A stretch of 60,087 nucleotides of DNA, counting the filler. It is 4 parts of 4 records of this genome, joined end to end, with 100 filler letters (N's around TTAATTAATTAA, not from the genome) between each part and the next. Parts side by side here need not be neighbours in the genome. Positions count along the whole stretch, not along the records: positions 35,017 to 48,641 come from SRR31156797_713; 3 more parts are not named here. One strand, written 5' to 3'. The translations under genes were made by a program, and so were the position numbers. Below are positions 1 through 60,087 of this stretch, one piece after another. Under the pieces are notes generated by a model. It saw only the letters and a list, made by a program, of their open reading frames with translations. It was not told the DNA's origin and searched no databases. Each line of letters begins with the position of its first letter. The first letter of the stretch is position 1.

Positions 1-28
1 CCGAAATTTTATGTCGAACTCAGGTTAT
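1..28 (-). repeat. Probable IS/MITE terminal repeat (AACCTGAGTTCGAC motif)
   Basis: Reverse complement of 1-28 (ATAACCTGAGTTCGACATAAAAT...) matches 50151-50173 (ATAACCTGAGTTCGACTTAAAAT) at 22/23 nt; no transposase in view. Confidence 0.4.
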
Positions 29-60
29 TAGTTTTAACAACCTTAAAAGGAGAAAGTGGC

Positions 61-501
61 TTGACCTATATTGAGAGTTTAACTCAATGGACTGAGCTCA
101 AAAACATAAATGGTAACTCATATGTATACCAAACAACTTTCTTTTCATGGACAGGATTTGGTAGTAATACAGAATTAAAGATTGAAGAAGGCATAGTTAC
201 TTCGAGAGTTTACCAAGAGTTTAAAATAAATGAGGCAAATGGGCAACGGGAAATAATTGACACATATACTGAATCAGAGGCAGATTTGGGTAGTCATGAA
301 AAAGGGGCAAATCCATTAACAATTGATGATCTCTATAATTCATGTGCAGGTGAATATTTATCAGTAGATAAGGAGAAAAATACATTGTATTTTGAGGCTG
401 AATTAGATGGTTTGATGACTTTATGCGGGTTTGTACCAGATGGATGTATGGATGATTGCTTTAGAGGTGTAACAATTACTTCCTTTGAGTGGCTTGACTA
501 A
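61..501 (+). CDS. Hypothetical protein, probably 5'-truncated
   Basis: 146-aa ORF from TTG; the frame is open back to position 1; Cys-rich C-terminus (CGFVPDGCMDDC). Confidence 0.6.
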   Translation: MTYIESLTQWTELKNINGNSYVYQTTFFSWTGFGSNTELKIEEGIVTSRVYQEFKINEANGQREIIDTYTESEADLGSHEKGANPLTIDDLYNSCAGEYLSVDKEKNTLYFEAELDGLMTLCGFVPDGCMDDCFRGVTITSFEWLD

Positions 502-600
502 AAATCTTTAGTGATTTACTAATAATGTAGCTGCTAAAATGCAATTGTGTTTGTCGTATTGTTAGCTGAAACTAAAAAGCAAGATAAGAGTCTACATAAC

Positions 601-634
601 AAAAAATGCTCTTACAATAAGAAGAGCATTTTTT
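601..634. terminator. Bidirectional intrinsic terminator
   Basis: AAAAAATGCTCTT-loop-AAGAGCATTTTTT between convergent genes. Confidence 0.75.
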
Positions 635-642
635 AGAGATAA

Positions 643-1821
643 TTATTTATATGAACTATTAAGGATTTTTAGAATATCATTATCAGATAGAGAAATTCTA
701 TCAAATGAGAATAACAAGCCCATTGTTTCACGAGAATTCTTTATCATTAATTCAAATTCATCTTGTTTAATTCCATAATCCGACATTTTTAAATTATCTA
801 CACCGCAAGATTTCATTAAACTGGATAAACAATTGATAAATGACAATGCAGTTTCTTCAATTGTTTTATTGGAGGTTTCTACACCCATAGCTTTTGCCAT
901 TTCAGCATATCGTTCAGGGATTTTTGTGGCAAAAAAGGAATGATACGCCAAAGCAATCATGATTAATCCAGCTCCATGAGGTAAGTTTGGATGAAATGCA
1001 CTTAATGCATGTTCCAAAGAATGTTCAGATGTACAACTTGAAGTTGATTCAACAAAACCAGACAAAGTGTTAGCTAACGCCACATTTTCTCTTGCCTTAA
1101 TATTAGAACCATCATTAACTGCAATTTCTAAATTCTTGCTAATTAATTCAATACTTTTTAATGCATATATGTCACTAAGTGGTGTTGCTGTGTTTGCAAT
1201 ATAACCTTCTATGGCATGAAACAAAGCATCAAAGCCTTGAAAAGCTGTTAGCATTGGAGGGACAGATATCATTAATTCTGGGTCAACTACTGAAATGAAG
1301 GGAAAGGTCTCTTGCGTTCCAAAACCAATTTTTTCATTGGTGTCTTCATTTGTAATTACTGTCCATGGGTCGGCTTCTGTTCCTGTTCCAGCTGTAGTTG
1401 TGATTGCAATAATCGGAAGAACTTTATTTTTAAGTGGTGTCCCCTTGCCAGTTCCTCCAAAAATATAATCCCAATAATCACCATCATTTGTCGCCATGAT
1501 TGCAATACTTTTGGCAGCATCTATACTGCTTCCACCACCTAATCCAACTATGACATCACAACCTTTTTCTTTAGCCAGAGCAGAACCAGCCATAACTTGT
1601 TCTTTAGTAGGATTGGGAGATATCGTATCATAGACTATAGTTGCAATAGATTTTTTTCTAAGTAATTCTTCAACTCTTTGAAGATAACCATGCTTTCGCA
1701 TAGATGTACCAGAACTAATGACAATAAGAGCTTTTGAAAAGGGAAGAGTTTCCTCCTCCAATGCGTTTAGTTTACCTGCCCCAAATAGGATTTTCGAAGG
1801 AATGTGATAATTAAATTTCAT
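643..1821 (-). CDS. Iron-containing alcohol dehydrogenase
   Basis: GLGGGSSIDAAK, TTAGTGTE, DALFHAIE, HSLEH, PHGAG motifs. Confidence 0.93.
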   Translation of the reverse strand: MKFNYHIPSKILFGAGKLNALEEETLPFSKALIVISSGTSMRKHGYLQRVEELLRKKSIATIVYDTISPNPTKEQVMAGSALAKEKGCDVIVGLGGGSSIDAAKSIAIMATNDGDYWDYIFGGTGKGTPLKNKVLPIIAITTTAGTGTEADPWTVITNEDTNEKIGFGTQETFPFISVVDPELMISVPPMLTAFQGFDALFHAIEGYIANTATPLSDIYALKSIELISKNLEIAVNDGSNIKARENVALANTLSGFVESTSSCTSEHSLEHALSAFHPNLPHGAGLIMIALAYHSFFATKIPERYAEMAKAMGVETSNKTIEETALSFINCLSSLMKSCGVDNLKMSDYGIKQDEFELMIKNSRETMGLLFSFDRISLSDNDILKILNSSYK

Positions 1822-1827
1822 AATAAT

Positions 1828-2169
1828 TTATTTTTTATTTTCATTGTTTAATAAGTCTGCCCATTTATGAGCCCATAATTCAAGAGGAACAAGTAAACTG
1901 AATATTTCTTGACCATACTCAGTTAACGAATAACCGTCAACTGTTCTTGTGATTAATAGTGCATGTGTTAATTCCTTTATTCTTTTATTCAGTGTTGTTG
2001 GAGATATTGATTCACATCTATTTTGGAGCATGCGAAAAGTACAGGGACCTTCATTTAGGTTCCAAATTATTCCCATTGCCCAACTTCGCCCTAGAAGGTC
2101 AAAAAGAGCCATTATGTTTACACCTGAACTAGAGCCCCTAACAGGCAATCCTGGTCTTGGAAATTCCAT
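1828..2169 (-). CDS. HxlR-family winged-helix regulator
   Basis: DLLGRSW...FRMLQ...ISPTTLNKRIKEL...YSLTEYG pattern. Confidence 0.85.
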   Translation of the reverse strand: MEFPRPGLPVRGSSSGVNIMALFDLLGRSWAMGIIWNLNEGPCTFRMLQNRCESISPTTLNKRIKELTHALLITRTVDGYSLTEYGQEIFSLLVPLELWAHKWADLLNNENKK

Positions 2170-2183
2170 ATCAATTATTTTAA

Positions 2184-2221
2184 TGCTACATATTTGATAG
2201 CAAAGCTACATATAATGTAGC
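2184..2221. promoter_or_regulatory. Tandem palindromic operators upstream of hxlR-adh
   Basis: TGCTACATATTTGATAGCA (2184-2202) and GCTACATATAATGTAGC (2205-2221). Confidence 0.55.
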
Positions 2222-2399
2222 AACTTCCAAATAAAATTATAAATAATGATAGTGTTATTGATATTCCTGATCTTACGTAAGTCGGTATCTGTTTAATCAT
2301 CAGTTAGATGTAATAGTGCGTTTTTAGGCTTTTATATACCGATAGATTTAGGTAAGTTTAATAACTATTTTAAAATGATAATTTTAAATTAAATAAAAA

Positions 2400-2536
2400 T
2401 GGCAGCAGCTAACATGCGGTAATAAGGCATTGGCAAGTTTGTGCCGATTCGACAGGGACGAATCTCGAGTTTGCTTCTGCTCGGTCAGACAGATTAACAC
2501 TCGTCAATCCGCCACAACCTCATATCGCTATTAGTT
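2400..2536 (+). repeat. Degenerate attC-like / cassette-type imperfect palindrome
   Basis: GCTAAC..GCGGT..AAGG..TGGC pairing with GCCA..CCT..ATCGC..TTAGT; GC-richer than flanks. Confidence 0.35.
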
Positions 2537-2849
2537 TCTTTATCTAAAAATATATCATTTGTTTTAGCTGCATTCGGCACTGGAATTATAGTACTCACGT
2601 GTTAAACTTCTAGTTGTTTTGATTTTTATATAATTCAGCCAAGAATCAATATTTCTCTATTGAAGTTTTTAACTAAAATACTTTCATCGAAGAAAACAGT
2701 TGTAACAAGTAAAATGGAGGATCTCGTGTCTTCGAATCTTTGAGGTTTAATGTATTCTTTTATCGGGTTTGATAATGCACTTTAAACGAGAATTAAACCC
2801 TTTCATATGCTTAAGCGTTATCTATATTCAAAAACTGTATTAATGTAAT

Positions 2850-3881
2850 ATGAAAAAGAATCGAAGAATACAGATTATTAGAATTGCATTGTTTTTAGGA
2901 ACTATAGTTTCTTTATACTTTGTGCCCTGGCTACTTGTAAAAGCATGGCTGCTTCCGCTTCCTGATACGATTCAGGAACAAGCAAATGAAGCTATCGATC
3001 ACGGATTTGATGGAATAATTGTTTATTCTCAACAAGCAGATAAGCAACCTCAGTATTATGCTGCGGGTTGGCATAATCGTGAATCCAAAATACCTGCCAA
3101 TCCGCACGCATTATTCAAAATTGCCAGCATTAGTAAGCTATACGATGCTGTGGCTGTAACCAAATTAGTAAGTGAAGGGCGGCTGTCTCTAGATAAAACC
3201 ATCGCTGATTATTTACCTGAACTTGAGGGAAGAATCGAAAATTCAGATAAAATCTCTTTGAGATTGATGATTCAGCATAGAAGTGGTATTCCTAATTTTA
3301 CGGATGCTCCGAATTTTTGGGCCACTCCAACAAAGACATATGAAGAAAGTCTTGCATTAATTCTTGATAAGCCGGCTAACTTTAAGCCCGGTGAAGCCTA
3401 TGAGTATTGTAATACGAATTATCTTTTAATCAATAAGATAATGGATGATGTTCTAGGCTATGGAAACTTTCAATTCATACAGGAAGAAATTCTAATACCA
3501 CTAAATCTTAAGCATACCTTTAGTTCCCTAAGTGAAGTGAATATTGAGGATGTGATGAGTGGTTACCATGTAGGGCATCCGCATGATTTAAAGCTGGATG
3601 AACATGGTATGTTAGCCACAGCAGAAGACGTAGGAATATTCCTAAGAGCACTAAATGATGGTACATTGTTTGAACCCGGAGAACAAGAAATATATGCTTC
3701 TATTTATGAGTATGAACACGCCGGTTGGGTTCCCGGATACCAAAGTTTTGCAGAATACCATAAAGATATTGATGCTGTTATTGTTGCATATTATAGTACA
3801 ACTGATTCTAAACTGTACAATTGGAATTTGTCAGAAATTATAAATAATAGAATTGTAAAGATTTTGAGAAAAGGAAGTTAA
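2850..3881 (+). CDS. Serine hydrolase, beta-lactamase/AmpC-like family
   Basis: FKIASISK (SxxK), HRSGI, YCNTNY (YxN), HAGW; N-terminal TM helix. Confidence 0.9.
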   Translation: MKKNRRIQIIRIALFLGTIVSLYFVPWLLVKAWLLPLPDTIQEQANEAIDHGFDGIIVYSQQADKQPQYYAAGWHNRESKIPANPHALFKIASISKLYDAVAVTKLVSEGRLSLDKTIADYLPELEGRIENSDKISLRLMIQHRSGIPNFTDAPNFWATPTKTYEESLALILDKPANFKPGEAYEYCNTNYLLINKIMDDVLGYGNFQFIQEEILIPLNLKHTFSSLSEVNIEDVMSGYHVGHPHDLKLDEHGMLATAEDVGIFLRALNDGTLFEPGEQEIYASIYEYEHAGWVPGYQSFAEYHKDIDAVIVAYYSTTDSKLYNWNLSEIINNRIVKILRKGS

Positions 3882-4072
3882 AGATATTGTGATTTAATTT
3901 GATCAATTGATGCCATGTAGGTTATAGAAATCTGGCTTTAACAAAAAGTAAAGATGTAGTTGAATACCTAGTACTCGTGTTACTTTTTGTAATCACTTTT
4001 TAAAAAGCCCGGAATAATTTACGATCCCAGGCTTAAATTGCACGTTTATATACAATAAGTTGTTGTATTGTT

Positions 4073-5179
4073 CTATTCAGGATTAATGTAGCTCGGATCT
4101 ACAGCACTACGATAGTAAGTACGAAATCCTATTACAGCTTCAGCAAGTCCCTGAACACCTAGCATAACATCACCTTCGGTATAATAGTCCCGAGAATAAT
4201 AGGATTGTGTAGTTCCTTCCACAAATTTTACAATAGACATTCCCGGAGCGCTAAAAGCAGCGCCATTAAATTCTCCTGCCATAGTCCACGTAGCCATATA
4301 AATATCATCTGACAAAGTTTCGTCTTCAATAACGGTGTACAAGTTTGAAGAACCGGCAAATAGTCTTCCTAAAAACTCACCCATTGTTGTAGGCCCAATA
4401 ATATCAACAATAGGGTCGTGATACTCATAATCTTTAGCAAGATAAGGTAGTACATTCGTCCAGTTGTTGGCATTAATTTCTACTAGCTGACGTCCCACTT
4501 CTAGCTGATCGTTTATAATCTGGTCTTTTAAGCCAGCTGGAATGTTTTCGATGTATTCAGCTTTGGGAGCCAAAGGACACTCATAGTTTGGATCAACAGC
4601 ACATTTGTAGTATGTTCTAAATCCTTCTATGGCTTCAACCAAGCCCGGAATCGTAGCCATAATATCACCCTCAGAATAGTAGTCGCGCTGATAGTATACT
4701 TTCTTGGAGTCAGGCATAAATTTAAAAATAGAGATGCCCTTGGCCTGATACGGAACTTCAAGAAAGTCTCCTGACATCACCCAAGTAGCTGAATAAGTAT
4801 CTTCGGTAAGGGTTTCATCTTCAACAATTGTAATGAGGTTAGGAGAGGCTCCAACGATAAGTTGATTTAGAAATGCCGTCATATCTTCTATTCCTATGAT
4901 ATCAACAATAGGATCATGATACTCTATATCCTCAGTATAGTAAGGTAGTACTTCCGATATGTTAGTAGCTTGTACTTCGAGTAAAGCGCGCCCTATTTCC
5001 ATTCTTTCCTCATGGAGTTTAGCTTCGTCGTCATCTTCATCATTATCTGTACAGCTCTGTGTTAATGCTGCAAACATAATTGCTCCCAGTATTACCATCA
5101 TAAGCTTAAGTGTTTTTGTAAATGATCTCCATTCAAAAGGTGTGTTATCATTTAAGCTTGAAGTGTTTATTGTTTTCAT
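4073..5179 (-). CDS. Lipoprotein with two tandem SnoaL/NTF2-like domains
   Basis: Lipobox LTQSC; duplicated EYHDPIVDIIG and RDYY(S/T)EGD...GFRTYY motifs. Confidence 0.7.
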   Translation of the reverse strand: MKTINTSSLNDNTPFEWRSFTKTLKLMMVILGAIMFAALTQSCTDNDEDDDEAKLHEERMEIGRALLEVQATNISEVLPYYTEDIEYHDPIVDIIGIEDMTAFLNQLIVGASPNLITIVEDETLTEDTYSATWVMSGDFLEVPYQAKGISIFKFMPDSKKVYYQRDYYSEGDIMATIPGLVEAIEGFRTYYKCAVDPNYECPLAPKAEYIENIPAGLKDQIINDQLEVGRQLVEINANNWTNVLPYLAKDYEYHDPIVDIIGPTTMGEFLGRLFAGSSNLYTVIEDETLSDDIYMATWTMAGEFNGAAFSAPGMSIVKFVEGTTQSYYSRDYYTEGDVMLGVQGLAEAVIGFRTYYRSAVDPSYINPE

Positions 5180-5696
5180 ATTGCAATAGATTTAAGATTT
5201 ACAATAAGTTACGAAAAAAAATGAGTGTTTGCAGAGCTCTTTTTAGAGATTAAATAAAACACTTAAAGCAATAGTGAACTTAAAATCAAAAAATATCAAA
5301 GAGTTGTACCTATAAATTCCGATGAATTTGTGGATTTTATCTATGAATTCTAAAATTATTATAGTTGAAGTCTTCAAATGAGTCAGCAATGTCATTTCAG
5401 GCATCAGCGGTATTATTAGTGCCCCAAATGACCATATTAAATTTATGTAGTGTAAATGGAGGTGTGGTTGTAAATATTTGTATAAGAGCTCTTTATTATA
5501 TGAGTTGGTAAGAGAATAAAGCTTTTGCTAATTTGTATATGGAATAGAAAGCTAACTGAAGCACAAAAAATAAATCATAAACCGATAAAAATGTCGGGTT
5601 GGTAGATTATAGTTTCTGAGTTGTGATCAAATAATGACTTTTGAATCGACGATTTCTAGAAGTCAATTTTGGTAACTAACTAATTAGAGAAACTGT

Positions 5697-6197
5697 ATGA
5701 TAAAAAAAATTGCATTGATTTTGATGGCCATAGTGCTCATTCAAAAACAGCTACCTGCCCAAAATTATAAGTTTCAAGCCTTATTTATTTACAACATTGT
5801 TAAACGTATTGACTGGCCTGATCATTCTGGCAATTTTGTTATTGGAGTGGTTGATTGTAAAGAAATCCATCAAGAACTGGAGTCTTTATCTCAAAAGCAG
5901 AAATTAGGAGGTCGAACTATTAAAGTAGTGTCTCTGGAAGCTGATGATGCACAGAATCATAAGCTACATGCTTTATTTCTGGGAAAAAAATCCTCGTCGA
6001 AGGTAGAGGAAATACGTGCTAAAATTCAATCAAAACCCATTTTGTTAATAGGAGAGAAACCAGGTATAAAAGGAGTAGGGATAAACTTTTTGGAGAGTTC
6101 AAAAGGAATTGAATTTGAGATTTATCCTAAAACCATAGCCTCACACAAGCTAAGTGTTTCTAGTTCACTCTTAAATTTAGGTTTGGTGAAAAATTAA
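5697..6197 (+). CDS. YfiR-family (DUF4154) periplasmic protein
   Basis: Signal peptide; ALFIYNIVKRIDWP, FVIGV, INF, LSVSSSLLNL motifs. Confidence 0.85.
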   Translation: MIKKIALILMAIVLIQKQLPAQNYKFQALFIYNIVKRIDWPDHSGNFVIGVVDCKEIHQELESLSQKQKLGGRTIKVVSLEADDAQNHKLHALFLGKKSSSKVEEIRAKIQSKPILLIGEKPGIKGVGINFLESSKGIEFEIYPKTIASHKLSVSSSLLNLGLVKN

Positions 6198-6239
6198 GAG
6201 AACTACTGTTGGGGATTTTTTTTTAAAAAGTTTAAAATT

Positions 6240-8600
6240 ATGATGAAGTATATTAATATAAGATCAGTTTTAGTATTTACAATTTTAACTGTCAACTGTG
6301 CCCTATTTGCACAAGAAGAACCTAAGAATATTAACATTGAGGAGCTTACCTTAGAACAAATGAAAGGGTATACTCAGGAAGATTTATTACAATTTTCGTT
6401 TGAGGATTTAATACTACTGGTTAAAAAATTTAAATTATCATCCATAGATGAATTGTATAAGCTGTTACTCAATCCATCGCAGTCCACAGCTTCAAAAATG
6501 GAAGAAGATGTATTTGATGCACCTTTATCTACTACGGTAATTACGTCTACCGAAATTGAGAGATCCGGAGCCAGAAGTATTCCTGAAGCATTAAAACTTG
6601 CGCCAGGCGTAATTGTACGCGAGAAAACAAACGGTAATTATGATGTTCATTTAAGAGGAAACGACTTTATACCTGCGGGTTCCGATATTTCTAATTCCGT
6701 GAATTCTTCAACCTTGGTGATGATTGATAATCGTCCGGTTTATAATAATTTTTTGGGTGCTACATTTTGGGAAATATTACCGGTAAGTATTAAGGATTTA
6801 GAGAAAATTGAAATTGTATATGGTCCAGTTTCGGCGTTGTATGGACCTAATGCAGTTACAGGATTAATTCATTTAATTACAAAAAAAGCCAGTAAAGAAA
6901 ATGCTGGTGTACGTTTTGATATACAGGCTGGCACAAACAATTCTCAGATATTATTCGGTTCGTATACTGCAGCCAATGATAAAATAGCATTAAATATTTC
7001 CGGTAATTATGAGTATGGAAATCGTTTTCAGGAAGAGTATTATATTCCCCAAACTAATTCATATGTTGAAGGAAACGAAGTAGGTGACATTAATTACCAG
7101 ATGGATACCACATTTAATGCATCTTCGTTCTCTTCTGATTATTTAAAAGCGAAACAAAACGGTGCCTTAAATTTGAGTTTGGTTTACACGCCAACAGATA
7201 AGCTGACCTTGGACTATATGGGGTCGTATCAAAAGTCATCCGTACAAACGGCTTACATGGATATTGGTTCTATCTTGTCCACACGGGAATCGTCATCTTT
7301 TAGTAACAGTTTAAATATTAACTATGGTCAATTCGATGGTCATGTTTCTGCGGTTTTTGGTCATTTAAATGCCGTAAAAGGTTTAGCCGGATATGAATAT
7401 GATTACAATGAGATTAATGCTAAGTTTGGCTATGCTTTTCAATATAAGAACTTAACAATTCGTCCGGGAGTAGATGCAAACTATGCTTATTATTCCGACG
7501 AGGATTATATTAATACAGAGAAGAATAGTGGTCTTTTAAATGGAGATGCCGAGCTGGGAACTGTGCAGGGAAGCTTACGTTTGGATTATACGGCATTTGA
7601 TAAATTACGAATTGTAGGGGCCTGGATGCAGGGTTATTTCTATAAACCGGAAAGATCCTATAATGCATATCAGTTTGCTACTTCATATAAGGCTGGTGAT
7701 AATACCTTGTTACGTTTGGCTGTTTCAAAGGCTAATTCAAGTCCATTTGTATTAAATACTTATATGAATAAAATGGTTGAGATGCCGGCAATGGATGAAA
7801 ATTCAGCTTCTTCAGTGCTTTATAAAGTGGGAAATACAGATTTAGATCCTCTTGAAATGCGAATGTATGAAGTAGGAATAAGACAAAAAGTGGCCAATAA
7901 ACTACAGATTGATGTATCTGCATTTATGAATGACTATGAAAATTATTCCCAGTTGGTTAGAAATCAGCAGAGCATGATGGTTGGGGGAGAACCTGCAGGA
8001 ATAGAAGGAACTGAACAAGAAGGAGAGTTCTCAGAAGGAAGCGAAGTAGTCAGTCAGGAGCAAATTGTAATGTATGAAACCATTGAAAACCTGGATTTAA
8101 AAGCCAGACAGTTTGGTGTAACAGCTAATGTAAAATACATTTTTAATGACAAGTTAAATACATCACTTTTTGCTACATATCAACATACTACTTTAGAAGA
8201 TTATGAAGTGAGCGAAGCTAGTTTTTACGAAGGTTTAACAGGAGAAACGCTGGAATCGGATATGATGGAAGCATCTGCATATATTAATATAGATCATGAT
8301 TATACGCCTAAGTTATATGGAGGAGCAAGTATTAATTATAATCCAACTAAAAAATGGAATTTTAATGCATCCTTTTATGGATATAGTAAGCAAAAGACTT
8401 TTTATTCTGTAGGCAGAGAGTTTAAATGGCTGGAAATTGATCCGAAGTTACAGTGCAATTTAAAGGTTAATTACAATGTAAATAAATGGATGGATGTGTA
8501 TGTAAATGCAAGAAATTTAGCCGCGAGTAGTTCCAGAGAGTTTATCTTTTCAGATAAAACAGGAGGAGTGTATTTAGGCGGAATTAATATAAAATTTTAG
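6240..8600 (+). CDS. TonB-dependent receptor
   Basis: Plug motifs (TASKMEEDVFDAPLS, IPEALKLAPG, IEIVYGPVSALYGPNAVTG); C-terminal Phe. Confidence 0.9.
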   Translation: MMKYINIRSVLVFTILTVNCALFAQEEPKNINIEELTLEQMKGYTQEDLLQFSFEDLILLVKKFKLSSIDELYKLLLNPSQSTASKMEEDVFDAPLSTTVITSTEIERSGARSIPEALKLAPGVIVREKTNGNYDVHLRGNDFIPAGSDISNSVNSSTLVMIDNRPVYNNFLGATFWEILPVSIKDLEKIEIVYGPVSALYGPNAVTGLIHLITKKASKENAGVRFDIQAGTNNSQILFGSYTAANDKIALNISGNYEYGNRFQEEYYIPQTNSYVEGNEVGDINYQMDTTFNASSFSSDYLKAKQNGALNLSLVYTPTDKLTLDYMGSYQKSSVQTAYMDIGSILSTRESSSFSNSLNINYGQFDGHVSAVFGHLNAVKGLAGYEYDYNEINAKFGYAFQYKNLTIRPGVDANYAYYSDEDYINTEKNSGLLNGDAELGTVQGSLRLDYTAFDKLRIVGAWMQGYFYKPERSYNAYQFATSYKAGDNTLLRLAVSKANSSPFVLNTYMNKMVEMPAMDENSASSVLYKVGNTDLDPLEMRMYEVGIRQKVANKLQIDVSAFMNDYENYSQLVRNQQSMMVGGEPAGIEGTEQEGEFSEGSEVVSQEQIVMYETIENLDLKARQFGVTANVKYIFNDKLNTSLFATYQHTTLEDYEVSEASFYEGLTGETLESDMMEASAYINIDHDYTPKLYGGASINYNPTKKWNFNASFYGYSKQKTFYSVGREFKWLEIDPKLQCNLKVNYNVNKWMDVYVNARNLAASSSREFIFSDKTGGVYLGGINIKF

Positions 8601-8626
8601 TTTAGGTTAAGTTAGTTTTTGTGTAC

Positions 8627-8662
8627 CAAGGCCCTCGTCAATGGACGGGGCTTTGTTGTTTT
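8627..8662. terminator. Intrinsic terminator
   Basis: CAAGGCCCTCGTC-AATG-GACGGGGCTTTG followed by T-rich tract. Confidence 0.65.
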
Positions 8663-8689
8663 TGTATGTTTTTTAACTAAAAAAGATCT

Positions 8690-9385
8690 CTATTTTAAAA
8701 GTTTGGCCACAAAATGGCTAAGCATTTCTTTCACTTGGTCGTAGTTTTCATTTGTAACGGTAATGTCAGTTAAGCGAGGAAGATGCATTGCATAGTAACT
8801 GTGATTATTTGCCATATCAATTAAATTACTTGCCAGCGCATGCGGATATGGAAAATCAGGATTTACTTCTTCAATTACCTTTGATATTCTTTCGGATAGT
8901 GCTTTGAAATTACTAAAAAGTCCATCTTTATTATCCTTGTCAACTTCTTTGGTGTGATAAGCTTTAGTTCCTTCTGTTATTACCAGTCGTTGTAATATGC
9001 TTTCGTTAACGTAATCTATATCCGGATTTTCAGCATATGCCTCAATAAGCATTTCTATTATAATATCCAGTTTCTTTTCTGCTGATTCAATGTTTTTAGT
9101 ATTTATATCAATCAGATAACTTAACCACTCCCAGTACCACGAAACTAAATAAATAAGTAATAAGTGCTTGTTCTCGAAATATCTATATACAGATGCTTCT
9201 GTAGATTGAATGACTTTAGCCAGTTTTTTAAAAGTAAATGATTCAAACCCTAGTTCATCAATGAGCAAAATACTGTTTTTAATAATTTTTTGACCAAGAT
9301 TTGTTTTTTGTGGGTCTCTAAGGTAAAGTCTTGAGTTTAAGTTTATTTGAATTCCGATTGACATCTTTTTAGAAATTTTTTTCAA
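8690..9385 (-). CDS. TetR/AcrR-family regulator
   Basis: GFESFTFKKLAKVIQSTEASVYRYFENK helix-turn-helix. Confidence 0.88.
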   Translation of the reverse strand: MKKISKKMSIGIQINLNSRLYLRDPQKTNLGQKIIKNSILLIDELGFESFTFKKLAKVIQSTEASVYRYFENKHLLLIYLVSWYWEWLSYLIDINTKNIESAEKKLDIIIEMLIEAYAENPDIDYVNESILQRLVITEGTKAYHTKEVDKDNKDGLFSNFKALSERISKVIEEVNPDFPYPHALASNLIDMANNHSYYAMHLPRLTDITVTNENYDQVKEMLSHFVAKLLK

Positions 9386-9447
9386 AAATAACCATTTTCA
9401 GTAAAACAAAAGTAAATATTCTTCGTTAGAATAATCGAGTTTAAAAA

Positions 9448-9462
9448 GATAGTAATACTATC
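9448..9462. promoter_or_regulatory. Candidate TetR operator
   Basis: Perfect palindrome GATAGTA-A-TACTATC in the divergent tetR/sulP intergenic region. Confidence 0.6.
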
Positions 9463-9528
9463 ATATGAGAAAGTAAAGGTATTTGTTCAAATAGTATAGG
9501 TATTTTATAGTCAATAAATAAAACATAA

Positions 9529-11133
9529 TTGTCAATGAAAGAAAGTTCTAAAACAAGTTTGTTAGGTAATTTGAAGTATGATATTCCGGCTTCGCTAATC
9601 GTTTTTTTAGTAGCGGTTCCCCTGTGTTTAGGGATAGCTTTAGCTTCCGGAGCTCCATTGTTTTCTGGTGTTATAGCCGGTATAATCGGAGGAATTGTAG
9701 TTGGTGCGTTTAGTGGATCGCAGCTGGGAGTAAGTGGACCTGCCGCAGGATTAGCAGTAATTGTATTAAGTGCTATTACAGAACTGGGGTCGTTTGAAGC
9801 CTTTTTACTTACAGTTGTCATTAGTGGAATCATACAAATAATATTAGGTTTTGCTAAAGCAGGTATCATTGGGTATTATTTTCCTTCTTCAGTAATTAAA
9901 GGTATGCTTTCCGGGATTGGTGTTATTATTATCCTTAAACAAATACCCCATGCTCTAGGCTATGATAAAGATTTTGAAGGGAGTATGTCTTTTGCACAAC
10001 CAGATGGGCATAATACACTTTCTGAATTATATTATATGCTCGAAGCACTTAGTCCGGGTGCGGTAATAATAGCGGCCGTTTCTATGTTTATTTTAATTCT
10101 TTGGGAACGACCATTTATGAAAAAGATTAAGCTTTTCAACTTGGTTCAAGGACCTTTAGTAGTTGTTGCCCTTGGAATTGTGCTTAATATGGTTTTTAAA
10201 GGGATGGAAGGTTTTGCATTAAAAGCCGATCAGGTAGTTGCTATTCCAGTTGCAGAAAGTCTTTCTGGTTTTGTAGGGCAATTTACTTTTCCTGATTTCT
10301 CTCAGTTTTCAAACCCTGCAGTATGGGTAATCGGAGCAACTATTGCCATAGTTGCAAGTTTGGAAACTCTTTTGTGTTTAGAAGCAACAGATAAGCTTGA
10401 TCCACATAAAAGAATTACACCTGTTAATCGCGAACTAAAAGCACAAGGAATTGGTAATGTTATTTCAGGTTTAATTGGCGGTTTACCAATTACACAGGTA
10501 ATTGTGCGTAGTTCTACGAATATTCAGTCTGGAGGTAGAACTAAAATATCAGCCATTCTGCATGGGGTTATTATGTTGGGAACAGCACTTGTTATTCCTA
10601 ATATTCTAAATCTTATACCACTTTCAAGTTTAGCCGCAATTTTGTTTGTAGTTGGATATAAACTAGCTAATCCAATTGTATTTAAGCAAATGTATAAACT
10701 TGGTATTTCTCATTTTTTACCATTTGTAGCTACTGTATCAATCATAGTATTTACCGATCTACTAACTGGAATTATAGCTGGTTTGGTTGTAGCTACCATG
10801 TACATTCTTTATAACAACTTTAAAAAGCCATTCATTTTTGAAGACGAAGAACACTTAAAAGATGGAGTGTTCAGAATGGAACTGGCAGAAGATGTGACCT
10901 TTATAAATAAGGCTAGCATCATGAATACTTTAAGCCAGATTCCAGCTGGATCAAAAGTGATTATTGATGCCTCTAAATCTATCAACATCGATCAGGATGT
11001 AATTGAAATAATCAGAGAGTACGAAGCAAATGCCGAATATAATGGTGTTGAACTTGAGATAATCAAAAGAAAAAGAAAAGGAGTACCGAATCAAAGAAGA
11101 GTGGTTGAGTCGGTATTGAGTTTAAGTAACTAA
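9529..11133 (+). CDS. SulP/SLC26 anion (bicarbonate) transporter
   Basis: VFLVAVPLCLGIALASG, VSGPAAGL, NRELKAQG, VIVRSS; STAS-like tail. Confidence 0.92.
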   Translation: MSMKESSKTSLLGNLKYDIPASLIVFLVAVPLCLGIALASGAPLFSGVIAGIIGGIVVGAFSGSQLGVSGPAAGLAVIVLSAITELGSFEAFLLTVVISGIIQIILGFAKAGIIGYYFPSSVIKGMLSGIGVIIILKQIPHALGYDKDFEGSMSFAQPDGHNTLSELYYMLEALSPGAVIIAAVSMFILILWERPFMKKIKLFNLVQGPLVVVALGIVLNMVFKGMEGFALKADQVVAIPVAESLSGFVGQFTFPDFSQFSNPAVWVIGATIAIVASLETLLCLEATDKLDPHKRITPVNRELKAQGIGNVISGLIGGLPITQVIVRSSTNIQSGGRTKISAILHGVIMLGTALVIPNILNLIPLSSLAAILFVVGYKLANPIVFKQMYKLGISHFLPFVATVSIIVFTDLLTGIIAGLVVATMYILYNNFKKPFIFEDEEHLKDGVFRMELAEDVTFINKASIMNTLSQIPAGSKVIIDASKSINIDQDVIEIIREYEANAEYNGVELEIIKRKRKGVPNQRRVVESVLSLSN

Positions 11134-11147
11134 TTAAATTTTCAAAT

Positions 11148-11783
11148 ATGGATAATACAATCACGCAAACAGCCACTACTCAGGCTCAAATAGTGCCGGA
11201 AGTGGCCATTCAAATGCTAAAAGAAGGTAACGAACGTTTTGTGGAAAATAAATTACTAAACAGGGATTTATTAAAACAAGTGAGTGAAACTTCTGATGGT
11301 CAATTTCCATTTGCAGCTGTGGTAAGCTGTATTGATTCAAGGATTCCAACGGAGGTTGTTTTTGATCAGGGCGTTGGTGATATTTTTAATGCTCGTGTGG
11401 CTGGAAATATTGTAAATGAAGATGTATTAGGAAGTTTAGAATTTGCCTGTAAAATAGCAGGAGCAAAGCTTATTGTTGTACTCGGACATACTTCGTGTGG
11501 TGCTGTAAAAGGAGCATGTGACGATGCAAAATTGGGTAACCTGACTAGTCTTTTGGGTAAAATTAAACCAGCTATTGAACAGGTTAAACTTAAAGAACAT
11601 CAGGATTGCAGTTCTGCAAATTCCTTATTTGTTAATCAGGTAGCTGAAAAAAATGTGGAGCTTACAATAGACAATATTATCAAGAATAGTGAAGTGCTGA
11701 GAGAGATGCTGATAAATGGTGATATTAAAATAGTTGGAGCTATGTATGATGTAAAAAATGGAAGTGTTGTATTTAGTTATTAG
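11148..11783 (+). CDS. Beta-class carbonic anhydrase
   Basis: CIDSR, RVAGN, GHTSCGAV zinc ligands. Confidence 0.95.
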   Translation: MDNTITQTATTQAQIVPEVAIQMLKEGNERFVENKLLNRDLLKQVSETSDGQFPFAAVVSCIDSRIPTEVVFDQGVGDIFNARVAGNIVNEDVLGSLEFACKIAGAKLIVVLGHTSCGAVKGACDDAKLGNLTSLLGKIKPAIEQVKLKEHQDCSSANSLFVNQVAEKNVELTIDNIIKNSEVLREMLINGDIKIVGAMYDVKNGSVVFSY

Positions 11784-11862
11784 TATAGTTTGCGCACCTT
11801 TAGGTGCAATTTTTCTCGATTTTGTTTTGATACGATTTAACGGATTGGTATCAAAACAATTT

Positions 11863-12077
11863 AACCTGAGTTTATTTATTGTGTAGAAGTTTAGGATATA
11901 GTTTTGTTAATGTGCTTAAGAAGGTTGGTTTTTAAGGAAAGACTTAAATAGGTTTTAATTAGTTCAGACTAGAGTGTAAGATTAATATTAGGGTTACGCT
12001 TATTTCTGTTAAAAACCAGCCTTCGCTTCCCAATGTTTTAGTGAACCATTAACTTCTACATATAAATAACTCAGGTT
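11863..12077 (+). other. ~215-nt nested inverted-repeat element (structured RNA or MITE)
   Basis: Outer stem 11863-11891/12051-12077; inner stem 11920-11935/12009-12024; innermost 11973-11979/11994-12000. Confidence 0.55.
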
Positions 12078-12247
12078 TTTTCTTTTAAATGCCAATTTCC
12101 ATTTGTTCGTGTAATATTTGTGCAGAATAATTAAATTATGGTAAGTTTTATTGAGTATATAAAACTATATTTACCATTCTTATAAAAAAACACAATTTCT
12201 TTTGATGGTTTTTTATTGATTAATTAAGCTCATAAATATTTCACATC

Positions 12248-13048
12248 ATGTTTTTAGAGATTTTAAAATACGGATTTCTACTGATATTTTTTGCGACTGC
12301 AGCTATTGGAATTGCTAGTATTCCTGATTGGATAAAAGTTTCGGAGTGGTATAAGAAAAAGATCTTTACCGCATTAATTCTTGAGGTGGTAGGCGTTATA
12401 ATTATTTTATTTAATCAGGAGTTTATCAATGCCGGATCAAAAGGAGTTCCAACTGTTGATTGGGGGAGTAAAAACTGGGTAGCATTGAATGAGAATGGGA
12501 TAAAAGTAAATCCTAAAATTACAATTGAAACTCAGGACACAGCCATCGTTAAGACCTTAGGCAAAGAATCCTATATAGCATTTAAAGATTTGGTTACCAG
12601 TATAAGTGAAGATGGTTTGTGTATTAAGAATACTGAGGATATGAGTTTGTGTGCTGTGAAAGGGGAGGATTTAAAACAGATGGGATTGTTTAATGCATTT
12701 AAAACAGCTAAAGGAGAAATTACTTCTACAGAAAACTATGCATACGTAAAATGGGAAAAACCAGAAAACAGCTGGAAACAAAAAGGATCTTTTATTGGCC
12801 CTTTTGAATTATCGATTGCAGATTATGCAGAAGGTACGTATTATACGATTAAAAATAAAATAAGCAATAAAATCGTTTTTGATAGCAGAAAAAGTTCTAA
12901 AAACCTGTTTTCAGTGGATAATCGTATTATTCATTTTCTGGAGCAGGATAACATTTATTATCTCCTAAGAATAGCCTGGGCAAATCTTCAACAAAACGAC
13001 AAATATGTGCACATTATAAATGTACGCATGGAACCTACAATTAATTAG
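12248..13048 (+). CDS. Hypothetical membrane protein
   Basis: 266-aa ORF, two N-terminal TM helices then a soluble domain. Confidence 0.7.
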   Translation: MFLEILKYGFLLIFFATAAIGIASIPDWIKVSEWYKKKIFTALILEVVGVIIILFNQEFINAGSKGVPTVDWGSKNWVALNENGIKVNPKITIETQDTAIVKTLGKESYIAFKDLVTSISEDGLCIKNTEDMSLCAVKGEDLKQMGLFNAFKTAKGEITSTENYAYVKWEKPENSWKQKGSFIGPFELSIADYAEGTYYTIKNKISNKIVFDSRKSSKNLFSVDNRIIHFLEQDNIYYLLRIAWANLQQNDKYVHIINVRMEPTIN

Positions 13049-13069
13049 TTACTTCAACATTATAAAACA

Positions 13070-13107
13070 AAAAAGCTAAACTTCAGATTGTGAAGTTTAG
13101 CTTTTTT
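13070..13107. terminator. Bidirectional intrinsic terminator
   Basis: AAAAAAGCTAAACTTCA-GATTG-TGAAGTTTAGCTTTTTT between convergent ORFs. Confidence 0.8.
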
Positions 13108-13137
13108 ATTTTAATGAATGAGATCCTCTATAAGTAT

Positions 13138-13293
13138 CTAAATTACGTCGATAGAATGCCCACTATTAGAACTAAGTCCTAATTGGTCTTCTCCACTATA
13201 ATTGTCTCTTTCTCCAGTAACACGAAGCTTTTGTCCTACAGTATAGATTGCAGAAGATACGTACCAAACACCATACACTTTTAATTCATCACC
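13138..13293 (-). CDS. C-terminal fragment of an unknown protein (contig edge)
   Basis: Open frame GDELKVYGVWYVSSAIYTVGQKLRVTGERDNYSGEDQLGLSSNSGHSIDVI* running into the N gap. Confidence 0.55.
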   Translation of the reverse strand, partial: GDELKVYGVWYVSSAIYTVGQKLRVTGERDNYSGEDQLGLSSNSGHSIDVI

Positions 13294-13393
13294 NNNNNNN
13301 NNNNNNNNNNNNNNNNNNNNNNNNNNNNNNNNNNNNNTTAATTAATTAANNNNNNNNNNNNNNNNNNNNNNNNNNNNNNNNNNNNNNNNNNNN
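13294..13393. other. Artificial contig linker
   Basis: N-run + TTAATTAATTAA (stops in all six frames) + N-run. Confidence 0.98.
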
Positions 13394-13394
13394 A

Positions 13395-13670
13395 TCAATT
13401 ATGCCAGCATATCCACATATGTTTACAAATCAAGCAGATGTTGCTACAGCATATGCAAATGCAAACACACAAAAAGTTGTTTTTGGTGTTCCTTATGATA
13501 AAGAGGGTATGCCAAAACTTGGATCATGGGCTGATGCTAAAGCTGCTGCTTTAGAAGAAGCAAAAATCATTGCTGCTGATATGAAAAACCAAAATGTTAA
13601 AGATGCAGTTGCAAATGGTGAAATCCCTGAGATTGTAGCGTTAATCGCGTATATGAATTCTCTTAAATAA
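13395..13670 (+). CDS. ccoO: cbb3-type cytochrome c oxidase subunit II, C-terminal part
   Basis: SIMPAYPHMF...EIVALIAYMNSLK; upstream of ccoQ/ccoP. Confidence 0.88.
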   Translation, partial: SIMPAYPHMFTNQADVATAYANANTQKVVFGVPYDKEGMPKLGSWADAKAAALEEAKIIAADMKNQNVKDAVANGEIPEIVALIAYMNSLK

Positions 13671-13679
13671 AGGTTTAAA

Positions 13680-13916
13680 ATGGAATACGAAACATTGATG
13701 ATGATTCAAGGGTATGCTAAATTTGCTTTGATTCTCTTCGTGTTTATCGTGTTTTATGGTTATGCATATTCTATATATAAGCGTCAAAAATCAGGTGAGA
13801 GGGACTTTGAAAAGTACTCAAGCTTGGTTTTAGACGATAATATAGAGTCTAAACCTTTAGAAGAAAGAGGAAAAAAAGAAAATACGGAAAAAAGTGAAGA
13901 GAAGAAAGACTCTTAA
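13680..13916 (+). CDS. ccoQ: cbb3-type oxidase CcoQ subunit
   Basis: Single TM; YKRQKSGERDFEKYSSLVLDD; operon position. Confidence 0.85.
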   Translation: MEYETLMMIQGYAKFALILFVFIVFYGYAYSIYKRQKSGERDFEKYSSLVLDDNIESKPLEERGKKENTEKSEEKKDS

Positions 13917-13956
13917 CTTTTTAGCGAATAGATAATAAAAGAAGGAGATAGTTAGT

Positions 13957-14847
13957 ATGAAATCTATGGTAATAGGTGGACTCATTCTAATCATAGCTTT
14001 AATGACAGGAACATATTTTGTTGCTGGTGATTCATTTAAGCTAGGAGATGACTATATCAATGACCTTACAATGCTTGGTGGTTTCGCAATTATTGGTATC
14101 ACAGTATTTGTAGCATTGAAATATGTTAATCAAATCAAGAATGATAAAGCTACTGGTGAGTTAGCTGAAGAAAATTGGGATGGTATTGGTGAGTATAAGA
14201 ACAATATCCCTGTAGGTTGGGGTATGTTGTTTATAGGTACGATGATTTGGCAATTATGGTATTTCTTTGTTGGATATCCAACAAATCAATTCTCTCAAAT
14301 TGGACAATACAATGAAGAGACTTTAGAATATCAAGCAAAGTTTGAATCAAAATGGGCTAATATTTCTGATAATGATCTTGTTGGTATGGGGCAATCTGTA
14401 TTCTTAGTACAATGTGCACCTTGTCATGGAGTTGATGGTGAAGGTATCAATGGTAAAGCACAAGACCTTACTAAAAGAATCTCTAAAGAATCAGTATTAC
14501 ATGTAATCAATAATGGAGCAAATAACTTCACATCTAAATATCCAGGTGGTATGCCTGCTGGTATGGCAAGTGGTGCAGATGCTGAAGAGATCGCTACTTT
14601 TGTTGCAGGTGGTATGAAAGGTGCTAAACCAGCAGCTTGGGCAGCTTGTTCATCTTGTCACGGAGAAAATGGTGAAGGTATGCCATTTGTTGCTCCAAAT
14701 ATTAAAACTTATAGTGATGATCTAGTTTTAACTGTATTAAAAGATGGTAAAAAAGGGATCATTGGAGCTATGCCTAACTTTGAGGGAAGATTAACTGAAA
14801 CTCAAGAGAAAGCAGTAGCTGCATATATCAGAAGTATAGGAGAATAA
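13957..14847 (+). CDS. ccoP: cbb3-type oxidase subunit III
   Basis: WDGIGEYKNNIP; two heme motifs CAPCH and CSSCH. Confidence 0.92.
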   Translation: MKSMVIGGLILIIALMTGTYFVAGDSFKLGDDYINDLTMLGGFAIIGITVFVALKYVNQIKNDKATGELAEENWDGIGEYKNNIPVGWGMLFIGTMIWQLWYFFVGYPTNQFSQIGQYNEETLEYQAKFESKWANISDNDLVGMGQSVFLVQCAPCHGVDGEGINGKAQDLTKRISKESVLHVINNGANNFTSKYPGGMPAGMASGADAEEIATFVAGGMKGAKPAAWAACSSCHGENGEGMPFVAPNIKTYSDDLVLTVLKDGKKGIIGAMPNFEGRLTETQEKAVAAYIRSIGE

Positions 14848-14848
14848 T

Positions 14849-15082
14849 ATGGCTGGAAACACACAAATGAATGAAAATGAAAGAGGACTATTTAGTTTAA
14901 TTCACGGAATCACTGGTATGTTAATAGCTACAGTATTATTACTTTCAATACTTGCGTTTTTAACTATCAATGCGATTGCAGTACAACAAAAAAATGCAGA
15001 GAACTTTTATGAAATTAATCAAGACTTACATGGTTTAAAAGCTAATAGTCCTGAGAATCATAAACAATGGATTAATAAATAA
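14849..15082 (+). CDS. DUF4006-like small membrane protein (cco-associated)
   Basis: ENERGLFSLIHGITGMLIATVLLLSIL; follows ccoP. Confidence 0.75.
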   Translation: MAGNTQMNENERGLFSLIHGITGMLIATVLLLSILAFLTINAIAVQQKNAENFYEINQDLHGLKANSPENHKQWINK

Positions 15083-15089
15083 GGAGAAT

Positions 15090-15185
15090 ATGATGGATAA
15101 AGTAATTGGAATTTTATTAGTAATTACAGCAGTTGCAACTATCATGTTGTCTTTTCTTGATTCAACAAGAGTATTTGTAGGCTAG
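15090..15185 (+). CDS. 31-aa single-TM small protein (absent from ORF track)
   Basis: AAGGAG SD, then MMDKVIGILLVITAVATIMLSFLDSTRVFVG*, then terminator. Confidence 0.7.
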   Translation: MMDKVIGILLVITAVATIMLSFLDSTRVFVG

Positions 15186-15204
15186 TTACTAAAATAGCTA
15201 AACT

Positions 15205-15237
15205 AAAGGGGAAAGAGGAAACTCTTTCCCCTTTTTT
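15205..15237 (+). terminator. Intrinsic terminator of the cco operon
   Basis: AAAGGGGAAAGAG-GAAA-CTCTTTCCCCTTTTTT. Confidence 0.9.
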
Positions 15238-15322
15238 ATTAGTTGAAATTATAAAAATGATTATTTAACTAAAATTAAGTCAAAGGGATGTAATATACCT
15301 TTTTTACAAAAAGGATGGTATA

Positions 15323-15979
15323 TTGAATTATTTATTAAAACTTTGTGTAGTATTTTTTACTTTTCTAACGGTAGCTTTTGCCAATAACCCTTATATTTTA
15401 ACTCATGATGGTCTTATAGATCAAAGGGCACAAGATAAAATCTTTCAAATTGGTTCCGAAGTTAAATCAAAACTCAATGCTAATATCTATGTTGATATTA
15501 AAGAGAATAATGGTGTAGATATCAAACTTCCACGTGAACAAAGAGTTCAAAAAATGCGTCAAATTGAGCAAGAACTTATTAAAGATCTTCCAAAACCGTA
15601 TGCTGTTTTAACAATAGCTGTTGATCAATTATATGCAAGTATTTTAATGTCTGATGATTTAAAAGAGATTCTTGATAAAGATGAGATACTTGATAGTTAT
15701 GTGATTCCTCTTCTTGCTTCAAAAGATAAAAACACTCTTTTTGCCAAGACAAGTGCCGCAGCACTTAATGGATATGCTCAAATTGCAGATTCACTTGCAA
15801 GAAGCCAAAATATAGAATTAGTTTCTAGTATAGGAAGTGGTGGAAAAGTAGCAAGTACCATTTGGAAAATGGTTATGTATACAATAGTACTTAGTGGAAT
15901 CGTTCTTTATGCAATTATTGTAATGCGTGAGAGAAAATATAGAAAAGAGGCTAAGAAAAATGACGCTAAAAGAGGATAA
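15323..15979 (+). CDS. TPM-domain-like exported membrane protein
   Basis: Signal peptide, soluble domain, C-terminal TM; usual position after epsilon-type cco genes. Confidence 0.6.
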   Translation: MNYLLKLCVVFFTFLTVAFANNPYILTHDGLIDQRAQDKIFQIGSEVKSKLNANIYVDIKENNGVDIKLPREQRVQKMRQIEQELIKDLPKPYAVLTIAVDQLYASILMSDDLKEILDKDEILDSYVIPLLASKDKNTLFAKTSAAALNGYAQIADSLARSQNIELVSSIGSGGKVASTIWKMVMYTIVLSGIVLYAIIVMRERKYRKEAKKNDAKRG

Positions 15980-16538
15980 AAGATTTATGAAAAAAGAGTA
16001 TGTATATGCTCTTTTTATTATAAAGTTTGTTTTAGGACTATATTTAATTTACTGGACCATTGCAACAACTTTAAGCTCAGATGTAGGGAAAGATGCGGAT
16101 AATGCATTTTTAACAACATATCACAATGTAGATGATAACTTTAATAAAATGAGTGTTTTAAATCAAAAGTTTCAACAGAAATATAACATTAAATTTGATT
16201 TTAATGGAACACAAATAGTTGGACTAAGTGTTGATGATGTATTTTTGGCTCAACGCGCTATCCAAGCTAGAAAGATTAGAAAAGATATGATCTTAGTGGG
16301 TGAGAATAAATTTTCTATCCATATTCAAGATAAAGATGGCAATGCTATTGGCTCTAAAAATATTGATATCTTAGTAACGAAAAACACTACCCATGCAGAA
16401 GATGTAAAATTACAATTTAAAAATGAAGATACAAAAACTTTTCAAATTGGCTCTATTGGATATTGGAATATTACAGGTACTGTTGATGTAAATGGAGATA
16501 AGGGATATTTTTATATAAAAACAAATGCTAAAAGGTAG
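15960..16538 (+). CDS. FixH/CcoH-like protein (start uncertain: 15927, 15960 or 15987)
   Basis: N-terminal TM then DNAFLTTYHNVDDNFN; cco neighbourhood. Confidence 0.5.
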   Translation: MTLKEDKRFMKKEYVYALFIIKFVLGLYLIYWTIATTLSSDVGKDADNAFLTTYHNVDDNFNKMSVLNQKFQQKYNIKFDFNGTQIVGLSVDDVFLAQRAIQARKIRKDMILVGENKFSIHIQDKDGNAIGSKNIDILVTKNTTHAEDVKLQFKNEDTKTFQIGSIGYWNITGTVDVNGDKGYFYIKTNAKR

Positions 16539-18885
16539 TTTACATAGATCTCTTTTAGTATTACCTACTTCAAGATCTATTCGAGAGTATATAGAATCTA
16601 ATAAAGCAAACAATCAGCTTTTAAATAAAACTCTGCCTATTGGGGAGTTTTTTCAAAAAGCTGTTATTTCAACTTCTAATAAAAAACATTGTGATACAAA
16701 TCTTAAAAAACTTTTTTTACAACAATCGATAGATAAGAACCAATTTAAAGAGTTAGGATTTAGCTCTGAGTTTAGTAGTTTTTTTAAACAAAGTGATTAT
16801 ATATTTCGTTTCTTTACCGAACTTACCAATGAGTATGTGGGTTTTGAAGAACTTTTAAGTTCAGATACTTATACTCTTTATAGTGACCATATTGAGATAC
16901 TACAAACTATTTATCAAAATTATCAAAGAATACTAGATGATAATGAGTTCACAGATTCTATTTTTTTAGCAAACAGTTTTCAAATAAATAAAGAGTATAT
17001 AGCTCAGTTTGATAGTATAACTATTAAACTTGAAGGGTATTTAAGTAAGTTTGAGCAAAAGATTATTCAAGAAATTGCACAACTTAAAGAGACCTATCTA
17101 ACTATAACTTTCAATGAGTACAATGAAAAAAATAAAGAATTTTTAAAAGAGTTTCAAGAAGAGTTTGAAAACGGCTTTGTATATATTTTAGATCTAACTC
17201 ATAAAAAGATCCTTCAAAAGCAAGATCAAAAGATACAAACACAAAATCTCCAGATTGGTAAAGTTGATTCCTTTTTAGAACAAATAGGGTTTATTAAATA
17301 CCATATTACACAGATGGTTCAAAGTGGTATATCTCCTGATAAGATAGCTGTGATAGTTCCTGATGAATCTGTAGTGGATAGTTTGGAGCTTTTTGATAAA
17401 GAACATTATTTTAACTTTGCTATGGGTCGATCTATTAAAGATTATAAAATAATAGAAACAGTACATCTTATTAATAAACTTCTTATTGATGATGAACCAG
17501 TAGATTATAAAAAGTTAAAGTTTTTAGAACTTGAATATGAACAAATAAATGTGATATTTAAATCTCATTGGAATAAAACTTTTACAAAAGAGATCTTTGA
17601 AGAGATTATCACTTTTTTATACTCTTTAGAAAATGATCTAGAGCTTTTAGAAAAACTAGAAAACTTACGACTCTCTTTAGAGGTGCTATTTTTCTCAAAT
17701 AGTATCTCAATCCCAGTAACTACAAAAGAGTTTATGAGAATCTTTATTACAGAACTTGAAAATATCACTCTTGATGACACACACGGTGGGAAGATCACTG
17801 TATTAGGGATACTTGAGACCCGTGCGGTGAGTTTTGATGGGATCATAATATGTGATTTTAATGATGAGAAGATTCCAAAACGAAGTGTCAAAGATAAGTT
17901 TTTATCAAGTAGTTTAAAAAAGCTAGTTGAGCTTCCTACTATTAAAGATAGAGAAAATCTTCAAAAATATTATTATAAAAGATTGTGTGATGGAGCACAA
18001 AGTATAGCTTTATGTTTTGTAGAGGATGATATCTCAGTGATGAGCCGATTTTTAATGCAGCTTTTTAGTGAATATAAAAAATATCTCAGTCTAAAAAACT
18101 ATGAATCGATCCTGTATCAAAAAAAGGAATTAGAAGCATTTCAATATGATATTAAACTTCCTATTGATCTCTCTTCTAAAGAGTGGTCGGCAACTAGTCT
18201 AAAGAGTTATCTTACTTGTAAAAGAAAATATTACTTTTCTTATATAGCTAATCTCAAAGAGCATACTATCTCTTTAAAGCTACAATCGTTTGAAGTAGGA
18301 CAGATTTTACATAATGGATTGGAGCAAGCAGTAAAAAATAAAATGTTTACAAAAGAGTATATAGATAATTTTATTGCACCATTTCAAAAGAAAAATCCTT
18401 ATCTTACCTTGGAGCTTGAACTTTGGAAAGAAAGACTTTATAGTTTTTTTGAAAATGAAAAGCAAAGAAAGAAACTAGGCATTGAAATAGTGATGGTGGA
18501 GCAGCCTTTTAAGATAGAGTATAATGGGATCAAACTTAAAGGGACTATTGATAGAATAGATAGATTTACAGATGGAACTTTCCAAATCTTAGATTATAAA
18601 ACCTCTTCAAGTCTTAAGGTTGATAATGTAAAAAGTTATGAAAAAAGTAATGACTTTCAGCTAGAGTTTTACTATTTGGCAAAACAAGATCAAAACATTA
18701 ATAGTGTAGCATATTATGATCTTTATAATAATGAGATTAAAGAGGAAGTGGTATTGCAAGAGAAGTTAAAACTTCTAGAGGAATATCTTCAAGGATTAAA
18801 AACTACAGAAGTTGAGTTTTCTATGACAGAAGAGTTTAAAGACTGCAACTATTGTCCTTATAAGATTTTATGTCAAAGGGACTAA
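16525..18885 (+). CDS. addB: AddB-like PD-(D/E)XK nuclease subunit
   Basis: VLPTSR, GILETR, SATSLKSYLTC, GTIDRID, LDYKT, CNYCPYKILC. Confidence 0.85.
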   Translation: MLKGSLHRSLLVLPTSRSIREYIESNKANNQLLNKTLPIGEFFQKAVISTSNKKHCDTNLKKLFLQQSIDKNQFKELGFSSEFSSFFKQSDYIFRFFTELTNEYVGFEELLSSDTYTLYSDHIEILQTIYQNYQRILDDNEFTDSIFLANSFQINKEYIAQFDSITIKLEGYLSKFEQKIIQEIAQLKETYLTITFNEYNEKNKEFLKEFQEEFENGFVYILDLTHKKILQKQDQKIQTQNLQIGKVDSFLEQIGFIKYHITQMVQSGISPDKIAVIVPDESVVDSLELFDKEHYFNFAMGRSIKDYKIIETVHLINKLLIDDEPVDYKKLKFLELEYEQINVIFKSHWNKTFTKEIFEEIITFLYSLENDLELLEKLENLRLSLEVLFFSNSISIPVTTKEFMRIFITELENITLDDTHGGKITVLGILETRAVSFDGIIICDFNDEKIPKRSVKDKFLSSSLKKLVELPTIKDRENLQKYYYKRLCDGAQSIALCFVEDDISVMSRFLMQLFSEYKKYLSLKNYESILYQKKELEAFQYDIKLPIDLSSKEWSATSLKSYLTCKRKYYFSYIANLKEHTISLKLQSFEVGQILHNGLEQAVKNKMFTKEYIDNFIAPFQKKNPYLTLELELWKERLYSFFENEKQRKKLGIEIVMVEQPFKIEYNGIKLKGTIDRIDRFTDGTFQILDYKTSSSLKVDNVKSYEKSNDFQLEFYYLAKQDQNINSVAYYDLYNNEIKEEVVLQEKLKLLEEYLQGLKTTEVEFSMTEEFKDCNYCPYKILCQRD

Positions 18886-18920
18886 TTTGTTATAATGGTC
18901 TACGTTTATAAATATTAGGA

Positions 18921-19493
18921 GTGAAAATGAAGAATCTGTTATATGTTTTAGCTATCAGTATACTATTTTTAGGGTGTGCAAAAAAAGCTCAGATCAATGT
19001 TCCTGCATATGTTTCATCAACGAAACAACAAAGTCAAAATGAAAAAGTGATCTTAGTGGCAGTAAATGATCAAAGAGAGAATAAAATGGTCTCAACTATT
19101 TATAATGATGGAAAAGTAGAGACACAATATCCTTTGAGTAATGATATAGAACTCTGGTATAAATATGGACTTCAGAGGGAGCTTATAAACCAAGGCTTAT
19201 ACACTGAAGATATTTTTGCACAAGCAAAACTTGTGGTAAATATTAAAAAAGTAGAAGTAAAATATGATAAATATTCATTAGAAAAAGATAATATGAAACT
19301 TCATCTAATTTTAGAGTTACTCATCAAAATAGAGAATAAAACAATCACTTCAAAGATCAATATAAATCAAACAGTTTTTAAAACTTTAGTTTTAGATGCT
19401 AGTGATTTTGAAGAGATCGTAACTGAAGCGATGAATACTTCGATCCAAAGAGCTGTAGCAATTGTTAGTACAAAAATAAATACAAAAGAGTAA
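18921..19493 (+). CDS. YajG-like lipoprotein
   Basis: Lipobox FLGC; VAVNDQR motif. Confidence 0.65.
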   Translation: MKMKNLLYVLAISILFLGCAKKAQINVPAYVSSTKQQSQNEKVILVAVNDQRENKMVSTIYNDGKVETQYPLSNDIELWYKYGLQRELINQGLYTEDIFAQAKLVVNIKKVEVKYDKYSLEKDNMKLHLILELLIKIENKTITSKININQTVFKTLVLDASDFEEIVTEAMNTSIQRAVAIVSTKINTKE

Positions 19494-19494
19494 G

Positions 19495-22236
19495 ATGAAG
19501 CCATATGTAGCCCTAAAAGCGAGTGCAGGGAGTGGAAAAACCTTTGCATTAACAGTAAGATATATCTCCTTGATGTTATTAGATGCAAATCCAAGTGAGA
19601 TACTTACTCTTACATTTACTAATAAAGCAGCAGCTCAGATGAACCAGCGTATCTATGATACTCTTATTAGTTTAGGTGATGATACAGCTATTTTAGAGGC
19701 TATAAAGGAGCAAACTTCTTTATCTAAAGAGGTGATCTTAGAAAAAAAAGAAAAACTGATCAAAAACTATCTTCAAAGTGAGCTTTCCATCTATACTATT
19801 GATAAATTTGTTAATAAGATATTACGAGAGTTTAGTGGATATGTTGGGATCAATGATGACTTTTCCATTGAGTTTGATGATGAAGAGTTATTACTTTATA
19901 AGTTTTTACTTTTTTTAGATGAGGAGCAGTTTAAACAGCTGATCACTTTTGCTTCAATTGAAAAGAAAAAGTTTAGCTCAATCGTAGAGCTTTTTAAAAT
20001 CTTAAATGAAAAAAGTGAGTTTTTAGAAACTCTTACAAATAAAAATGAGTATGGCTATGAAGCTTTACAAGTTGTAAAAAACAATATTTTAGAAAATGCT
20101 TTTAAAATAAAAGAGTTTATAGATCGTAGTGAGGTGTCAAAAGCTGGCTTTAATGCAGTAAATTTTGATAGTGTTGAGGGGTTGTTGGATAAGGGAAAAA
20201 CTTGGCTTACAAAAGAGAGTTTAAGTGAGTTTACCTATTTTAAAAAAGCAAAACCACCAAGTGAACTTGATCATCATTTAGAAGAGTTGAAAAAATATCT
20301 AGGAGTTTATTTTCAAATTGGGGAGAGTATCTCTTTAGAGCATCTTTTTTCTATTTTTAAAGATTATCAAAATTTTCGAGATAATTATAATAAAAGAAGA
20401 AACTCTTTAGAGTTTGGAGATATCACCTCTATTGTTTATGAATTGATGGAAAAACATATCCAAAGAGACTTTATCTATTTTAGACTAGATACAAAATATA
20501 ATCATATTTTAATAGATGAGTTTCAAGATACTTCTACTATTCAGTTTAAGATATTATATCATCTTATAGAGGAGATCATCTCTGGAAATCCAGAGATCTT
20601 TAAAACCTTTTTTTATGTGGGTGATGTCAAACAGTCTATTTACCGATTCAGAGGTGGACAAAAGGAGCTTTTTGATCATGTGGCACACGTATTTTCACCA
20701 ATGCTAGAAGTAGATCTTTTAGATACAAATTATAGAAGTAGTAAAAATGTAGTAGAGTTTGTCAATACTTTATTTGATAAGCTTCCAAACTATGATTATG
20801 ATCATCAAAAAGTAGCCAGTGAAAAACAGGGTTATGTAGAGGTGGTACAAACTCCAAGTGATGAGATATATGAAAAATTATATCAAAAGATCCAAGAGTT
20901 ATTAGATAATAAAATTATAGAAGATAATATTGCGATCCTTACTTATACAAATAATGATGTATTAGAGATATATGAGTATCTAAAATCTAAAATGCCAAAG
21001 CTTAATGTGGTCACAGAGATGACCTCAAAACTTATCAATCAACAAAATGTTAATGCTTGTATCAATGGTGTAAAATATCTTTACTTTAAAGAAGATATCT
21101 ATAAAGCAAACTTTCATACTTTGATTGGGAAGTCTTTTGAAGAGAAGTTCCAGTTTTCTATAGATATTCAAAAAAACAATATACAAACTATTGTAAAAAA
21201 ACTTTGTGAATATTATGAGATCATAGATGATAATATATTACGATTTATAGAACTTGTAAAAAAGTATGATGGGATCGTTGATTTTGTTTATAATATTGAT
21301 AAAGATGATACAGCTATGGTCTCTAAAAGTAAAAAGGGATTGAGTATCCTTACTATTTTTAAATCAAAAGGGTTAGAGTTTGATACGGTATTTGTATTAG
21401 ATAGAATATCAAAAAAAAATGCAGATAGATCCTCTTTATTATTTGATTATAAAGAGACGGAACTTCAAAAAATCTATTATAAAAAAAGTGGTCGTGAGAA
21501 TTTTGATCCTTTTTACAGTGAAGCATTACAAAGAGAAAAAAAATTAGTGATCGCAGATGAGCTAAATATCTTGTATGTGGCATTAACGCGAGCTAAAAAT
21601 AATATGATCGTTTTAAAAAAAGAGAAACAAAGTGTCTTTGATTATCTTGGAGAGTTTAAAGAGCAAACTTTAGGGGAGCTGTATATAGCACCTATAAAAA
21701 AACAAGAAATAAGTGAAAAAGAGCAAATCCTTTATACTCCTATGGATTTAGGATATCAAGAGAAAGAGAAAAAGGAAGAGGAGAGTGATACTATTCTTGT
21801 AAGATATTTTGGTATCGCTACACACTATTGTTTGGAGATGATGGAGAAGTTTGATCATAATAGTTTAGAAAAAACATTTTTTATGGTTGAAAATAAGTTT
21901 TCCAATATCTTGACCTCTACGCAACTCCAAGAGATATATTCTAGAGTAACAAACTTGATTGAAAATGAAGAGTTTCAAAACTTGATACAAGGATATGAAT
22001 TTACAAAAGAGCAATCTATCATCTATCAAGGGGAGCACAAGATCATTGATCTTTTATTACAAAAAGAAGATAGGTATATTATTATAGATTATAAAACCAC
22101 AAGTGAACAAAGTGAGTCCCATAAAGTTCAAGTACAAGGGTATAAAGAAGCGATACGAGCAATTACCAGCATAGCTGAGGTAGAAGGATATCTTGTTTAT
22201 TTGGCTAAAAAAGAGACCTTCTTAGTGAAAGTTTAA
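19495..22236 (+). CDS. addA: AddA/RecB-like helicase-nuclease
   Basis: ASAGSGKT, LTFTNKA, IDEFQDT, VGDVKQSIYRFRG, SKGLEF, YVALTRA, IIDYKT. Confidence 0.92.
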   Translation: MKPYVALKASAGSGKTFALTVRYISLMLLDANPSEILTLTFTNKAAAQMNQRIYDTLISLGDDTAILEAIKEQTSLSKEVILEKKEKLIKNYLQSELSIYTIDKFVNKILREFSGYVGINDDFSIEFDDEELLLYKFLLFLDEEQFKQLITFASIEKKKFSSIVELFKILNEKSEFLETLTNKNEYGYEALQVVKNNILENAFKIKEFIDRSEVSKAGFNAVNFDSVEGLLDKGKTWLTKESLSEFTYFKKAKPPSELDHHLEELKKYLGVYFQIGESISLEHLFSIFKDYQNFRDNYNKRRNSLEFGDITSIVYELMEKHIQRDFIYFRLDTKYNHILIDEFQDTSTIQFKILYHLIEEIISGNPEIFKTFFYVGDVKQSIYRFRGGQKELFDHVAHVFSPMLEVDLLDTNYRSSKNVVEFVNTLFDKLPNYDYDHQKVASEKQGYVEVVQTPSDEIYEKLYQKIQELLDNKIIEDNIAILTYTNNDVLEIYEYLKSKMPKLNVVTEMTSKLINQQNVNACINGVKYLYFKEDIYKANFHTLIGKSFEEKFQFSIDIQKNNIQTIVKKLCEYYEIIDDNILRFIELVKKYDGIVDFVYNIDKDDTAMVSKSKKGLSILTIFKSKGLEFDTVFVLDRISKKNADRSSLLFDYKETELQKIYYKKSGRENFDPFYSEALQREKKLVIADELNILYVALTRAKNNMIVLKKEKQSVFDYLGEFKEQTLGELYIAPIKKQEISEKEQILYTPMDLGYQEKEKKEEESDTILVRYFGIATHYCLEMMEKFDHNSLEKTFFMVENKFSNILTSTQLQEIYSRVTNLIENEEFQNLIQGYEFTKEQSIIYQGEHKIIDLLLQKEDRYIIIDYKTTSEQSESHKVQVQGYKEAIRAITSIAEVEGYLVYLAKKETFLVKV

Positions 22237-22243
22237 AAATACT

Positions 22244-23035
22244 TTACTTTTTCTCTCCATTATATTTTTCCACTATTTGAAGATCTTTTTCTCCTATTTG
22301 GATCTCCCCTTTTTCAAACCTCTTCGTTTGTAATAAAGAGAGTTCCATATTATGAAGTTTATCAAGACTAAGGAAGCCTTTTTCTAAAGAGAGTTCTAAA
22401 ACATGTCCGCCAAACTTTTTATCATCACTTAAAAAATGGAAATGGTATCCAGGCACATTAAGTTTGGCAAAATATTCAGGAAGATAATAGCCTATAAGAG
22501 TCCCTTTTATATTTTTTGCGTTAAAGATATTTTGTGTCTCTTTAATATGTTTAGCTAAAGGTGGATAAGGTTTTTTGGCTTGTGGAGCAGCTCTTACTTT
22601 CATAGAATTAAACAATCCCTCTATCTTAAAAGCACAAGGGTAGTTTTTACACTCTTTATATCTATTAAGTCTAGTTTGTAGCTGTTTATAGGTATTAGAT
22701 TTTAGGAGTGAATCTTTTTTATCCTCTATAAAAAAGTGTGTTGAAGCAAAAGGGACACCTGCATTTTCATCTGCTTGATAAACTTTACCGTCAGATTTTA
22801 CATGGTAGATAATCCCTTCATAGATGATCATCTCCCCATCTATACCGTTAAAAGTTCCTAGCCCAAAATCCCCTTTGGTTTTTAAAAAAGCAACTTTTTT
22901 ATCTCCCTCATAAAACCCAGCTAAAAGAGCATCAATTGTTGAGATCTGAAAAAGATTATCTTTTGGCTCTTGTGCAAAAAAATGGCTATATGTTAGTAAT
23001 AAAATACAGATGAAAGCTTTTTTCATAATAAACAC
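22244..23035 (-). CDS. budA: Alpha-acetolactate decarboxylase with signal-like N-terminus
   Basis: FQISTIDALLAGFYEG, GDFGLGTFNGIDGEM, GYHFHF, GGHVL. Confidence 0.9.
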   Translation of the reverse strand: MFIMKKAFICILLLTYSHFFAQEPKDNLFQISTIDALLAGFYEGDKKVAFLKTKGDFGLGTFNGIDGEMIIYEGIIYHVKSDGKVYQADENAGVPFASTHFFIEDKKDSLLKSNTYKQLQTRLNRYKECKNYPCAFKIEGLFNSMKVRAAPQAKKPYPPLAKHIKETQNIFNAKNIKGTLIGYYLPEYFAKLNVPGYHFHFLSDDKKFGGHVLELSLEKGFLSLDKLHNMELSLLQTKRFEKGEIQIGEKDLQIVEKYNGEKK

Positions 23036-23173
23036 CTTGTAAAATAGTTTAAATATTATATAGGGAACTCCTTATAACTTATATTAAAGTGTTAAATAAA
23101 TTAGGTGTTTTATTTAAGTTATTTTTAATATAAAAGGGTATAGTATAATCTATATTTAAGAAAAGGATATCAC

Positions 23174-23773
23174 ATGGTAAATTTGAATACAAATAGTACA
23201 AACCCATATTTACAAAATAGTGTGGAAACTCCAAAAAAAGAGGATATCAGTGGATCAAATGCACAAGTAAAAGAAGATATACTCTCTCAAATAGAAAAAT
23301 CATCGGTTGAAGTATCTATCTCAATGAATGCTCAAATCGTTCTTTTTGCTATGGATGCAGGGGCTTTAAATAAAGACAATTTAAGTGCACAAAAAGAGCT
23401 ATTTAGTTTTTTATCTGGAGAAGAAACAAAAAGTGGCATGTCCCTTGCTAATATAGGATATGAAGGGAAGCCTATAACAGAACTAAGTCAAGAAGAAGCA
23501 TCTGAACTTGTAAGTGAGAATGGTTTTTTTGGTGTTACGCAAACATCTGCTAGAGTAAGTGACTTTGTTCTTGGTTTTGCTGGGGATAATGTAGAGGCAT
23601 TAGAGCAAGCTATTGAGGGAGTAAAAAAAGGTTTTGCTGAAGCTGAGGAGATGTGGGGAGGAGCACTGCCTGATATCTCATATCAGACACAGACAAAGAC
23701 TTTAGAAACACTAAATGCAAGATTAGAAGAGCTAAAAGGTTCAGATAATACAGCAACACAGGAGAGTGAATAA
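23174..23773 (+). CDS. Hypothetical protein (DUF5610-like)
   Basis: GYEGKPITELSQEEA...GFFGVTQTSARV...GFAEAEEMWGGALPDIS. Confidence 0.6.
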   Translation: MVNLNTNSTNPYLQNSVETPKKEDISGSNAQVKEDILSQIEKSSVEVSISMNAQIVLFAMDAGALNKDNLSAQKELFSFLSGEETKSGMSLANIGYEGKPITELSQEEASELVSENGFFGVTQTSARVSDFVLGFAGDNVEALEQAIEGVKKGFAEAEEMWGGALPDISYQTQTKTLETLNARLEELKGSDNTATQESE

Positions 23774-23880
23774 TCTCTCCTTTTTCTTTTAAAGAACTCT
23801 TATAATCTAAAAATCAAATAAATTTTAAAAATAACTCGGTAAAATTCCACGATTTTAAATTTTGACATGGAGTTTTTTAT

Positions 23881-24588
23881 ATGAATAAAAGTTTTTTAGC
23901 GAATCTTATAGCTTTTTTACTTACCCTGATAGGTTTTATCAGTGGAAACAATATCATCTTAACCGTTGGACTATTTGCTTTAAGTGGCTCTCTTACTAAC
24001 TGGATCGCGATCCATATGCTTTTTGAAAAGGTACCATTTCTTTATGGAAGTGGTGTGGTGGAAAATCGTTTCGAAGAGTTTAAAAGCTCTATCCATAGTC
24101 TTATTATGGAGCAATTTTTTACAAAAGAGAATCTAGAGAAGTTTTTTGAAAGTGAGTTTAGTAAAGATGATAAAAAATTTGATTTTACAAATCTTATAAA
24201 CTCTACAGATTTTTCCATTGCTTTTGAATCATTAAAAGATGCAGTGATGGAATCAAACTTTGGAAGTATGTTAGGAATGTTTGGTGGTGAAAAAGCACTA
24301 GAGCCATTAAAAGAGCCTTTTGAGAAAAAGATGAAAAAATCTATTAATGAGATAGTTCATACAGATACCTTTCAAAGTACCTTACAAAAATCGATGCAAA
24401 GTAGTAGTATGACAGAAGATCTCACCATCAAGATCGATACCGTTGTAACTAATCGTTTAGATGAGCTAAATTCAAAGATGGTAAAACAGATGGTGCAACA
24501 GATTATCAAAGAACACCTTGGATGGCTTGTGGTTTGGGGTGCTGTATTTGGTGGGCTTATAGGGTTTGTAAGCTCAATGGTTTTATAA
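23881..24588 (+). CDS. DUF445-family membrane protein
   Basis: TNWIAIHMLF and HLGWLVVWGAVFGGLIG. Confidence 0.85.
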   Translation: MNKSFLANLIAFLLTLIGFISGNNIILTVGLFALSGSLTNWIAIHMLFEKVPFLYGSGVVENRFEEFKSSIHSLIMEQFFTKENLEKFFESEFSKDDKKFDFTNLINSTDFSIAFESLKDAVMESNFGSMLGMFGGEKALEPLKEPFEKKMKKSINEIVHTDTFQSTLQKSMQSSSMTEDLTIKIDTVVTNRLDELNSKMVKQMVQQIIKEHLGWLVVWGAVFGGLIGFVSSMVL

Positions 24589-24594
24589 AATACA

Positions 24595-25410
24595 ATGGAA
24601 GTAGAAAAAATGACATTTAAAGAAAAGATTATAGATATAAGAAATGCCAAGTGGTTTTCAAATCTAACAACAGGGATTATCCTTTTTTATGCAGCAGCAT
24701 TAGGATTTAAAACCATTGATCAAGTAGCTGAGCCTTTTGGATGGGTATTTTATTCTATTGATATGTTTATCACTATCTATTTTTTAGTGGAGATTATCAT
24801 TAAAATCTCAGCTGAGGATCGATGGCAGGACTTTTTTAAAAGTGGATGGAATATCTTTGACTTTATAATAGTAGTGATCACCTTAGTTCCTATGGAAAAT
24901 TCATCATACGCTGCAATTGCCAGACTTCTTAGAATCTTTAGAGTGCTAAGACTTCTTAATGCACGACCGGAGCTTAAAAAGATCATCGATATGTTAATAG
25001 GTGCTATCCCAGCTATTGTTGATATTGTGATCTTAATGTTTATTATTTTTTATATTTATGCGATCGTTGGAAACTTTTTCTTTGAAGAGTTAAAATCTGG
25101 ATTATGGAGTGATTTTTTAACTTCAATGTTAACACTTTTTAGAGTCCTTACTTTTGAAGACTGGACAGATGTAATGTATGAAGCGATGGAACTCCATAGC
25201 TGGGCATGGGCATATTTTGTAAGCTTTGTGATTATTGCTGCATTTGTATTTTTTAATCTTTTTGTTGCTGTTATTATCGATGAGATGCAAAAGATTAATA
25301 GTGAACATACTGATGAGCAACTTAATCGTGAAGAGGAAAAAATAGATCTTCTTTTAGAAAAAGTGACTGAGTTACAAAGTGAAATTAAGGAATTGAAGAA
25401 AAAAAATTAA
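24595..25410 (+). CDS. Bacterial voltage-gated Na+/Ca2+ channel (BacNav-like)
   Basis: FFKSGWNIFDF, S4 RLLRIFRVLR, pore TFEDWTD, S6 FNLFVAVII, C-terminal coiled coil. Confidence 0.9.
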   Translation: MEVEKMTFKEKIIDIRNAKWFSNLTTGIILFYAAALGFKTIDQVAEPFGWVFYSIDMFITIYFLVEIIIKISAEDRWQDFFKSGWNIFDFIIVVITLVPMENSSYAAIARLLRIFRVLRLLNARPELKKIIDMLIGAIPAIVDIVILMFIIFYIYAIVGNFFFEELKSGLWSDFLTSMLTLFRVLTFEDWTDVMYEAMELHSWAWAYFVSFVIIAAFVFFNLFVAVIIDEMQKINSEHTDEQLNREEEKIDLLLEKVTELQSEIKELKKKN

Positions 25411-25466
25411 GTCTAAAAAAGTAGTATAAAAGAAATTTTTTTATAAAATTTATAAAAGGATATTTT

Positions 25467-27296
25467 ATGTTTAAATCAAATGAAAAAACTCTTTTATTCA
25501 CTTTTTTACTAATCTTTATAAGTTCTATAATTGTTATATTTACATTTTCTAGTATCCAAGCTGAAAAAGAAGCATCCAAAGATCTAGAGCGGATCTTAGA
25601 GCAACATAAAGCATTACACCTTTATGTAGAGAATATTCAAAAGCCTGTCATTTATGAATTGAAAGAAAAGGGTTTATTATATGAAGAGTTTTTTGATCCC
25701 AAGTTACTTTCTTTTACTTATATATCAAGAAATATTCATGAACTTTATCAGCAAAATAAATTAGATAAAAACGAGGAACCTTACAAATATAAATTAGCCT
25801 CAACAAATCCAAGAAACCCAGTGAACTTAGCTACACCCTTTGAAAAAGAGATATTAGAAAAGTTTCAAACAAAACAGATAAAAGAGTTTCATACAATTAT
25901 TGATAGCGGAGATAAAAAGTATTTTTATAAAGCATTTCCTGTCACAGAAAATAAACAATCATGTATGAAATGTCATTCTGTTCCTGAGGTGGCACCAAAA
26001 GAGATGGTGCAAATGTATGGACCTGACAATGGTTTTGGTGAAAAGGTGGGAGATATTAGGGCAATGATATCTTTAACTATACCAATGACAGAGATATATA
26101 ATAAAACTATTCAAGAATCAATCATTAGTATAGGTATTATTTTTTTAATACTTCTATCTTTATATATATTGCTTTATAGAAACATCAAACAAAAACAACT
26201 TTTAAATATTCAAAAAGAGGAATTTGAAAAGATATTTCAGTATGCACAAGATGGAATATCGATCATCGATCTAGAATCAAACTTTCTTGATTTTAATGAA
26301 GCTTATTTGAAGATGACAGGATTTACAAGAGAGGAGTTATTGCAAAAATCTTGTATTGGCTTAACAGCTCCAGAAGATAAAGAGGAGAGTCAAAAGATAC
26401 TAGAACAGTTATTGAAAACAGGGTATGTTGAAAGTTTTCAAAAAGCTTGTATTGTAAAAAATGGAAAAAGACTATATGCAAATATGACGGCTTCTGTATT
26501 ACCCGATAAAAAACGGATACTTTTAATCACGAAAGATGTTACCTCGCAAAAAATAGCGCAAGAGCAATTAAGACTTGCATCTTTAGGTGAAATGATAGGA
26601 AATATTGCACATCAATGGAGGCAACCTTTAAGTGTTATCACTACAAGTGCAAGTGGATTGAAGTTAAAAGTTGAAGTTGAGGAAAAAGTGGACAACAATG
26701 AGGTATTAAAATATTCTGATCTTATAGTGCAGCAAGCAGAATATCTTTCTAGTACAATTGACAACTTCCGAAAATTTATAAAAGGTGAAAAACATCAAAC
26801 AAAAACAGATATTGTAGAAGCTGTTAAAAATGCCCTAGATCTTGAAGAAGCTACTTTAAAAAATAATTATATTGAGGTAGTGAAAGATATTGATGCTGAT
26901 GTAAATATTCTTGGTTGTATCAATGAACTTACCGAAGCATTTATCAATATTATAAATAACTCTATTGATATTTTAAAAGAAAAAGTTGATAAAAATGAAA
27001 AAAGATTGATATTTATAACTACCAAACAAACAAGTGAGTCACTTTTTGAAGTATGTATAAAAGATAATGGTGGAGGTATTTCTAATGATATTATTGAGAG
27101 AGTTTTTGATCCTTATTTTACAACAAAACATCAAGCCTTAGGGACAGGGCTTGGATTGTCAATAGTAAATAAAATCATACAAGAACATCATCATGGTACT
27201 ATCCATGTGTACAATGAAGAGTATGAATATGAGTCTAAAAAATACAAAGGTGCTTGTTTTAAAATAAGTTTTGATATTCGTCAAAGATTGGCTTAG
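25467..27296 (+). CDS. Histidine kinase with periplasmic c-heme (DUF3365-like) and PAS domains
   Basis: NPRNP, CMKCH; PAS; H-box IAHQWRQPL; DNGGG, FTTK, GTGLGL. Confidence 0.88.
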   Translation: MFKSNEKTLLFTFLLIFISSIIVIFTFSSIQAEKEASKDLERILEQHKALHLYVENIQKPVIYELKEKGLLYEEFFDPKLLSFTYISRNIHELYQQNKLDKNEEPYKYKLASTNPRNPVNLATPFEKEILEKFQTKQIKEFHTIIDSGDKKYFYKAFPVTENKQSCMKCHSVPEVAPKEMVQMYGPDNGFGEKVGDIRAMISLTIPMTEIYNKTIQESIISIGIIFLILLSLYILLYRNIKQKQLLNIQKEEFEKIFQYAQDGISIIDLESNFLDFNEAYLKMTGFTREELLQKSCIGLTAPEDKEESQKILEQLLKTGYVESFQKACIVKNGKRLYANMTASVLPDKKRILLITKDVTSQKIAQEQLRLASLGEMIGNIAHQWRQPLSVITTSASGLKLKVEVEEKVDNNEVLKYSDLIVQQAEYLSSTIDNFRKFIKGEKHQTKTDIVEAVKNALDLEEATLKNNYIEVVKDIDADVNILGCINELTEAFINIINNSIDILKEKVDKNEKRLIFITTKQTSESLFEVCIKDNGGGISNDIIERVFDPYFTTKHQALGTGLGLSIVNKIIQEHHHGTIHVYNEEYEYESKKYKGACFKISFDIRQRLA

Positions 27297-28171
27297 GTGT
27301 TAAACCTCTTTTTAAAACTACACTTTTTACATAACTCTTCTACAGCCTTATTATTTTGAAACCCTTTTATAATATCTTGTGCTCTTTTAGATTCTAAAAT
27401 ATCTAAAAGGGTATTTTGAAAAATATTTCCAAGGTTAACTATCCCAAATCCATCTAAACAACAAGGTACAACAGTTCCATCACAGAGTATTCCTATTTGC
27501 GAAGTGAGACCATAGCAAGTTCCATGTATGGAGTAGTTACTTTGTAAACTTGGCCATTCAAAATAGTTATCAAAGTGAAGCAGAATCTGATTTTCTAGTC
27601 GCGTTGGTTTTGAAGTGTCTATATTTACAAGATCAAGTTGAAATTTTTTTGAGAGTTGTTCTAATACCCTCTTATTAAATTCACTATCACTCTTTTCTTT
27701 ATCAAGATTCCACAGTCGAAAGTTGATAAAGTTATGTATTTTTTTTTCAAGTTTAAGATCACAAAGACTAAATAGTGACTCTAAATACTGATTTAAAGTA
27801 AGTTTAGTGTCATTTTTATCAAAACTATTAAGTGAAAAGTTTATCTGTCTAATAGCTGGATGTAAAAAAAGCTCCATTGGATGGTTTTGAAGAAAAAAAC
27901 CAGTTGTGGTTATCTCTACACTTATTTTATATTTTAATGCAAGATCAAGATATTTATCAAGATTTTTCAAAGTTAAAGGATCACCAAAAATATGTAATGC
28001 AATAAGCTTTGTAAATGGTTGTACTTGAACTAATATACCCTCAAATTGTTTAAGAGTAAGAGTTTGTGTTTGAATTGTCTCTTTTGTAGGACAAAAACTA
28101 CACTCTAATCCACAGATATTGGTGAGTTCTATATATATTTTATGAAATTTGTGTTTGTTGTTATTTTTCAT
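27293..28171 (-). CDS. Radical SAM/SPASM protein
   Basis: CGLECSFC; C-terminal CYG...VPCC...CKKC. Confidence 0.9.
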   Translation of the reverse strand: MKNNNKHKFHKIYIELTNICGLECSFCPTKETIQTQTLTLKQFEGILVQVQPFTKLIALHIFGDPLTLKNLDKYLDLALKYKISVEITTTGFFLQNHPMELFLHPAIRQINFSLNSFDKNDTKLTLNQYLESLFSLCDLKLEKKIHNFINFRLWNLDKEKSDSEFNKRVLEQLSKKFQLDLVNIDTSKPTRLENQILLHFDNYFEWPSLQSNYSIHGTCYGLTSQIGILCDGTVVPCCLDGFGIVNLGNIFQNTLLDILESKRAQDIIKGFQNNKAVEELCKKCSFKKRFNT

Positions 28172-28291
28172 GATATATTATATCGTGTTTTGTGCTTCAT
28201 CAAACTTTTTAAAGGGATTCGGTAAAATAAATAAAAAATTATGAAGAAAGAAAAGAGAAAATGCAACTTTTATGGAATAAAGCAGCTAGGC

Positions 28292-28320
28292 AGCTCGTCG
28301 GGTCAAGAGCCCGACAAGCT
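28292..28320. repeat. REP-like GC-rich palindrome
   Basis: AGCT-C-GTCGGG-TCAAGAG-CCCGAC-A-AGCT. Confidence 0.45.
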
Positions 28321-28361
28321 ATAAGCAGTATTAAAGCACAAAAAAAGTATCATTTCAGCAA

Positions 28362-28405
28362 TAACACTCCTCAAGCCTCTTTACAATGCTCACCCCGAGG
28401 AGTTA
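28362..28405. ncRNA. Candidate abiF-associated RNA hairpin
   Basis: ACTCCTC (28366-28372) / GAGGAGT (28397-28403) closing a 24-nt loop just upstream of the Abi gene. Confidence 0.45.
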
Positions 28406-28415
28406 CTTTTATTTT

Positions 28416-29285
28416 ATGACTACACAAAAAAAATCTTATACAAAACCATTTTTAGATACAGAATCACAAATTATTCAATTAAAAACTCGTGGAATGATAT
28501 TTGAAGATGAATTATTTGCTAAAAAACAATTAGAAAATATAAATTACTACAGACTAAGTGGATATTGGCTTATTTGTGAAGAAGATCATGAGACACATAA
28601 GTTTTATGACAATACAAAATTTGAAACTATTTTAGATATTTATGTTTTTGATAGAGAGTTGAGACTTCTTTTTTTAGAAGTGATAGAGCGAATAGAAGTA
28701 TCTATAAGAACAAGATTTGCATATATTTTATCCCAAAAATATGATTCACATTTTCATTTACGACCAGAACTTTTTGATTGTCCAATCAGATATTCACAAA
28801 CGATTGTAAAATTAAAAAATCAAGTAAACAGAAGTAAAGAGAAATGTGTAGTGCATTTTAAAAATAATTATAAAGAAAGTTTACCTCCTATTTGGTCAAG
28901 TGTTGAACTTATGACATTAGGACAAGTTTCAAATTGGTTTGATAATATAAAGCATAGACAAGATAAACAAAAAATTGCAAAATATTATAATCTTGATGAA
29001 AAGGTTTTAAGCTCTTTTCTTCATCATTTAACAATAGTGAGAAATATATTAGCTCATCATTCAAGGTTATGGAATAAAAAAATACCATTAGATTTTATTT
29101 TACCCAAAAACCCAAAAGAATTAAATGAAAAAGTCAATTATAAGACGAGAAAGTATTTGTATAATACTATAGTAGTGACTGATCATATTTTAAACTATAT
29201 AGATGAAGATAATAATTGGTTTGAGAGAGTTGAAGAACTAATAAAACAATACAATATAGATAAAAAGAGAATGGGATATTATTAG
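28416..29285 (+). CDS. Abi (AbiD/AbiF, Abi_2) HEPN-domain protein
   Basis: LKTRGM, INYYRLSGY, YVFDRELR, PPIW, HEPN motif RNILAHHSRLWN; start re-assigned to 28416 because the 28386 ATG lies inside the hairpin. Confidence 0.88.
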   Translation: MTTQKKSYTKPFLDTESQIIQLKTRGMIFEDELFAKKQLENINYYRLSGYWLICEEDHETHKFYDNTKFETILDIYVFDRELRLLFLEVIERIEVSIRTRFAYILSQKYDSHFHLRPELFDCPIRYSQTIVKLKNQVNRSKEKCVVHFKNNYKESLPPIWSSVELMTLGQVSNWFDNIKHRQDKQKIAKYYNLDEKVLSSFLHHLTIVRNILAHHSRLWNKKIPLDFILPKNPKELNEKVNYKTRKYLYNTIVVTDHILNYIDEDNNWFERVEELIKQYNIDKKRMGYY

Positions 29286-29290
29286 AATAG

Positions 29291-32200
29291 ATGAATAAAA
29301 TATTTAACTACTTAAAACAATACAAAGATTTAGAGCTTCTGATCGTTTCCGATGAGAAGCAATCGCTAGTGGCATACGATTGTGCTGCATACTTGGGAAG
29401 AAAGCCGTTTGTCTTAAGTGATCTACGTGCAAATTTTGGGGATGATCTTTTATCATTTTCCGATGAGATCAAAGAGCTCACGGCAACACTTGAAGAGTAT
29501 CATAACTATAAAAAACAGAATAAGCTTTTGATCGTTCCTGTTCGAACTGCTTCGTATCCACTTCCAAAAAAAAGCTGTTTTGATTCTTTAGAGATTGAGT
29601 TTGGAGATACTCTAAAACATGATGAATTAAAAGATAAGCTATATAATTGGGGATACTATTTTGTTGATATCGTAAGTGAGCCTGGTGAAGTTTCCATTCG
29701 TGGAGATATTATCGATATTTGTCCACCTCATGAGGAGTTTGGATATAGGATATCACTTTTTGATGATGAGGTTGAATCGATTCGAAGATTTGATATTGAG
29801 ACACAAAAATCCCAATCAGATGAACTTGAAAAAGCTATTGTGTCTGCTTCATTTTTAGCTTTTGATGAAGAAAAACTTGACAAACTAAATGAAAAGATAG
29901 AAGCAAGCGGTATAGAGGTCTTTGAAAAAGATATCCACTCTTTAGGGTTTTGGTTTTTGGATGAAGAGGCAAATTATTATACAAAAGAGTTACGCTCATC
30001 TATTACAAAAGAAGCCCTTGATGAGATTGAAGAGGTGTATATCTTTGATGAACTTAGGATAGAAAAAGAGGAGCTTTTATCTACCACACCTATTTTAGAA
30101 GATGAAAAATATAAGCAAGTTGATGTTGCCAATGTAAGTGAATTTTTAGAGTTTCATAAAGATAAAAAGGTCACTATTATAAGTTCTACTGAGGGAAAAG
30201 TTCGCTCCTACGATCTCTTACTCTCTGAATACAAAGAGATTTTCCCAAAAGAAGATACAAATATCAATTATGTGGAAAACAGTTCGAATAATATCGTTTA
30301 TGCTCCGTGGATCATCAATCTAGTTTCCGATGATGAGGTGATCATCTCTTTAAATAAAGAGGTGAAAAAACGAAGAAAGAAAAAGCCAAAGATTGTTTTA
30401 GATGAATTGACAAAAGATGATTTTGTGGTTCATGAAGTGCATGGAATAGGGCAGTTTAAAGGGATCGAACCAGTTACGGTGATGGGAGCAAAGCGTGATT
30501 TTGTAGTGGTACAATACGCGGGAGAGGATAGGCTTTTAATCCCTGTTGAAAATATTGGCATAATTGATCGATATTTAGCAGATAGTGGATCTATAGCAGT
30601 TGTTGATAAACTTGGGCGTGGGAGCTTTGCTAAATTAAAAAGTAAAGTCAAAGAGAAGCTTTTTGCTATTGCTAATGATATTATAGGAATTGCTGCAAAA
30701 AGAGAGCTAACCAAAGGGCTTTATATCGATACAACTAAAGAGGAGTTGAAACTTTTTCAAAATCAAGCAGGATTTGAATATACCAAAGATCAAACTAGAA
30801 GTGTCAAAGAACTTTTAGCAGATATAAACTCAGGTCTTGTGATGGATAGACTTTTAAGTGGAGATGTTGGATTTGGAAAAACAGAGGTAGCGATGAATGG
30901 ATTGCTGGCTACTATTTTAAATGGCTATCAAGCTTTATTTGTATGCCCCACTACACTTTTATCTAATCAACATTTTGCAGGGATCAAAAAACGACTTGAG
31001 CCATTTGGAGTAAAAGTAGCCAAACTTGATGGAAAAACTACAACAAAAGAGAAAAATGCTTTAAAAAAATCTTTAAAAGAAGGGCAGATCGATCTAGTTG
31101 TTGGTACCCATTCACTTTTAAGTGTAGAGTGTAAAAATCTGGCTCTTGTGGTTATCGATGAAGAGCATAAGTTTGGGGTAAAACAAAAAGAGAAGCTTAA
31201 AAATCTAAGAAATGATGTGCATATCTTTTCTATGAGTGCTACACCGATCCCTAGAACTTTAAACCTAGCCTTATCAAAAGTAAAAGGGATGAGCGCACTG
31301 TTAACACCTCCAAGTGAGAGATTAGGGGTGCGAAGTTTTGTAAAAGAGTATGATGAAAAACTTATCAAAGAGATCATCCTAAGAGAAAAAAGACGTGGTG
31401 GACAGCTATTTTATATCTATAATAATATCGCTACTATTGAAACAAAAAAAGAGGATATCTTAGAGATACTCCCAAATTTAAAAATAGCCGTGATGCACTC
31501 AAAAATCACCCAAAAACAAAGTGAAGAGACTATTGAAGCTTTTGCCAATGGAGAGATTGATATCTTACTTGCAACAAGTATTGTAGAATCTGGACTGCAC
31601 CTTCCAAATGCAAATTCTATGATTATAGATGGAGCTGATAGATTTGGTATTGCTGATCTTCATCAGCTTCGAGGACGAGTTGGACGAAGTGATAAAGAGG
31701 GATTTTGTTACTTTTTAGTTGAAGATAAAAAAACGATCACTAAAGATGCAATTCGAAGACTTTTAGCACTTGAATCAAACTCATACCTTGGAAGTGGAAC
31801 CGCTTTAGCGCATCAAGACTTAGAGATACGTGGTGGTGGAAATATCATTGGAGAAGCACAAAGTGGACATATCAAACAAATAGGATATGGGCTGTATCTT
31901 AAGATGCTAGAAGAAGCGATTGCAACTTTAAGTGGAGAGATGAAAGAGGAGCAAAAAGAGGTCGATATCAAGCTTAGTATCACGGCATATATCACTAGTG
32001 AGTATATTTCTGAAGATAGAGTTCGGTTAGAGCTTTATAGACGGCTTAGTCGCTGTGAGTCTAAAAAAGAGGTATTTGAGATACAAGATGAGATGGAAGA
32101 TCGATTTGGAAAGTTAGATACAGCAACTTCTCAGTTTATAGACCTTATCATTATAAAGATCAATGCCTTAGAGCGAAATATTAAAACTATCAGCAATTAT

Positions 32201-32323
32201 GATATGAATATTACAGTAGTGTTTAATGATGAGCAAAAACAGACATTAAAAGCCCCTAGTCGAGATGATGATGACCTTATCAAAACAACTCTCTCTTTTC
32301 TTACATCTAAAAAGGAAAAATGA
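29291..32323 (+). CDS. mfd: Transcription-repair coupling factor
   Basis: RGDIID, VVHEVHGIG, GDVGFGKT, DEEH, SATPIPRT, QLRGRVGR, DLEIRG, TRCF tail. Confidence 0.96.
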   Translation: MNKIFNYLKQYKDLELLIVSDEKQSLVAYDCAAYLGRKPFVLSDLRANFGDDLLSFSDEIKELTATLEEYHNYKKQNKLLIVPVRTASYPLPKKSCFDSLEIEFGDTLKHDELKDKLYNWGYYFVDIVSEPGEVSIRGDIIDICPPHEEFGYRISLFDDEVESIRRFDIETQKSQSDELEKAIVSASFLAFDEEKLDKLNEKIEASGIEVFEKDIHSLGFWFLDEEANYYTKELRSSITKEALDEIEEVYIFDELRIEKEELLSTTPILEDEKYKQVDVANVSEFLEFHKDKKVTIISSTEGKVRSYDLLLSEYKEIFPKEDTNINYVENSSNNIVYAPWIINLVSDDEVIISLNKEVKKRRKKKPKIVLDELTKDDFVVHEVHGIGQFKGIEPVTVMGAKRDFVVVQYAGEDRLLIPVENIGIIDRYLADSGSIAVVDKLGRGSFAKLKSKVKEKLFAIANDIIGIAAKRELTKGLYIDTTKEELKLFQNQAGFEYTKDQTRSVKELLADINSGLVMDRLLSGDVGFGKTEVAMNGLLATILNGYQALFVCPTTLLSNQHFAGIKKRLEPFGVKVAKLDGKTTTKEKNALKKSLKEGQIDLVVGTHSLLSVECKNLALVVIDEEHKFGVKQKEKLKNLRNDVHIFSMSATPIPRTLNLALSKVKGMSALLTPPSERLGVRSFVKEYDEKLIKEIILREKRRGGQLFYIYNNIATIETKKEDILEILPNLKIAVMHSKITQKQSEETIEAFANGEIDILLATSIVESGLHLPNANSMIIDGADRFGIADLHQLRGRVGRSDKEGFCYFLVEDKKTITKDAIRRLLALESNSYLGSGTALAHQDLEIRGGGNIIGEAQSGHIKQIGYGLYLKMLEEAIATLSGEMKEEQKEVDIKLSITAYITSEYISEDRVRLELYRRLSRCESKKEVFEIQDEMEDRFGKLDTATSQFIDLIIIKINALERNIKTISNYDMNITVVFNDEQKQTLKAPSRDDDDLIKTTLSFLTSKKEK

Positions 32324-33102
32324 TGGAAAATGAACCTTTAAAGCAAAGTGTATCTGGAATGAATAATATTGTATCTATAGTACTAGGTGTAGCAGTGGTT
32401 GGGCTTCTAGCTATTGGAGGGTATATTTCCCAAACTAATGATATCGTTCCAAAGGGAAAAGAGAATAGCTTCCAAGATCTTCCAAAAAATGTGCAAGAGC
32501 AATATATTTTAAAAAATGAGATCTTAGATCTAGAAAAAGAGCTTCAAGATACAAAAGCAAAAGTTGAAAGGTTACAACTTCAAAGAACAGAACCAAAAGT
32601 GGATCAAGAGAATCAAGAGAATCAAAATGTTGCCATATCAACAGTAACTTCTGAAGAGTTGAATAAAAAATTAGAGATCAGAGAAAAAGTTATTGAGAAA
32701 ATTATAGAAATAAAAACAGAGATTGATAAGGATAAATATAAAACATATACTTGTAAAAGTTTTGAAGCAGGGGGAATTGTAATTCCACAGTCATGTAAAA
32801 AAGAGTTATTCCGATTTTTAGACTCCCATCAAGATTCAAAACTTTTTGAGATTATAGGCTTGGTTGATAATATGGAGTTTAGGCTTATTAAAAACCTTGA
32901 AGAGGTATATGGAAAAGAGAAAATAAAAGATATAAAAAAATATGTTCAAAGGGGACTCTCTCGACAAAGGGTTGTGGAGATGACATGGCTTATCAAAGAG
33001 CATTTTAGAAAACTTGGAAATGATGAGTTTAAGCTCAATGCAGTAAATTACTCTCTTTATTCAAAGGATAAAAGAGGGTTTGTTATTAAAGCCTATTATT
33101 AA
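32320..33102 (+). CDS. Hypothetical membrane-anchored coiled-coil protein
   Basis: N-terminal TM, coiled coil, C-terminal globular domain; overlaps the mfd stop. Confidence 0.7.
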   Translation: MMENEPLKQSVSGMNNIVSIVLGVAVVGLLAIGGYISQTNDIVPKGKENSFQDLPKNVQEQYILKNEILDLEKELQDTKAKVERLQLQRTEPKVDQENQENQNVAISTVTSEELNKKLEIREKVIEKIIEIKTEIDKDKYKTYTCKSFEAGGIVIPQSCKKELFRFLDSHQDSKLFEIIGLVDNMEFRLIKNLEEVYGKEKIKDIKKYVQRGLSRQRVVEMTWLIKEHFRKLGNDEFKLNAVNYSLYSKDKRGFVIKAYY

Positions 33103-34136
33103 TGATCTATGATATTGCAATTTTAGGAGCTGGAGCGAGTGGCTTAATGGCTGCTAGTTTATCAAAAAATAAAAACATTTGTATCATAGATTCCAATAAA
33201 GAGATTGGTGCAAAAATAAAAATCAGTGGTGGATCAAAGTGTAATATTACAAACCAGTATCTCTCTTCAGAATATTATTTAGGTCCAAAAGAAAGAATTG
33301 AAAATGTTTTTCAAAGATTTGATAATAAAAGTTTATTGTCTTTTTTAAATACTCATGGGGTATTTCCAAAGGTTGATGAAAAGATTGTTAAAGGAACTTA
33401 TTTTTGTAACTCTAGTACAGATGTTATTCAAATGTTTAAAAACTTAACAAAAAAAGCACACTATTTTTTAGAACATAAAGTTTTAGATGTAGAAAAAAAA
33501 GAAGATGTTTTTACGATAGCTAGTGATAAAAAAATATTCCAAGCAAAAAAACTGATCGTAGCAACTGGAGGTTTATCATACTCAATTTTAGGTGCAAGTG
33601 ATATTGGATATAAGATAGCAAAAAAGTTTGGACACACTGTGAGTAGGTTAGATCCTGCACTTGTAGGCTTTACTGTACAAAAAGAGCAATTTTGGTTTAA
33701 AGAATTAAGTGGACTTTCCGTAGATGTACGAATCACTATTGAAGATAAAAATATTGAAGGGAAAATGCTCTTTACCCATAAAGGGTGTAGTGGTCCAGCA
33801 ATTTTGAGTGCTTCACTTTATTGGACAAAGGGAAATATTAAAGTCAATTTTCTTCCTTTTAAAAACTCTTATTTACCAAAAAGATTAAAAAAAATTATAA
33901 ATGAACATAAAATTGATCCTAAAAATTATCTTTTTTCACCAGCAGGAAACTTTGGATATACTAAAGCTGAGGTGACAAAAGGTGGGGTATTGCTAGATGA
34001 ATTAAATGAAAATATGGAAAGTAGTTATATAAAAGATCTATATTTTATAGGTGAGGTGACCGATATTACAGGAGAATTAGGTGGATATAATTTTCAATGG
34101 GCATTTAGTAGTGCATGGTGTATGAGTAGTTTATAA
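33102..34136 (+). CDS. BaiN/HI0933-family flavoprotein
   Basis: GAGASG, KIKISGGSKCN, ATGG, VTKGG, GGYNFQWA. Confidence 0.9.
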   Translation: MIYDIAILGAGASGLMAASLSKNKNICIIDSNKEIGAKIKISGGSKCNITNQYLSSEYYLGPKERIENVFQRFDNKSLLSFLNTHGVFPKVDEKIVKGTYFCNSSTDVIQMFKNLTKKAHYFLEHKVLDVEKKEDVFTIASDKKIFQAKKLIVATGGLSYSILGASDIGYKIAKKFGHTVSRLDPALVGFTVQKEQFWFKELSGLSVDVRITIEDKNIEGKMLFTHKGCSGPAILSASLYWTKGNIKVNFLPFKNSYLPKRLKKIINEHKIDPKNYLFSPAGNFGYTKAEVTKGGVLLDELNENMESSYIKDLYFIGEVTDITGELGGYNFQWAFSSAWCMSSL

Positions 34137-34202
34137 AAACTATTAATTAAATTATAATAATTTATAAGATAAAATTTTGTAAAATTAATAAAAAGGCTTG
34201 AG

Positions 34203-34916
34203 ATGTTTTTTTCCAATAGTGCAAAGAATGAGGAGTGTGAACAGCTAAAAACTGAAGTTGAAAATCTTCAAAAACAGCTGAGTGAACTCAAAGCGCAACA
34301 TGCAAGAGAGATTCAACAGATTTCTTCAGAGTCGCAAAGTCAAATACAATCTTTAGAAAAAAAATATCAACAGATGCAAGATATTGCTTCTTTTAGTACT
34401 ACTGAGGGGTTGATTGCTGTTGATAGTTCTAAAAATATTATTTTTCAAAATGAGCGTGCGAAACAAAACATTAAAAATACTGCACCATTTTTAAGTGCTA
34501 TCTCTAATCAAGCTGAAACAATACTTGTAGAGGATTGTGAAGCAAAACTCACATATAAACAGTTTGGTGATATCACAGCAGTTTCACTAGTGAAAACATC
34601 GATCCATGATAATGCAGATGATGGATTACTTCACAAACACAACTCTAATATTAATCAGTCTCTAACTGGAACACAAACAGTATATCAAGAGCTTTTAGAT
34701 GAGCTTGATAATATGATGAAAGAATCAAAAGAGACTGCATCAGGTTCTACTGAAGGACTAAGCTTAACTCAAAGTATCGTAAAAGATACTAATAATCTAA
34801 ATGATCAGATCGTAACAGAAAATGAGATCGTAACAAATCTTGTTCAAAAAAGTGATGATATTGCTGGTGCAATTACTGTAATTGATCAAATTGCTTTCCA
34901 AACAAATATTCTTTCA
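34203..34916 (+). CDS. Methyl-accepting chemotaxis protein (3'-truncated by contig end)
   Basis: Ends in IDQIAFQTNILS, the start of the MCP signalling hairpin. Confidence 0.85.
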
Positions 34917-35016
34917 NNNNNNNNNNNNNNNNNNNNNNNNNNNNNNNNNNNNNNNNNNNNTTAATTAATTAANNNNNNNNNNNNNNNNNNNNNNNNNNNN
35001 NNNNNNNNNNNNNNNN
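34917..35016. other. Artificial contig linker
   Basis: N-run + TTAATTAATTAA + N-run. Confidence 0.98.
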
Positions 35017-35043
35017 TTGTGGCACCACACCCCCTTTTTGTGG
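35017..35043. repeat. Terminal overlap / iteron-like 21-bp unit
   Basis: Unit TTTTTGTGGCACCACACCCCC; same as 48612-48641; followed by AT-rich 35090-35145. Confidence 0.75.
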
Positions 35044-35196
35044 CCTTAAAGCCTGAAACAGGCTGAAAATAAAGCAAAAAAACGGCCCGAAATATATTAA
35101 AGAGTTTAAATATATTAAACAACAACATAGAAAAATTTAAAAACCCTGTTGTTGTTGTTCTTTCTTAAAAATCCAAACAACCAATTTATACAAAAG

Positions 35197-35221
35197 GGTA
35201 TACAGTACCGTACTGTATACC
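35197..35221. promoter_or_regulatory. Perfect 12-1-12 palindrome in the origin region
   Basis: GGTATACAGTAC-C-GTACTGTATACC. Confidence 0.6.
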
Positions 35222-35262
35222 ACCAAACAACTAACTTGCCCTTAACAGGGGCAATAACTAAC

Positions 35263-35364
35263 TCTGGCCGTCGTCCGCTACGCTCCCGACTTCACTTCCG
35301 CTTAAGGAAAATTGCCATTAAAATTGCGGAAGTGAAGTCGGGACCTACCAGCCCGACGGCCAGA
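35263..35364. other. GC-rich long hairpin (candidate oriT or single-strand origin)
   Basis: 11-bp outer stem, 10x10 internal loop, 18-bp perfect inner stem; flanked by AACTAACT boxes. Confidence 0.55.
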
Positions 35365-35403
35365 ACTAACTTTTTAAACTACCTTTTAAAACTAACTAAA
35401 AAC

Positions 35404-35412
35404 TGATATAAT
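35404..35412 (+). promoter_or_regulatory. Extended -10 promoter of the first replication-relaxation gene
   Basis: TG-A-TATAAT about 28 nt upstream of ATG 35440. Confidence 0.55.
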
Positions 35413-35439
35413 TCTACCAGTTAAACATAACAAAACCTA

Positions 35440-36402
35440 ATGAAATTAAAATATAGAAAATATACCCGAAACAAAAAACTAACTCAAATCAAAATACCAC
35501 ACCTGCAAGAACGAGACTTTAAAATTTTTTGTATTCTTCATGATTTCCGTTTTTGTAATTCCCGTCAAATTTCGGCACTTTTCAAAGGCGATGATCAAAA
35601 AATAGTCCGACGTCTCAACCTGCTTTATCATGCTGGTTGGCTTGATAGAATAAGAAGCCCTTTTATTATCAATGAGCCCATGATTTACGGCCTAACAAAC
35701 AAAACATACAATTTAATTTTTGAAAAATTGGGGCTTGAAAAAAAGAAAACTAACTACTCATCAAATAATAAGAAAATTTCTCCTTATTCTATTCCGCATT
35801 ACTTAGATACATCCGAGTTTATTATTGCCATTCAACTGGCCTGTAAAAACAAAGGCTATAAATTTGTATCGAGGCATGAAATAAAAAACGGGCTAAAAAA
35901 AAGAAAAGTTAAAGGCGTAAAGTTTGCCCCTCTTTCATGGACTGTCAACATTGAAAAGGAATTAAAAGAAAGGAACAAAAAAATCACGAACACCAACACG
36001 AAAATCAATCTTACCCCAGACTATATTTTTGCAATCGAGAAAAACAAAAAGACATATTATTTTTGTTTAGAAACTGACAAAGGGACAATGACACAAATTC
36101 CAAAAAATATTTCAAGGTCATCAATATATAAAAAATTCATGTGTTATCATGTGAGTTTTATATCTGAAATTTTTAATAAAAAGCTACACTTCAATGAAAT
36201 AAGAGTCTTAACCATCACCACATCAACCCAACGGCTTAACAATATGATTGACGTTATAAAAGACATTGACGAAAGAAAAAAAGGGTTGAGACTCTTCAAT
36301 TTTTCGGAACTGTCAAAAATCAGTGTCCAAGATCCGGACAAATTTTTTTCCGCAATTTGGTTGACTTCGAGAGGAGAAAAAAGAATAAAATTATTTAAAT
36401 AA
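35440..36402 (+). CDS. Replication-relaxation (Replic_Relax / MOBL-like) protein 1
   Basis: N-terminal wHTH (ERDFKI...RRLNLLYHAGWL), IPHYL, LTPDYIF, CLETDKGTM, KKFMCY, RVLTIT. Confidence 0.78.
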   Translation: MKLKYRKYTRNKKLTQIKIPHLQERDFKIFCILHDFRFCNSRQISALFKGDDQKIVRRLNLLYHAGWLDRIRSPFIINEPMIYGLTNKTYNLIFEKLGLEKKKTNYSSNNKKISPYSIPHYLDTSEFIIAIQLACKNKGYKFVSRHEIKNGLKKRKVKGVKFAPLSWTVNIEKELKERNKKITNTNTKINLTPDYIFAIEKNKKTYYFCLETDKGTMTQIPKNISRSSIYKKFMCYHVSFISEIFNKKLHFNEIRVLTITTSTQRLNNMIDVIKDIDERKKGLRLFNFSELSKISVQDPDKFFSAIWLTSRGEKRIKLFK

Positions 36403-36424
36403 TAAAAAAATGATATAGTTAAAT

Positions 36425-36684
36425 AACTAGTTGTTTTCTTTGATGTTTAACAGGCACGATGTAGCGGTTTTTGACGGCTATGGCAAACGTTAAAAACCGC
36501 TGTCCTTTACATTACTTTACGGCTGAATAAGCCCTGCACTCCAAAGGAGTGTTTGCAGTCGTATAAGACTTGTCCCCGTTTTTGCTTATTAAACGAGTTA
36601 ATTTCAGAGTTGTAAAAATCGGAATGACGTCAAGTTAGAAATAAGACTAGGCTAAAAGAGTGCATCAGCACTTTTTTAGTTTCT
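36425..36684 (+). ncRNA. Candidate structured ncRNA (~255 nt)
   Basis: Extended -10 at 36411-36419; closing stem 36427-36447/36627-36650; five internal helices with + strand G-U wobbles; terminator-like hairpin 36651-36680. Confidence 0.6.
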
Positions 36685-36686
36685 AT

Positions 36687-36718
36687 AAAAAAAAGACGCA
36701 CAAACAAAAGCGTCTTTT
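36687..36718 (-). terminator. Intrinsic terminator of the primase gene
   Basis: AAAAGACGC/GCGTCTTTT stem with an A-run on the left (U-tail on the minus strand). Confidence 0.65.
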
Positions 36719-36724
36719 ATCATT

Positions 36725-37708
36725 TTAAGCCTTGCCAGAGAGTAAAGCAAAGACTTGTTTTTTATTTAATAGATGAGGTTTTTTTTCATAAATTGAGACA
36801 TCAAAAGCTTTTACAAAACAACCTTTCCCGAGTAACAAAAGACATTCTTTTGTACATTTTTGACCGTCTTCATCACCGTCAAACAATAAATAAGCGTGAC
36901 CATTAGGCTTTAAATATTCGTAAATTAAATCAGCCTGGTTTTCACCTATGACCGAGCCCATAAGGGCCACAGTATTTAAAAGCCCGTAACTCCAAAACTT
37001 CCAAACGGTCAAAAAACTTTCGACGATAATTAAAGATTGGCGTTCGCCTGTTTGTCGGTGAAGATTATACACCTCCAACATTTTCAAAAAATCGGGGGGA
37101 AGTTTGTATTTTCCGTCTTCTTTTTCTTGTTCTTCATCAACCGCCCGGCCACAATAGGCCACCAGCTCACCCTTGATGTTGTGAATGGGGATCACCACTC
37201 TATCTTTCATCATTCCCTTTTTACAATAGCCCAGCCCGAAATAATCAATTTCAGCTTCAGTTATTTTTTTTCTTTCAAAAAAAGCGTGTTGTTTTTCAAT
37301 GCTTTTCAGTTGAAAATCCAACGGGGTATTTTCGCTTTTCTGCTCCTCTTTTTCCTCCTCCCCTCTTTCCTCTTTTCTCTCTTTCTTCTTCTCGAATTTC
37401 TTTTTGCCATTGTTCCCGCCCAAAAACCATTTTTGGAGTAACAGGCCCGCCTGATGAACGTTGACCCCCTCCATACTGGCCACAAAGTCAAGGACGTTCC
37501 CGCCGCTTTTACAATTTCCAAAACAGTTATAAGCGTTTTTTTCAAAAGAAACGGAAAATTGTTGAGGGTTGCTCCCCTTGTGGATCGGACAACACCCTTT
37601 CCAATCTTTACCACTTTTTTTTAAGGTTACCCCGTATCTGTCCAAGACCTCTTTAATGGATATTTTAGCCTTTACCTCTCCATAGTCGACCCAATTTTTT
37701 TTACTCAT
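36725..37708 (-). CDS. DnaG-like primase (CHC2 zinc finger + Toprim)
   Basis: CCPIH...CFGNC, GGNVLDFV, RVVIPIHN...YCGR, KY, IVES, FDGDEDG. Confidence 0.85.
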   Translation of the reverse strand: MSKKNWVDYGEVKAKISIKEVLDRYGVTLKKSGKDWKGCCPIHKGSNPQQFSVSFEKNAYNCFGNCKSGGNVLDFVASMEGVNVHQAGLLLQKWFLGGNNGKKKFEKKKERKEERGEEEKEEQKSENTPLDFQLKSIEKQHAFFERKKITEAEIDYFGLGYCKKGMMKDRVVIPIHNIKGELVAYCGRAVDEEQEKEDGKYKLPPDFLKMLEVYNLHRQTGERQSLIIVESFLTVWKFWSYGLLNTVALMGSVIGENQADLIYEYLKPNGHAYLLFDGDEDGQKCTKECLLLLGKGCFVKAFDVSIYEKKPHLLNKKQVFALLSGKA

Positions 37709-37925
37709 CTTTTTACCTCCTCTAAAAAGAACTGTTTAGAAAGAATGATAAAAATTAAGTCTAATTAAGTCAAATTTTTTAAAGCTAAAGGATAATTGGG
37801 GCACTACGCATTTTATATTTTGCAAACAAAATCAAATAGATATATCATCAAGGCTTTTTCAGAAATTCAAAAAAATATAGCCAATAAAATCAACCAATTG
37901 CTTGAAATATTGAGGCACTACAAAA

Positions 37926-38714
37926 ATGTTTGTGAGGAAAAAAGGCAACCGGTTTTACTTGGTAGAAAACAACCGGACTAATGGAAAGGTGAGACAAAAG
38001 GTAATAAAATATTTAGGGGTCAACCCCCGGGAAACAAGCTACCTGCCAAAATTGAATAAAATTCATCATGCAAAAGTAGAAGACTTTTTAAAAAAACTTC
38101 CGGATGATTCTTGTGATTGCATGATTGCCGATCCCCCGTATTTTATCAGTCAAAAAAGAATATTCACCCGGAACGGAAAACCGATAAACAAGGATTTTGG
38201 CCGGTGGGATCATGGCCACTTTCAAGAGTTCATGGATAGCTGGCTGAATGATTGTTTCAGAGTTCTAAAACATAACCTCTTTCTATTTTGCCGGTTTGAA
38301 AACATCGGGTATTTTTTCGAGCACTACAAAAGGTATTACAAAACGGCTATTGTCTGGCACAAAACAAACCCCACGCCCCACTTTCAAAAAAATACTTTTA
38401 TATCTTCCTGCGAGTCGATTATTTTTTTTCAAAAAAGGAAAGGACTTTTCAATTTTCTGTCTGTCAATGACATGCACAATTTCATCGAGACCCCCAACGA
38501 AACAAGACGAGGGATCAGAATCAACTCGACCCAAAAACATGAAAAATTAATCCAGTGGCTTTTAGAGATCGGAAGTAATAAAAATTCTTTGGTTCTGGAC
38601 TTATTTTCCGGTAGTGGAATTGTTTCCGGAACGGCCAAAAAAATGGAAAGAAATTTCATTGGTGTTGAGAATGATTTTTCAATGCTTAGAAAAGCAAGAA
38701 AAACTACTGTCTGA
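37926..38714 (+). CDS. Orphan beta-class DNA N6/N4-methyltransferase with short N-terminal extension
   Basis: DPPY (motif IV) before DLFSGSG (motif I); IVWHK; no cognate endonuclease recognised. Confidence 0.88.
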   Translation: MFVRKKGNRFYLVENNRTNGKVRQKVIKYLGVNPRETSYLPKLNKIHHAKVEDFLKKLPDDSCDCMIADPPYFISQKRIFTRNGKPINKDFGRWDHGHFQEFMDSWLNDCFRVLKHNLFLFCRFENIGYFFEHYKRYYKTAIVWHKTNPTPHFQKNTFISSCESIIFFQKRKGLFNFLSVNDMHNFIETPNETRRGIRINSTQKHEKLIQWLLEIGSNKNSLVLDLFSGSGIVSGTAKKMERNFIGVENDFSMLRKARKTTV

Positions 38715-38717
38715 ACC

Positions 38718-38827
38718 CCTGAGAGCCACGAGGTTCAACGTTCTCCGGGTTACGTATATAAAACCATGGCCTTTTTCCAAGGCTTTGAGAAAATAAAGCC
38801 CCGGGGTTTTTCTCAAAGTGTCTCAGG
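38718..38827. terminator. Hairpin region between convergent genes
   Basis: CTTTGAGAAAA (38783-38793)/TTTTCTCAAAG (38808-38818), enclosed by CCTGAGA/TCTCAGG. Confidence 0.4.
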
Positions 38828-38849
38828 TTTTTTAAGGGATAGGTTAGTT

Positions 38850-39425
38850 TTATTTCAGAATTGCAACAAGAATGGCGACGGTAATAGAAACAACCGAAAT
38901 TATAAGAGACGACACATTTATTTTGATACTTGTACGTTCTGTTTTTGTGCTAGGTGTAATTTCTCTTTGTCCTTCCATACAAAAATCTATACACTTTTCG
39001 AAATGTTCCATGCCTTGTTTCTTCTTCGGAACTCTAAGATCGCGTCCTTTATCAAAATGTCTTAAAGCATCGTTTAAAAAATTTTGTGCACGCCCTATCT
39101 CAGAAAAGAAACCGGAATTTTCAATGCGTTCACGTAAATCCGTTAAAAAAACACCAGCTAGGAACTCATATCCATTAACATCGAGATCACTCATATGTTT
39201 TCTGGCATGTATATATTGTTCATCAATTTTGTTCTGGTTTTTTGGATCTCCATTTATTTCTAGCTCAAGAGCGGCTATAATGTGACTCAGGGTGTGCCTA
39301 ACATTTTCGTAATACTTTGCATTCATTGTCACAAAGGCTGTTTTGTTCTCAATGTGATTTTTATTTTTTTCTACCTCCCTATATTCGGCGATTATTTTGG
39401 TCAGCTCTTTGGAATATTCAACCAT
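38850..39425 (-). CDS. Hypothetical helical protein with R-x4-H motif and C-terminal TM
   Basis: AGGAG SD; ENVRHTLSH; hydrophobic C-terminus. Confidence 0.7.
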   Translation of the reverse strand: MVEYSKELTKIIAEYREVEKNKNHIENKTAFVTMNAKYYENVRHTLSHIIAALELEINGDPKNQNKIDEQYIHARKHMSDLDVNGYEFLAGVFLTDLRERIENSGFFSEIGRAQNFLNDALRHFDKGRDLRVPKKKQGMEHFEKCIDFCMEGQREITPSTKTERTSIKINVSSLIISVVSITVAILVAILK

Positions 39426-39441
39426 GCTAGGCTCCTACATG

Positions 39442-39475
39442 AAAAAAGCCGAAAACTGTTTTGTTTTCGGCTTTT
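39442..39475 (-). terminator. Terminator-like hairpin between the 87-aa and 191-aa genes
   Basis: AAAAGCCGAAAAC/GTTTTCGGCTTTT. Confidence 0.65.
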
Positions 39476-39490
39476 GTTTTTGGGGCTTCT

Positions 39491-39754
39491 TTAGGCGAAT
39501 GTATGAATTAATCGTTTAAAGAAACTTGGTTTTTTACGAATATCCTCTTCAGTTATTCTAGAAGGGACTCGACAAAATGAATGTAGGTTTCCTTTTTTTA
39601 AAATGCGACTGCCTTTTGGTATTCGCAAATAAGAGGAAGCCGGATACAAGGATTCATTTTGAAGCGCTATATCAATTTCGAGGAGCTTCCTTTTCCGATC
39701 TTCATTTTTTCTTTTTTCCATTTTTCTTCCTCTGTTTGCATACGAAATCCGCAA
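39491..39754 (-). CDS. Small basic hypothetical protein
   Basis: 87-aa ORF; likely start at the second Met after a GAGG-like SD. Confidence 0.5.
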   Translation of the reverse strand: MRISYANRGRKMEKRKNEDRKRKLLEIDIALQNESLYPASSYLRIPKGSRILKKGNLHSFCRVPSRITEEDIRKKPSFFKRLIHTFA

Positions 39755-39870
39755 CCAATCTTTTAATAGTTTACAAAAAACTTCTCCAGATAACAGACAA
39801 TTGTTTGTTTTGCAAGAATAATTTTAAGAACTAAGCCCAAAATTTTTGAGTAAAAAACACTTTTCCATAT

Positions 39871-40203
39871 TTACTTGAATGGAATAAGCATTTGTTTGTT
39901 TTCATATGAAACTATAAGTTTGGAAAGATCATTGGGAGAAACGTCCCCTACTTTTTTTTCAAGAACATCAAAAGGAACTTTTTCGAAAATGTTCTTTATC
40001 TCTTTGATTTTATAAGAATATTTCTTTAATTCGGAAATCAATTGAAGTTGTGTAACGCTTTCTTCAGAATATAGACACCGGCTGTTTTTCTGTTGATAGG
40101 TTATAAGACCAAGGGTGCGGTATCCATGCACGGTTGCGTCTGCTCCCTTAAATCTTGCTTTTGTTTTAAATTGGCTAAAAGTCAGGTTAAACTTGCTGTT
40201 CAT
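39871..40203 (-). CDS. MerR-like HTH protein
   Basis: TVHGYRTLGLI...RCLYSEESVTQLQLISELKKYSYKIKEIK pattern. Confidence 0.65.
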   Translation of the reverse strand: MNSKFNLTFSQFKTKARFKGADATVHGYRTLGLITYQQKNSRCLYSEESVTQLQLISELKKYSYKIKEIKNIFEKVPFDVLEKKVGDVSPNDLSKLIVSYENKQMLIPFK

Positions 40204-40251
40204 TTTATTTCCAATAAGTTCTCAAATCTTTCATATGTGACTCCTTATAGA

Positions 40252-40281
40252 TAAGCTATCATAGCTTAGAGAAGAAGTCAA
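40252..40281 (-). promoter_or_regulatory. Sigma70 promoter with overlapping palindromic operator
   Basis: Minus strand TTGACT-17-TAGCTT with TG; palindrome TAAGCTATCATAGCTTA over the spacer/-10. Confidence 0.55.
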
Positions 40282-40326
40282 GAATATTTTTTAATTATTT
40301 GAAAGGTTAATCTTAAATTTGCATTT

Positions 40327-40977
40327 TTAAATCAGCCCCTTGTCTTTCAAAATGTTTTTTGCTTCTTGGCCACTGGCCCGCAAATATATAGCGGTTGTGT
40401 TAAGTGAGGAATGCCCCAAAAGATCTTGAACGATTGAAACCGGCACACCGGCCCGCAAAAGTTCAAAGGCCCTTGTGTGTCTTAAAATATGAGGGTGGGC
40501 CAAGTCTTTGGGTATTCCGGCCACTTTTGCTCGATTATAAAAAACCCGTCTGAAATTCCCAGCCGTCATTGAAAAAATCCGCCCTTTCATTTCCGGAAAA
40601 TGTCCCCAATAGGTGGCAATTTCCGAAGTAACATTCAAGGGAACCGGAACAATCCGGATAGGATTCTTTTTTCTTTTGAGCGTTAAAATTTTAATCTCCC
40701 CTGCCCGGGTGTCCACGTCTTGAATGTCGTCAAGCCCTTTATTTTTTTTATCTTCTGTTCCGATCACTTCCCCCAACCGGCAACCAGTGAAAAGAAGAAT
40801 TAAAAAAATTAGCCAGTGCCTCCCCCGGATTCTTCTTTTCTTTTCGCTCCCCGCTTCATCATACCAGCTTAAAAAACAGTCCGTCAGTTTCTTTATTTGA
40901 TCCGGTGTAAGATGAGCCAGGCCCGCCCCTGGGGAATTAACCAGGCTGTTTGATTTTTGGATAATTTCTCTTTTCAT
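40327..40977 (-). CDS. Minimal tyrosine recombinase (probable multimer resolvase)
   Basis: Catalytic R (TGCRLGE), K (TLKR), HILRH, LLGH, Y (TTAIY); 216 aa with little N-terminal domain. Confidence 0.88.
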   Translation of the reverse strand: MKREIIQKSNSLVNSPGAGLAHLTPDQIKKLTDCFLSWYDEAGSEKKRRIRGRHWLIFLILLFTGCRLGEVIGTEDKKNKGLDDIQDVDTRAGEIKILTLKRKKNPIRIVPVPLNVTSEIATYWGHFPEMKGRIFSMTAGNFRRVFYNRAKVAGIPKDLAHPHILRHTRAFELLRAGVPVSIVQDLLGHSSLNTTAIYLRASGQEAKNILKDKGLI

Positions 40978-41070
40978 TTTTTATCGTTTTCTTTTAGGTT
41001 TTCGATAATATTATACCACGAAACTATCCAAAATCTAAAATTTTGAGCTGGTTTTTCCCTTAAAAATAAA

Positions 41071-41106
41071 AAAAATTATCGAAAATATGAGTTTTCGATA
41101 ATTTTT
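41071..41106. promoter_or_regulatory. Candidate tyrosine-recombinase crossover site
   Basis: AAAAATTATCGAAAA-TATGAG-TTTTCGATAATTTTT (15-6-15); degenerate copy at 40981-41009. Confidence 0.7.
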
Positions 41107-41359
41107 AAAAGCTGTTATTTTTCTTTATCTCTCTTTGTCTTTCCCTCTCCGCTTGTTTGGCGTTCATAACCCCTCTTAGCCATTCAATCGTTGTGGGGTT
41201 TTCTTCCATCCAATCTGCATAATCCTGTAAGGCTTTTTCGAGGTTTGGAATAGCGTCTGGATTGTCTTTAATAAATTGTTCATACTCTTTTTTTCTTCTG
41301 GCTCTGTCTCTCTCATGCCATTCAGCGTTAAACATTTCAGAATATTTTAGCTGTCCCAT
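41105..41359 (-). CDS. Hypothetical protein
   Basis: 84-aa ORF with GGGGG-type SD, in a co-oriented minus-strand cluster. Confidence 0.6.
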   Translation of the reverse strand: MGQLKYSEMFNAEWHERDRARRKKEYEQFIKDNPDAIPNLEKALQDYADWMEENPTTIEWLRGVMNAKQAERERQREIKKNNSF

Positions 41360-41382
41360 TTTCCGCCCCCGTCTTTATTTTC

Positions 41383-41904
41383 TCAAATTTTTTTGTAATC
41401 AAGCAACGGATGATATTTAATATTACCCCTTGCCTCTGAAAACAAACTCCAAAAATTCTTTTTCTTTTTATCAAATTTTTCATCTCCGATTATTATAAAA
41501 TCAAGAAATTTGAGATTCAATCGGCAAGATATATCCTGTAACTCTTTAATTAAAATATCGTCGCTTTTAGACGGTTTACAAGAACCGCTTGGGTGATTGT
41601 GTACCACAATAAAAGAATGTGCGTCTGACATAAGGATAGGTTTGAAAAGTCTTTTAGTGTTGATTTCCACCTCTGCCGTATCTCCAAGAGCAACAACATC
41701 AAAAAACTTGATAATTAATTTTTCGTCTAAACATACACACACGCAAGTTTCAACGGCTTCGCTTTTCATTGCTAAAAAAGTTTTTCCGACTTCTTCGGGA
41801 TATTCTAAAGGTTTATTGTCCAACAAATTTGGATATTCCCCGTCTTCAAGTATCAGCTTGACTTTTTTTAGATATTTCTTTTTGTTGTTATTCCTTTTTT
41901 GCAT
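41383..41904 (-). CDS. RadC-like JAB/MPN domain protein
   Basis: E...VHNHPSG...PSKSD...FLDFIII. Confidence 0.88.
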   Translation of the reverse strand: MQKRNNNKKKYLKKVKLILEDGEYPNLLDNKPLEYPEEVGKTFLAMKSEAVETCVCVCLDEKLIIKFFDVVALGDTAEVEINTKRLFKPILMSDAHSFIVVHNHPSGSCKPSKSDDILIKELQDISCRLNLKFLDFIIIGDEKFDKKKKNFWSLFSEARGNIKYHPLLDYKKI

Positions 41905-41907
41905 CTT

Positions 41908-42225
41908 TTAAGCTCTTTGTTTTTCTAATAAGCCTATTCTGTTTTCCAACACTTCACTATATCTATTCTGTCTTCCAATTTCGTTTATAATATCTTTCTG
42001 ACCTTCTTCCAATTTCGAAACACCACTTTCTAATTTTGAAAAGCCTGTTTCTAATTTAGAAACTCGTTTTTTAATATCTTCTTGACCAGATTTTAAATCC
42101 TTTTGCCCGTCTTCTAATTTTGAAAGTCTTTTGTCCACCTCGTCGAATCTTTTTCCTACATCATCAAAACCTTTTCCAATCTCGAAAACCAAATCATCGA
42201 ATGTTAATTTTTTCTTTTTTGCCAT
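41908..42225 (-). CDS. Heptad-repeat coiled-coil protein
   Basis: Repeated SKLExG heptads. Confidence 0.7.
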   Translation of the reverse strand: MAKKKKLTFDDLVFEIGKGFDDVGKRFDEVDKRLSKLEDGQKDLKSGQEDIKKRVSKLETGFSKLESGVSKLEEGQKDIINEIGRQNRYSEVLENRIGLLEKQRA

Positions 42226-42357
42226 TTTGTTATTTTAAAAATTATAAAATCTATTTTTTAAATTGTGATTTTCCAAAATTCAAATCTTGGATCGATCATT
42301 TATTTTCTCGATCCCAAGATTTGAATTTTGGTTTAATTATTTTCCATTTTTTAAGAA

Positions 42358-42564
42358 TTAATAAACAAAAAGCCTTTTTGCTTTTTTTTGACAATCTGGA
42401 TTATCAGCACAACACCAACACTTGTGACCAAAACGTGTTTCTTCTTGATGATTATCAAAACAAATAATTTTTTGCATAAATTTTTCAAACCTGACCCGCC
42501 CACAAATAGAACATTTGTGGCGTTTGTCGACTATGGCCATAGTCGACATTTTTTTAGACTTCAT
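42358..42564 (-). CDS. Small Cys-rich (zinc-finger-like) protein
   Basis: CSICG...CWCCADNPDC. Confidence 0.5.
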   Translation of the reverse strand: MKSKKMSTMAIVDKRHKCSICGRVRFEKFMQKIICFDNHQEETRFGHKCWCCADNPDCQKKAKRLFVY

Positions 42565-42876
42565 TTGATTAAAAAATAATACCCTCTTCCCTTTCAGCCT
42601 ACCACCACCCGCCTACCTGTCAAGACGGCCATGGGCATGGCCACCCGCAGAAAAAGAAAAAGGGTAAACTCAATACTGAGCCTACCCTATTTTCCCCTCT
42701 TATTTGTATTGTAACATGTTGAAAATTTAAAGCAAACTATGACTGACGGAATACCACCCGTTTTTATATCGGCCATTATACCTGCCACCCATAAGGTAAT
42801 TATTAATTTCTTGCCAAAGCAGACACTAATTTATTAAAGAATAAATCCTCTCCCCTTTCGATGAGGTCGGTATAGA

Positions 42877-43758
42877 ATGAACCTACACAACGACGACCTG
42901 CTTTTGCTTTTCAACATTCAAAAATATTCATATCTCACCATTAACCAATCTGTCAGAGCCCTAAATAATGGCCGAAAATATCAAGCCGTGGCCCGCCGAC
43001 TTCGGGCCATGAATGAAAAAGGCTACTTATCTTTTTTCGGCCATACGAAAGTGGGCTTTGCCAATGTTCCAAAGGTCTACCACATCACCCGAAAAGGCTT
43101 TGGTGCTTTAGAAGATAATTTTTTGTATGAACAGATCGGAGACTTCCGTCAAAAGTCCCCGCCGAAATGGACGGCCAAAACTCAACACCGCCTAGCCTTG
43201 ATCGATGTTTTAATTTCTCTTGAAAACGGTTTGGCCAGCTTTGACCACTTGGAACTGATCAAAGTGGCCACGGAGTACCGCTTTATAAAAAGCGGAAAAT
43301 ACACCACGGCCGAAACAACCGATTACATCAGCGAAGACCGCACCAAGGAAAATAAGATCGTTCCGGACGGTGCTTTTATCTTGCACAGCCGGCGAACCGA
43401 CGCCCGAATTTTATTTTTCATCGAGATCGATATGGGAACGGAAAACATCACGGCCCGGGTGGCCACATCTTCCAATTTTCCCCTACTCCTGAAATTTCAA
43501 AAGTACGATCACTATCTAGCAAACAAAACATACGCCCGAAAATATCAACAATTCGGACGGTTTGATTACTTTATCATGCTTTTCATAACCACCACGGCCA
43601 AACGTATATCAAACGTGAAAAAAGTCCTTCCCGTATTGCCTGAGAAGCTCAATAAACATTACCGCTTTAACACTTTTTCCGAGGTATCGAGGAACTTTCT
43701 AAATGAGAACTGGCAGACCAGACAGCCAAACAACTCCAAGGGTTTCAAACTTTTTTAA
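42877..43758 (+). CDS. Replication-relaxation (Replic_Relax / MOBL-like) protein 2
   Basis: wHTH (RRLRAMNEKGYL, PKVYHITRKG), QHRLAL, IVPDGAF, FIEIDMGTE, KFQKY. Confidence 0.8.
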   Translation: MNLHNDDLLLLFNIQKYSYLTINQSVRALNNGRKYQAVARRLRAMNEKGYLSFFGHTKVGFANVPKVYHITRKGFGALEDNFLYEQIGDFRQKSPPKWTAKTQHRLALIDVLISLENGLASFDHLELIKVATEYRFIKSGKYTTAETTDYISEDRTKENKIVPDGAFILHSRRTDARILFFIEIDMGTENITARVATSSNFPLLLKFQKYDHYLANKTYARKYQQFGRFDYFIMLFITTTAKRISNVKKVLPVLPEKLNKHYRFNTFSEVSRNFLNENWQTRQPNNSKGFKLF

Positions 43759-43783
43759 AAACCAAGAAAGGGGAAGAAATTAA

Positions 43784-44179
43784 ATGAAAGTATCAATTAG
43801 GAAAGACCAAGCTAAAAAGTTAATCGGTGGTGTCAGTTTTGAAATGTATGTTGAAGTTCAATTAACCTCACAAGAGCGAGACCTTGTAAAAAGATACAAG
43901 GTATACAACGAAGCCCTTTATTTCAGAGAAACCGCAATCAAAACCATTGCCAAAATTACTATTGAAAGCCTGCTTGACGGTGTCAGTTTTAAGTGCAAAA
44001 ACATTGCCGAAATTATCGAACACGAGGAAGCCATTAAAGAGGCTTGCGAGAATTTTTACAATTACATTCAAGTGATGAAAGAATTTGGAGGGGAAGAAAT
44101 TTTAGAGTTTCCACCATCCGAAAAGCCCGCAGTAAATCAACCAGAACCTTACCAAGACGGTGATCGATTGGTTATTTAG
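43784..44179 (+). CDS. Hypothetical protein in the relaxase-VirD4 operon
   Basis: 131-aa ORF with SD, between relaxase 2 and the ATPase. Confidence 0.7.
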   Translation: MKVSIRKDQAKKLIGGVSFEMYVEVQLTSQERDLVKRYKVYNEALYFRETAIKTIAKITIESLLDGVSFKCKNIAEIIEHEEAIKEACENFYNYIQVMKEFGGEEILEFPPSEKPAVNQPEPYQDGDRLVI

Positions 44180-44203
44180 CAACCTCAACCTATTGGGGAG
44201 ACT

Positions 44204-46465
44204 ATGACAATATATGTTATTACTTTCGTAGGCACTTTTATTCTCGCCTTTTTTGCGGTTGCCGGTTCTCGGGAACTTGCAGACTCCTCTAAATGGTTAA
44301 TTATGTTCGGTTCTTCTTTTGCGACAGTCGGAGTCCTTTATTTTCTCCGACATAAAACAGTCAAGGAGGGAGACCAAAACGAACTTGAAAGGCTTTTTAA
44401 AAAATTACAAAAGCAAGCCGAGGAATTAAAACACAAACACGACGAAAGAGACTTATCACCTGTAATCACAAGTCAAATCATTCCTAAATCCGCCCCTGAC
44501 AAATTACGTGAAGCGGTTGACCTGGCCGTGTTGACTGTTTTGGTTGATGAATATTTTTTTGAATTGCCTGAAATCGATTTTTCCAAGAGATTGATTTTTA
44601 CCGAGATTCTAAGATTCAAAAAAATCCTACTGGAAAAGGAAAAGATTTTTGCTGATTTTGACGGCTTTGTGAAGAATGAATTAACTTCCGAAATAAGACG
44701 AATGTTCGGGCCTTTTTTAAGGCCCGTCCGTTCTTTTACTTCAACTGATGACCCGATCCCTTTTACAACTTCATTCCTTGGAAACATCAACCCTCTCTCC
44801 CCTGCTATTGATGAGCTGGTGAAAATTTCGCAAGAATTTTATGACAGGAGTGAGTATGAAGATGAAAAACTAGACCCCCTTTTTTTTCTTAAATATCAAA
44901 TTGATAAAAATTTTCAAGAAGCGGAGGAAGTCCACCCGAGCGACCGCAAAAACGCCAATTTATCAAAAGACGCACTGATTGAAAAATATCTGAGCCTAAC
45001 CCCTTTCCCCCATTTCCTTGATGAAGAACTGCCCTTTTCTCTGCCCTATGAGAAAAAATTTGAGCATATACACATCCTAGCCGGAACCGGCCATGGTAAG
45101 ACTCAACTTTTGCAAAGTCTCATCTTTAACGACATTGCTAGGGCCTATGACGGCGATTGTGGTTTGTGTTTGATTGACAGCCAGGGGGATCTATTCAACC
45201 TATTTAAAAAACTTCATTGGTTTTCACCGGACGGGCCGTTTAGGAGTCGAAACAACCCGCTAAGTGATCGGCTGGTTTTAATCGATCCGGAGGACACCCA
45301 ATACCCGGTATGCCTGAATATGTTTGATATCCCCCTCAAAAGCGACCAGCTACAAAACGAAATGCTTTTAAATTCGACCGTCTCTCTTTATCAGTATATT
45401 TTTTCCGAACTGGTCGAGGGAAAATTGACCATGTATCAAGAGAATGTTTTTCAGAACTGCACCCGACTTTTATTAACCATTCCCGGGGCCGACATTTCCC
45501 ATTTCTTCGACCTGCTCAACTATCCGGACAAATACCGGCACTATTTTAAAAACCTAGACTCAACAACCAGAGAATTTTTTGAAAAAGAATTTAAAACCGA
45601 CATCTATAAGGGCACTAAAGAACAGATCCGGGCCAGACTTCGACGGGTTTTGACAAATACGACTTTCCGAAGAATGTTTGTCAATCGAGAAAACAAGGTG
45701 GACATGCTGGAAGCCATGAACCAAGGCAAGATTGTTTTGATCAATACCTCAAAAATGCTCCTGCAGACTGACGGCGCTAAGATGTTGGGTAAATTTTTTA
45801 TAGTCCTGATCCTGCAAAGTGTTTTTCAGCGAGCCCACCTCCCCGAGAACCAACGGAAACCCTTTTTTGTGTATATCGATGAAGCACAAGACTATTTAAA
45901 CGAGGCGTTGACCACCTTTTTCGAGCAAGCGAGAAAGTACCGCACGGGCCTTGTGATCGCCCACCAATACATCAAACAACTGGACAGCATATCAACCGCC
46001 CTACGCCATAGCGTGCTGGCCAACACGTCAATAAAGCTGGTTGGGAACACCACTCCGGACGACGCCCGAGTTATGGCCGAGCGGTTGAAATGCAACACTG
46101 ACGAGATCCTTTCCCTAAGAAAAAGAGACCGCCAAGAAAGCGAATTTTTGTGCTTTATAAAGGACGTGACCATTGGAGGGGCGGTAAAAGTTAAAGTGCC
46201 CCTGGGCGCTGTTAATGAAAAGGGCCAAATGCCGGAAAATGAATACTCTTCCCTTTTGGCCTCGATCCGTCAAAAATATTGTATCTCAACTGAAGAAAGA
46301 AAACGTCAACGACAAAGGCCGGCGCCGGCCTGGCCACAACCGGAAGAAAAGCCGGCCAAGGGATCCGGAACCAAAAAATTTAAACGGCCCCGAAAGGAAA
46401 AACAACCAATCCCCGACCCGCCCGAACCAAATTTTGATGATATCGGCGGAATCGAAGACCTTTAA
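44204..46465 (+). CDS. VirD4/TraD-like coupling ATPase (HerA/FtsK superfamily)
   Basis: Two N-terminal TMs; Walker A GTGHGKT; LIDSQGD; Walker B VYIDEAQ; QARKYRTGLVIAHQY. Confidence 0.85.
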   Translation: MTIYVITFVGTFILAFFAVAGSRELADSSKWLIMFGSSFATVGVLYFLRHKTVKEGDQNELERLFKKLQKQAEELKHKHDERDLSPVITSQIIPKSAPDKLREAVDLAVLTVLVDEYFFELPEIDFSKRLIFTEILRFKKILLEKEKIFADFDGFVKNELTSEIRRMFGPFLRPVRSFTSTDDPIPFTTSFLGNINPLSPAIDELVKISQEFYDRSEYEDEKLDPLFFLKYQIDKNFQEAEEVHPSDRKNANLSKDALIEKYLSLTPFPHFLDEELPFSLPYEKKFEHIHILAGTGHGKTQLLQSLIFNDIARAYDGDCGLCLIDSQGDLFNLFKKLHWFSPDGPFRSRNNPLSDRLVLIDPEDTQYPVCLNMFDIPLKSDQLQNEMLLNSTVSLYQYIFSELVEGKLTMYQENVFQNCTRLLLTIPGADISHFFDLLNYPDKYRHYFKNLDSTTREFFEKEFKTDIYKGTKEQIRARLRRVLTNTTFRRMFVNRENKVDMLEAMNQGKIVLINTSKMLLQTDGAKMLGKFFIVLILQSVFQRAHLPENQRKPFFVYIDEAQDYLNEALTTFFEQARKYRTGLVIAHQYIKQLDSISTALRHSVLANTSIKLVGNTTPDDARVMAERLKCNTDEILSLRKRDRQESEFLCFIKDVTIGGAVKVKVPLGAVNEKGQMPENEYSSLLASIRQKYCISTEERKRQRQRPAPAWPQPEEKPAKGSGTKKFKRPRKEKQPIPDPPEPNFDDIGGIEDL

Positions 46466-46469
46466 AAGT

Positions 46470-46498
46470 TTGACAAAAAAAATCGTTCAGTTTATGCT
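46470..46498 (+). promoter_or_regulatory. Sigma70 promoter
   Basis: TTGACA-17-TATGCT upstream of the 46578 ORF. Confidence 0.7.
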
Positions 46499-46577
46499 TT
46501 TAATAGTTTAATCCCCTGTTTGGTATAGGTTTGCTATACCCCTTTACATACACCACTTAAACCATTAAAACACTAAA

Positions 46578-47243
46578 ATGAGCAGTGATATAGGCATCAA
46601 AGAGCTTTCACAAAGAACCAGTTTAAACACTTCGTTTATTCGCAAGTGTTTAAACCACTTAAAGCCAATTTTTGAACCTCACCTTAAAAGGGGAGACTCC
46701 AATAGTATCCTTTTTGATAATAACGCCGTTGCGATTTTCGACCAAATTAAAGGGTATAAGGAGAATGACTATAATCTTCCGCAGATAAAAAAACTTTTGG
46801 AAAAGTCCTTAAATTCTTCTAATCAAGAAGGGGAGAAACCCACACAAACCAGTAGGGCAAACCCCAACCAAACCACCAACCAAACCAGTCAAACCCAAAA
46901 TTTAGATTTTCAAACATTCCTTGACAGACTTGAAAAAAACCAAGAGGCCCGCCTTAACGATCACAAGAAACACGAACAGGAATTAAAAGACCACCGCGAG
47001 ACAATGAGACAGTTAGAAAACCTAAAAGGGGAAATGAAGCTATTAACCCAGGGGAGAACCCCGGAGGAAATAAAAGGGGAATGGGAAAACCGGCAAAAAG
47101 CAAAAGTGGAGATTGCCAAAATCGTAACGGAATTAAAAAAAACGAGCCTTTTACGCCCGTTTAAAAGAAGGAAACTTTTGGCCCAACTGGAAAGCCTACT
47201 GGATGATGAAAAGGGGAGAGGTACGGAAGGAAAAGGGGATTAA
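46578..47243 (+). CDS. HTH + coiled-coil protein convergent with rep (candidate partition/stability factor)
   Basis: MerR-like N-terminus (IKELSQRT...), Q/T/N linker, long coiled coil. Confidence 0.65.
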   Translation: MSSDIGIKELSQRTSLNTSFIRKCLNHLKPIFEPHLKRGDSNSILFDNNAVAIFDQIKGYKENDYNLPQIKKLLEKSLNSSNQEGEKPTQTSRANPNQTTNQTSQTQNLDFQTFLDRLEKNQEARLNDHKKHEQELKDHRETMRQLENLKGEMKLLTQGRTPEEIKGEWENRQKAKVEIAKIVTELKKTSLLRPFKRRKLLAQLESLLDDEKGRGTEGKGD

Positions 47244-48553
47244 TCCTTTTTTTTGTTCGAGCTTTGCCATTCTTCAAAAGTAGGGATCTTGGCCCGTCTT
47301 AAAATTTCTTTTTCAACTGCATGTTGTGCAAGGAGTTCAACCGCTGATTTTATCGTTTTTGGTCTTTCCTTTTTTATCCTCTCTTTTGTTTCACGCTCAA
47401 GGGCCTCAATTTCGCCCGTAGGGGCGTTTTTTTTGTATTCTTCGATACTGGAATCCTTATATGATCTGTAAGCCTCTTTTTGGGCCTCTTGTTGTCGTTC
47501 TTCTTTCTCTTTTTGCTTTTGTTTTTTTTCTTCCTTTTTCGCTTTTTCTTTTTTCTCATCAGCAAATAGGTTTAAATTATCTTGAAAATTGTCTGTTACT
47601 GCTTTTATTGTAAAAGCCCCAATATTTTTTATCATTCCTTTTTCCGCTTGATCTTTAACATATTCAAGATTTTTTAAAATCCGTTCTTCGTTGTATTTTT
47701 TCATAATATCCCGTGCTTGTTTTTCTGAAAGCCGAAAACGATTAATAAGACGTTTTTCCAAAGAAGAATAAACGCTTTTTTCGGGTTCTTTTAATTGCAC
47801 TTCAAGTGGTGTAGGTGTATTTCTAAAAAAGAAAAATTCAATTCCTAAAACTTTACCGCTTTTCCCTTTTTTTTCTTTGAATGTAAATTTTAAATTACTT
47901 AACAACTCCATTTCTTTTTGAGCTGGTATAATTATTCTGAGTTTTAGATGGCTATATTTTTTGTATTTCTCTGTTCCAATCCTTAACATTTCCCTAATTT
48001 TTTCTATTGTATAATATATATGTCCCATTGTTATATTTTTTCTTGCAAAATCATAAAATCTAAAAGTGATTTTGTTTTGAAAAAAAAAGGCACTTCCGAG
48101 TCTATAAGCTGTCCATTCACCCCGTTTTTCTGCCTTTTTATTTGCTATTGTATTAATATGTAATAAATACGGTTTTAACTTTGGGTCAAAACATAACTCT
48201 ATTTGACCCGAACCGTAAATATATTCTGTTGACGAAAGCCAATTAATTCTTTTAAATCTTTTATCTGTTTTAACATACAGTTTTTTTGATTGTAATTTAT
48301 CAATAACTTTGTCTAGCCTTTCGTAACTATTTTTACTTTTAAGACCTAATATTTTTGAAAATTCTTTAATTTTAAGGCGGTATGTATTAAACGCTTTGTC
48401 TTCTTTTCTAACCATTGAGGCCAAAATTAATACTATGCGTTGTTCTACAACTGATAGATCATAAGACGACTCAACTAATTTATTGCCTTTAACTACTAAC
48501 CTATCCATGTCTATCTGTCTTTCAATCACTGTGTTTATACTCCTTTTACTCAT
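47240..48553 (-). CDS. Rep_3-family plasmid replication initiator
   Basis: VVKGNKLVESSYDLSVVEQRIV, INWLSS, CFDPKLKPYL, FRFYD, IREMLRI...YSHLKLRIIIPA. Confidence 0.88.
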   Translation of the reverse strand: MSKRSINTVIERQIDMDRLVVKGNKLVESSYDLSVVEQRIVLILASMVRKEDKAFNTYRLKIKEFSKILGLKSKNSYERLDKVIDKLQSKKLYVKTDKRFKRINWLSSTEYIYGSGQIELCFDPKLKPYLLHINTIANKKAEKRGEWTAYRLGSAFFFQNKITFRFYDFARKNITMGHIYYTIEKIREMLRIGTEKYKKYSHLKLRIIIPAQKEMELLSNLKFTFKEKKGKSGKVLGIEFFFFRNTPTPLEVQLKEPEKSVYSSLEKRLINRFRLSEKQARDIMKKYNEERILKNLEYVKDQAEKGMIKNIGAFTIKAVTDNFQDNLNLFADEKKEKAKKEEKKQKQKEKEERQQEAQKEAYRSYKDSSIEEYKKNAPTGEIEALERETKERIKKERPKTIKSAVELLAQHAVEKEILRRAKIPTFEEWQSSNKKKD

Positions 48554-48581
48554 AAAACGTCTTTTAATTATTTACAAGTCC

Positions 48582-48641
48582 ACACTATCAGAAGCCACAT
48601 AAAATGTCAAATTTTTGTGGCACCACACCCCCTTTTTGTGG
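48582..48641 (-). promoter_or_regulatory. rep promoter overlapped by an inverted repeat and iteron
   Basis: Minus strand TTGACA (48605-48610)-17-TAGTGT (48582-48587); GCCACA (48594-48599)/TGTGGC (48616-48621) flank the -35. Confidence 0.65.
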
Positions 48642-48741
48642 NNNNNNNNNNNNNNNNNNNNNNNNNNNNNNNNNNNNNNNNNNNNTTAATTAATTAANNN
48701 NNNNNNNNNNNNNNNNNNNNNNNNNNNNNNNNNNNNNNNNN
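48642..48741. other. Artificial contig linker
   Basis: N-run + TTAATTAATTAA + N-run. Confidence 0.98.
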
Positions 48742-48834
48742 GTGAAAACACTTGGGAAATGGATCCCCGGAGAAAGGGGAGGAATGAAAGTCTGCGTTTC
48801 CTATACTGTACCGATTAATTTTGCGATTCGTTAA
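48742..48834 (+). CDS. TonB C-terminal domain fragment (contig edge)
   Basis: VKTLGKWIPGERGGMKVCVSYTVPINFAIR*. Confidence 0.65.
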   Translation: MKTLGKWIPGERGGMKVCVSYTVPINFAIR

Positions 48835-48966
48835 GAATCGTTTCTCTTTTATAACTGAAAAATATTGGTTGACAGGCAGTGCAATCCAATTAAATTTTGT
48901 TTTAAAAGCAAGCTCCTTTAGCCCTGATCTTGTGGATGCTGTAGAAAATTGGGCTAACTTCGCGCC

Positions 48967-49764
48967 ATGTTAAAATCATTATTCGATCTATCAGGAAAAG
49001 TGGCTTTGGTAACCGGTGGTGGCCATGGAATTGGAATGGCTATGGGAAAAGTGCTGGCAGCGGCAGGTGCCAAACTTTGTATAAATGGAACATCGGTTGA
49101 ACGACTGAAAAAGGCTCAAAAGGAGTTTGCTGAAGCCGGTATCGAGGTATTTACTGTGGCATTCGATGTGTCGAAAGAAGAGGATGTTAACCAGGGAATT
49201 TCAATCATTGAGAGAGAAGTAGGGGCAGTTGATATTCTAGTAAATAATGCCGGAATTATTAAACGAGAGCCTATACTTGATATTTCAGTTGCTGAATTTA
49301 AGCAAGTTATTGATATTGACTTGGTTGGGCCGCTGATCGTTTCAAAACGTGTTGTTCCGGGAATGATCGAAAAACAAGCCGGCAAGATCATTAATATTTG
49401 TTCGCTAATGAGTATTTATGGACGCTATTCGGTGTCGGCCTATGCTTCTGCTAAAGGAGGATTAAAATTACTTACTCAGAATATGACCTGCGAATGGGCT
49501 AAACACAACATTCAGATCAATGGAATTGCACCTGGATATATTGCTACGACACAAACTGCCCCAATTCGCGAAGGGAAACATCCTTTTAACGACCTGGTAA
49601 TGACCCGAACTCCTGCTGCACGATGGGGAGAACCAAAAGATATTGGTCATGCTGCACTATTCCTTTCATCTAAAGCCAGTAATTTTGTAAACGGCCACAT
49701 GTTGGTTGTGGATGGAGGAATTACAGCTAATTTTGGCTATGTAAAGGGTGAAAATATTTCTTAA
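48967..49764 (+). CDS. Gluconate 5-dehydrogenase-like SDR
   Basis: TGGGHGIG, NNAG, YASAK, NGIAPGY. Confidence 0.88.
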   Translation: MLKSLFDLSGKVALVTGGGHGIGMAMGKVLAAAGAKLCINGTSVERLKKAQKEFAEAGIEVFTVAFDVSKEEDVNQGISIIEREVGAVDILVNNAGIIKREPILDISVAEFKQVIDIDLVGPLIVSKRVVPGMIEKQAGKIINICSLMSIYGRYSVSAYASAKGGLKLLTQNMTCEWAKHNIQINGIAPGYIATTQTAPIREGKHPFNDLVMTRTPAARWGEPKDIGHAALFLSSKASNFVNGHMLVVDGGITANFGYVKGENIS

Positions 49765-49870
49765 TTAATGCTATAGAATCACATCGCTTTTTATTGTAAC
49801 TGAAAATATTCGGTAAATGTTATTGTGCTGATTGTTTTTTACACTCTTAATTGTACAGAAACCTGGAAAG

Positions 49871-50059
49871 TCAGATCGTAAGTTTCAATTCCTCAATACA
49901 ATCAGGACAAAGACAGCCATCAAAACATGCCATGATGTAATCGCGTACTTTTTCGGGTATTTCTACCTGTACACACCAGCAATGGTAAGTACCGGTGCAG
50001 GTGTGTAATTTGCCACATTTAGCACAGGCATGCGGTTCGTATTTAGGATTCAAATCCAT
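49871..50059 (-). CDS. Cysteine-rich CWC-family protein
   Basis: CAKCG...C...CWC...CLCPDC. Confidence 0.75.
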   Translation of the reverse strand: MDLNPKYEPHACAKCGKLHTCTGTYHCWCVQVEIPEKVRDYIMACFDGCLCPDCIEELKLTI

Positions 50060-50150
50060 ACAGTTGGGTATTCAAACAGTTTGTTCCGTATTAATGTTTA
50101 TTTCTTGTAAGAAAGCATCTTTCAATTCAAATAGATTATCTTATTTGTTG

Positions 50151-50173
50151 ATAACCTGAGTTCGACTTAAAAT
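50151..50173 (+). repeat. Isolated AACCTGAGTTCGAC IS-end-like motif
   Basis: Matches the reverse complement of 6-28. Confidence 0.4.
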
Positions 50174-50219
50174 CTGGTTTCAGTTCCAAACATTTTTTTC
50201 GTTGAAAAACAGATTGATT

Positions 50220-50729
50220 TTAAGCCGTTTTAAATCGATAGCTAATGTCTTTCATATCTCCGTCTTGTTGGATCATAAATAAATGTTGGTTTGTTGTTTC
50301 GCTTTTTAAATCGCCTAACTCTTTCACATAGCTACCCAATTTAATATACTGAAAATGTTTATTGTTAAATCCTTCGGGTAATTGCGAACAGCCGGAGTAC
50401 CAGGCAACTTTTATAGCCGGGTAACAAAGGCGTAAATGGTTAGCCAGTTCTGCCACACGTTGTGGATCTCCATCGCCACCCATAAAACAAAAACAAGTAA
50501 TAGCAGAGGCATATTCGGCCATTAACAAATCAATGCATTCTTCGTTTAATTCTTCTCCAATGTCTTTTTGTAAATGTGGGCTGTGGCAACCTTTGCAACG
50601 GTTGGGGCAATTGCTTAAATTAATTGCCAGAGTAACTTCATCCGGTATTTCCTGAAAAACGATATCGTAGTTATAATATTTAAGCATATTCTTCCACTTT
50701 TTCATTTTCCTGAGTTCCATTATCTGCAT
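50220..50729 (-). CDS. nrdG: Anaerobic ribonucleotide reductase activating protein (true start probably MLKY...)
   Basis: CPNRCKGCHS radical-SAM motif, MGGD, TTNQ; downstream of nrdD. Confidence 0.9.
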   Translation of the reverse strand: MQIMELRKMKKWKNMLKYYNYDIVFQEIPDEVTLAINLSNCPNRCKGCHSPHLQKDIGEELNEECIDLLMAEYASAITCFCFMGGDGDPQRVAELANHLRLCYPAIKVAWYSGCSQLPEGFNNKHFQYIKLGSYVKELGDLKSETTNQHLFMIQQDGDMKDISYRFKTA

Positions 50730-52806
50730 AGTATCTTTTCGCCGCTTCTTTTTGGCGGGCAGCAGAAAAGCTGCTGACTCTTTTCATATAACCGATTACG
50801 CGTGTCAGGTAATCGGTATTTTTGCTTTTGCATTCCGGGCATTCTTTTAAATAACGTTTGTCGATGTGTCCGCAATCGTTACAAATGGTATTCGGAATAT
50901 TAAAGGTGAAATAATTACAACCTTCTTTAGCCGCAACTCTCAGCAAGTGACGGTATTGGGCTTTACTCAGGTGTTCTTCCAGGTTCATGTGCAAGGCTGA
51001 TCCACCGGTTAAATGTTCGATGTATTTTTTTCCATGCACACGAAATTTATCAACCACATTTAACGATTCATCTTCAACCGCATAGAAATAACTGTTGTAG
51101 CAATCGCGTGGAACAAAATAGCCATCTTCTTTATCCCATTTGGCATGTTTTACCCCTACATTTTCAGCGGGGATCATTTCGCAATTGAACAAAGTATCTT
51201 GGGAACGGTACTTTTTATTGTAAGACTCGATGAGGCGAAGTATTTCTTGCGTAAAGGCCATGTATTCCGGATTGTCGTTTATCTCCATTCCCAAAAACTC
51301 AGCAGCCTCAACCAGTCCGTTTACCCCAATGGTAAGGTACTGACGGCCAATATTAATATAGCCGGCATCGAATAAAGGAAGCATTCCTTTTTGCTGTAGT
51401 TCTTTAAGGTTTTCGTTGTATCCGAGTTGCACTTTATGTACAAGGTCAACAACATCATTCAAAAAGGTGATGTATGGTATTTTTTCTTTTTGTGCTTGCT
51501 GAATACAACGATTCAGGTTAATGGTTAAAACGCTTTTAGAGCCGGTTGAAACCCCTCCTGCTCCCAGGGTGTAACTAAATCCATTATCCAGAATTTCGTT
51601 GCGTAAACGGCAACACGAACTCAAACTATCGGCATTGTCGCTTAAGTAGGTAAAAAACGAATGTCCTTCAGCATACATTTTGGCTGTAAATTCACCATAT
51701 TCCTTGTCTTTTACATCATCTTCCTCGGTAAGTAAAGCCATTGTTTCAACCGGGAAGGTTAACACGGTTTTTGTGCGTTCTTTGTTAAACCAGGTCATAA
51801 ATCGTTTTTGCAACCAGCTTAGCGATTTCCATTCGGGCTTTGTTCCGTCGGGGAAAACAAACTCACCAAACAAGCTCTCGAAGTAATATTGATCGTAGTA
51901 AGAAATATTCCAGAAAACGGCCTGAAAATTTCGGGCTCCGGTTGGTTGGTTTAGCGAGTAAACAATTTGCTCGAAACAGTCGGTAATTATTTTATCAATC
52001 GAACGATTTCTTGTGGATAAGTCAGCCGTTTCTTCGGAGCGTAGGTAGTAATCATTTCCGTATTCTTTGCTGATAAAATAATTCATATACATCAGAAACT
52101 CAGGAGTAGCACAAGCTCCGCTCAACATGCTCGAAACAATAAAAACCATATTGATAAAACCTCCGCAAAACGACTTAAGGTTGGTTGGAGCAGTAGAGTT
52201 TCCGCCAATTTTTGACGTTCCATCCAACAACCACGGGTACATGGTTATGCTGGCACAATATGGGGCAAGACTGGTTTCATCATTTTTATAAATAAAGTGG
52301 TGGTTCAAATAGCTCAGGTATTTATCCGATAGTTCTTTTCCGAAAATATCCGATAGCCTATCGGTTAATAAACGACGGTTTAAACGAATAAAATTACCTT
52401 TTGGAAGTTCACCAATTAGTGTAGCAATGTTCTTTTTATCAACGTTTGCATTGGCATCGAATTTGCTTCCTGATGCGGCATTTCCGGCAGCACAATAATC
52501 GATTAAAAATTTTATCCGATCAATTGTTTCCCGGTCTTCCGAGTGTTTTTGGCGGTAGAGCATGTATGATTTTGCCACTGAAAAATAATTTTCAGCCATA
52601 AGCGACCGTTCAACCTGGTTTTGAATATCTTCCACGCTCATCTCATTCCGGATATTTACGCGGTGTAAAATATTTGTAAGGTCTTCATCGCTGGCAAAAC
52701 TTCCTACCGAAAGAAATGCTTTTCTTATTGCATTTTTGATTTTATCAATGGAGAAAGGAGCATTTTTACCGTCTCTTTTTACTATTGATATTTTGGCGCT
52801 ACTCAT
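50680..52806 (-). CDS. nrdD: Class III ribonucleoside-triphosphate reductase
   Basis: ATP cone (IVKRDG), SSCCRL, PAE, CNDC...CPEC, TRVIGY glycyl-radical loop. Confidence 0.93.
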   Translation of the reverse strand: MSSAKISIVKRDGKNAPFSIDKIKNAIRKAFLSVGSFASDEDLTNILHRVNIRNEMSVEDIQNQVERSLMAENYFSVAKSYMLYRQKHSEDRETIDRIKFLIDYCAAGNAASGSKFDANANVDKKNIATLIGELPKGNFIRLNRRLLTDRLSDIFGKELSDKYLSYLNHHFIYKNDETSLAPYCASITMYPWLLDGTSKIGGNSTAPTNLKSFCGGFINMVFIVSSMLSGACATPEFLMYMNYFISKEYGNDYYLRSEETADLSTRNRSIDKIITDCFEQIVYSLNQPTGARNFQAVFWNISYYDQYYFESLFGEFVFPDGTKPEWKSLSWLQKRFMTWFNKERTKTVLTFPVETMALLTEEDDVKDKEYGEFTAKMYAEGHSFFTYLSDNADSLSSCCRLRNEILDNGFSYTLGAGGVSTGSKSVLTINLNRCIQQAQKEKIPYITFLNDVVDLVHKVQLGYNENLKELQQKGMLPLFDAGYINIGRQYLTIGVNGLVEAAEFLGMEINDNPEYMAFTQEILRLIESYNKKYRSQDTLFNCEMIPAENVGVKHAKWDKEDGYFVPRDCYNSYFYAVEDESLNVVDKFRVHGKKYIEHLTGGSALHMNLEEHLSKAQYRHLLRVAAKEGCNYFTFNIPNTICNDCGHIDKRYLKECPECKSKNTDYLTRVIGYMKRVSSFSAARQKEAAKRYYADNGTQENEKVEEYA

Positions 52807-52974
52807 AACTTCTTATTTATTTAAATTTCTTATATGCAATTAAAAACAGACAAAGGATTTTAATCCCTATGGAAGTAAAGAGGTACGCCATCCACCGATT
52901 TTAAATAATAAAACAGAAGAATCATTTGTTAGCGTAAACCAGACTTCAACTCCCGAAAGTCTAATTAAAAAAAT

Positions 52975-53148
52975 GATCTTGGCAGGTCTTCTGGCTTGTC
53001 CGTTTCTGAAAGCCTTCCCATCCCGACTTGTCGGGTCAGTGGCAGTTGGGTATCAGAAATATAAAGGACTTACAGCTGCGGGTACAGCTCCTGATTTTAA
53101 CAGGATTCCCTTTTCGCACAGGTGGTGTTACTACCTGATAAACCAATA
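52975..53148 (-). promoter_or_regulatory. Cobalamin riboswitch
   Basis: Minus strand GGT...AAAAGGGAATCCTGTTAAAATCAGGAGCTGTACCCGCAGCTGTAA...GCCACTG...GGGAAGG...AAGCCAGAAGACCTGCC upstream of nrdD. Confidence 0.93.
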
Positions 53149-53321
53149 ATCACTAACAAGTTTACTACTTTTAATTTGATGAAGTAAAACTGAGTTTTAA
53201 ACAAACCAGGGGTTGAACGAAGTTAAAAGCTTTTGTTTCGGCACTTTTACAGTGTTAATAATTAGGAAACATTAAGTTTACTTTTGTGGATTTGAATTTT
53301 TGATAAGGATTGGTTGTACTA

Positions 53322-53690
53322 CTATATGGCTAGAATAATATCAGTAAGACTATCATCATGTTGTAATTCCATCTTTTTTCGCAATCGGTACCGATGGTTT
53401 TCAACACCCCGTACAGAAATACCTAACAATGGGGCAATTTCTTTCGACGATAAATTCATGCGTAGGTATGCACACAAGCGTAAATCACTACTGGTTAATG
53501 CAGGGAAAGCTTCTTTCATTTTCTGGAAGAATTGTTCATGAGCCCGTTCGAAGTTGGTTTCAAATACTTGCCAATCATCTTGGTTCGAGATATTTTCATC
53601 TATTTTTTTATTAAGATGATTATAGTATTTATCCGGATACCTCGATCCTAATTCTGTTTTTTGTTTATCAATATTTTTTTTAAGGTCAAG
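53322..53690 (-). pseudogene. C-terminal remnant of a LuxR-HTH regulator
   Basis: Frame DLKKNIDKQKTELGSRYPDKYY...DWQVFETNF...LSSKEIAPLLGISVRGVENHRYRLRKK has no proper start. Confidence 0.7.
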
Positions 53691-53699
53691 AAAGATAAT

Positions 53700-54035
53700 G
53701 AAAGTTTGTTGCCTTTATTAAAAGGGGATACAATCAATTGGACAAGAGACGTTGTTTACTACCACTATTACGAATATCCCGGATTTCATATGGTAAAACG
53801 ACACTATGGGATTGTGACCAAAGATTATAAACTCGTTCATTTTTATCATGATATTGATGAATGGGAATTATATGATCGCAAGAAGGATATGTTTGAACTA
53901 CATAACGTTTACAATAATCAGTCTTATGCCGAATTGGTACCAATCCTGCATCAACAACTTGAAGACCTTCGTGAAAAATATGGTGATTCAAAAGAAAAAG
54001 ACCAGAAGTTTATTGAATTGTACAAAAAGAAATAA
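53700..54035 (+). pseudogene. C-terminal remnant of a sulfatase
   Basis: ESLLPLLKG...YYHYYEYPG.H.VKRHYG...YKLVHFY...WELYD; catalytic N-terminal part absent. Confidence 0.75.
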
Positions 54036-54205
54036 GAGCCTGAGAAAGTTCTGAAATCAAAGTCGTTTAAAGAATATTTTCTTAATGGATTGCCAATTTT
54101 GCGAAATAGCATCTTACGAATATTTGGTATGTACTCCGTTTTCTGGTTCTTGCTTGTTTTTCAATAATTTTGTGCAATTTTAATCCTGAACTATAAAAAT
54201 TTAGC

Positions 54206-55129
54206 GTGAATCAGCCTAACGAAAAACAGGAACCCCAAACCGGAAAGAAGGATCGTTTTTTTGGAGACCGGAGTTTTGTATTGTCGAAAAAACAGCTGGA
54301 GCAGGTAAAAAATAACCCGCTGATCTCGGATTTTTACATAACCGATCTTGGTTTTTATCCACGTGCTAATCATCACCTACGAAAGCGTAAAACCGGAATC
54401 GGCGAAAACATTTTAATTTATTGTATTGATGGAAATGGATTTGTAAAGATTCAAGACATCGTTTATCCGGTTCAGGCAGATTCTTACATTATTATTCCGG
54501 CAAAAACGGCTCATGCCTATTGGGCCTCTGAAAGCAATCCCTGGTCGATTTACTGGGTACATTTTACAGGAGACAAATGCCAGGCTTTCACGGGGTTTTT
54601 CAATCAGGTTTGCCCGATTAGTCGAACATCGAATGCGCGAATTGATGACCGAATAAATCAGTTTAACGAGTTACTTACAGCACTGGAACTGGGCTTTACA
54701 AAGGATAATATTGAATACGTCAATTTATGTTTTCAAGCGGTTTTGGCTTCATTTTTTTACGTCAATACCTTTCGGTCGGTTAAGGGAATCCGAAGCAACG
54801 ATCCGGTTGAGCAAACTATATTTTTCATGCGTAAAAACCTGGGTAAGCAGTTGAAGATAAAAGATTTTGCGCAACATGTTTCTATCTCGGAATCGCATTT
54901 GTCGCGTTTGTTTAAGTCGCGTACCGGAACTTCACCTGTCGATTATTTCATCGGTTTAAAAATGCAGGAAGCCATTCGTTTGTTAAGCAATAAATCACTA
55001 CGGATAAAAGAGGTGGCCTTTGAATTAGGGTACAGCGACCCGTATTATTTTTCGCGTATTTTCTCCAAACAAATGGGATCGAGCCCTGCATCATTTTTAA
55101 AAACCAGCCAAAGGATGAGGGAGTATTAA
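54206..55129 (+). CDS. AraC-family regulator
   Basis: Cupin sensing domain (PWSIYWVHF); GYSDPYYFSRIF HTH. Confidence 0.92.
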   Translation: MNQPNEKQEPQTGKKDRFFGDRSFVLSKKQLEQVKNNPLISDFYITDLGFYPRANHHLRKRKTGIGENILIYCIDGNGFVKIQDIVYPVQADSYIIIPAKTAHAYWASESNPWSIYWVHFTGDKCQAFTGFFNQVCPISRTSNARIDDRINQFNELLTALELGFTKDNIEYVNLCFQAVLASFFYVNTFRSVKGIRSNDPVEQTIFFMRKNLGKQLKIKDFAQHVSISESHLSRLFKSRTGTSPVDYFIGLKMQEAIRLLSNKSLRIKEVAFELGYSDPYYFSRIFSKQMGSSPASFLKTSQRMREY

Positions 55130-55149
55130 CTATTTTCCGTATTGAATCT

Positions 55150-57546
55150 CTAAAAACTCAACGTTGCTTTATACTCCGGAATAATTTCAAAATCTTTGAT
55201 ATTCAGATAGCTTCCATTGTTAAATTCAGGAATATTTTCCAGATCCTTCAGGTATGGGTAATCGGCGTACATGAGATGAAATACGAACACCATTTTTTCC
55301 TCTTTCAGCAGTGGCGCAAATTTACGCAGGCTGATTTCCCATTTCCTGTCATGATAAAAATGATCGGTTATCATTTGGCCCTTGATAAAAGCTAAACCCC
55401 GGTCGCCAACATAGTCAACCGATACAAAAACATCGTGTAGATTGGAAATGGAACTATCGGCTTGTAAGGTGTATTTTCGTTTTGAAATTTGCTCAATTGT
55501 GATATCCGGTTTTTCCTCTGTAAAACGAAGCTGATAGCTGGAAAATCCCTTAAAAGCAGCTTTTGTTTTTTCAATTTCAGAGGTGCCGGAAAGCTCCTTG
55601 TTTTTGCTTTCTGGAAACACATGAATTGTATTATTTGTATTTCGGCTAATCACCTCGATTCCGTTCGCTTCTTCAAGCAAAAGAGCATCGCTAATAAAAA
55701 GAGTATCATTTATTTTGGTGCAGTTGAGCGCCATTTTATGCGGAAGGATAAGAAAATAGGTATCATTTGCCTCGAATGAAAAAGGTTCGTCTGTTTTTGC
55801 TTTCACCAATTGAAGTCCGTTTTCTTTTGAAGTATTTGTGTTTGTTCGATTTGTGATTTTTGTATCGGATGGAAAAGCCAAACAAGGATCGATACCTTCA
55901 AGCATGCTAAACACATAGTATTTTCTATCAGCCGATTTTAAAGTAGTAAAAGGTTGAACGGTAGCCGATTTTACCAAAGCATCTTCAAGCTTCAGGTTAA
56001 AAGGCAGGATGGCACTTGTTCCTTTCAGCAAAGTAAAGGTTCCGGATGTTGGAAAAGATATCGTTTCAGTTTTTGTCCTTACATCAAGGCTAACTTCTTC
56101 AATGTCTTTCATTTCGATATGATCTTGGAAATTTACGGCAAAAATAAAACCTGACTCGCCATAAGAGCGAACAGCATAACGAAGCGTTTCGGTATCTTCT
56201 TTTGTTATGGCAGCGTTGGTTTCAGGCAGTATGGTTTTCATCGGGGCCAGCAACTCGCCATAACTTTCCAAAAAGTAATGGAGCATGCGCAGGTGTTTAA
56301 AATGATAACGAACCTGGCCGTATTGGCCAATAGGAGCCTGAAAATCGTAGTTAATGCGAGGTATGCCGTTGGCTTCTTCGTTGTAAAATTTTCCGTTAAA
56401 CGCGGGTGTTGAGCCTCCATGGTACATGTAATATCCTATTCCATTCGATCCACTTCCAATAATCCGAACCATTAGCGGATTTACGCTTTTGTAGTCAACT
56501 ACCGGTCGGCGCGAGTGCTTCACCTGAATGCCCGGGCCAATTTCGGCCGAAATAGAGGGGTACAATTGGGTATCGTAGCTGACTGGACTGTAGTCTGGAT
56601 TTTGTTGAATATCTTTAAACAAGTAGAAGTTTGATGGTGATGGTTCGGCCCAAAAAGGATAGGCGTATCCTGCGGTAACCGGCAAGCTTCCTTTTTCAAC
56701 AATGGTAGCATTTCCCCAGCCGGTGGCGGTATATAAAGGCACATCAAGCTCATTTTCTTGCGCTATTTTTTTGAGCTTGTTCATGTGTTTTTTCCCGTAT
56801 TCCGACCACGGATTTTTGCCATCAGTTACGGTTATTTGTTCGTGGGTAAGGGCCGCATCCCTGTCGGCTGCTGTACGTTCTTTTTTGCTGCCGGGGTAAG
56901 TAAACTCCCAGGGAGCTGCCGAATGTTGGTATTCATTTTCCAGTTGAATTCCAATTACAGGCCCACCGTCTTTGTATAATAAACCCTTAACTTGACTTGC
57001 AATTTCATTGTACAAGCGATCAACATAAACAAGATATTCAGGATCGTTGCTCCTAACCTCAAAAGCTCTTCCATATAGCCAGTCGGGAAGTCCGCCGTTG
57101 CGCATTTCGCCATGGCAGAAAGGGCCAACACGGACAATGGCAAACAGCTCATTCTTTTTAACCAGTTCAATAAATCTCCGAAGGTTTAAATCTGCTTGCC
57201 AGTCAAAAGTTCCTTCTTGTCGTTCATGGATATTCCAGAAAACATAGGTGGCGATGGTATTTATTCCACCAACTTTCATTTTTCGGATCGACTCTTCCCA
57301 ATATTCCTGCGGGTAACGCGAATAATGAAATTCACCAATTACCGGGAAGAAGGGTTTTCCTGCTTTTTCAATAAAATAACTGTTTACCGAAATGGTTTCT
57401 CCTGATGGATTTGATCCTCCTAAGTCAAGATGCCCGGAAATGATTTGTTTTTCAGGCCTATTGATGTTGATTGTGTAGTTCTGTTGTGCTTCGGAGCTAT
57501 AAAATGCAACAACAATCAACAAGCTTAGTGCAAAAAATTTATTCAT
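55150..57546 (-). CDS. GH35 beta-galactosidase
   Basis: GEFHYSR, TYVFWNIHE, GPFCHGE...GGLPDW, QLENEY, YYMYHGG, YDFQAP. Confidence 0.88.
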   Translation of the reverse strand: MNKFFALSLLIVVAFYSSEAQQNYTININRPEKQIISGHLDLGGSNPSGETISVNSYFIEKAGKPFFPVIGEFHYSRYPQEYWEESIRKMKVGGINTIATYVFWNIHERQEGTFDWQADLNLRRFIELVKKNELFAIVRVGPFCHGEMRNGGLPDWLYGRAFEVRSNDPEYLVYVDRLYNEIASQVKGLLYKDGGPVIGIQLENEYQHSAAPWEFTYPGSKKERTAADRDAALTHEQITVTDGKNPWSEYGKKHMNKLKKIAQENELDVPLYTATGWGNATIVEKGSLPVTAGYAYPFWAEPSPSNFYLFKDIQQNPDYSPVSYDTQLYPSISAEIGPGIQVKHSRRPVVDYKSVNPLMVRIIGSGSNGIGYYMYHGGSTPAFNGKFYNEEANGIPRINYDFQAPIGQYGQVRYHFKHLRMLHYFLESYGELLAPMKTILPETNAAITKEDTETLRYAVRSYGESGFIFAVNFQDHIEMKDIEEVSLDVRTKTETISFPTSGTFTLLKGTSAILPFNLKLEDALVKSATVQPFTTLKSADRKYYVFSMLEGIDPCLAFPSDTKITNRTNTNTSKENGLQLVKAKTDEPFSFEANDTYFLILPHKMALNCTKINDTLFISDALLLEEANGIEVISRNTNNTIHVFPESKNKELSGTSEIEKTKAAFKGFSSYQLRFTEEKPDITIEQISKRKYTLQADSSISNLHDVFVSVDYVGDRGLAFIKGQMITDHFYHDRKWEISLRKFAPLLKEEKMVFVFHLMYADYPYLKDLENIPEFNNGSYLNIKDFEIIPEYKATLSF

Positions 57547-57572
57547 AAAAGCAGCTTAACTATGGTTTGAAA

Positions 57573-60087
57573 TTACATTATGGAATCGCGTAAAACAATG
57601 GCTCCCAGGTATGCCGGGTCTTCTTCCAATAATTTGCTAAATATTTGTTTTGCCAAGCCTGAATTTCCTTTACCCAACTGACCCAAACCCATGAGGTAAT
57701 AACAAAGTCTGCGGTTTTTTATATTTAGGTCGTCTTCCCAAATCAACAAATCGGGTAATGAAACAGCGAAATAGTCAATTTTAATATCATCGTTTTGGTG
57801 CGATTTGCCAAAATCAAGCAAGAGCTTAAAGCGTTCTTCTGCTTCCTGTTTGTTTCCTAGTTTTAGCAGAGCCATGCCTTGGTAAAAAATGGTATCGGGC
57901 TGCTGGTCGTTGTAAAAGAATGCAGCTGAAACTTCTGATATTCCTTCCGAAGCTTCTTTAAAATACGCTTCTGCTTTTTCAGACTCATTTAATCCATCGT
58001 AAGCTATTCCCAGGAGGTAGATCAATTCGTTTTCCTGCGCACCATAAAGCTTGCCTTCGCCAAGGTTGTGCGGGTAGGTTCTGGCTTTAGTCAGCAACTC
58101 AATGGCCTTTTTATAGTCTCCTTTATCGATGGCAGTTTTGGCCATACCCGTAAGGCTGTAAACATATTGTCCGGTAACTTTTCCTTCGCCGCCTTCCCAG
58201 GGATGAAATATGCGTTCCATAATCATTTGGTATGCCGTTTCGTATTCACCTGTAAGATTGTACAAAGTAGCAAGTTCCAGATACAGGTCGTCACGTTGTT
58301 CAGCCAAATCCCGGAATTTTACAAGTCGGCTTAAACGCGATTCCAAAGAATGATTTAATCGCTTATACAACTGATCTAATTCCATTAAAATACGGGCATC
58401 TGTTTGATCCAACTCAAAGGCTTTTTCCAGCGAATTCAGAGCTTTTTCGGCATTGTTTTGCTTGTTGAAATAAGCTAGCGATAAGTTGCGGCGGGTGGTT
58501 GGGAAATCAGGATTTGCGTTTACCGATTCTTCCCAGCACCGTATAGCTTCATTGTAGTTTTTATTGGCATACCAAAAATTCCCCAGGTAATAAAGCGCTT
58601 TAAAATCATCGTTATTTTCGTTTGCTGCCCATTGCAATACTTCCAATGCTTCCGCTTGATTTGGAAAGCAGTAATCCGGGCATTGTTTAAAGGCATCCGT
58701 TAAGCTTGATTTTGCCAATTCGCTATTGCCGGCTTGATGCGCAAACCAGGCTTTGTAATAATAGGCCAGCGGATAAATCCCTGCATCCTGTTGTGCAATT
58801 CCAATATCAAGCAATTCTATTGCTTCAGAGTACAAGCCAGCCCAGGCATAATCGAGAGCAAATTCAATGTAATTGTGAATATTGCCCCGAATCAGGTTTT
58901 TCATCTCAGTCAAGGCTACCTTATTATTCGTCAGCAGGTATTTTTCAAAATACAGGCTGAAGTTAAAAGCATCCAGTTGAATTGATTCATCAATCAAGGC
59001 AAGGGCTTCTGTTTCTTTCCCAAGTTTTCGTAAAATGCTTATTTTTAACTGGCGGGCTTTGTGATTATGCCAGTTGCGAATCAACGAACGATCAATAACT
59101 TCAAGGGCATCGTCCCATTTTTTATTTACACATTCGATACAGGTCAGTTGAAAATAACCACTGTCCATCCATGCAGCATTCCATACCGATTTATAAAATG
59201 CTTCGTATGCTTTTGTGGTATCGCCCAGGTAACGGTTCGCCAAACCAAGGTTAAACAAGGGCTCCCCATCCAAAGGATTCGGATTTCTCTCGGTCCAGGT
59301 GTCAACAGCTGTATTAAAATAGCTTTTGGCTTTACTGAACTGGCCACGTCGTAAATACCATAATCCAAGCGCGTTGTTACAACGGGTGTCTTTCGGGTCG
59401 CGACTAAGCGCCTCCTCATAATAGGGGCGTGGGGCGTATGTGGCATGACGATACTGCTCCAGGTGTAAACCTGTCAAATACAGTTGTTCGTTGCTTTCAA
59501 TTTCTTTGGGTGCTTTAGCAGCTTTTGCAGGCTCCGGAATGGGTCTTTCCGTTTCCGGTGCCCTACTCCACTGCACGAGGCAAGTGTTATCTGCTGTAAT
59601 AACTTTAATTTCAAGTTCCTTACTGTCTGTTTTTGGCGGTAGTTCAATGGTTTTTTCGTAAGACATCCCCGGATGAAAATCGACTACATCGTTAACGAGT
59701 GTTTTGTCGCCACAGGTAAGCAACACTTTTCCCGCAGGGTATGGCCCGGTGGTATAAACTTTTAAGGTTGACTTTCCTTTCACTGTTTCGAGGTTTACCA
59801 TGGCTTCTTTTGTGGCATTTTTTACCACCCCTAAATCGCGGTAAGGCATAAAATATTGCGTAAAACTCTTTTCTTCGCCCGGCATTAACCAGCTAAAATC
59901 GGGTTGATTATCGGTGTAAACACCACACATCAGTTCAATGTACGGGCCGTCTTCATCGGTAAGATTTCGGTCCCAGGCCTGGCCAAAATCGCTATGCCCC
60001 CAGGTCCATTGTTTTTTCCCGGGCGAAACATGGTGGTTGGCAACGTGTAACAATCCCCCTTGGCTGTCGTTTTCGTAACCTCCAACA
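57573..60087 (-). CDS. DUF5107/TPR-domain protein (5'-partial)
   Basis: PGKKQWTWG, GPYIELMCGVYTDNQPDF, multiple TPRs, IDYFAVSLPD. Confidence 0.85.
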   Translation of the reverse strand, partial: VGGYENDSQGGLLHVANHHVSPGKKQWTWGHSDFGQAWDRNLTDEDGPYIELMCGVYTDNQPDFSWLMPGEEKSFTQYFMPYRDLGVVKNATKEAMVNLETVKGKSTLKVYTTGPYPAGKVLLTCGDKTLVNDVVDFHPGMSYEKTIELPPKTDSKELEIKVITADNTCLVQWSRAPETERPIPEPAKAAKAPKEIESNEQLYLTGLHLEQYRHATYAPRPYYEEALSRDPKDTRCNNALGLWYLRRGQFSKAKSYFNTAVDTWTERNPNPLDGEPLFNLGLANRYLGDTTKAYEAFYKSVWNAAWMDSGYFQLTCIECVNKKWDDALEVIDRSLIRNWHNHKARQLKISILRKLGKETEALALIDESIQLDAFNFSLYFEKYLLTNNKVALTEMKNLIRGNIHNYIEFALDYAWAGLYSEAIELLDIGIAQQDAGIYPLAYYYKAWFAHQAGNSELAKSSLTDAFKQCPDYCFPNQAEALEVLQWAANENNDDFKALYYLGNFWYANKNYNEAIRCWEESVNANPDFPTTRRNLSLAYFNKQNNAEKALNSLEKAFELDQTDARILMELDQLYKRLNHSLESRLSRLVKFRDLAEQRDDLYLELATLYNLTGEYETAYQMIMERIFHPWEGGEGKVTGQYVYSLTGMAKTAIDKGDYKKAIELLTKARTYPHNLGEGKLYGAQENELIYLLGIAYDGLNESEKAEAYFKEASEGISEVSAAFFYNDQQPDTIFYQGMALLKLGNKQEAEERFKLLLDFGKSHQNDDIKIDYFAVSLPDLLIWEDDLNIKNRRLCYYLMGLGQLGKGNSGLAKQIFSKLLEEDPAYLGAIVLRDSIM

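Follow-up and report, generated by a model that had tools for sequence, protein, structure and literature searches.

On the strength of fold statistics, of the placement of promoter and terminator signals and of a covarying RNA at related loci, we consider positions 36425-36680 (+) of the window (the whole stretch of DNA analysed here, 60,087 nt in length) to be probably the gene for a discrete structured RNA of about 255 nt, located in the slot between a Replic_Relax gene (its product is called RR1 in the following) and a primase gene of a circular plasmid. As the initial annotation proposed, the stretch is best read as a discrete RNA transcript outside the known families; the support for this is indirect, and homology to the RNA of the related loci was not found. 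The RNA would comprise about 225 nt of folded core with an intrinsic terminator behind it, and would be made from its own extended -10 promoter as well as by read-through from the Replic_Relax gene. It may work by virtue of its fold and not as an antisense RNA, possibly by binding to the DNA-processing module of RR1 and the primase as a cofactor or regulator.

The positions of the features discussed below are collected in Table 1. The initial annotation had assigned the element to a plasmid, and rightly so: the contig represents a circular plasmid of about 13.6 kb with identical ends, and Rep3_N and Rep3_C domains in 47240-48553 identify the Rep_3 initiator of this plasmid. The contig is bordered by N44-TTAATTAATTAA-N44 spacers at 34917-35016 and 48642-48741. 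The window strings several contigs together, so that the 'chromosomal neighbours' adjoining the plasmid element are not its true neighbours. No open reading frame of at least 30 amino acids was found in 36403-36724. Upstream of RR1, the inverted repeat at 35263-35364 is a better oriT candidate than the RNA stretch itself. A large inverted repeat was likewise seen upstream of RR1 at one of the related loci (L117).

Table 1. Features of the plasmid contig in and around the candidate RNA gene (positions in the window).
Feature	Position	Strand	Remarks
Circular plasmid contig	35017-48641		~13,598 bp; identical 27-nt ends; carries all parts listed here
G+C-rich imperfect inverted repeat	35263-35364		39-nt arms; upstream of RR1
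RR1, Replic_Relax (PF13814, MOB_C-type)	35440-36402	+	E 2.1e-14
Extended -10 promoter-like box TG-A-TATAGT	36411-36419	+	Weak -35; ends 8 nt before the closing helix
Folded core, closing helix around a multi-stem domain	36427-36650	+	Minimum free energy -66.8 kcal/mol, z -4.88
15-bp hairpin with 11-nt loop	36462-36502	+	Most certain fold element; outermost pair probability 0.40
AATAAGC, complement of loop 36584-36590 (GCTTATT)	36526-36532	+	Possible loop-loop contact or pseudoknot
7-bp hairpin GCACTCC/GGAGTGT	36536-36552	+	Arms 36536-36542/36546-36552; minimum pair probability 0.89
Hairpin CGTTT/AAACG	36577-36595	+	9-nt loop holds GCTTATT (36584-36590); in minimum-energy fold, probability 0.20
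Terminator-like 13-bp hairpin	36651-36680	+	3' arm is a T run, further T after it; starts 1 nt past the closing helix
Second hairpin GACGC/GCGTC	36687-36718	-	Followed by T8 on the - strand; forms in the fold
DnaG-like primase (CHC2 zinc finger and Toprim)	36725-37708	-	Convergent with RR1 and the RNA

The stretch folds beyond chance and its structure is real. Folded as RNA, 36425-36684 (+) reached -83.2 kcal/mol (z -5.55), with none of 200 dinucleotide shuffles as good, while the minus strand of the same stretch gave z -2.83 as RNA; for the core, the reverse complement gave z -1.96 and -51.8 kcal/mol, compared with the plus-strand values of Table 1. The remark of the initial annotation that most non-canonical pairs are G-U on the plus strand was not borne out in that form (7 of 73 pairs are G-U on the plus strand versus 5 of 70 on the minus strand), the asymmetry between the strands lying mainly in energy. 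The closing helix was present as described, in three parts with minimum pair probabilities of 0.89 (36427-36432/36645-36650), 0.77 (36435-36439/36637-36641) and 0.93 (36440-36446/36627-36633). The hairpin enclosed by it, previously given as 14 bp, showed 14 pairs at probabilities of 0.85-1.00 but actually comprises 15 bp (36462-36476/36488-36502). Among the small hairpins, pair probabilities were 0.77 for GGCT/AGCC, 0.76 for GTC/GAC and 0.20 for CGTTT/AAACG. The middle helices of the fold are uncertain (pair probabilities about 0.2): a helix drawn earlier between 36516-36527 and 36603-36616 had a pair probability of about zero, and in the minimum-energy fold TGTAAA (36611-36616) pairs instead with TTTACA (36506-36511), at a probability of only about 0.2. 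At minimum energy the stretch forms a three-way junction, one arm of which is nested and bears several hairpins. A pseudoknot between TAAGC and GCTTA had also been suggested; the two are indeed complementary, over as many as 7 bp, but by our own estimate for an A+T-rich 227-mer such a match is expected by chance.

Both the promoter-like box and the terminator-like hairpin assigned to the RNA by the initial annotation were found, and a script with looser criteria called both, whereas a simple consensus scanner called neither; the promoter has a weak -35 and is of the extended -10 type. The stop codon of RR1 (36402) lies only 24 nt before the closing helix, so that RR1 transcripts must cross the structure, and as there is no space for a terminator between the two, the structure is transcribed in any case. 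A promoter-like site was located 7-12 nt upstream of the helix in seven of the eight testable loci (six of the seven testable family loci, see below), and a terminator 1-30 nt downstream of the RNA in all nine loci, against a scan background of 0.92 promoter and 1.75 terminator calls per kb per strand. At one related locus (L114), a near-consensus promoter (TTGCCA-17-TATAAT) precedes the RNA. The second hairpin, at 36687-36718 (-), is likely the terminator of the primase gene, and the terminators of the RNA and of the primase are separate in the window.

In line with the initial annotation, which had recognised no known family, the stretch was without a match among the 4227 models of Rfam 15, including ARRPOF and PAGEV. 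The only matches in the window above gathering thresholds were Cobalamin and abiF, both elsewhere, and the 19 matches at E <= 10 within 36300-36800 were all far under their thresholds. ARRPOF, PAGEV and other large bacterial non-coding RNAs are likewise structured, non-coding and plasmid-borne, but none of their models matched here. A blastn search of 72,556 plasmid records and 50,697 phage records yielded nothing related to the stretch, and neither blastn nor nhmmer found a match in 80 loci carrying a related primase. Forty-six of 184 Arcobacteraceae genomes 'matched' the stretch with pieces of 20-48 nt only, falling on the A+T-rich promoter end, the T-rich 3' part or the terminator end of the query, and these were discounted as low-complexity noise. 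The RNA of the window is a singleton with no DNA relative in these searches, and all covariation therefore comes from other loci.

RR1 consists of a winged-helix domain and a restriction-endonuclease-like domain with conserved PD...ExD...K residues. MOB_C relaxases have a restriction-enzyme fold and are not known to use covalent tyrosine chemistry. The predicted model of RR1 (pLDDT 85.8) resembled FokI, further restriction enzymes and winged helices of the MarR type only weakly in fold; no PDB relative was found by sequence, and the fold comparison gave no pointer to RNA binding. Only two relatives, with 31-32% identity, were found among 825 word-sharing candidates from a database of 5.8 billion proteins, none in the plasmid collection, the 184 Arcobacteraceae genomes and 401 genomes of the order, and nothing in a scan of genome contigs. 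For the primase, no relatives were found in the plasmid collection (1e-30) or in the 184 Arcobacteraceae genomes (1e-20), and only eight distant matches in viral contigs.

Related loci were reached in metagenomes via the neighbouring primase (80 primase loci), and 31 of these 80 contained an RR1 homologue. At the loci of the best four full-length RR1 matches and at L121, the RR1 gene is convergent with the primase gene as in the window, with a structured gap of 265-400 nt in each case. We found a four-way-junction RNA of 180-200 nt at eight loci (L114, L115, L116, L117, L119, L120, L121 and L122). It directly follows a Replic_Relax (MOB_C) homologue in six of six loci whose readable upstream sequence shows one, lies on the strand of RR1 and is mostly convergent with the homologous primase; in L122 the RNA is present although the preceding 330 nt contain no RR1 frame. 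Loci with RR1 and primase in succession on the same strand had gaps of only 78-155 nt, and the larger gaps among them held no recognisable RNA, also by the covariance model described below. In a tree of RR1, the protein of the window fell within the RNA-bearing clade (support 99/97) as sister to that of L117, a placement made less sure by its very long branch (2.27) and skewed composition.

The RNA of these loci forms a tight four-way junction of a closing helix and three hairpins (A, B and C). A covariance model (R1) built from L120, L122 and L119 recovered L114 (E 7.6e-10), L115 (3.9e-4) and L121 (8.5e-3) in a search of 407 kb, and with filters off also L116 (2.8e-8) and L117 (1.8e-3); unrelated loci totalling 1.22 Mb yielded no match at E <= 1. 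In the eight-row alignment A4, which is itself fitted to the model and from which the covariation counts derive, 90.1% of the cells were paired and both sides had changed in 61 of 72 pairs; none of 500 shuffles paired as well, and slid controls paired at 37-51%. L120 and L122 alone differ by 11 compensated double changes. The pair cells of the family include 78 G-U (about 15%) and 12 A-C (2%), and this excess of G-U over A-C identifies the folded strand as the sense strand. Moreover, loop B and loop C can form at least six contiguous Watson-Crick pairs in seven of the eight members, with differing sequences, and the summed length of this contact was reached by none of 2000 shuffles. As no Rfam 15 model matched the eight loci at E <= 1, the four-way junction with its covarying loop-loop contact constitutes a new candidate RNA class that is not in Rfam. 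A scan for the motif GGCAA...TCC was far too unspecific (430 matches in 396 kb), and MAFFT alignments of six of the RNAs, or of hairpin A alone, were too poor for model building.

The window RNA shares with this family the slot and strand after a gene of the RR1 clade, a long end-joining helix and the flanking promoter and terminator. With a core of 224 nt it is longer than the family RNAs, has more predicted hairpins and a different junction, and is far more A+T-rich. Neither the nhmmer sequence profile of the family (in the region of the RNA) nor a two-hairpin model (R2) gave a match, R1 with filters off found only the hairpin 36462-36502 in 30000-50000 (E 0.74), and local alignments of the window RNA with the family scored no better than shuffles. 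By the same comparison, the shared short motifs AAC..CGA, GGCAAA, TTGTCCCC and GTTTGCAG were not beyond chance. The window combines its closing helix with a strong first hairpin, and imposing a third hairpin like that of the family costs 3.7 kcal/mol; its 7-bp complement (36526-36532/36584-36590), by our estimate not beyond chance when taken alone, parallels the B-C contact of the family. Most simply, the window RNA is a strongly diverged counterpart of the family RNA. A structured stretch between a promoter-like box and a terminator, together with a covarying RNA in the same slot of the relatives, makes a new RNA gene of plasmids the probable reading.

The main alternative, which we regard as unlikely, is a single-strand DNA origin or priming signal that folds only on the displaced or transferred plus strand and would attract a priming enzyme (RNA polymerase, host primase or plasmid primase) for synthesis of the complementary strand. 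Hairpins are established priming sites of plasmid and phage primases, the non-coding folded stretch adjoins both a relaxase gene and a dedicated primase gene, and the strand-specific fold is also obtained with DNA energy parameters (36425-36684 (+), z -5.04; none of 200 shuffles as good). As described for ICEBs1, sso1 lies immediately downstream of the relaxase gene, has three predicted stem-loops and acts in one orientation only, and the present stretch matches it in position and three-hairpin layout; the intergenic location after a relaxase gene, the several stem-loops and the orientation specificity are also likenesses to pTA1060/pBAA1-type origins (PMC4595007). Such origins act as DNA and need no flanking double-strand promoter, whereas here the fold lies between a promoter and a terminator and contains many G-U pairs. 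A single-strand element would have no need of the near-consensus double-strand promoters found at the spacing given above in seven of the eight testable loci, and the structure is transcribed anyway. The proportion of G-U over A-C cells in the family also argues against DNA, G-T pairs in DNA being costlier than G-U pairs in RNA, as does the covarying loop-loop contact, a feature typical of folded RNAs. The lack of blastn similarity in the plasmid records is a further point against it; in these and the phage records no similarity to a described sso type was seen, in a collection that may lack the classical sso plasmids. Finally, the Rep_3 family drives theta-type replication, so that a rolling-circle intermediate is not required for maintenance of the plasmid, which also counts against a single-strand origin. 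Should the stretch nevertheless act as single-stranded DNA, DnaG-like primases encoded on plasmids would have in it a priming site of a new type.

A smaller chance still is given to the possibility that the stretch is no more than a structured 3' untranslated region of the RR1 mRNA, for termination and protection from 3' exonucleases, with neither a separate RNA nor a function in trans. It would account for a structure that begins 24 nt past the stop codon of RR1 and has a terminator at its end, and for the weak -35 of the window, where the consensus scanner calls no promoter. The terminator hairpin alone would suffice for such a role, however, whereas a four-way junction of about 200 nt, with pairing and loop contact kept across proteins of about 30% identity, implies selection on the fold itself. 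The strong promoters ahead of the RNA in relatives, and its presence in L122 without an upstream RR1 frame, also speak against this reading.

Small plasmids commonly use antisense RNAs, and in several relatives the RNA shares its terminator region convergently with the primase gene; a base-pairing regulator of plasmid copy number or of transfer genes is nevertheless highly improbable. No gene is overlapped in antisense, and the window's two terminators are separate. Exact matches or complements elsewhere on the plasmid were no longer than 10-11 nt, whereas shuffles reached 12-13 nt, which disfavours the copy-control function raised by the initial annotation. Duplex energies against the neighbouring translation starts of six loci were unremarkable, with z values of -2.5 to +0.8, only one of them below -2.

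Large inverted repeats have been described at MOB_C oriTs and the stretch adjoins a MOB_C-type relaxase gene, but the chance that it is itself an oriT, or a cruciform that the Replic_Relax nuclease cleaves, is very remote: strand asymmetry and many G-U pairs are unexpected of a double-strand palindrome, no shared nick-like sequence was found, and the repeat upstream of RR1, with a similar one in L117, is the better candidate. A type I toxin mRNA, or some other gene for a small protein with fold-back structure, is scarcely credible. The stretch resembles such loci in its size, in the pairing of its 5' end with its 3' end, in having a promoter and a terminator of its own and in its convergent neighbour, but the plus-strand frames of the window comprise only 19-22 amino acids and no hydrophobic peptide or Shine-Dalgarno-linked frame was common to the six loci examined.

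With a discrete structured RNA as the preferred reading, the candidate class is tied to a little-studied conjugation machinery, that of MOB_C relaxases, here with a dedicated primase. To our knowledge, how DNA is handed over from MOB_C relaxases to the secretion system is not understood. Complex conserved structured non-coding RNAs are few in bacteria, and most have proved to be parts of ribonucleoproteins, ribozymes or riboswitches. The RNA is possibly a partner of the adjacent nuclease, as the initial annotation had also considered; its further suggestion of a primer RNA found no support. In a more specific version, to which we assign a low probability, the RNA would be an obligatory structural cofactor of the restriction-endonuclease-like RR1-type relaxase: the folded four-way junction with its loop-loop contact would bind RR1, and perhaps the primase too, and license or target DNA processing for transfer. 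Plasmids of this group would in that case need a ribonucleoprotein to process their DNA for conjugation. In the part of the literature considered here, the tested precedent for such RNA dependence comes only from an unrelated system, Salmonella Genomic Island 1 (SGI1), whose small RNA sgm-sRNA is described as needed for mobilization (PMC9299015). As reported there, sgm-sRNA is likewise encoded in a mobilization module beside an atypical relaxase gene, but this relaxase is a relative of tyrosine recombinases and not a PD-(D/E)XK protein, and the RNA is processed from the 3' end of a primary transcript of 650-700 nt (PMC9299015). The parallel to the window RNA is functional only, and no similarity in sequence or structure is claimed. 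The SGI1 RNA, as described, shows that mobilization can need an RNA. An RNA partner would provide a testable lead on the hand-over of DNA by the relaxase.

The stretch between the gene for RR1, a Replic_Relax protein, and that for a convergent primase has a strand-specific fold far beyond chance: as RNA, the plus strand of 36425–36684 reached -83.2 kcal/mol, against -57.3 ± 4.7 kcal/mol for 200 dinucleotide shuffles (z = -5.55, none of the 200 as good), and its reverse complement gave z = -2.83. Under DNA parameters the plus strand scored -5.04; the core alone (36425–36651) scored -4.88 and its complement -1.96. All features named in the initial annotation, which had proposed a multi-stem RNA here, were present in the sequence on re-reading. 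The hairpin at 36462–36502 is predicted with pair probabilities of 0.85–1.00 for the 14 pairs named there, the three-part closing helix with 0.77–0.93 and a hairpin at 36536–36552 with 0.89; the helices organising the middle of the stretch reach only about 0.2, and the helix that the annotation placed there at 36516–36527/36603–36616 is an alternative register disfavoured by the energy model. The complementarity behind the suggested pseudoknot is real (7 bp, 36526–36532 with 36584–36590) but, by our estimate, no more than chance would give in an A+T-rich 227-mer. The extended -10 box and the terminator-like hairpin at 36651–36680 were absent from a simple consensus scan but were both listed under looser, stated criteria.

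The window contains N44-TTAATTAATTAA-N44 spacers at 34917–35016 and 48642–48741; it is therefore not one molecule, and we read it as three contigs in a chain. Reading frames entering a spacer are cut (for example 34203–34964), and genes flanking a spacer are not true neighbours. The middle contig (35017–48641, 13,625 nt) has an identical 27 nt at both ends (35017–35043 and 48615–48641), as is typical of circular assemblies, and fits a circular plasmid of about 13,598 bp. The label "plasmid" in the initial annotation was right, given the gene content of this contig (see table) and the assignment of PF13814 to the MOB_C relaxase family (PMC5357655), which has been placed within the PD-(D/E)XK nuclease superfamily (PMC3424549). 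The assignment to Arcobacteraceae/Campylobacterales is based on mfd on the first contig, 99% identical to metagenome locus L001, and would hold for the plasmid only by virtue of the binning that brought the contigs together. Two known RNAs lie on the other contigs: an abiF RNA motif (28367–28403, plus strand; Rfam, 45.2 bits, threshold 37) where an Abi_2-family gene (28386–29285) begins on the first, and a cobalamin riboswitch (52964–53162, minus strand; 91.8 bits) upstream of an anaerobic ribonucleotide reductase gene (50680–52806, minus strand) on the third.

Features of the middle contig (window coordinates)
Feature	Position	Strand	Remarks
G+C-rich imperfect inverted repeat	35263–35364		39-nt arms; upstream of RR1, within a doubtful 85-aa ORF (35149–35406)
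RR1, Replic_Relax (PF13814) protein	35440–36402	+	
Second hairpin	36687–36718	-	followed by T8 on the minus strand; likely serves the primase gene
DnaG-like primase	36725–37708	-	
RR2, second Replic_Relax (PF13814) paralogue	42877–43758		precedes a small ORF and the coupling-protein-like ATPase
Coupling-protein-like ATPase	44204–46465		
Rep_3-type initiator	47240–48553	-	Rep3_N and Rep3_C domains; RepM-like
N6/N4 DNA methylase			
Short tyrosine recombinase and RadC-like protein			

The primase belongs to a large family: 1466 proteins matched at E ≤ 0.001, with about 55% identity for the best. An alignment of thirty of them retrieved 80 metagenome loci, 31 of which also encode an RR1 homologue; in about 25, RR1 is followed by the primase gene on the same strand, often after a gap of just 78–155 nt. 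The five best RR1 matches (L114, L116, L117, L120 and the partial L121) are convergent with the primase gene, as in the window, and the 265–400 nt 3' of their stop codons fold with z-scores of -3.0 to -4.8. These loci share a layout of a near-consensus σ70 promoter, a long helix between the 5' and 3' ends, an inner multi-hairpin domain and an intrinsic terminator directly after it, the -35 box overlapping the RR1 stop codon in L116 and L120. Additional copies of the RNA were found in L115, L119 (94% identical to L120 across 153 nt, ending at the contig end) and L122. A coupling protein is encoded upstream of RR1 in L114, and a methylase gene is divergent from the primase gene in L120, L121 and the window; the setting of the RNA gene is a mobilization module. 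Between the L122 RNA (1622–1819, minus strand) and the contig end, 330 nt upstream, no RR1 frame is recognisable, so an RR1 gene need not adjoin that of the RNA. L116 also carries an RR2 homologue (5010–5930, 47% identity) divergent from its RR1, and in L120 two genes (3608–4560, minus strand), one coding for a Thoeris ThsB-like TIR protein, separate the RNA terminator from the primase gene in what looks like an insertion of defence cargo.

These related loci carry a genuine structured RNA family. A covariance model (R1) built from L119, L120 and L122 with the L120 fold matched L114 (E = 7.6 × 10−10), L115 (3.9 × 10−4) and L121 (8.5 × 10−3) in 407 kb and, with filters off, L116 (2.8 × 10−8) and L117 (1.8 × 10−3), the next best match having an E-value of 0.16; in 1.22 Mb of unrelated loci it found nothing at E ≤ 1. 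Covariation was evident in the alignment of the eight members, where 90.1% of cells are standard pairs and 61 of 72 pairs changed on both sides, counts inflated by fitting the alignment to the model. None of 500 shuffles attained any of five measures, and sliding the partners by 1–3 columns lowered pairing to 37–51%. In an independent, plain MAFFT alignment of L120 with L122, 11 pairs were preserved by compensatory double changes and 10 despite a change on one side, and 14 were broken or gapped. The RNA folds as a tight four-way junction of a two-part closing helix and hairpins A, B and C. Apical B and loop C can form at least 6 contiguous Watson-Crick pairs in seven of eight members through varying sequences (GGGAAC/GUUCCC, CGGAUAA/UUAUCCG, GGAUGC/GCAUCC, UGGACAA/UUGUCCA, GGGGAC/GUCCCC), L122 having just 4; none of 2000 loop shuffles attained the summed length and cognate combinations average 6.0 pairs against 4.6 for non-cognate ones, making a tertiary contact between these loops likely. 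G-U cells exceed A-C cells by 78 to 12, which identifies the RR1-sense strand as the folding strand. A promoter-like site ends 7–12 nt 5' of the helix in seven of the eight testable loci, including the window (L115 has none by the scan criteria and L119 is cut off), and a terminator-like hairpin begins 1–30 nt 3' of it in all nine, against backgrounds of 0.92 and 1.75 calls per kb per strand, respectively. No conserved small reading frame was found in the RNA loci examined. Rfam 15 does not contain this family, the eight loci giving no match at E ≤ 1 within the RNA region, and no description of it was found in the literature, mostly abstracts, on relaxases, primases and non-coding RNA or on Replic_Relax/PF13814.

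By position and phylogeny the window's RNA would belong to this family: its RR1 is nested in the RNA-bearing clade (support 99/97), grouping with L117 as its sister (95/86), and in this tree every clade member has a structured RNA-like stretch 3' of the stop codon. Direct tests gave no sign of membership. With filters off, the sole match of R1 within 30000–50000 was hairpin 36462–36502 (E = 0.74); a sequence profile of the eight-member alignment had no match in the region, a model restricted to hairpins B and C, based on all eight members, found nothing, and local alignments of the window with the family scored no better than shuffled sequence. Since the branch leading to the window's RR1 is by far the longest of the tree (2.27) and the protein's composition is skewed, a family member diverged beyond recognition is plausible. 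Alternatively, a different structured element may have taken the place of the ancestral RNA in this slot. The architecture predicted for the window differs (more hairpins, another junction), and imposing a third hairpin like that of the family costs 3.7 kcal/mol. In agreement with the initial annotation, which recognised no known family, none in Rfam 15 reached threshold anywhere near the stretch, with only sub-threshold noise around it at E ≤ 10. Similar DNA was found neither in 72,556 plasmid and 50,697 phage records nor in the 80 primase loci, and 184 Arcobacteraceae genomes yielded no true relative; the short pieces matched in 46 of them were rejected, being confined to short A+T-rich or T-rich parts near the query's two ends. 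With no DNA relatives found, and no RNA run found to contain this DNA, the window's structure stands alone. RR1 itself had only two relatives (31–32% identity) among 825 candidates scored from a database of 5.8 billion proteins, and none in the plasmid collection, the 184 family genomes or 401 genomes of the order.

We regard the stretch as a probable plasmid-borne structured RNA, well supported in its structure and indirectly in its transcription and homology. With just 24 nt between the RR1 stop codon and the helix, and the first terminator only beyond the structure, the layout guarantees that the structure is transcribed. The stretch is probably a separate RNA gene whose product would act through its shape. 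The main alternative is that it works as DNA, as a single-strand origin or priming site. In ICEBs1 a functional single-strand origin directly follows the relaxase gene, with three predicted stem-loops and a single active orientation (PMC4595007); the stretch resembles that origin, as described, in position, strand specificity and its three hairpins, and the plasmid primase encoded next door is a potential user of such a site. Against this stand the well-placed double-strand promoters, the frequent G-U pairs, the loop-loop covariation and the plasmid's Rep_3 initiator. The Rep_3 family is associated with theta rather than rolling-circle replication. We consider an origin unlikely and retain it because the complementary strand still needs priming after conjugative entry; the same stretch could play both roles. 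Copy control was among the roles suggested initially; simple antisense action is disfavoured, with no complement of the stretch above shuffles in the rest of the plasmid and unremarkable duplex energies with neighbouring start regions. The stretch is also unlikely to be an oriT; the inverted repeat upstream of RR1 is a better candidate for the oriT of a MOB_C-type protein, and L117 has a comparably large one upstream of its RR1 (about 2613–2800, minus strand). The gap preceding RR2 contains a perfect palindrome with 18-nt arms (CCAAAATTCAAATCTTGG / CCAAGATTTGAATTTTGG; 42273–42331) that may be a terminator or else another protein-binding or oriT-like site.

For the RNA gene, the tight linkage to the end of RR1 suggests that its product may act together with RR1, and perhaps also the primase, when DNA is processed for transfer; that it is a specific cofactor of RR1-based processing is a speculative proposal to which we give little weight. 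RNA-dependent mobilization has a precedent in the sgm-sRNA of SGI1, described as encoded adjoining an atypical relaxase gene (PMC9299015). RR1 retains the invariant PD...ExD...K residues common to RR2 and all relatives, and its structural model (pLDDT 85.8) weakly resembles winged-helix regulators and restriction or nicking endonucleases, with FokI as the best fold match (E = 3.6 × 10−3) and none reaching E ≤ 0.001. RR1-type proteins also bear a basic, Arg/Lys-rich N-terminal motif that RR2 lacks.
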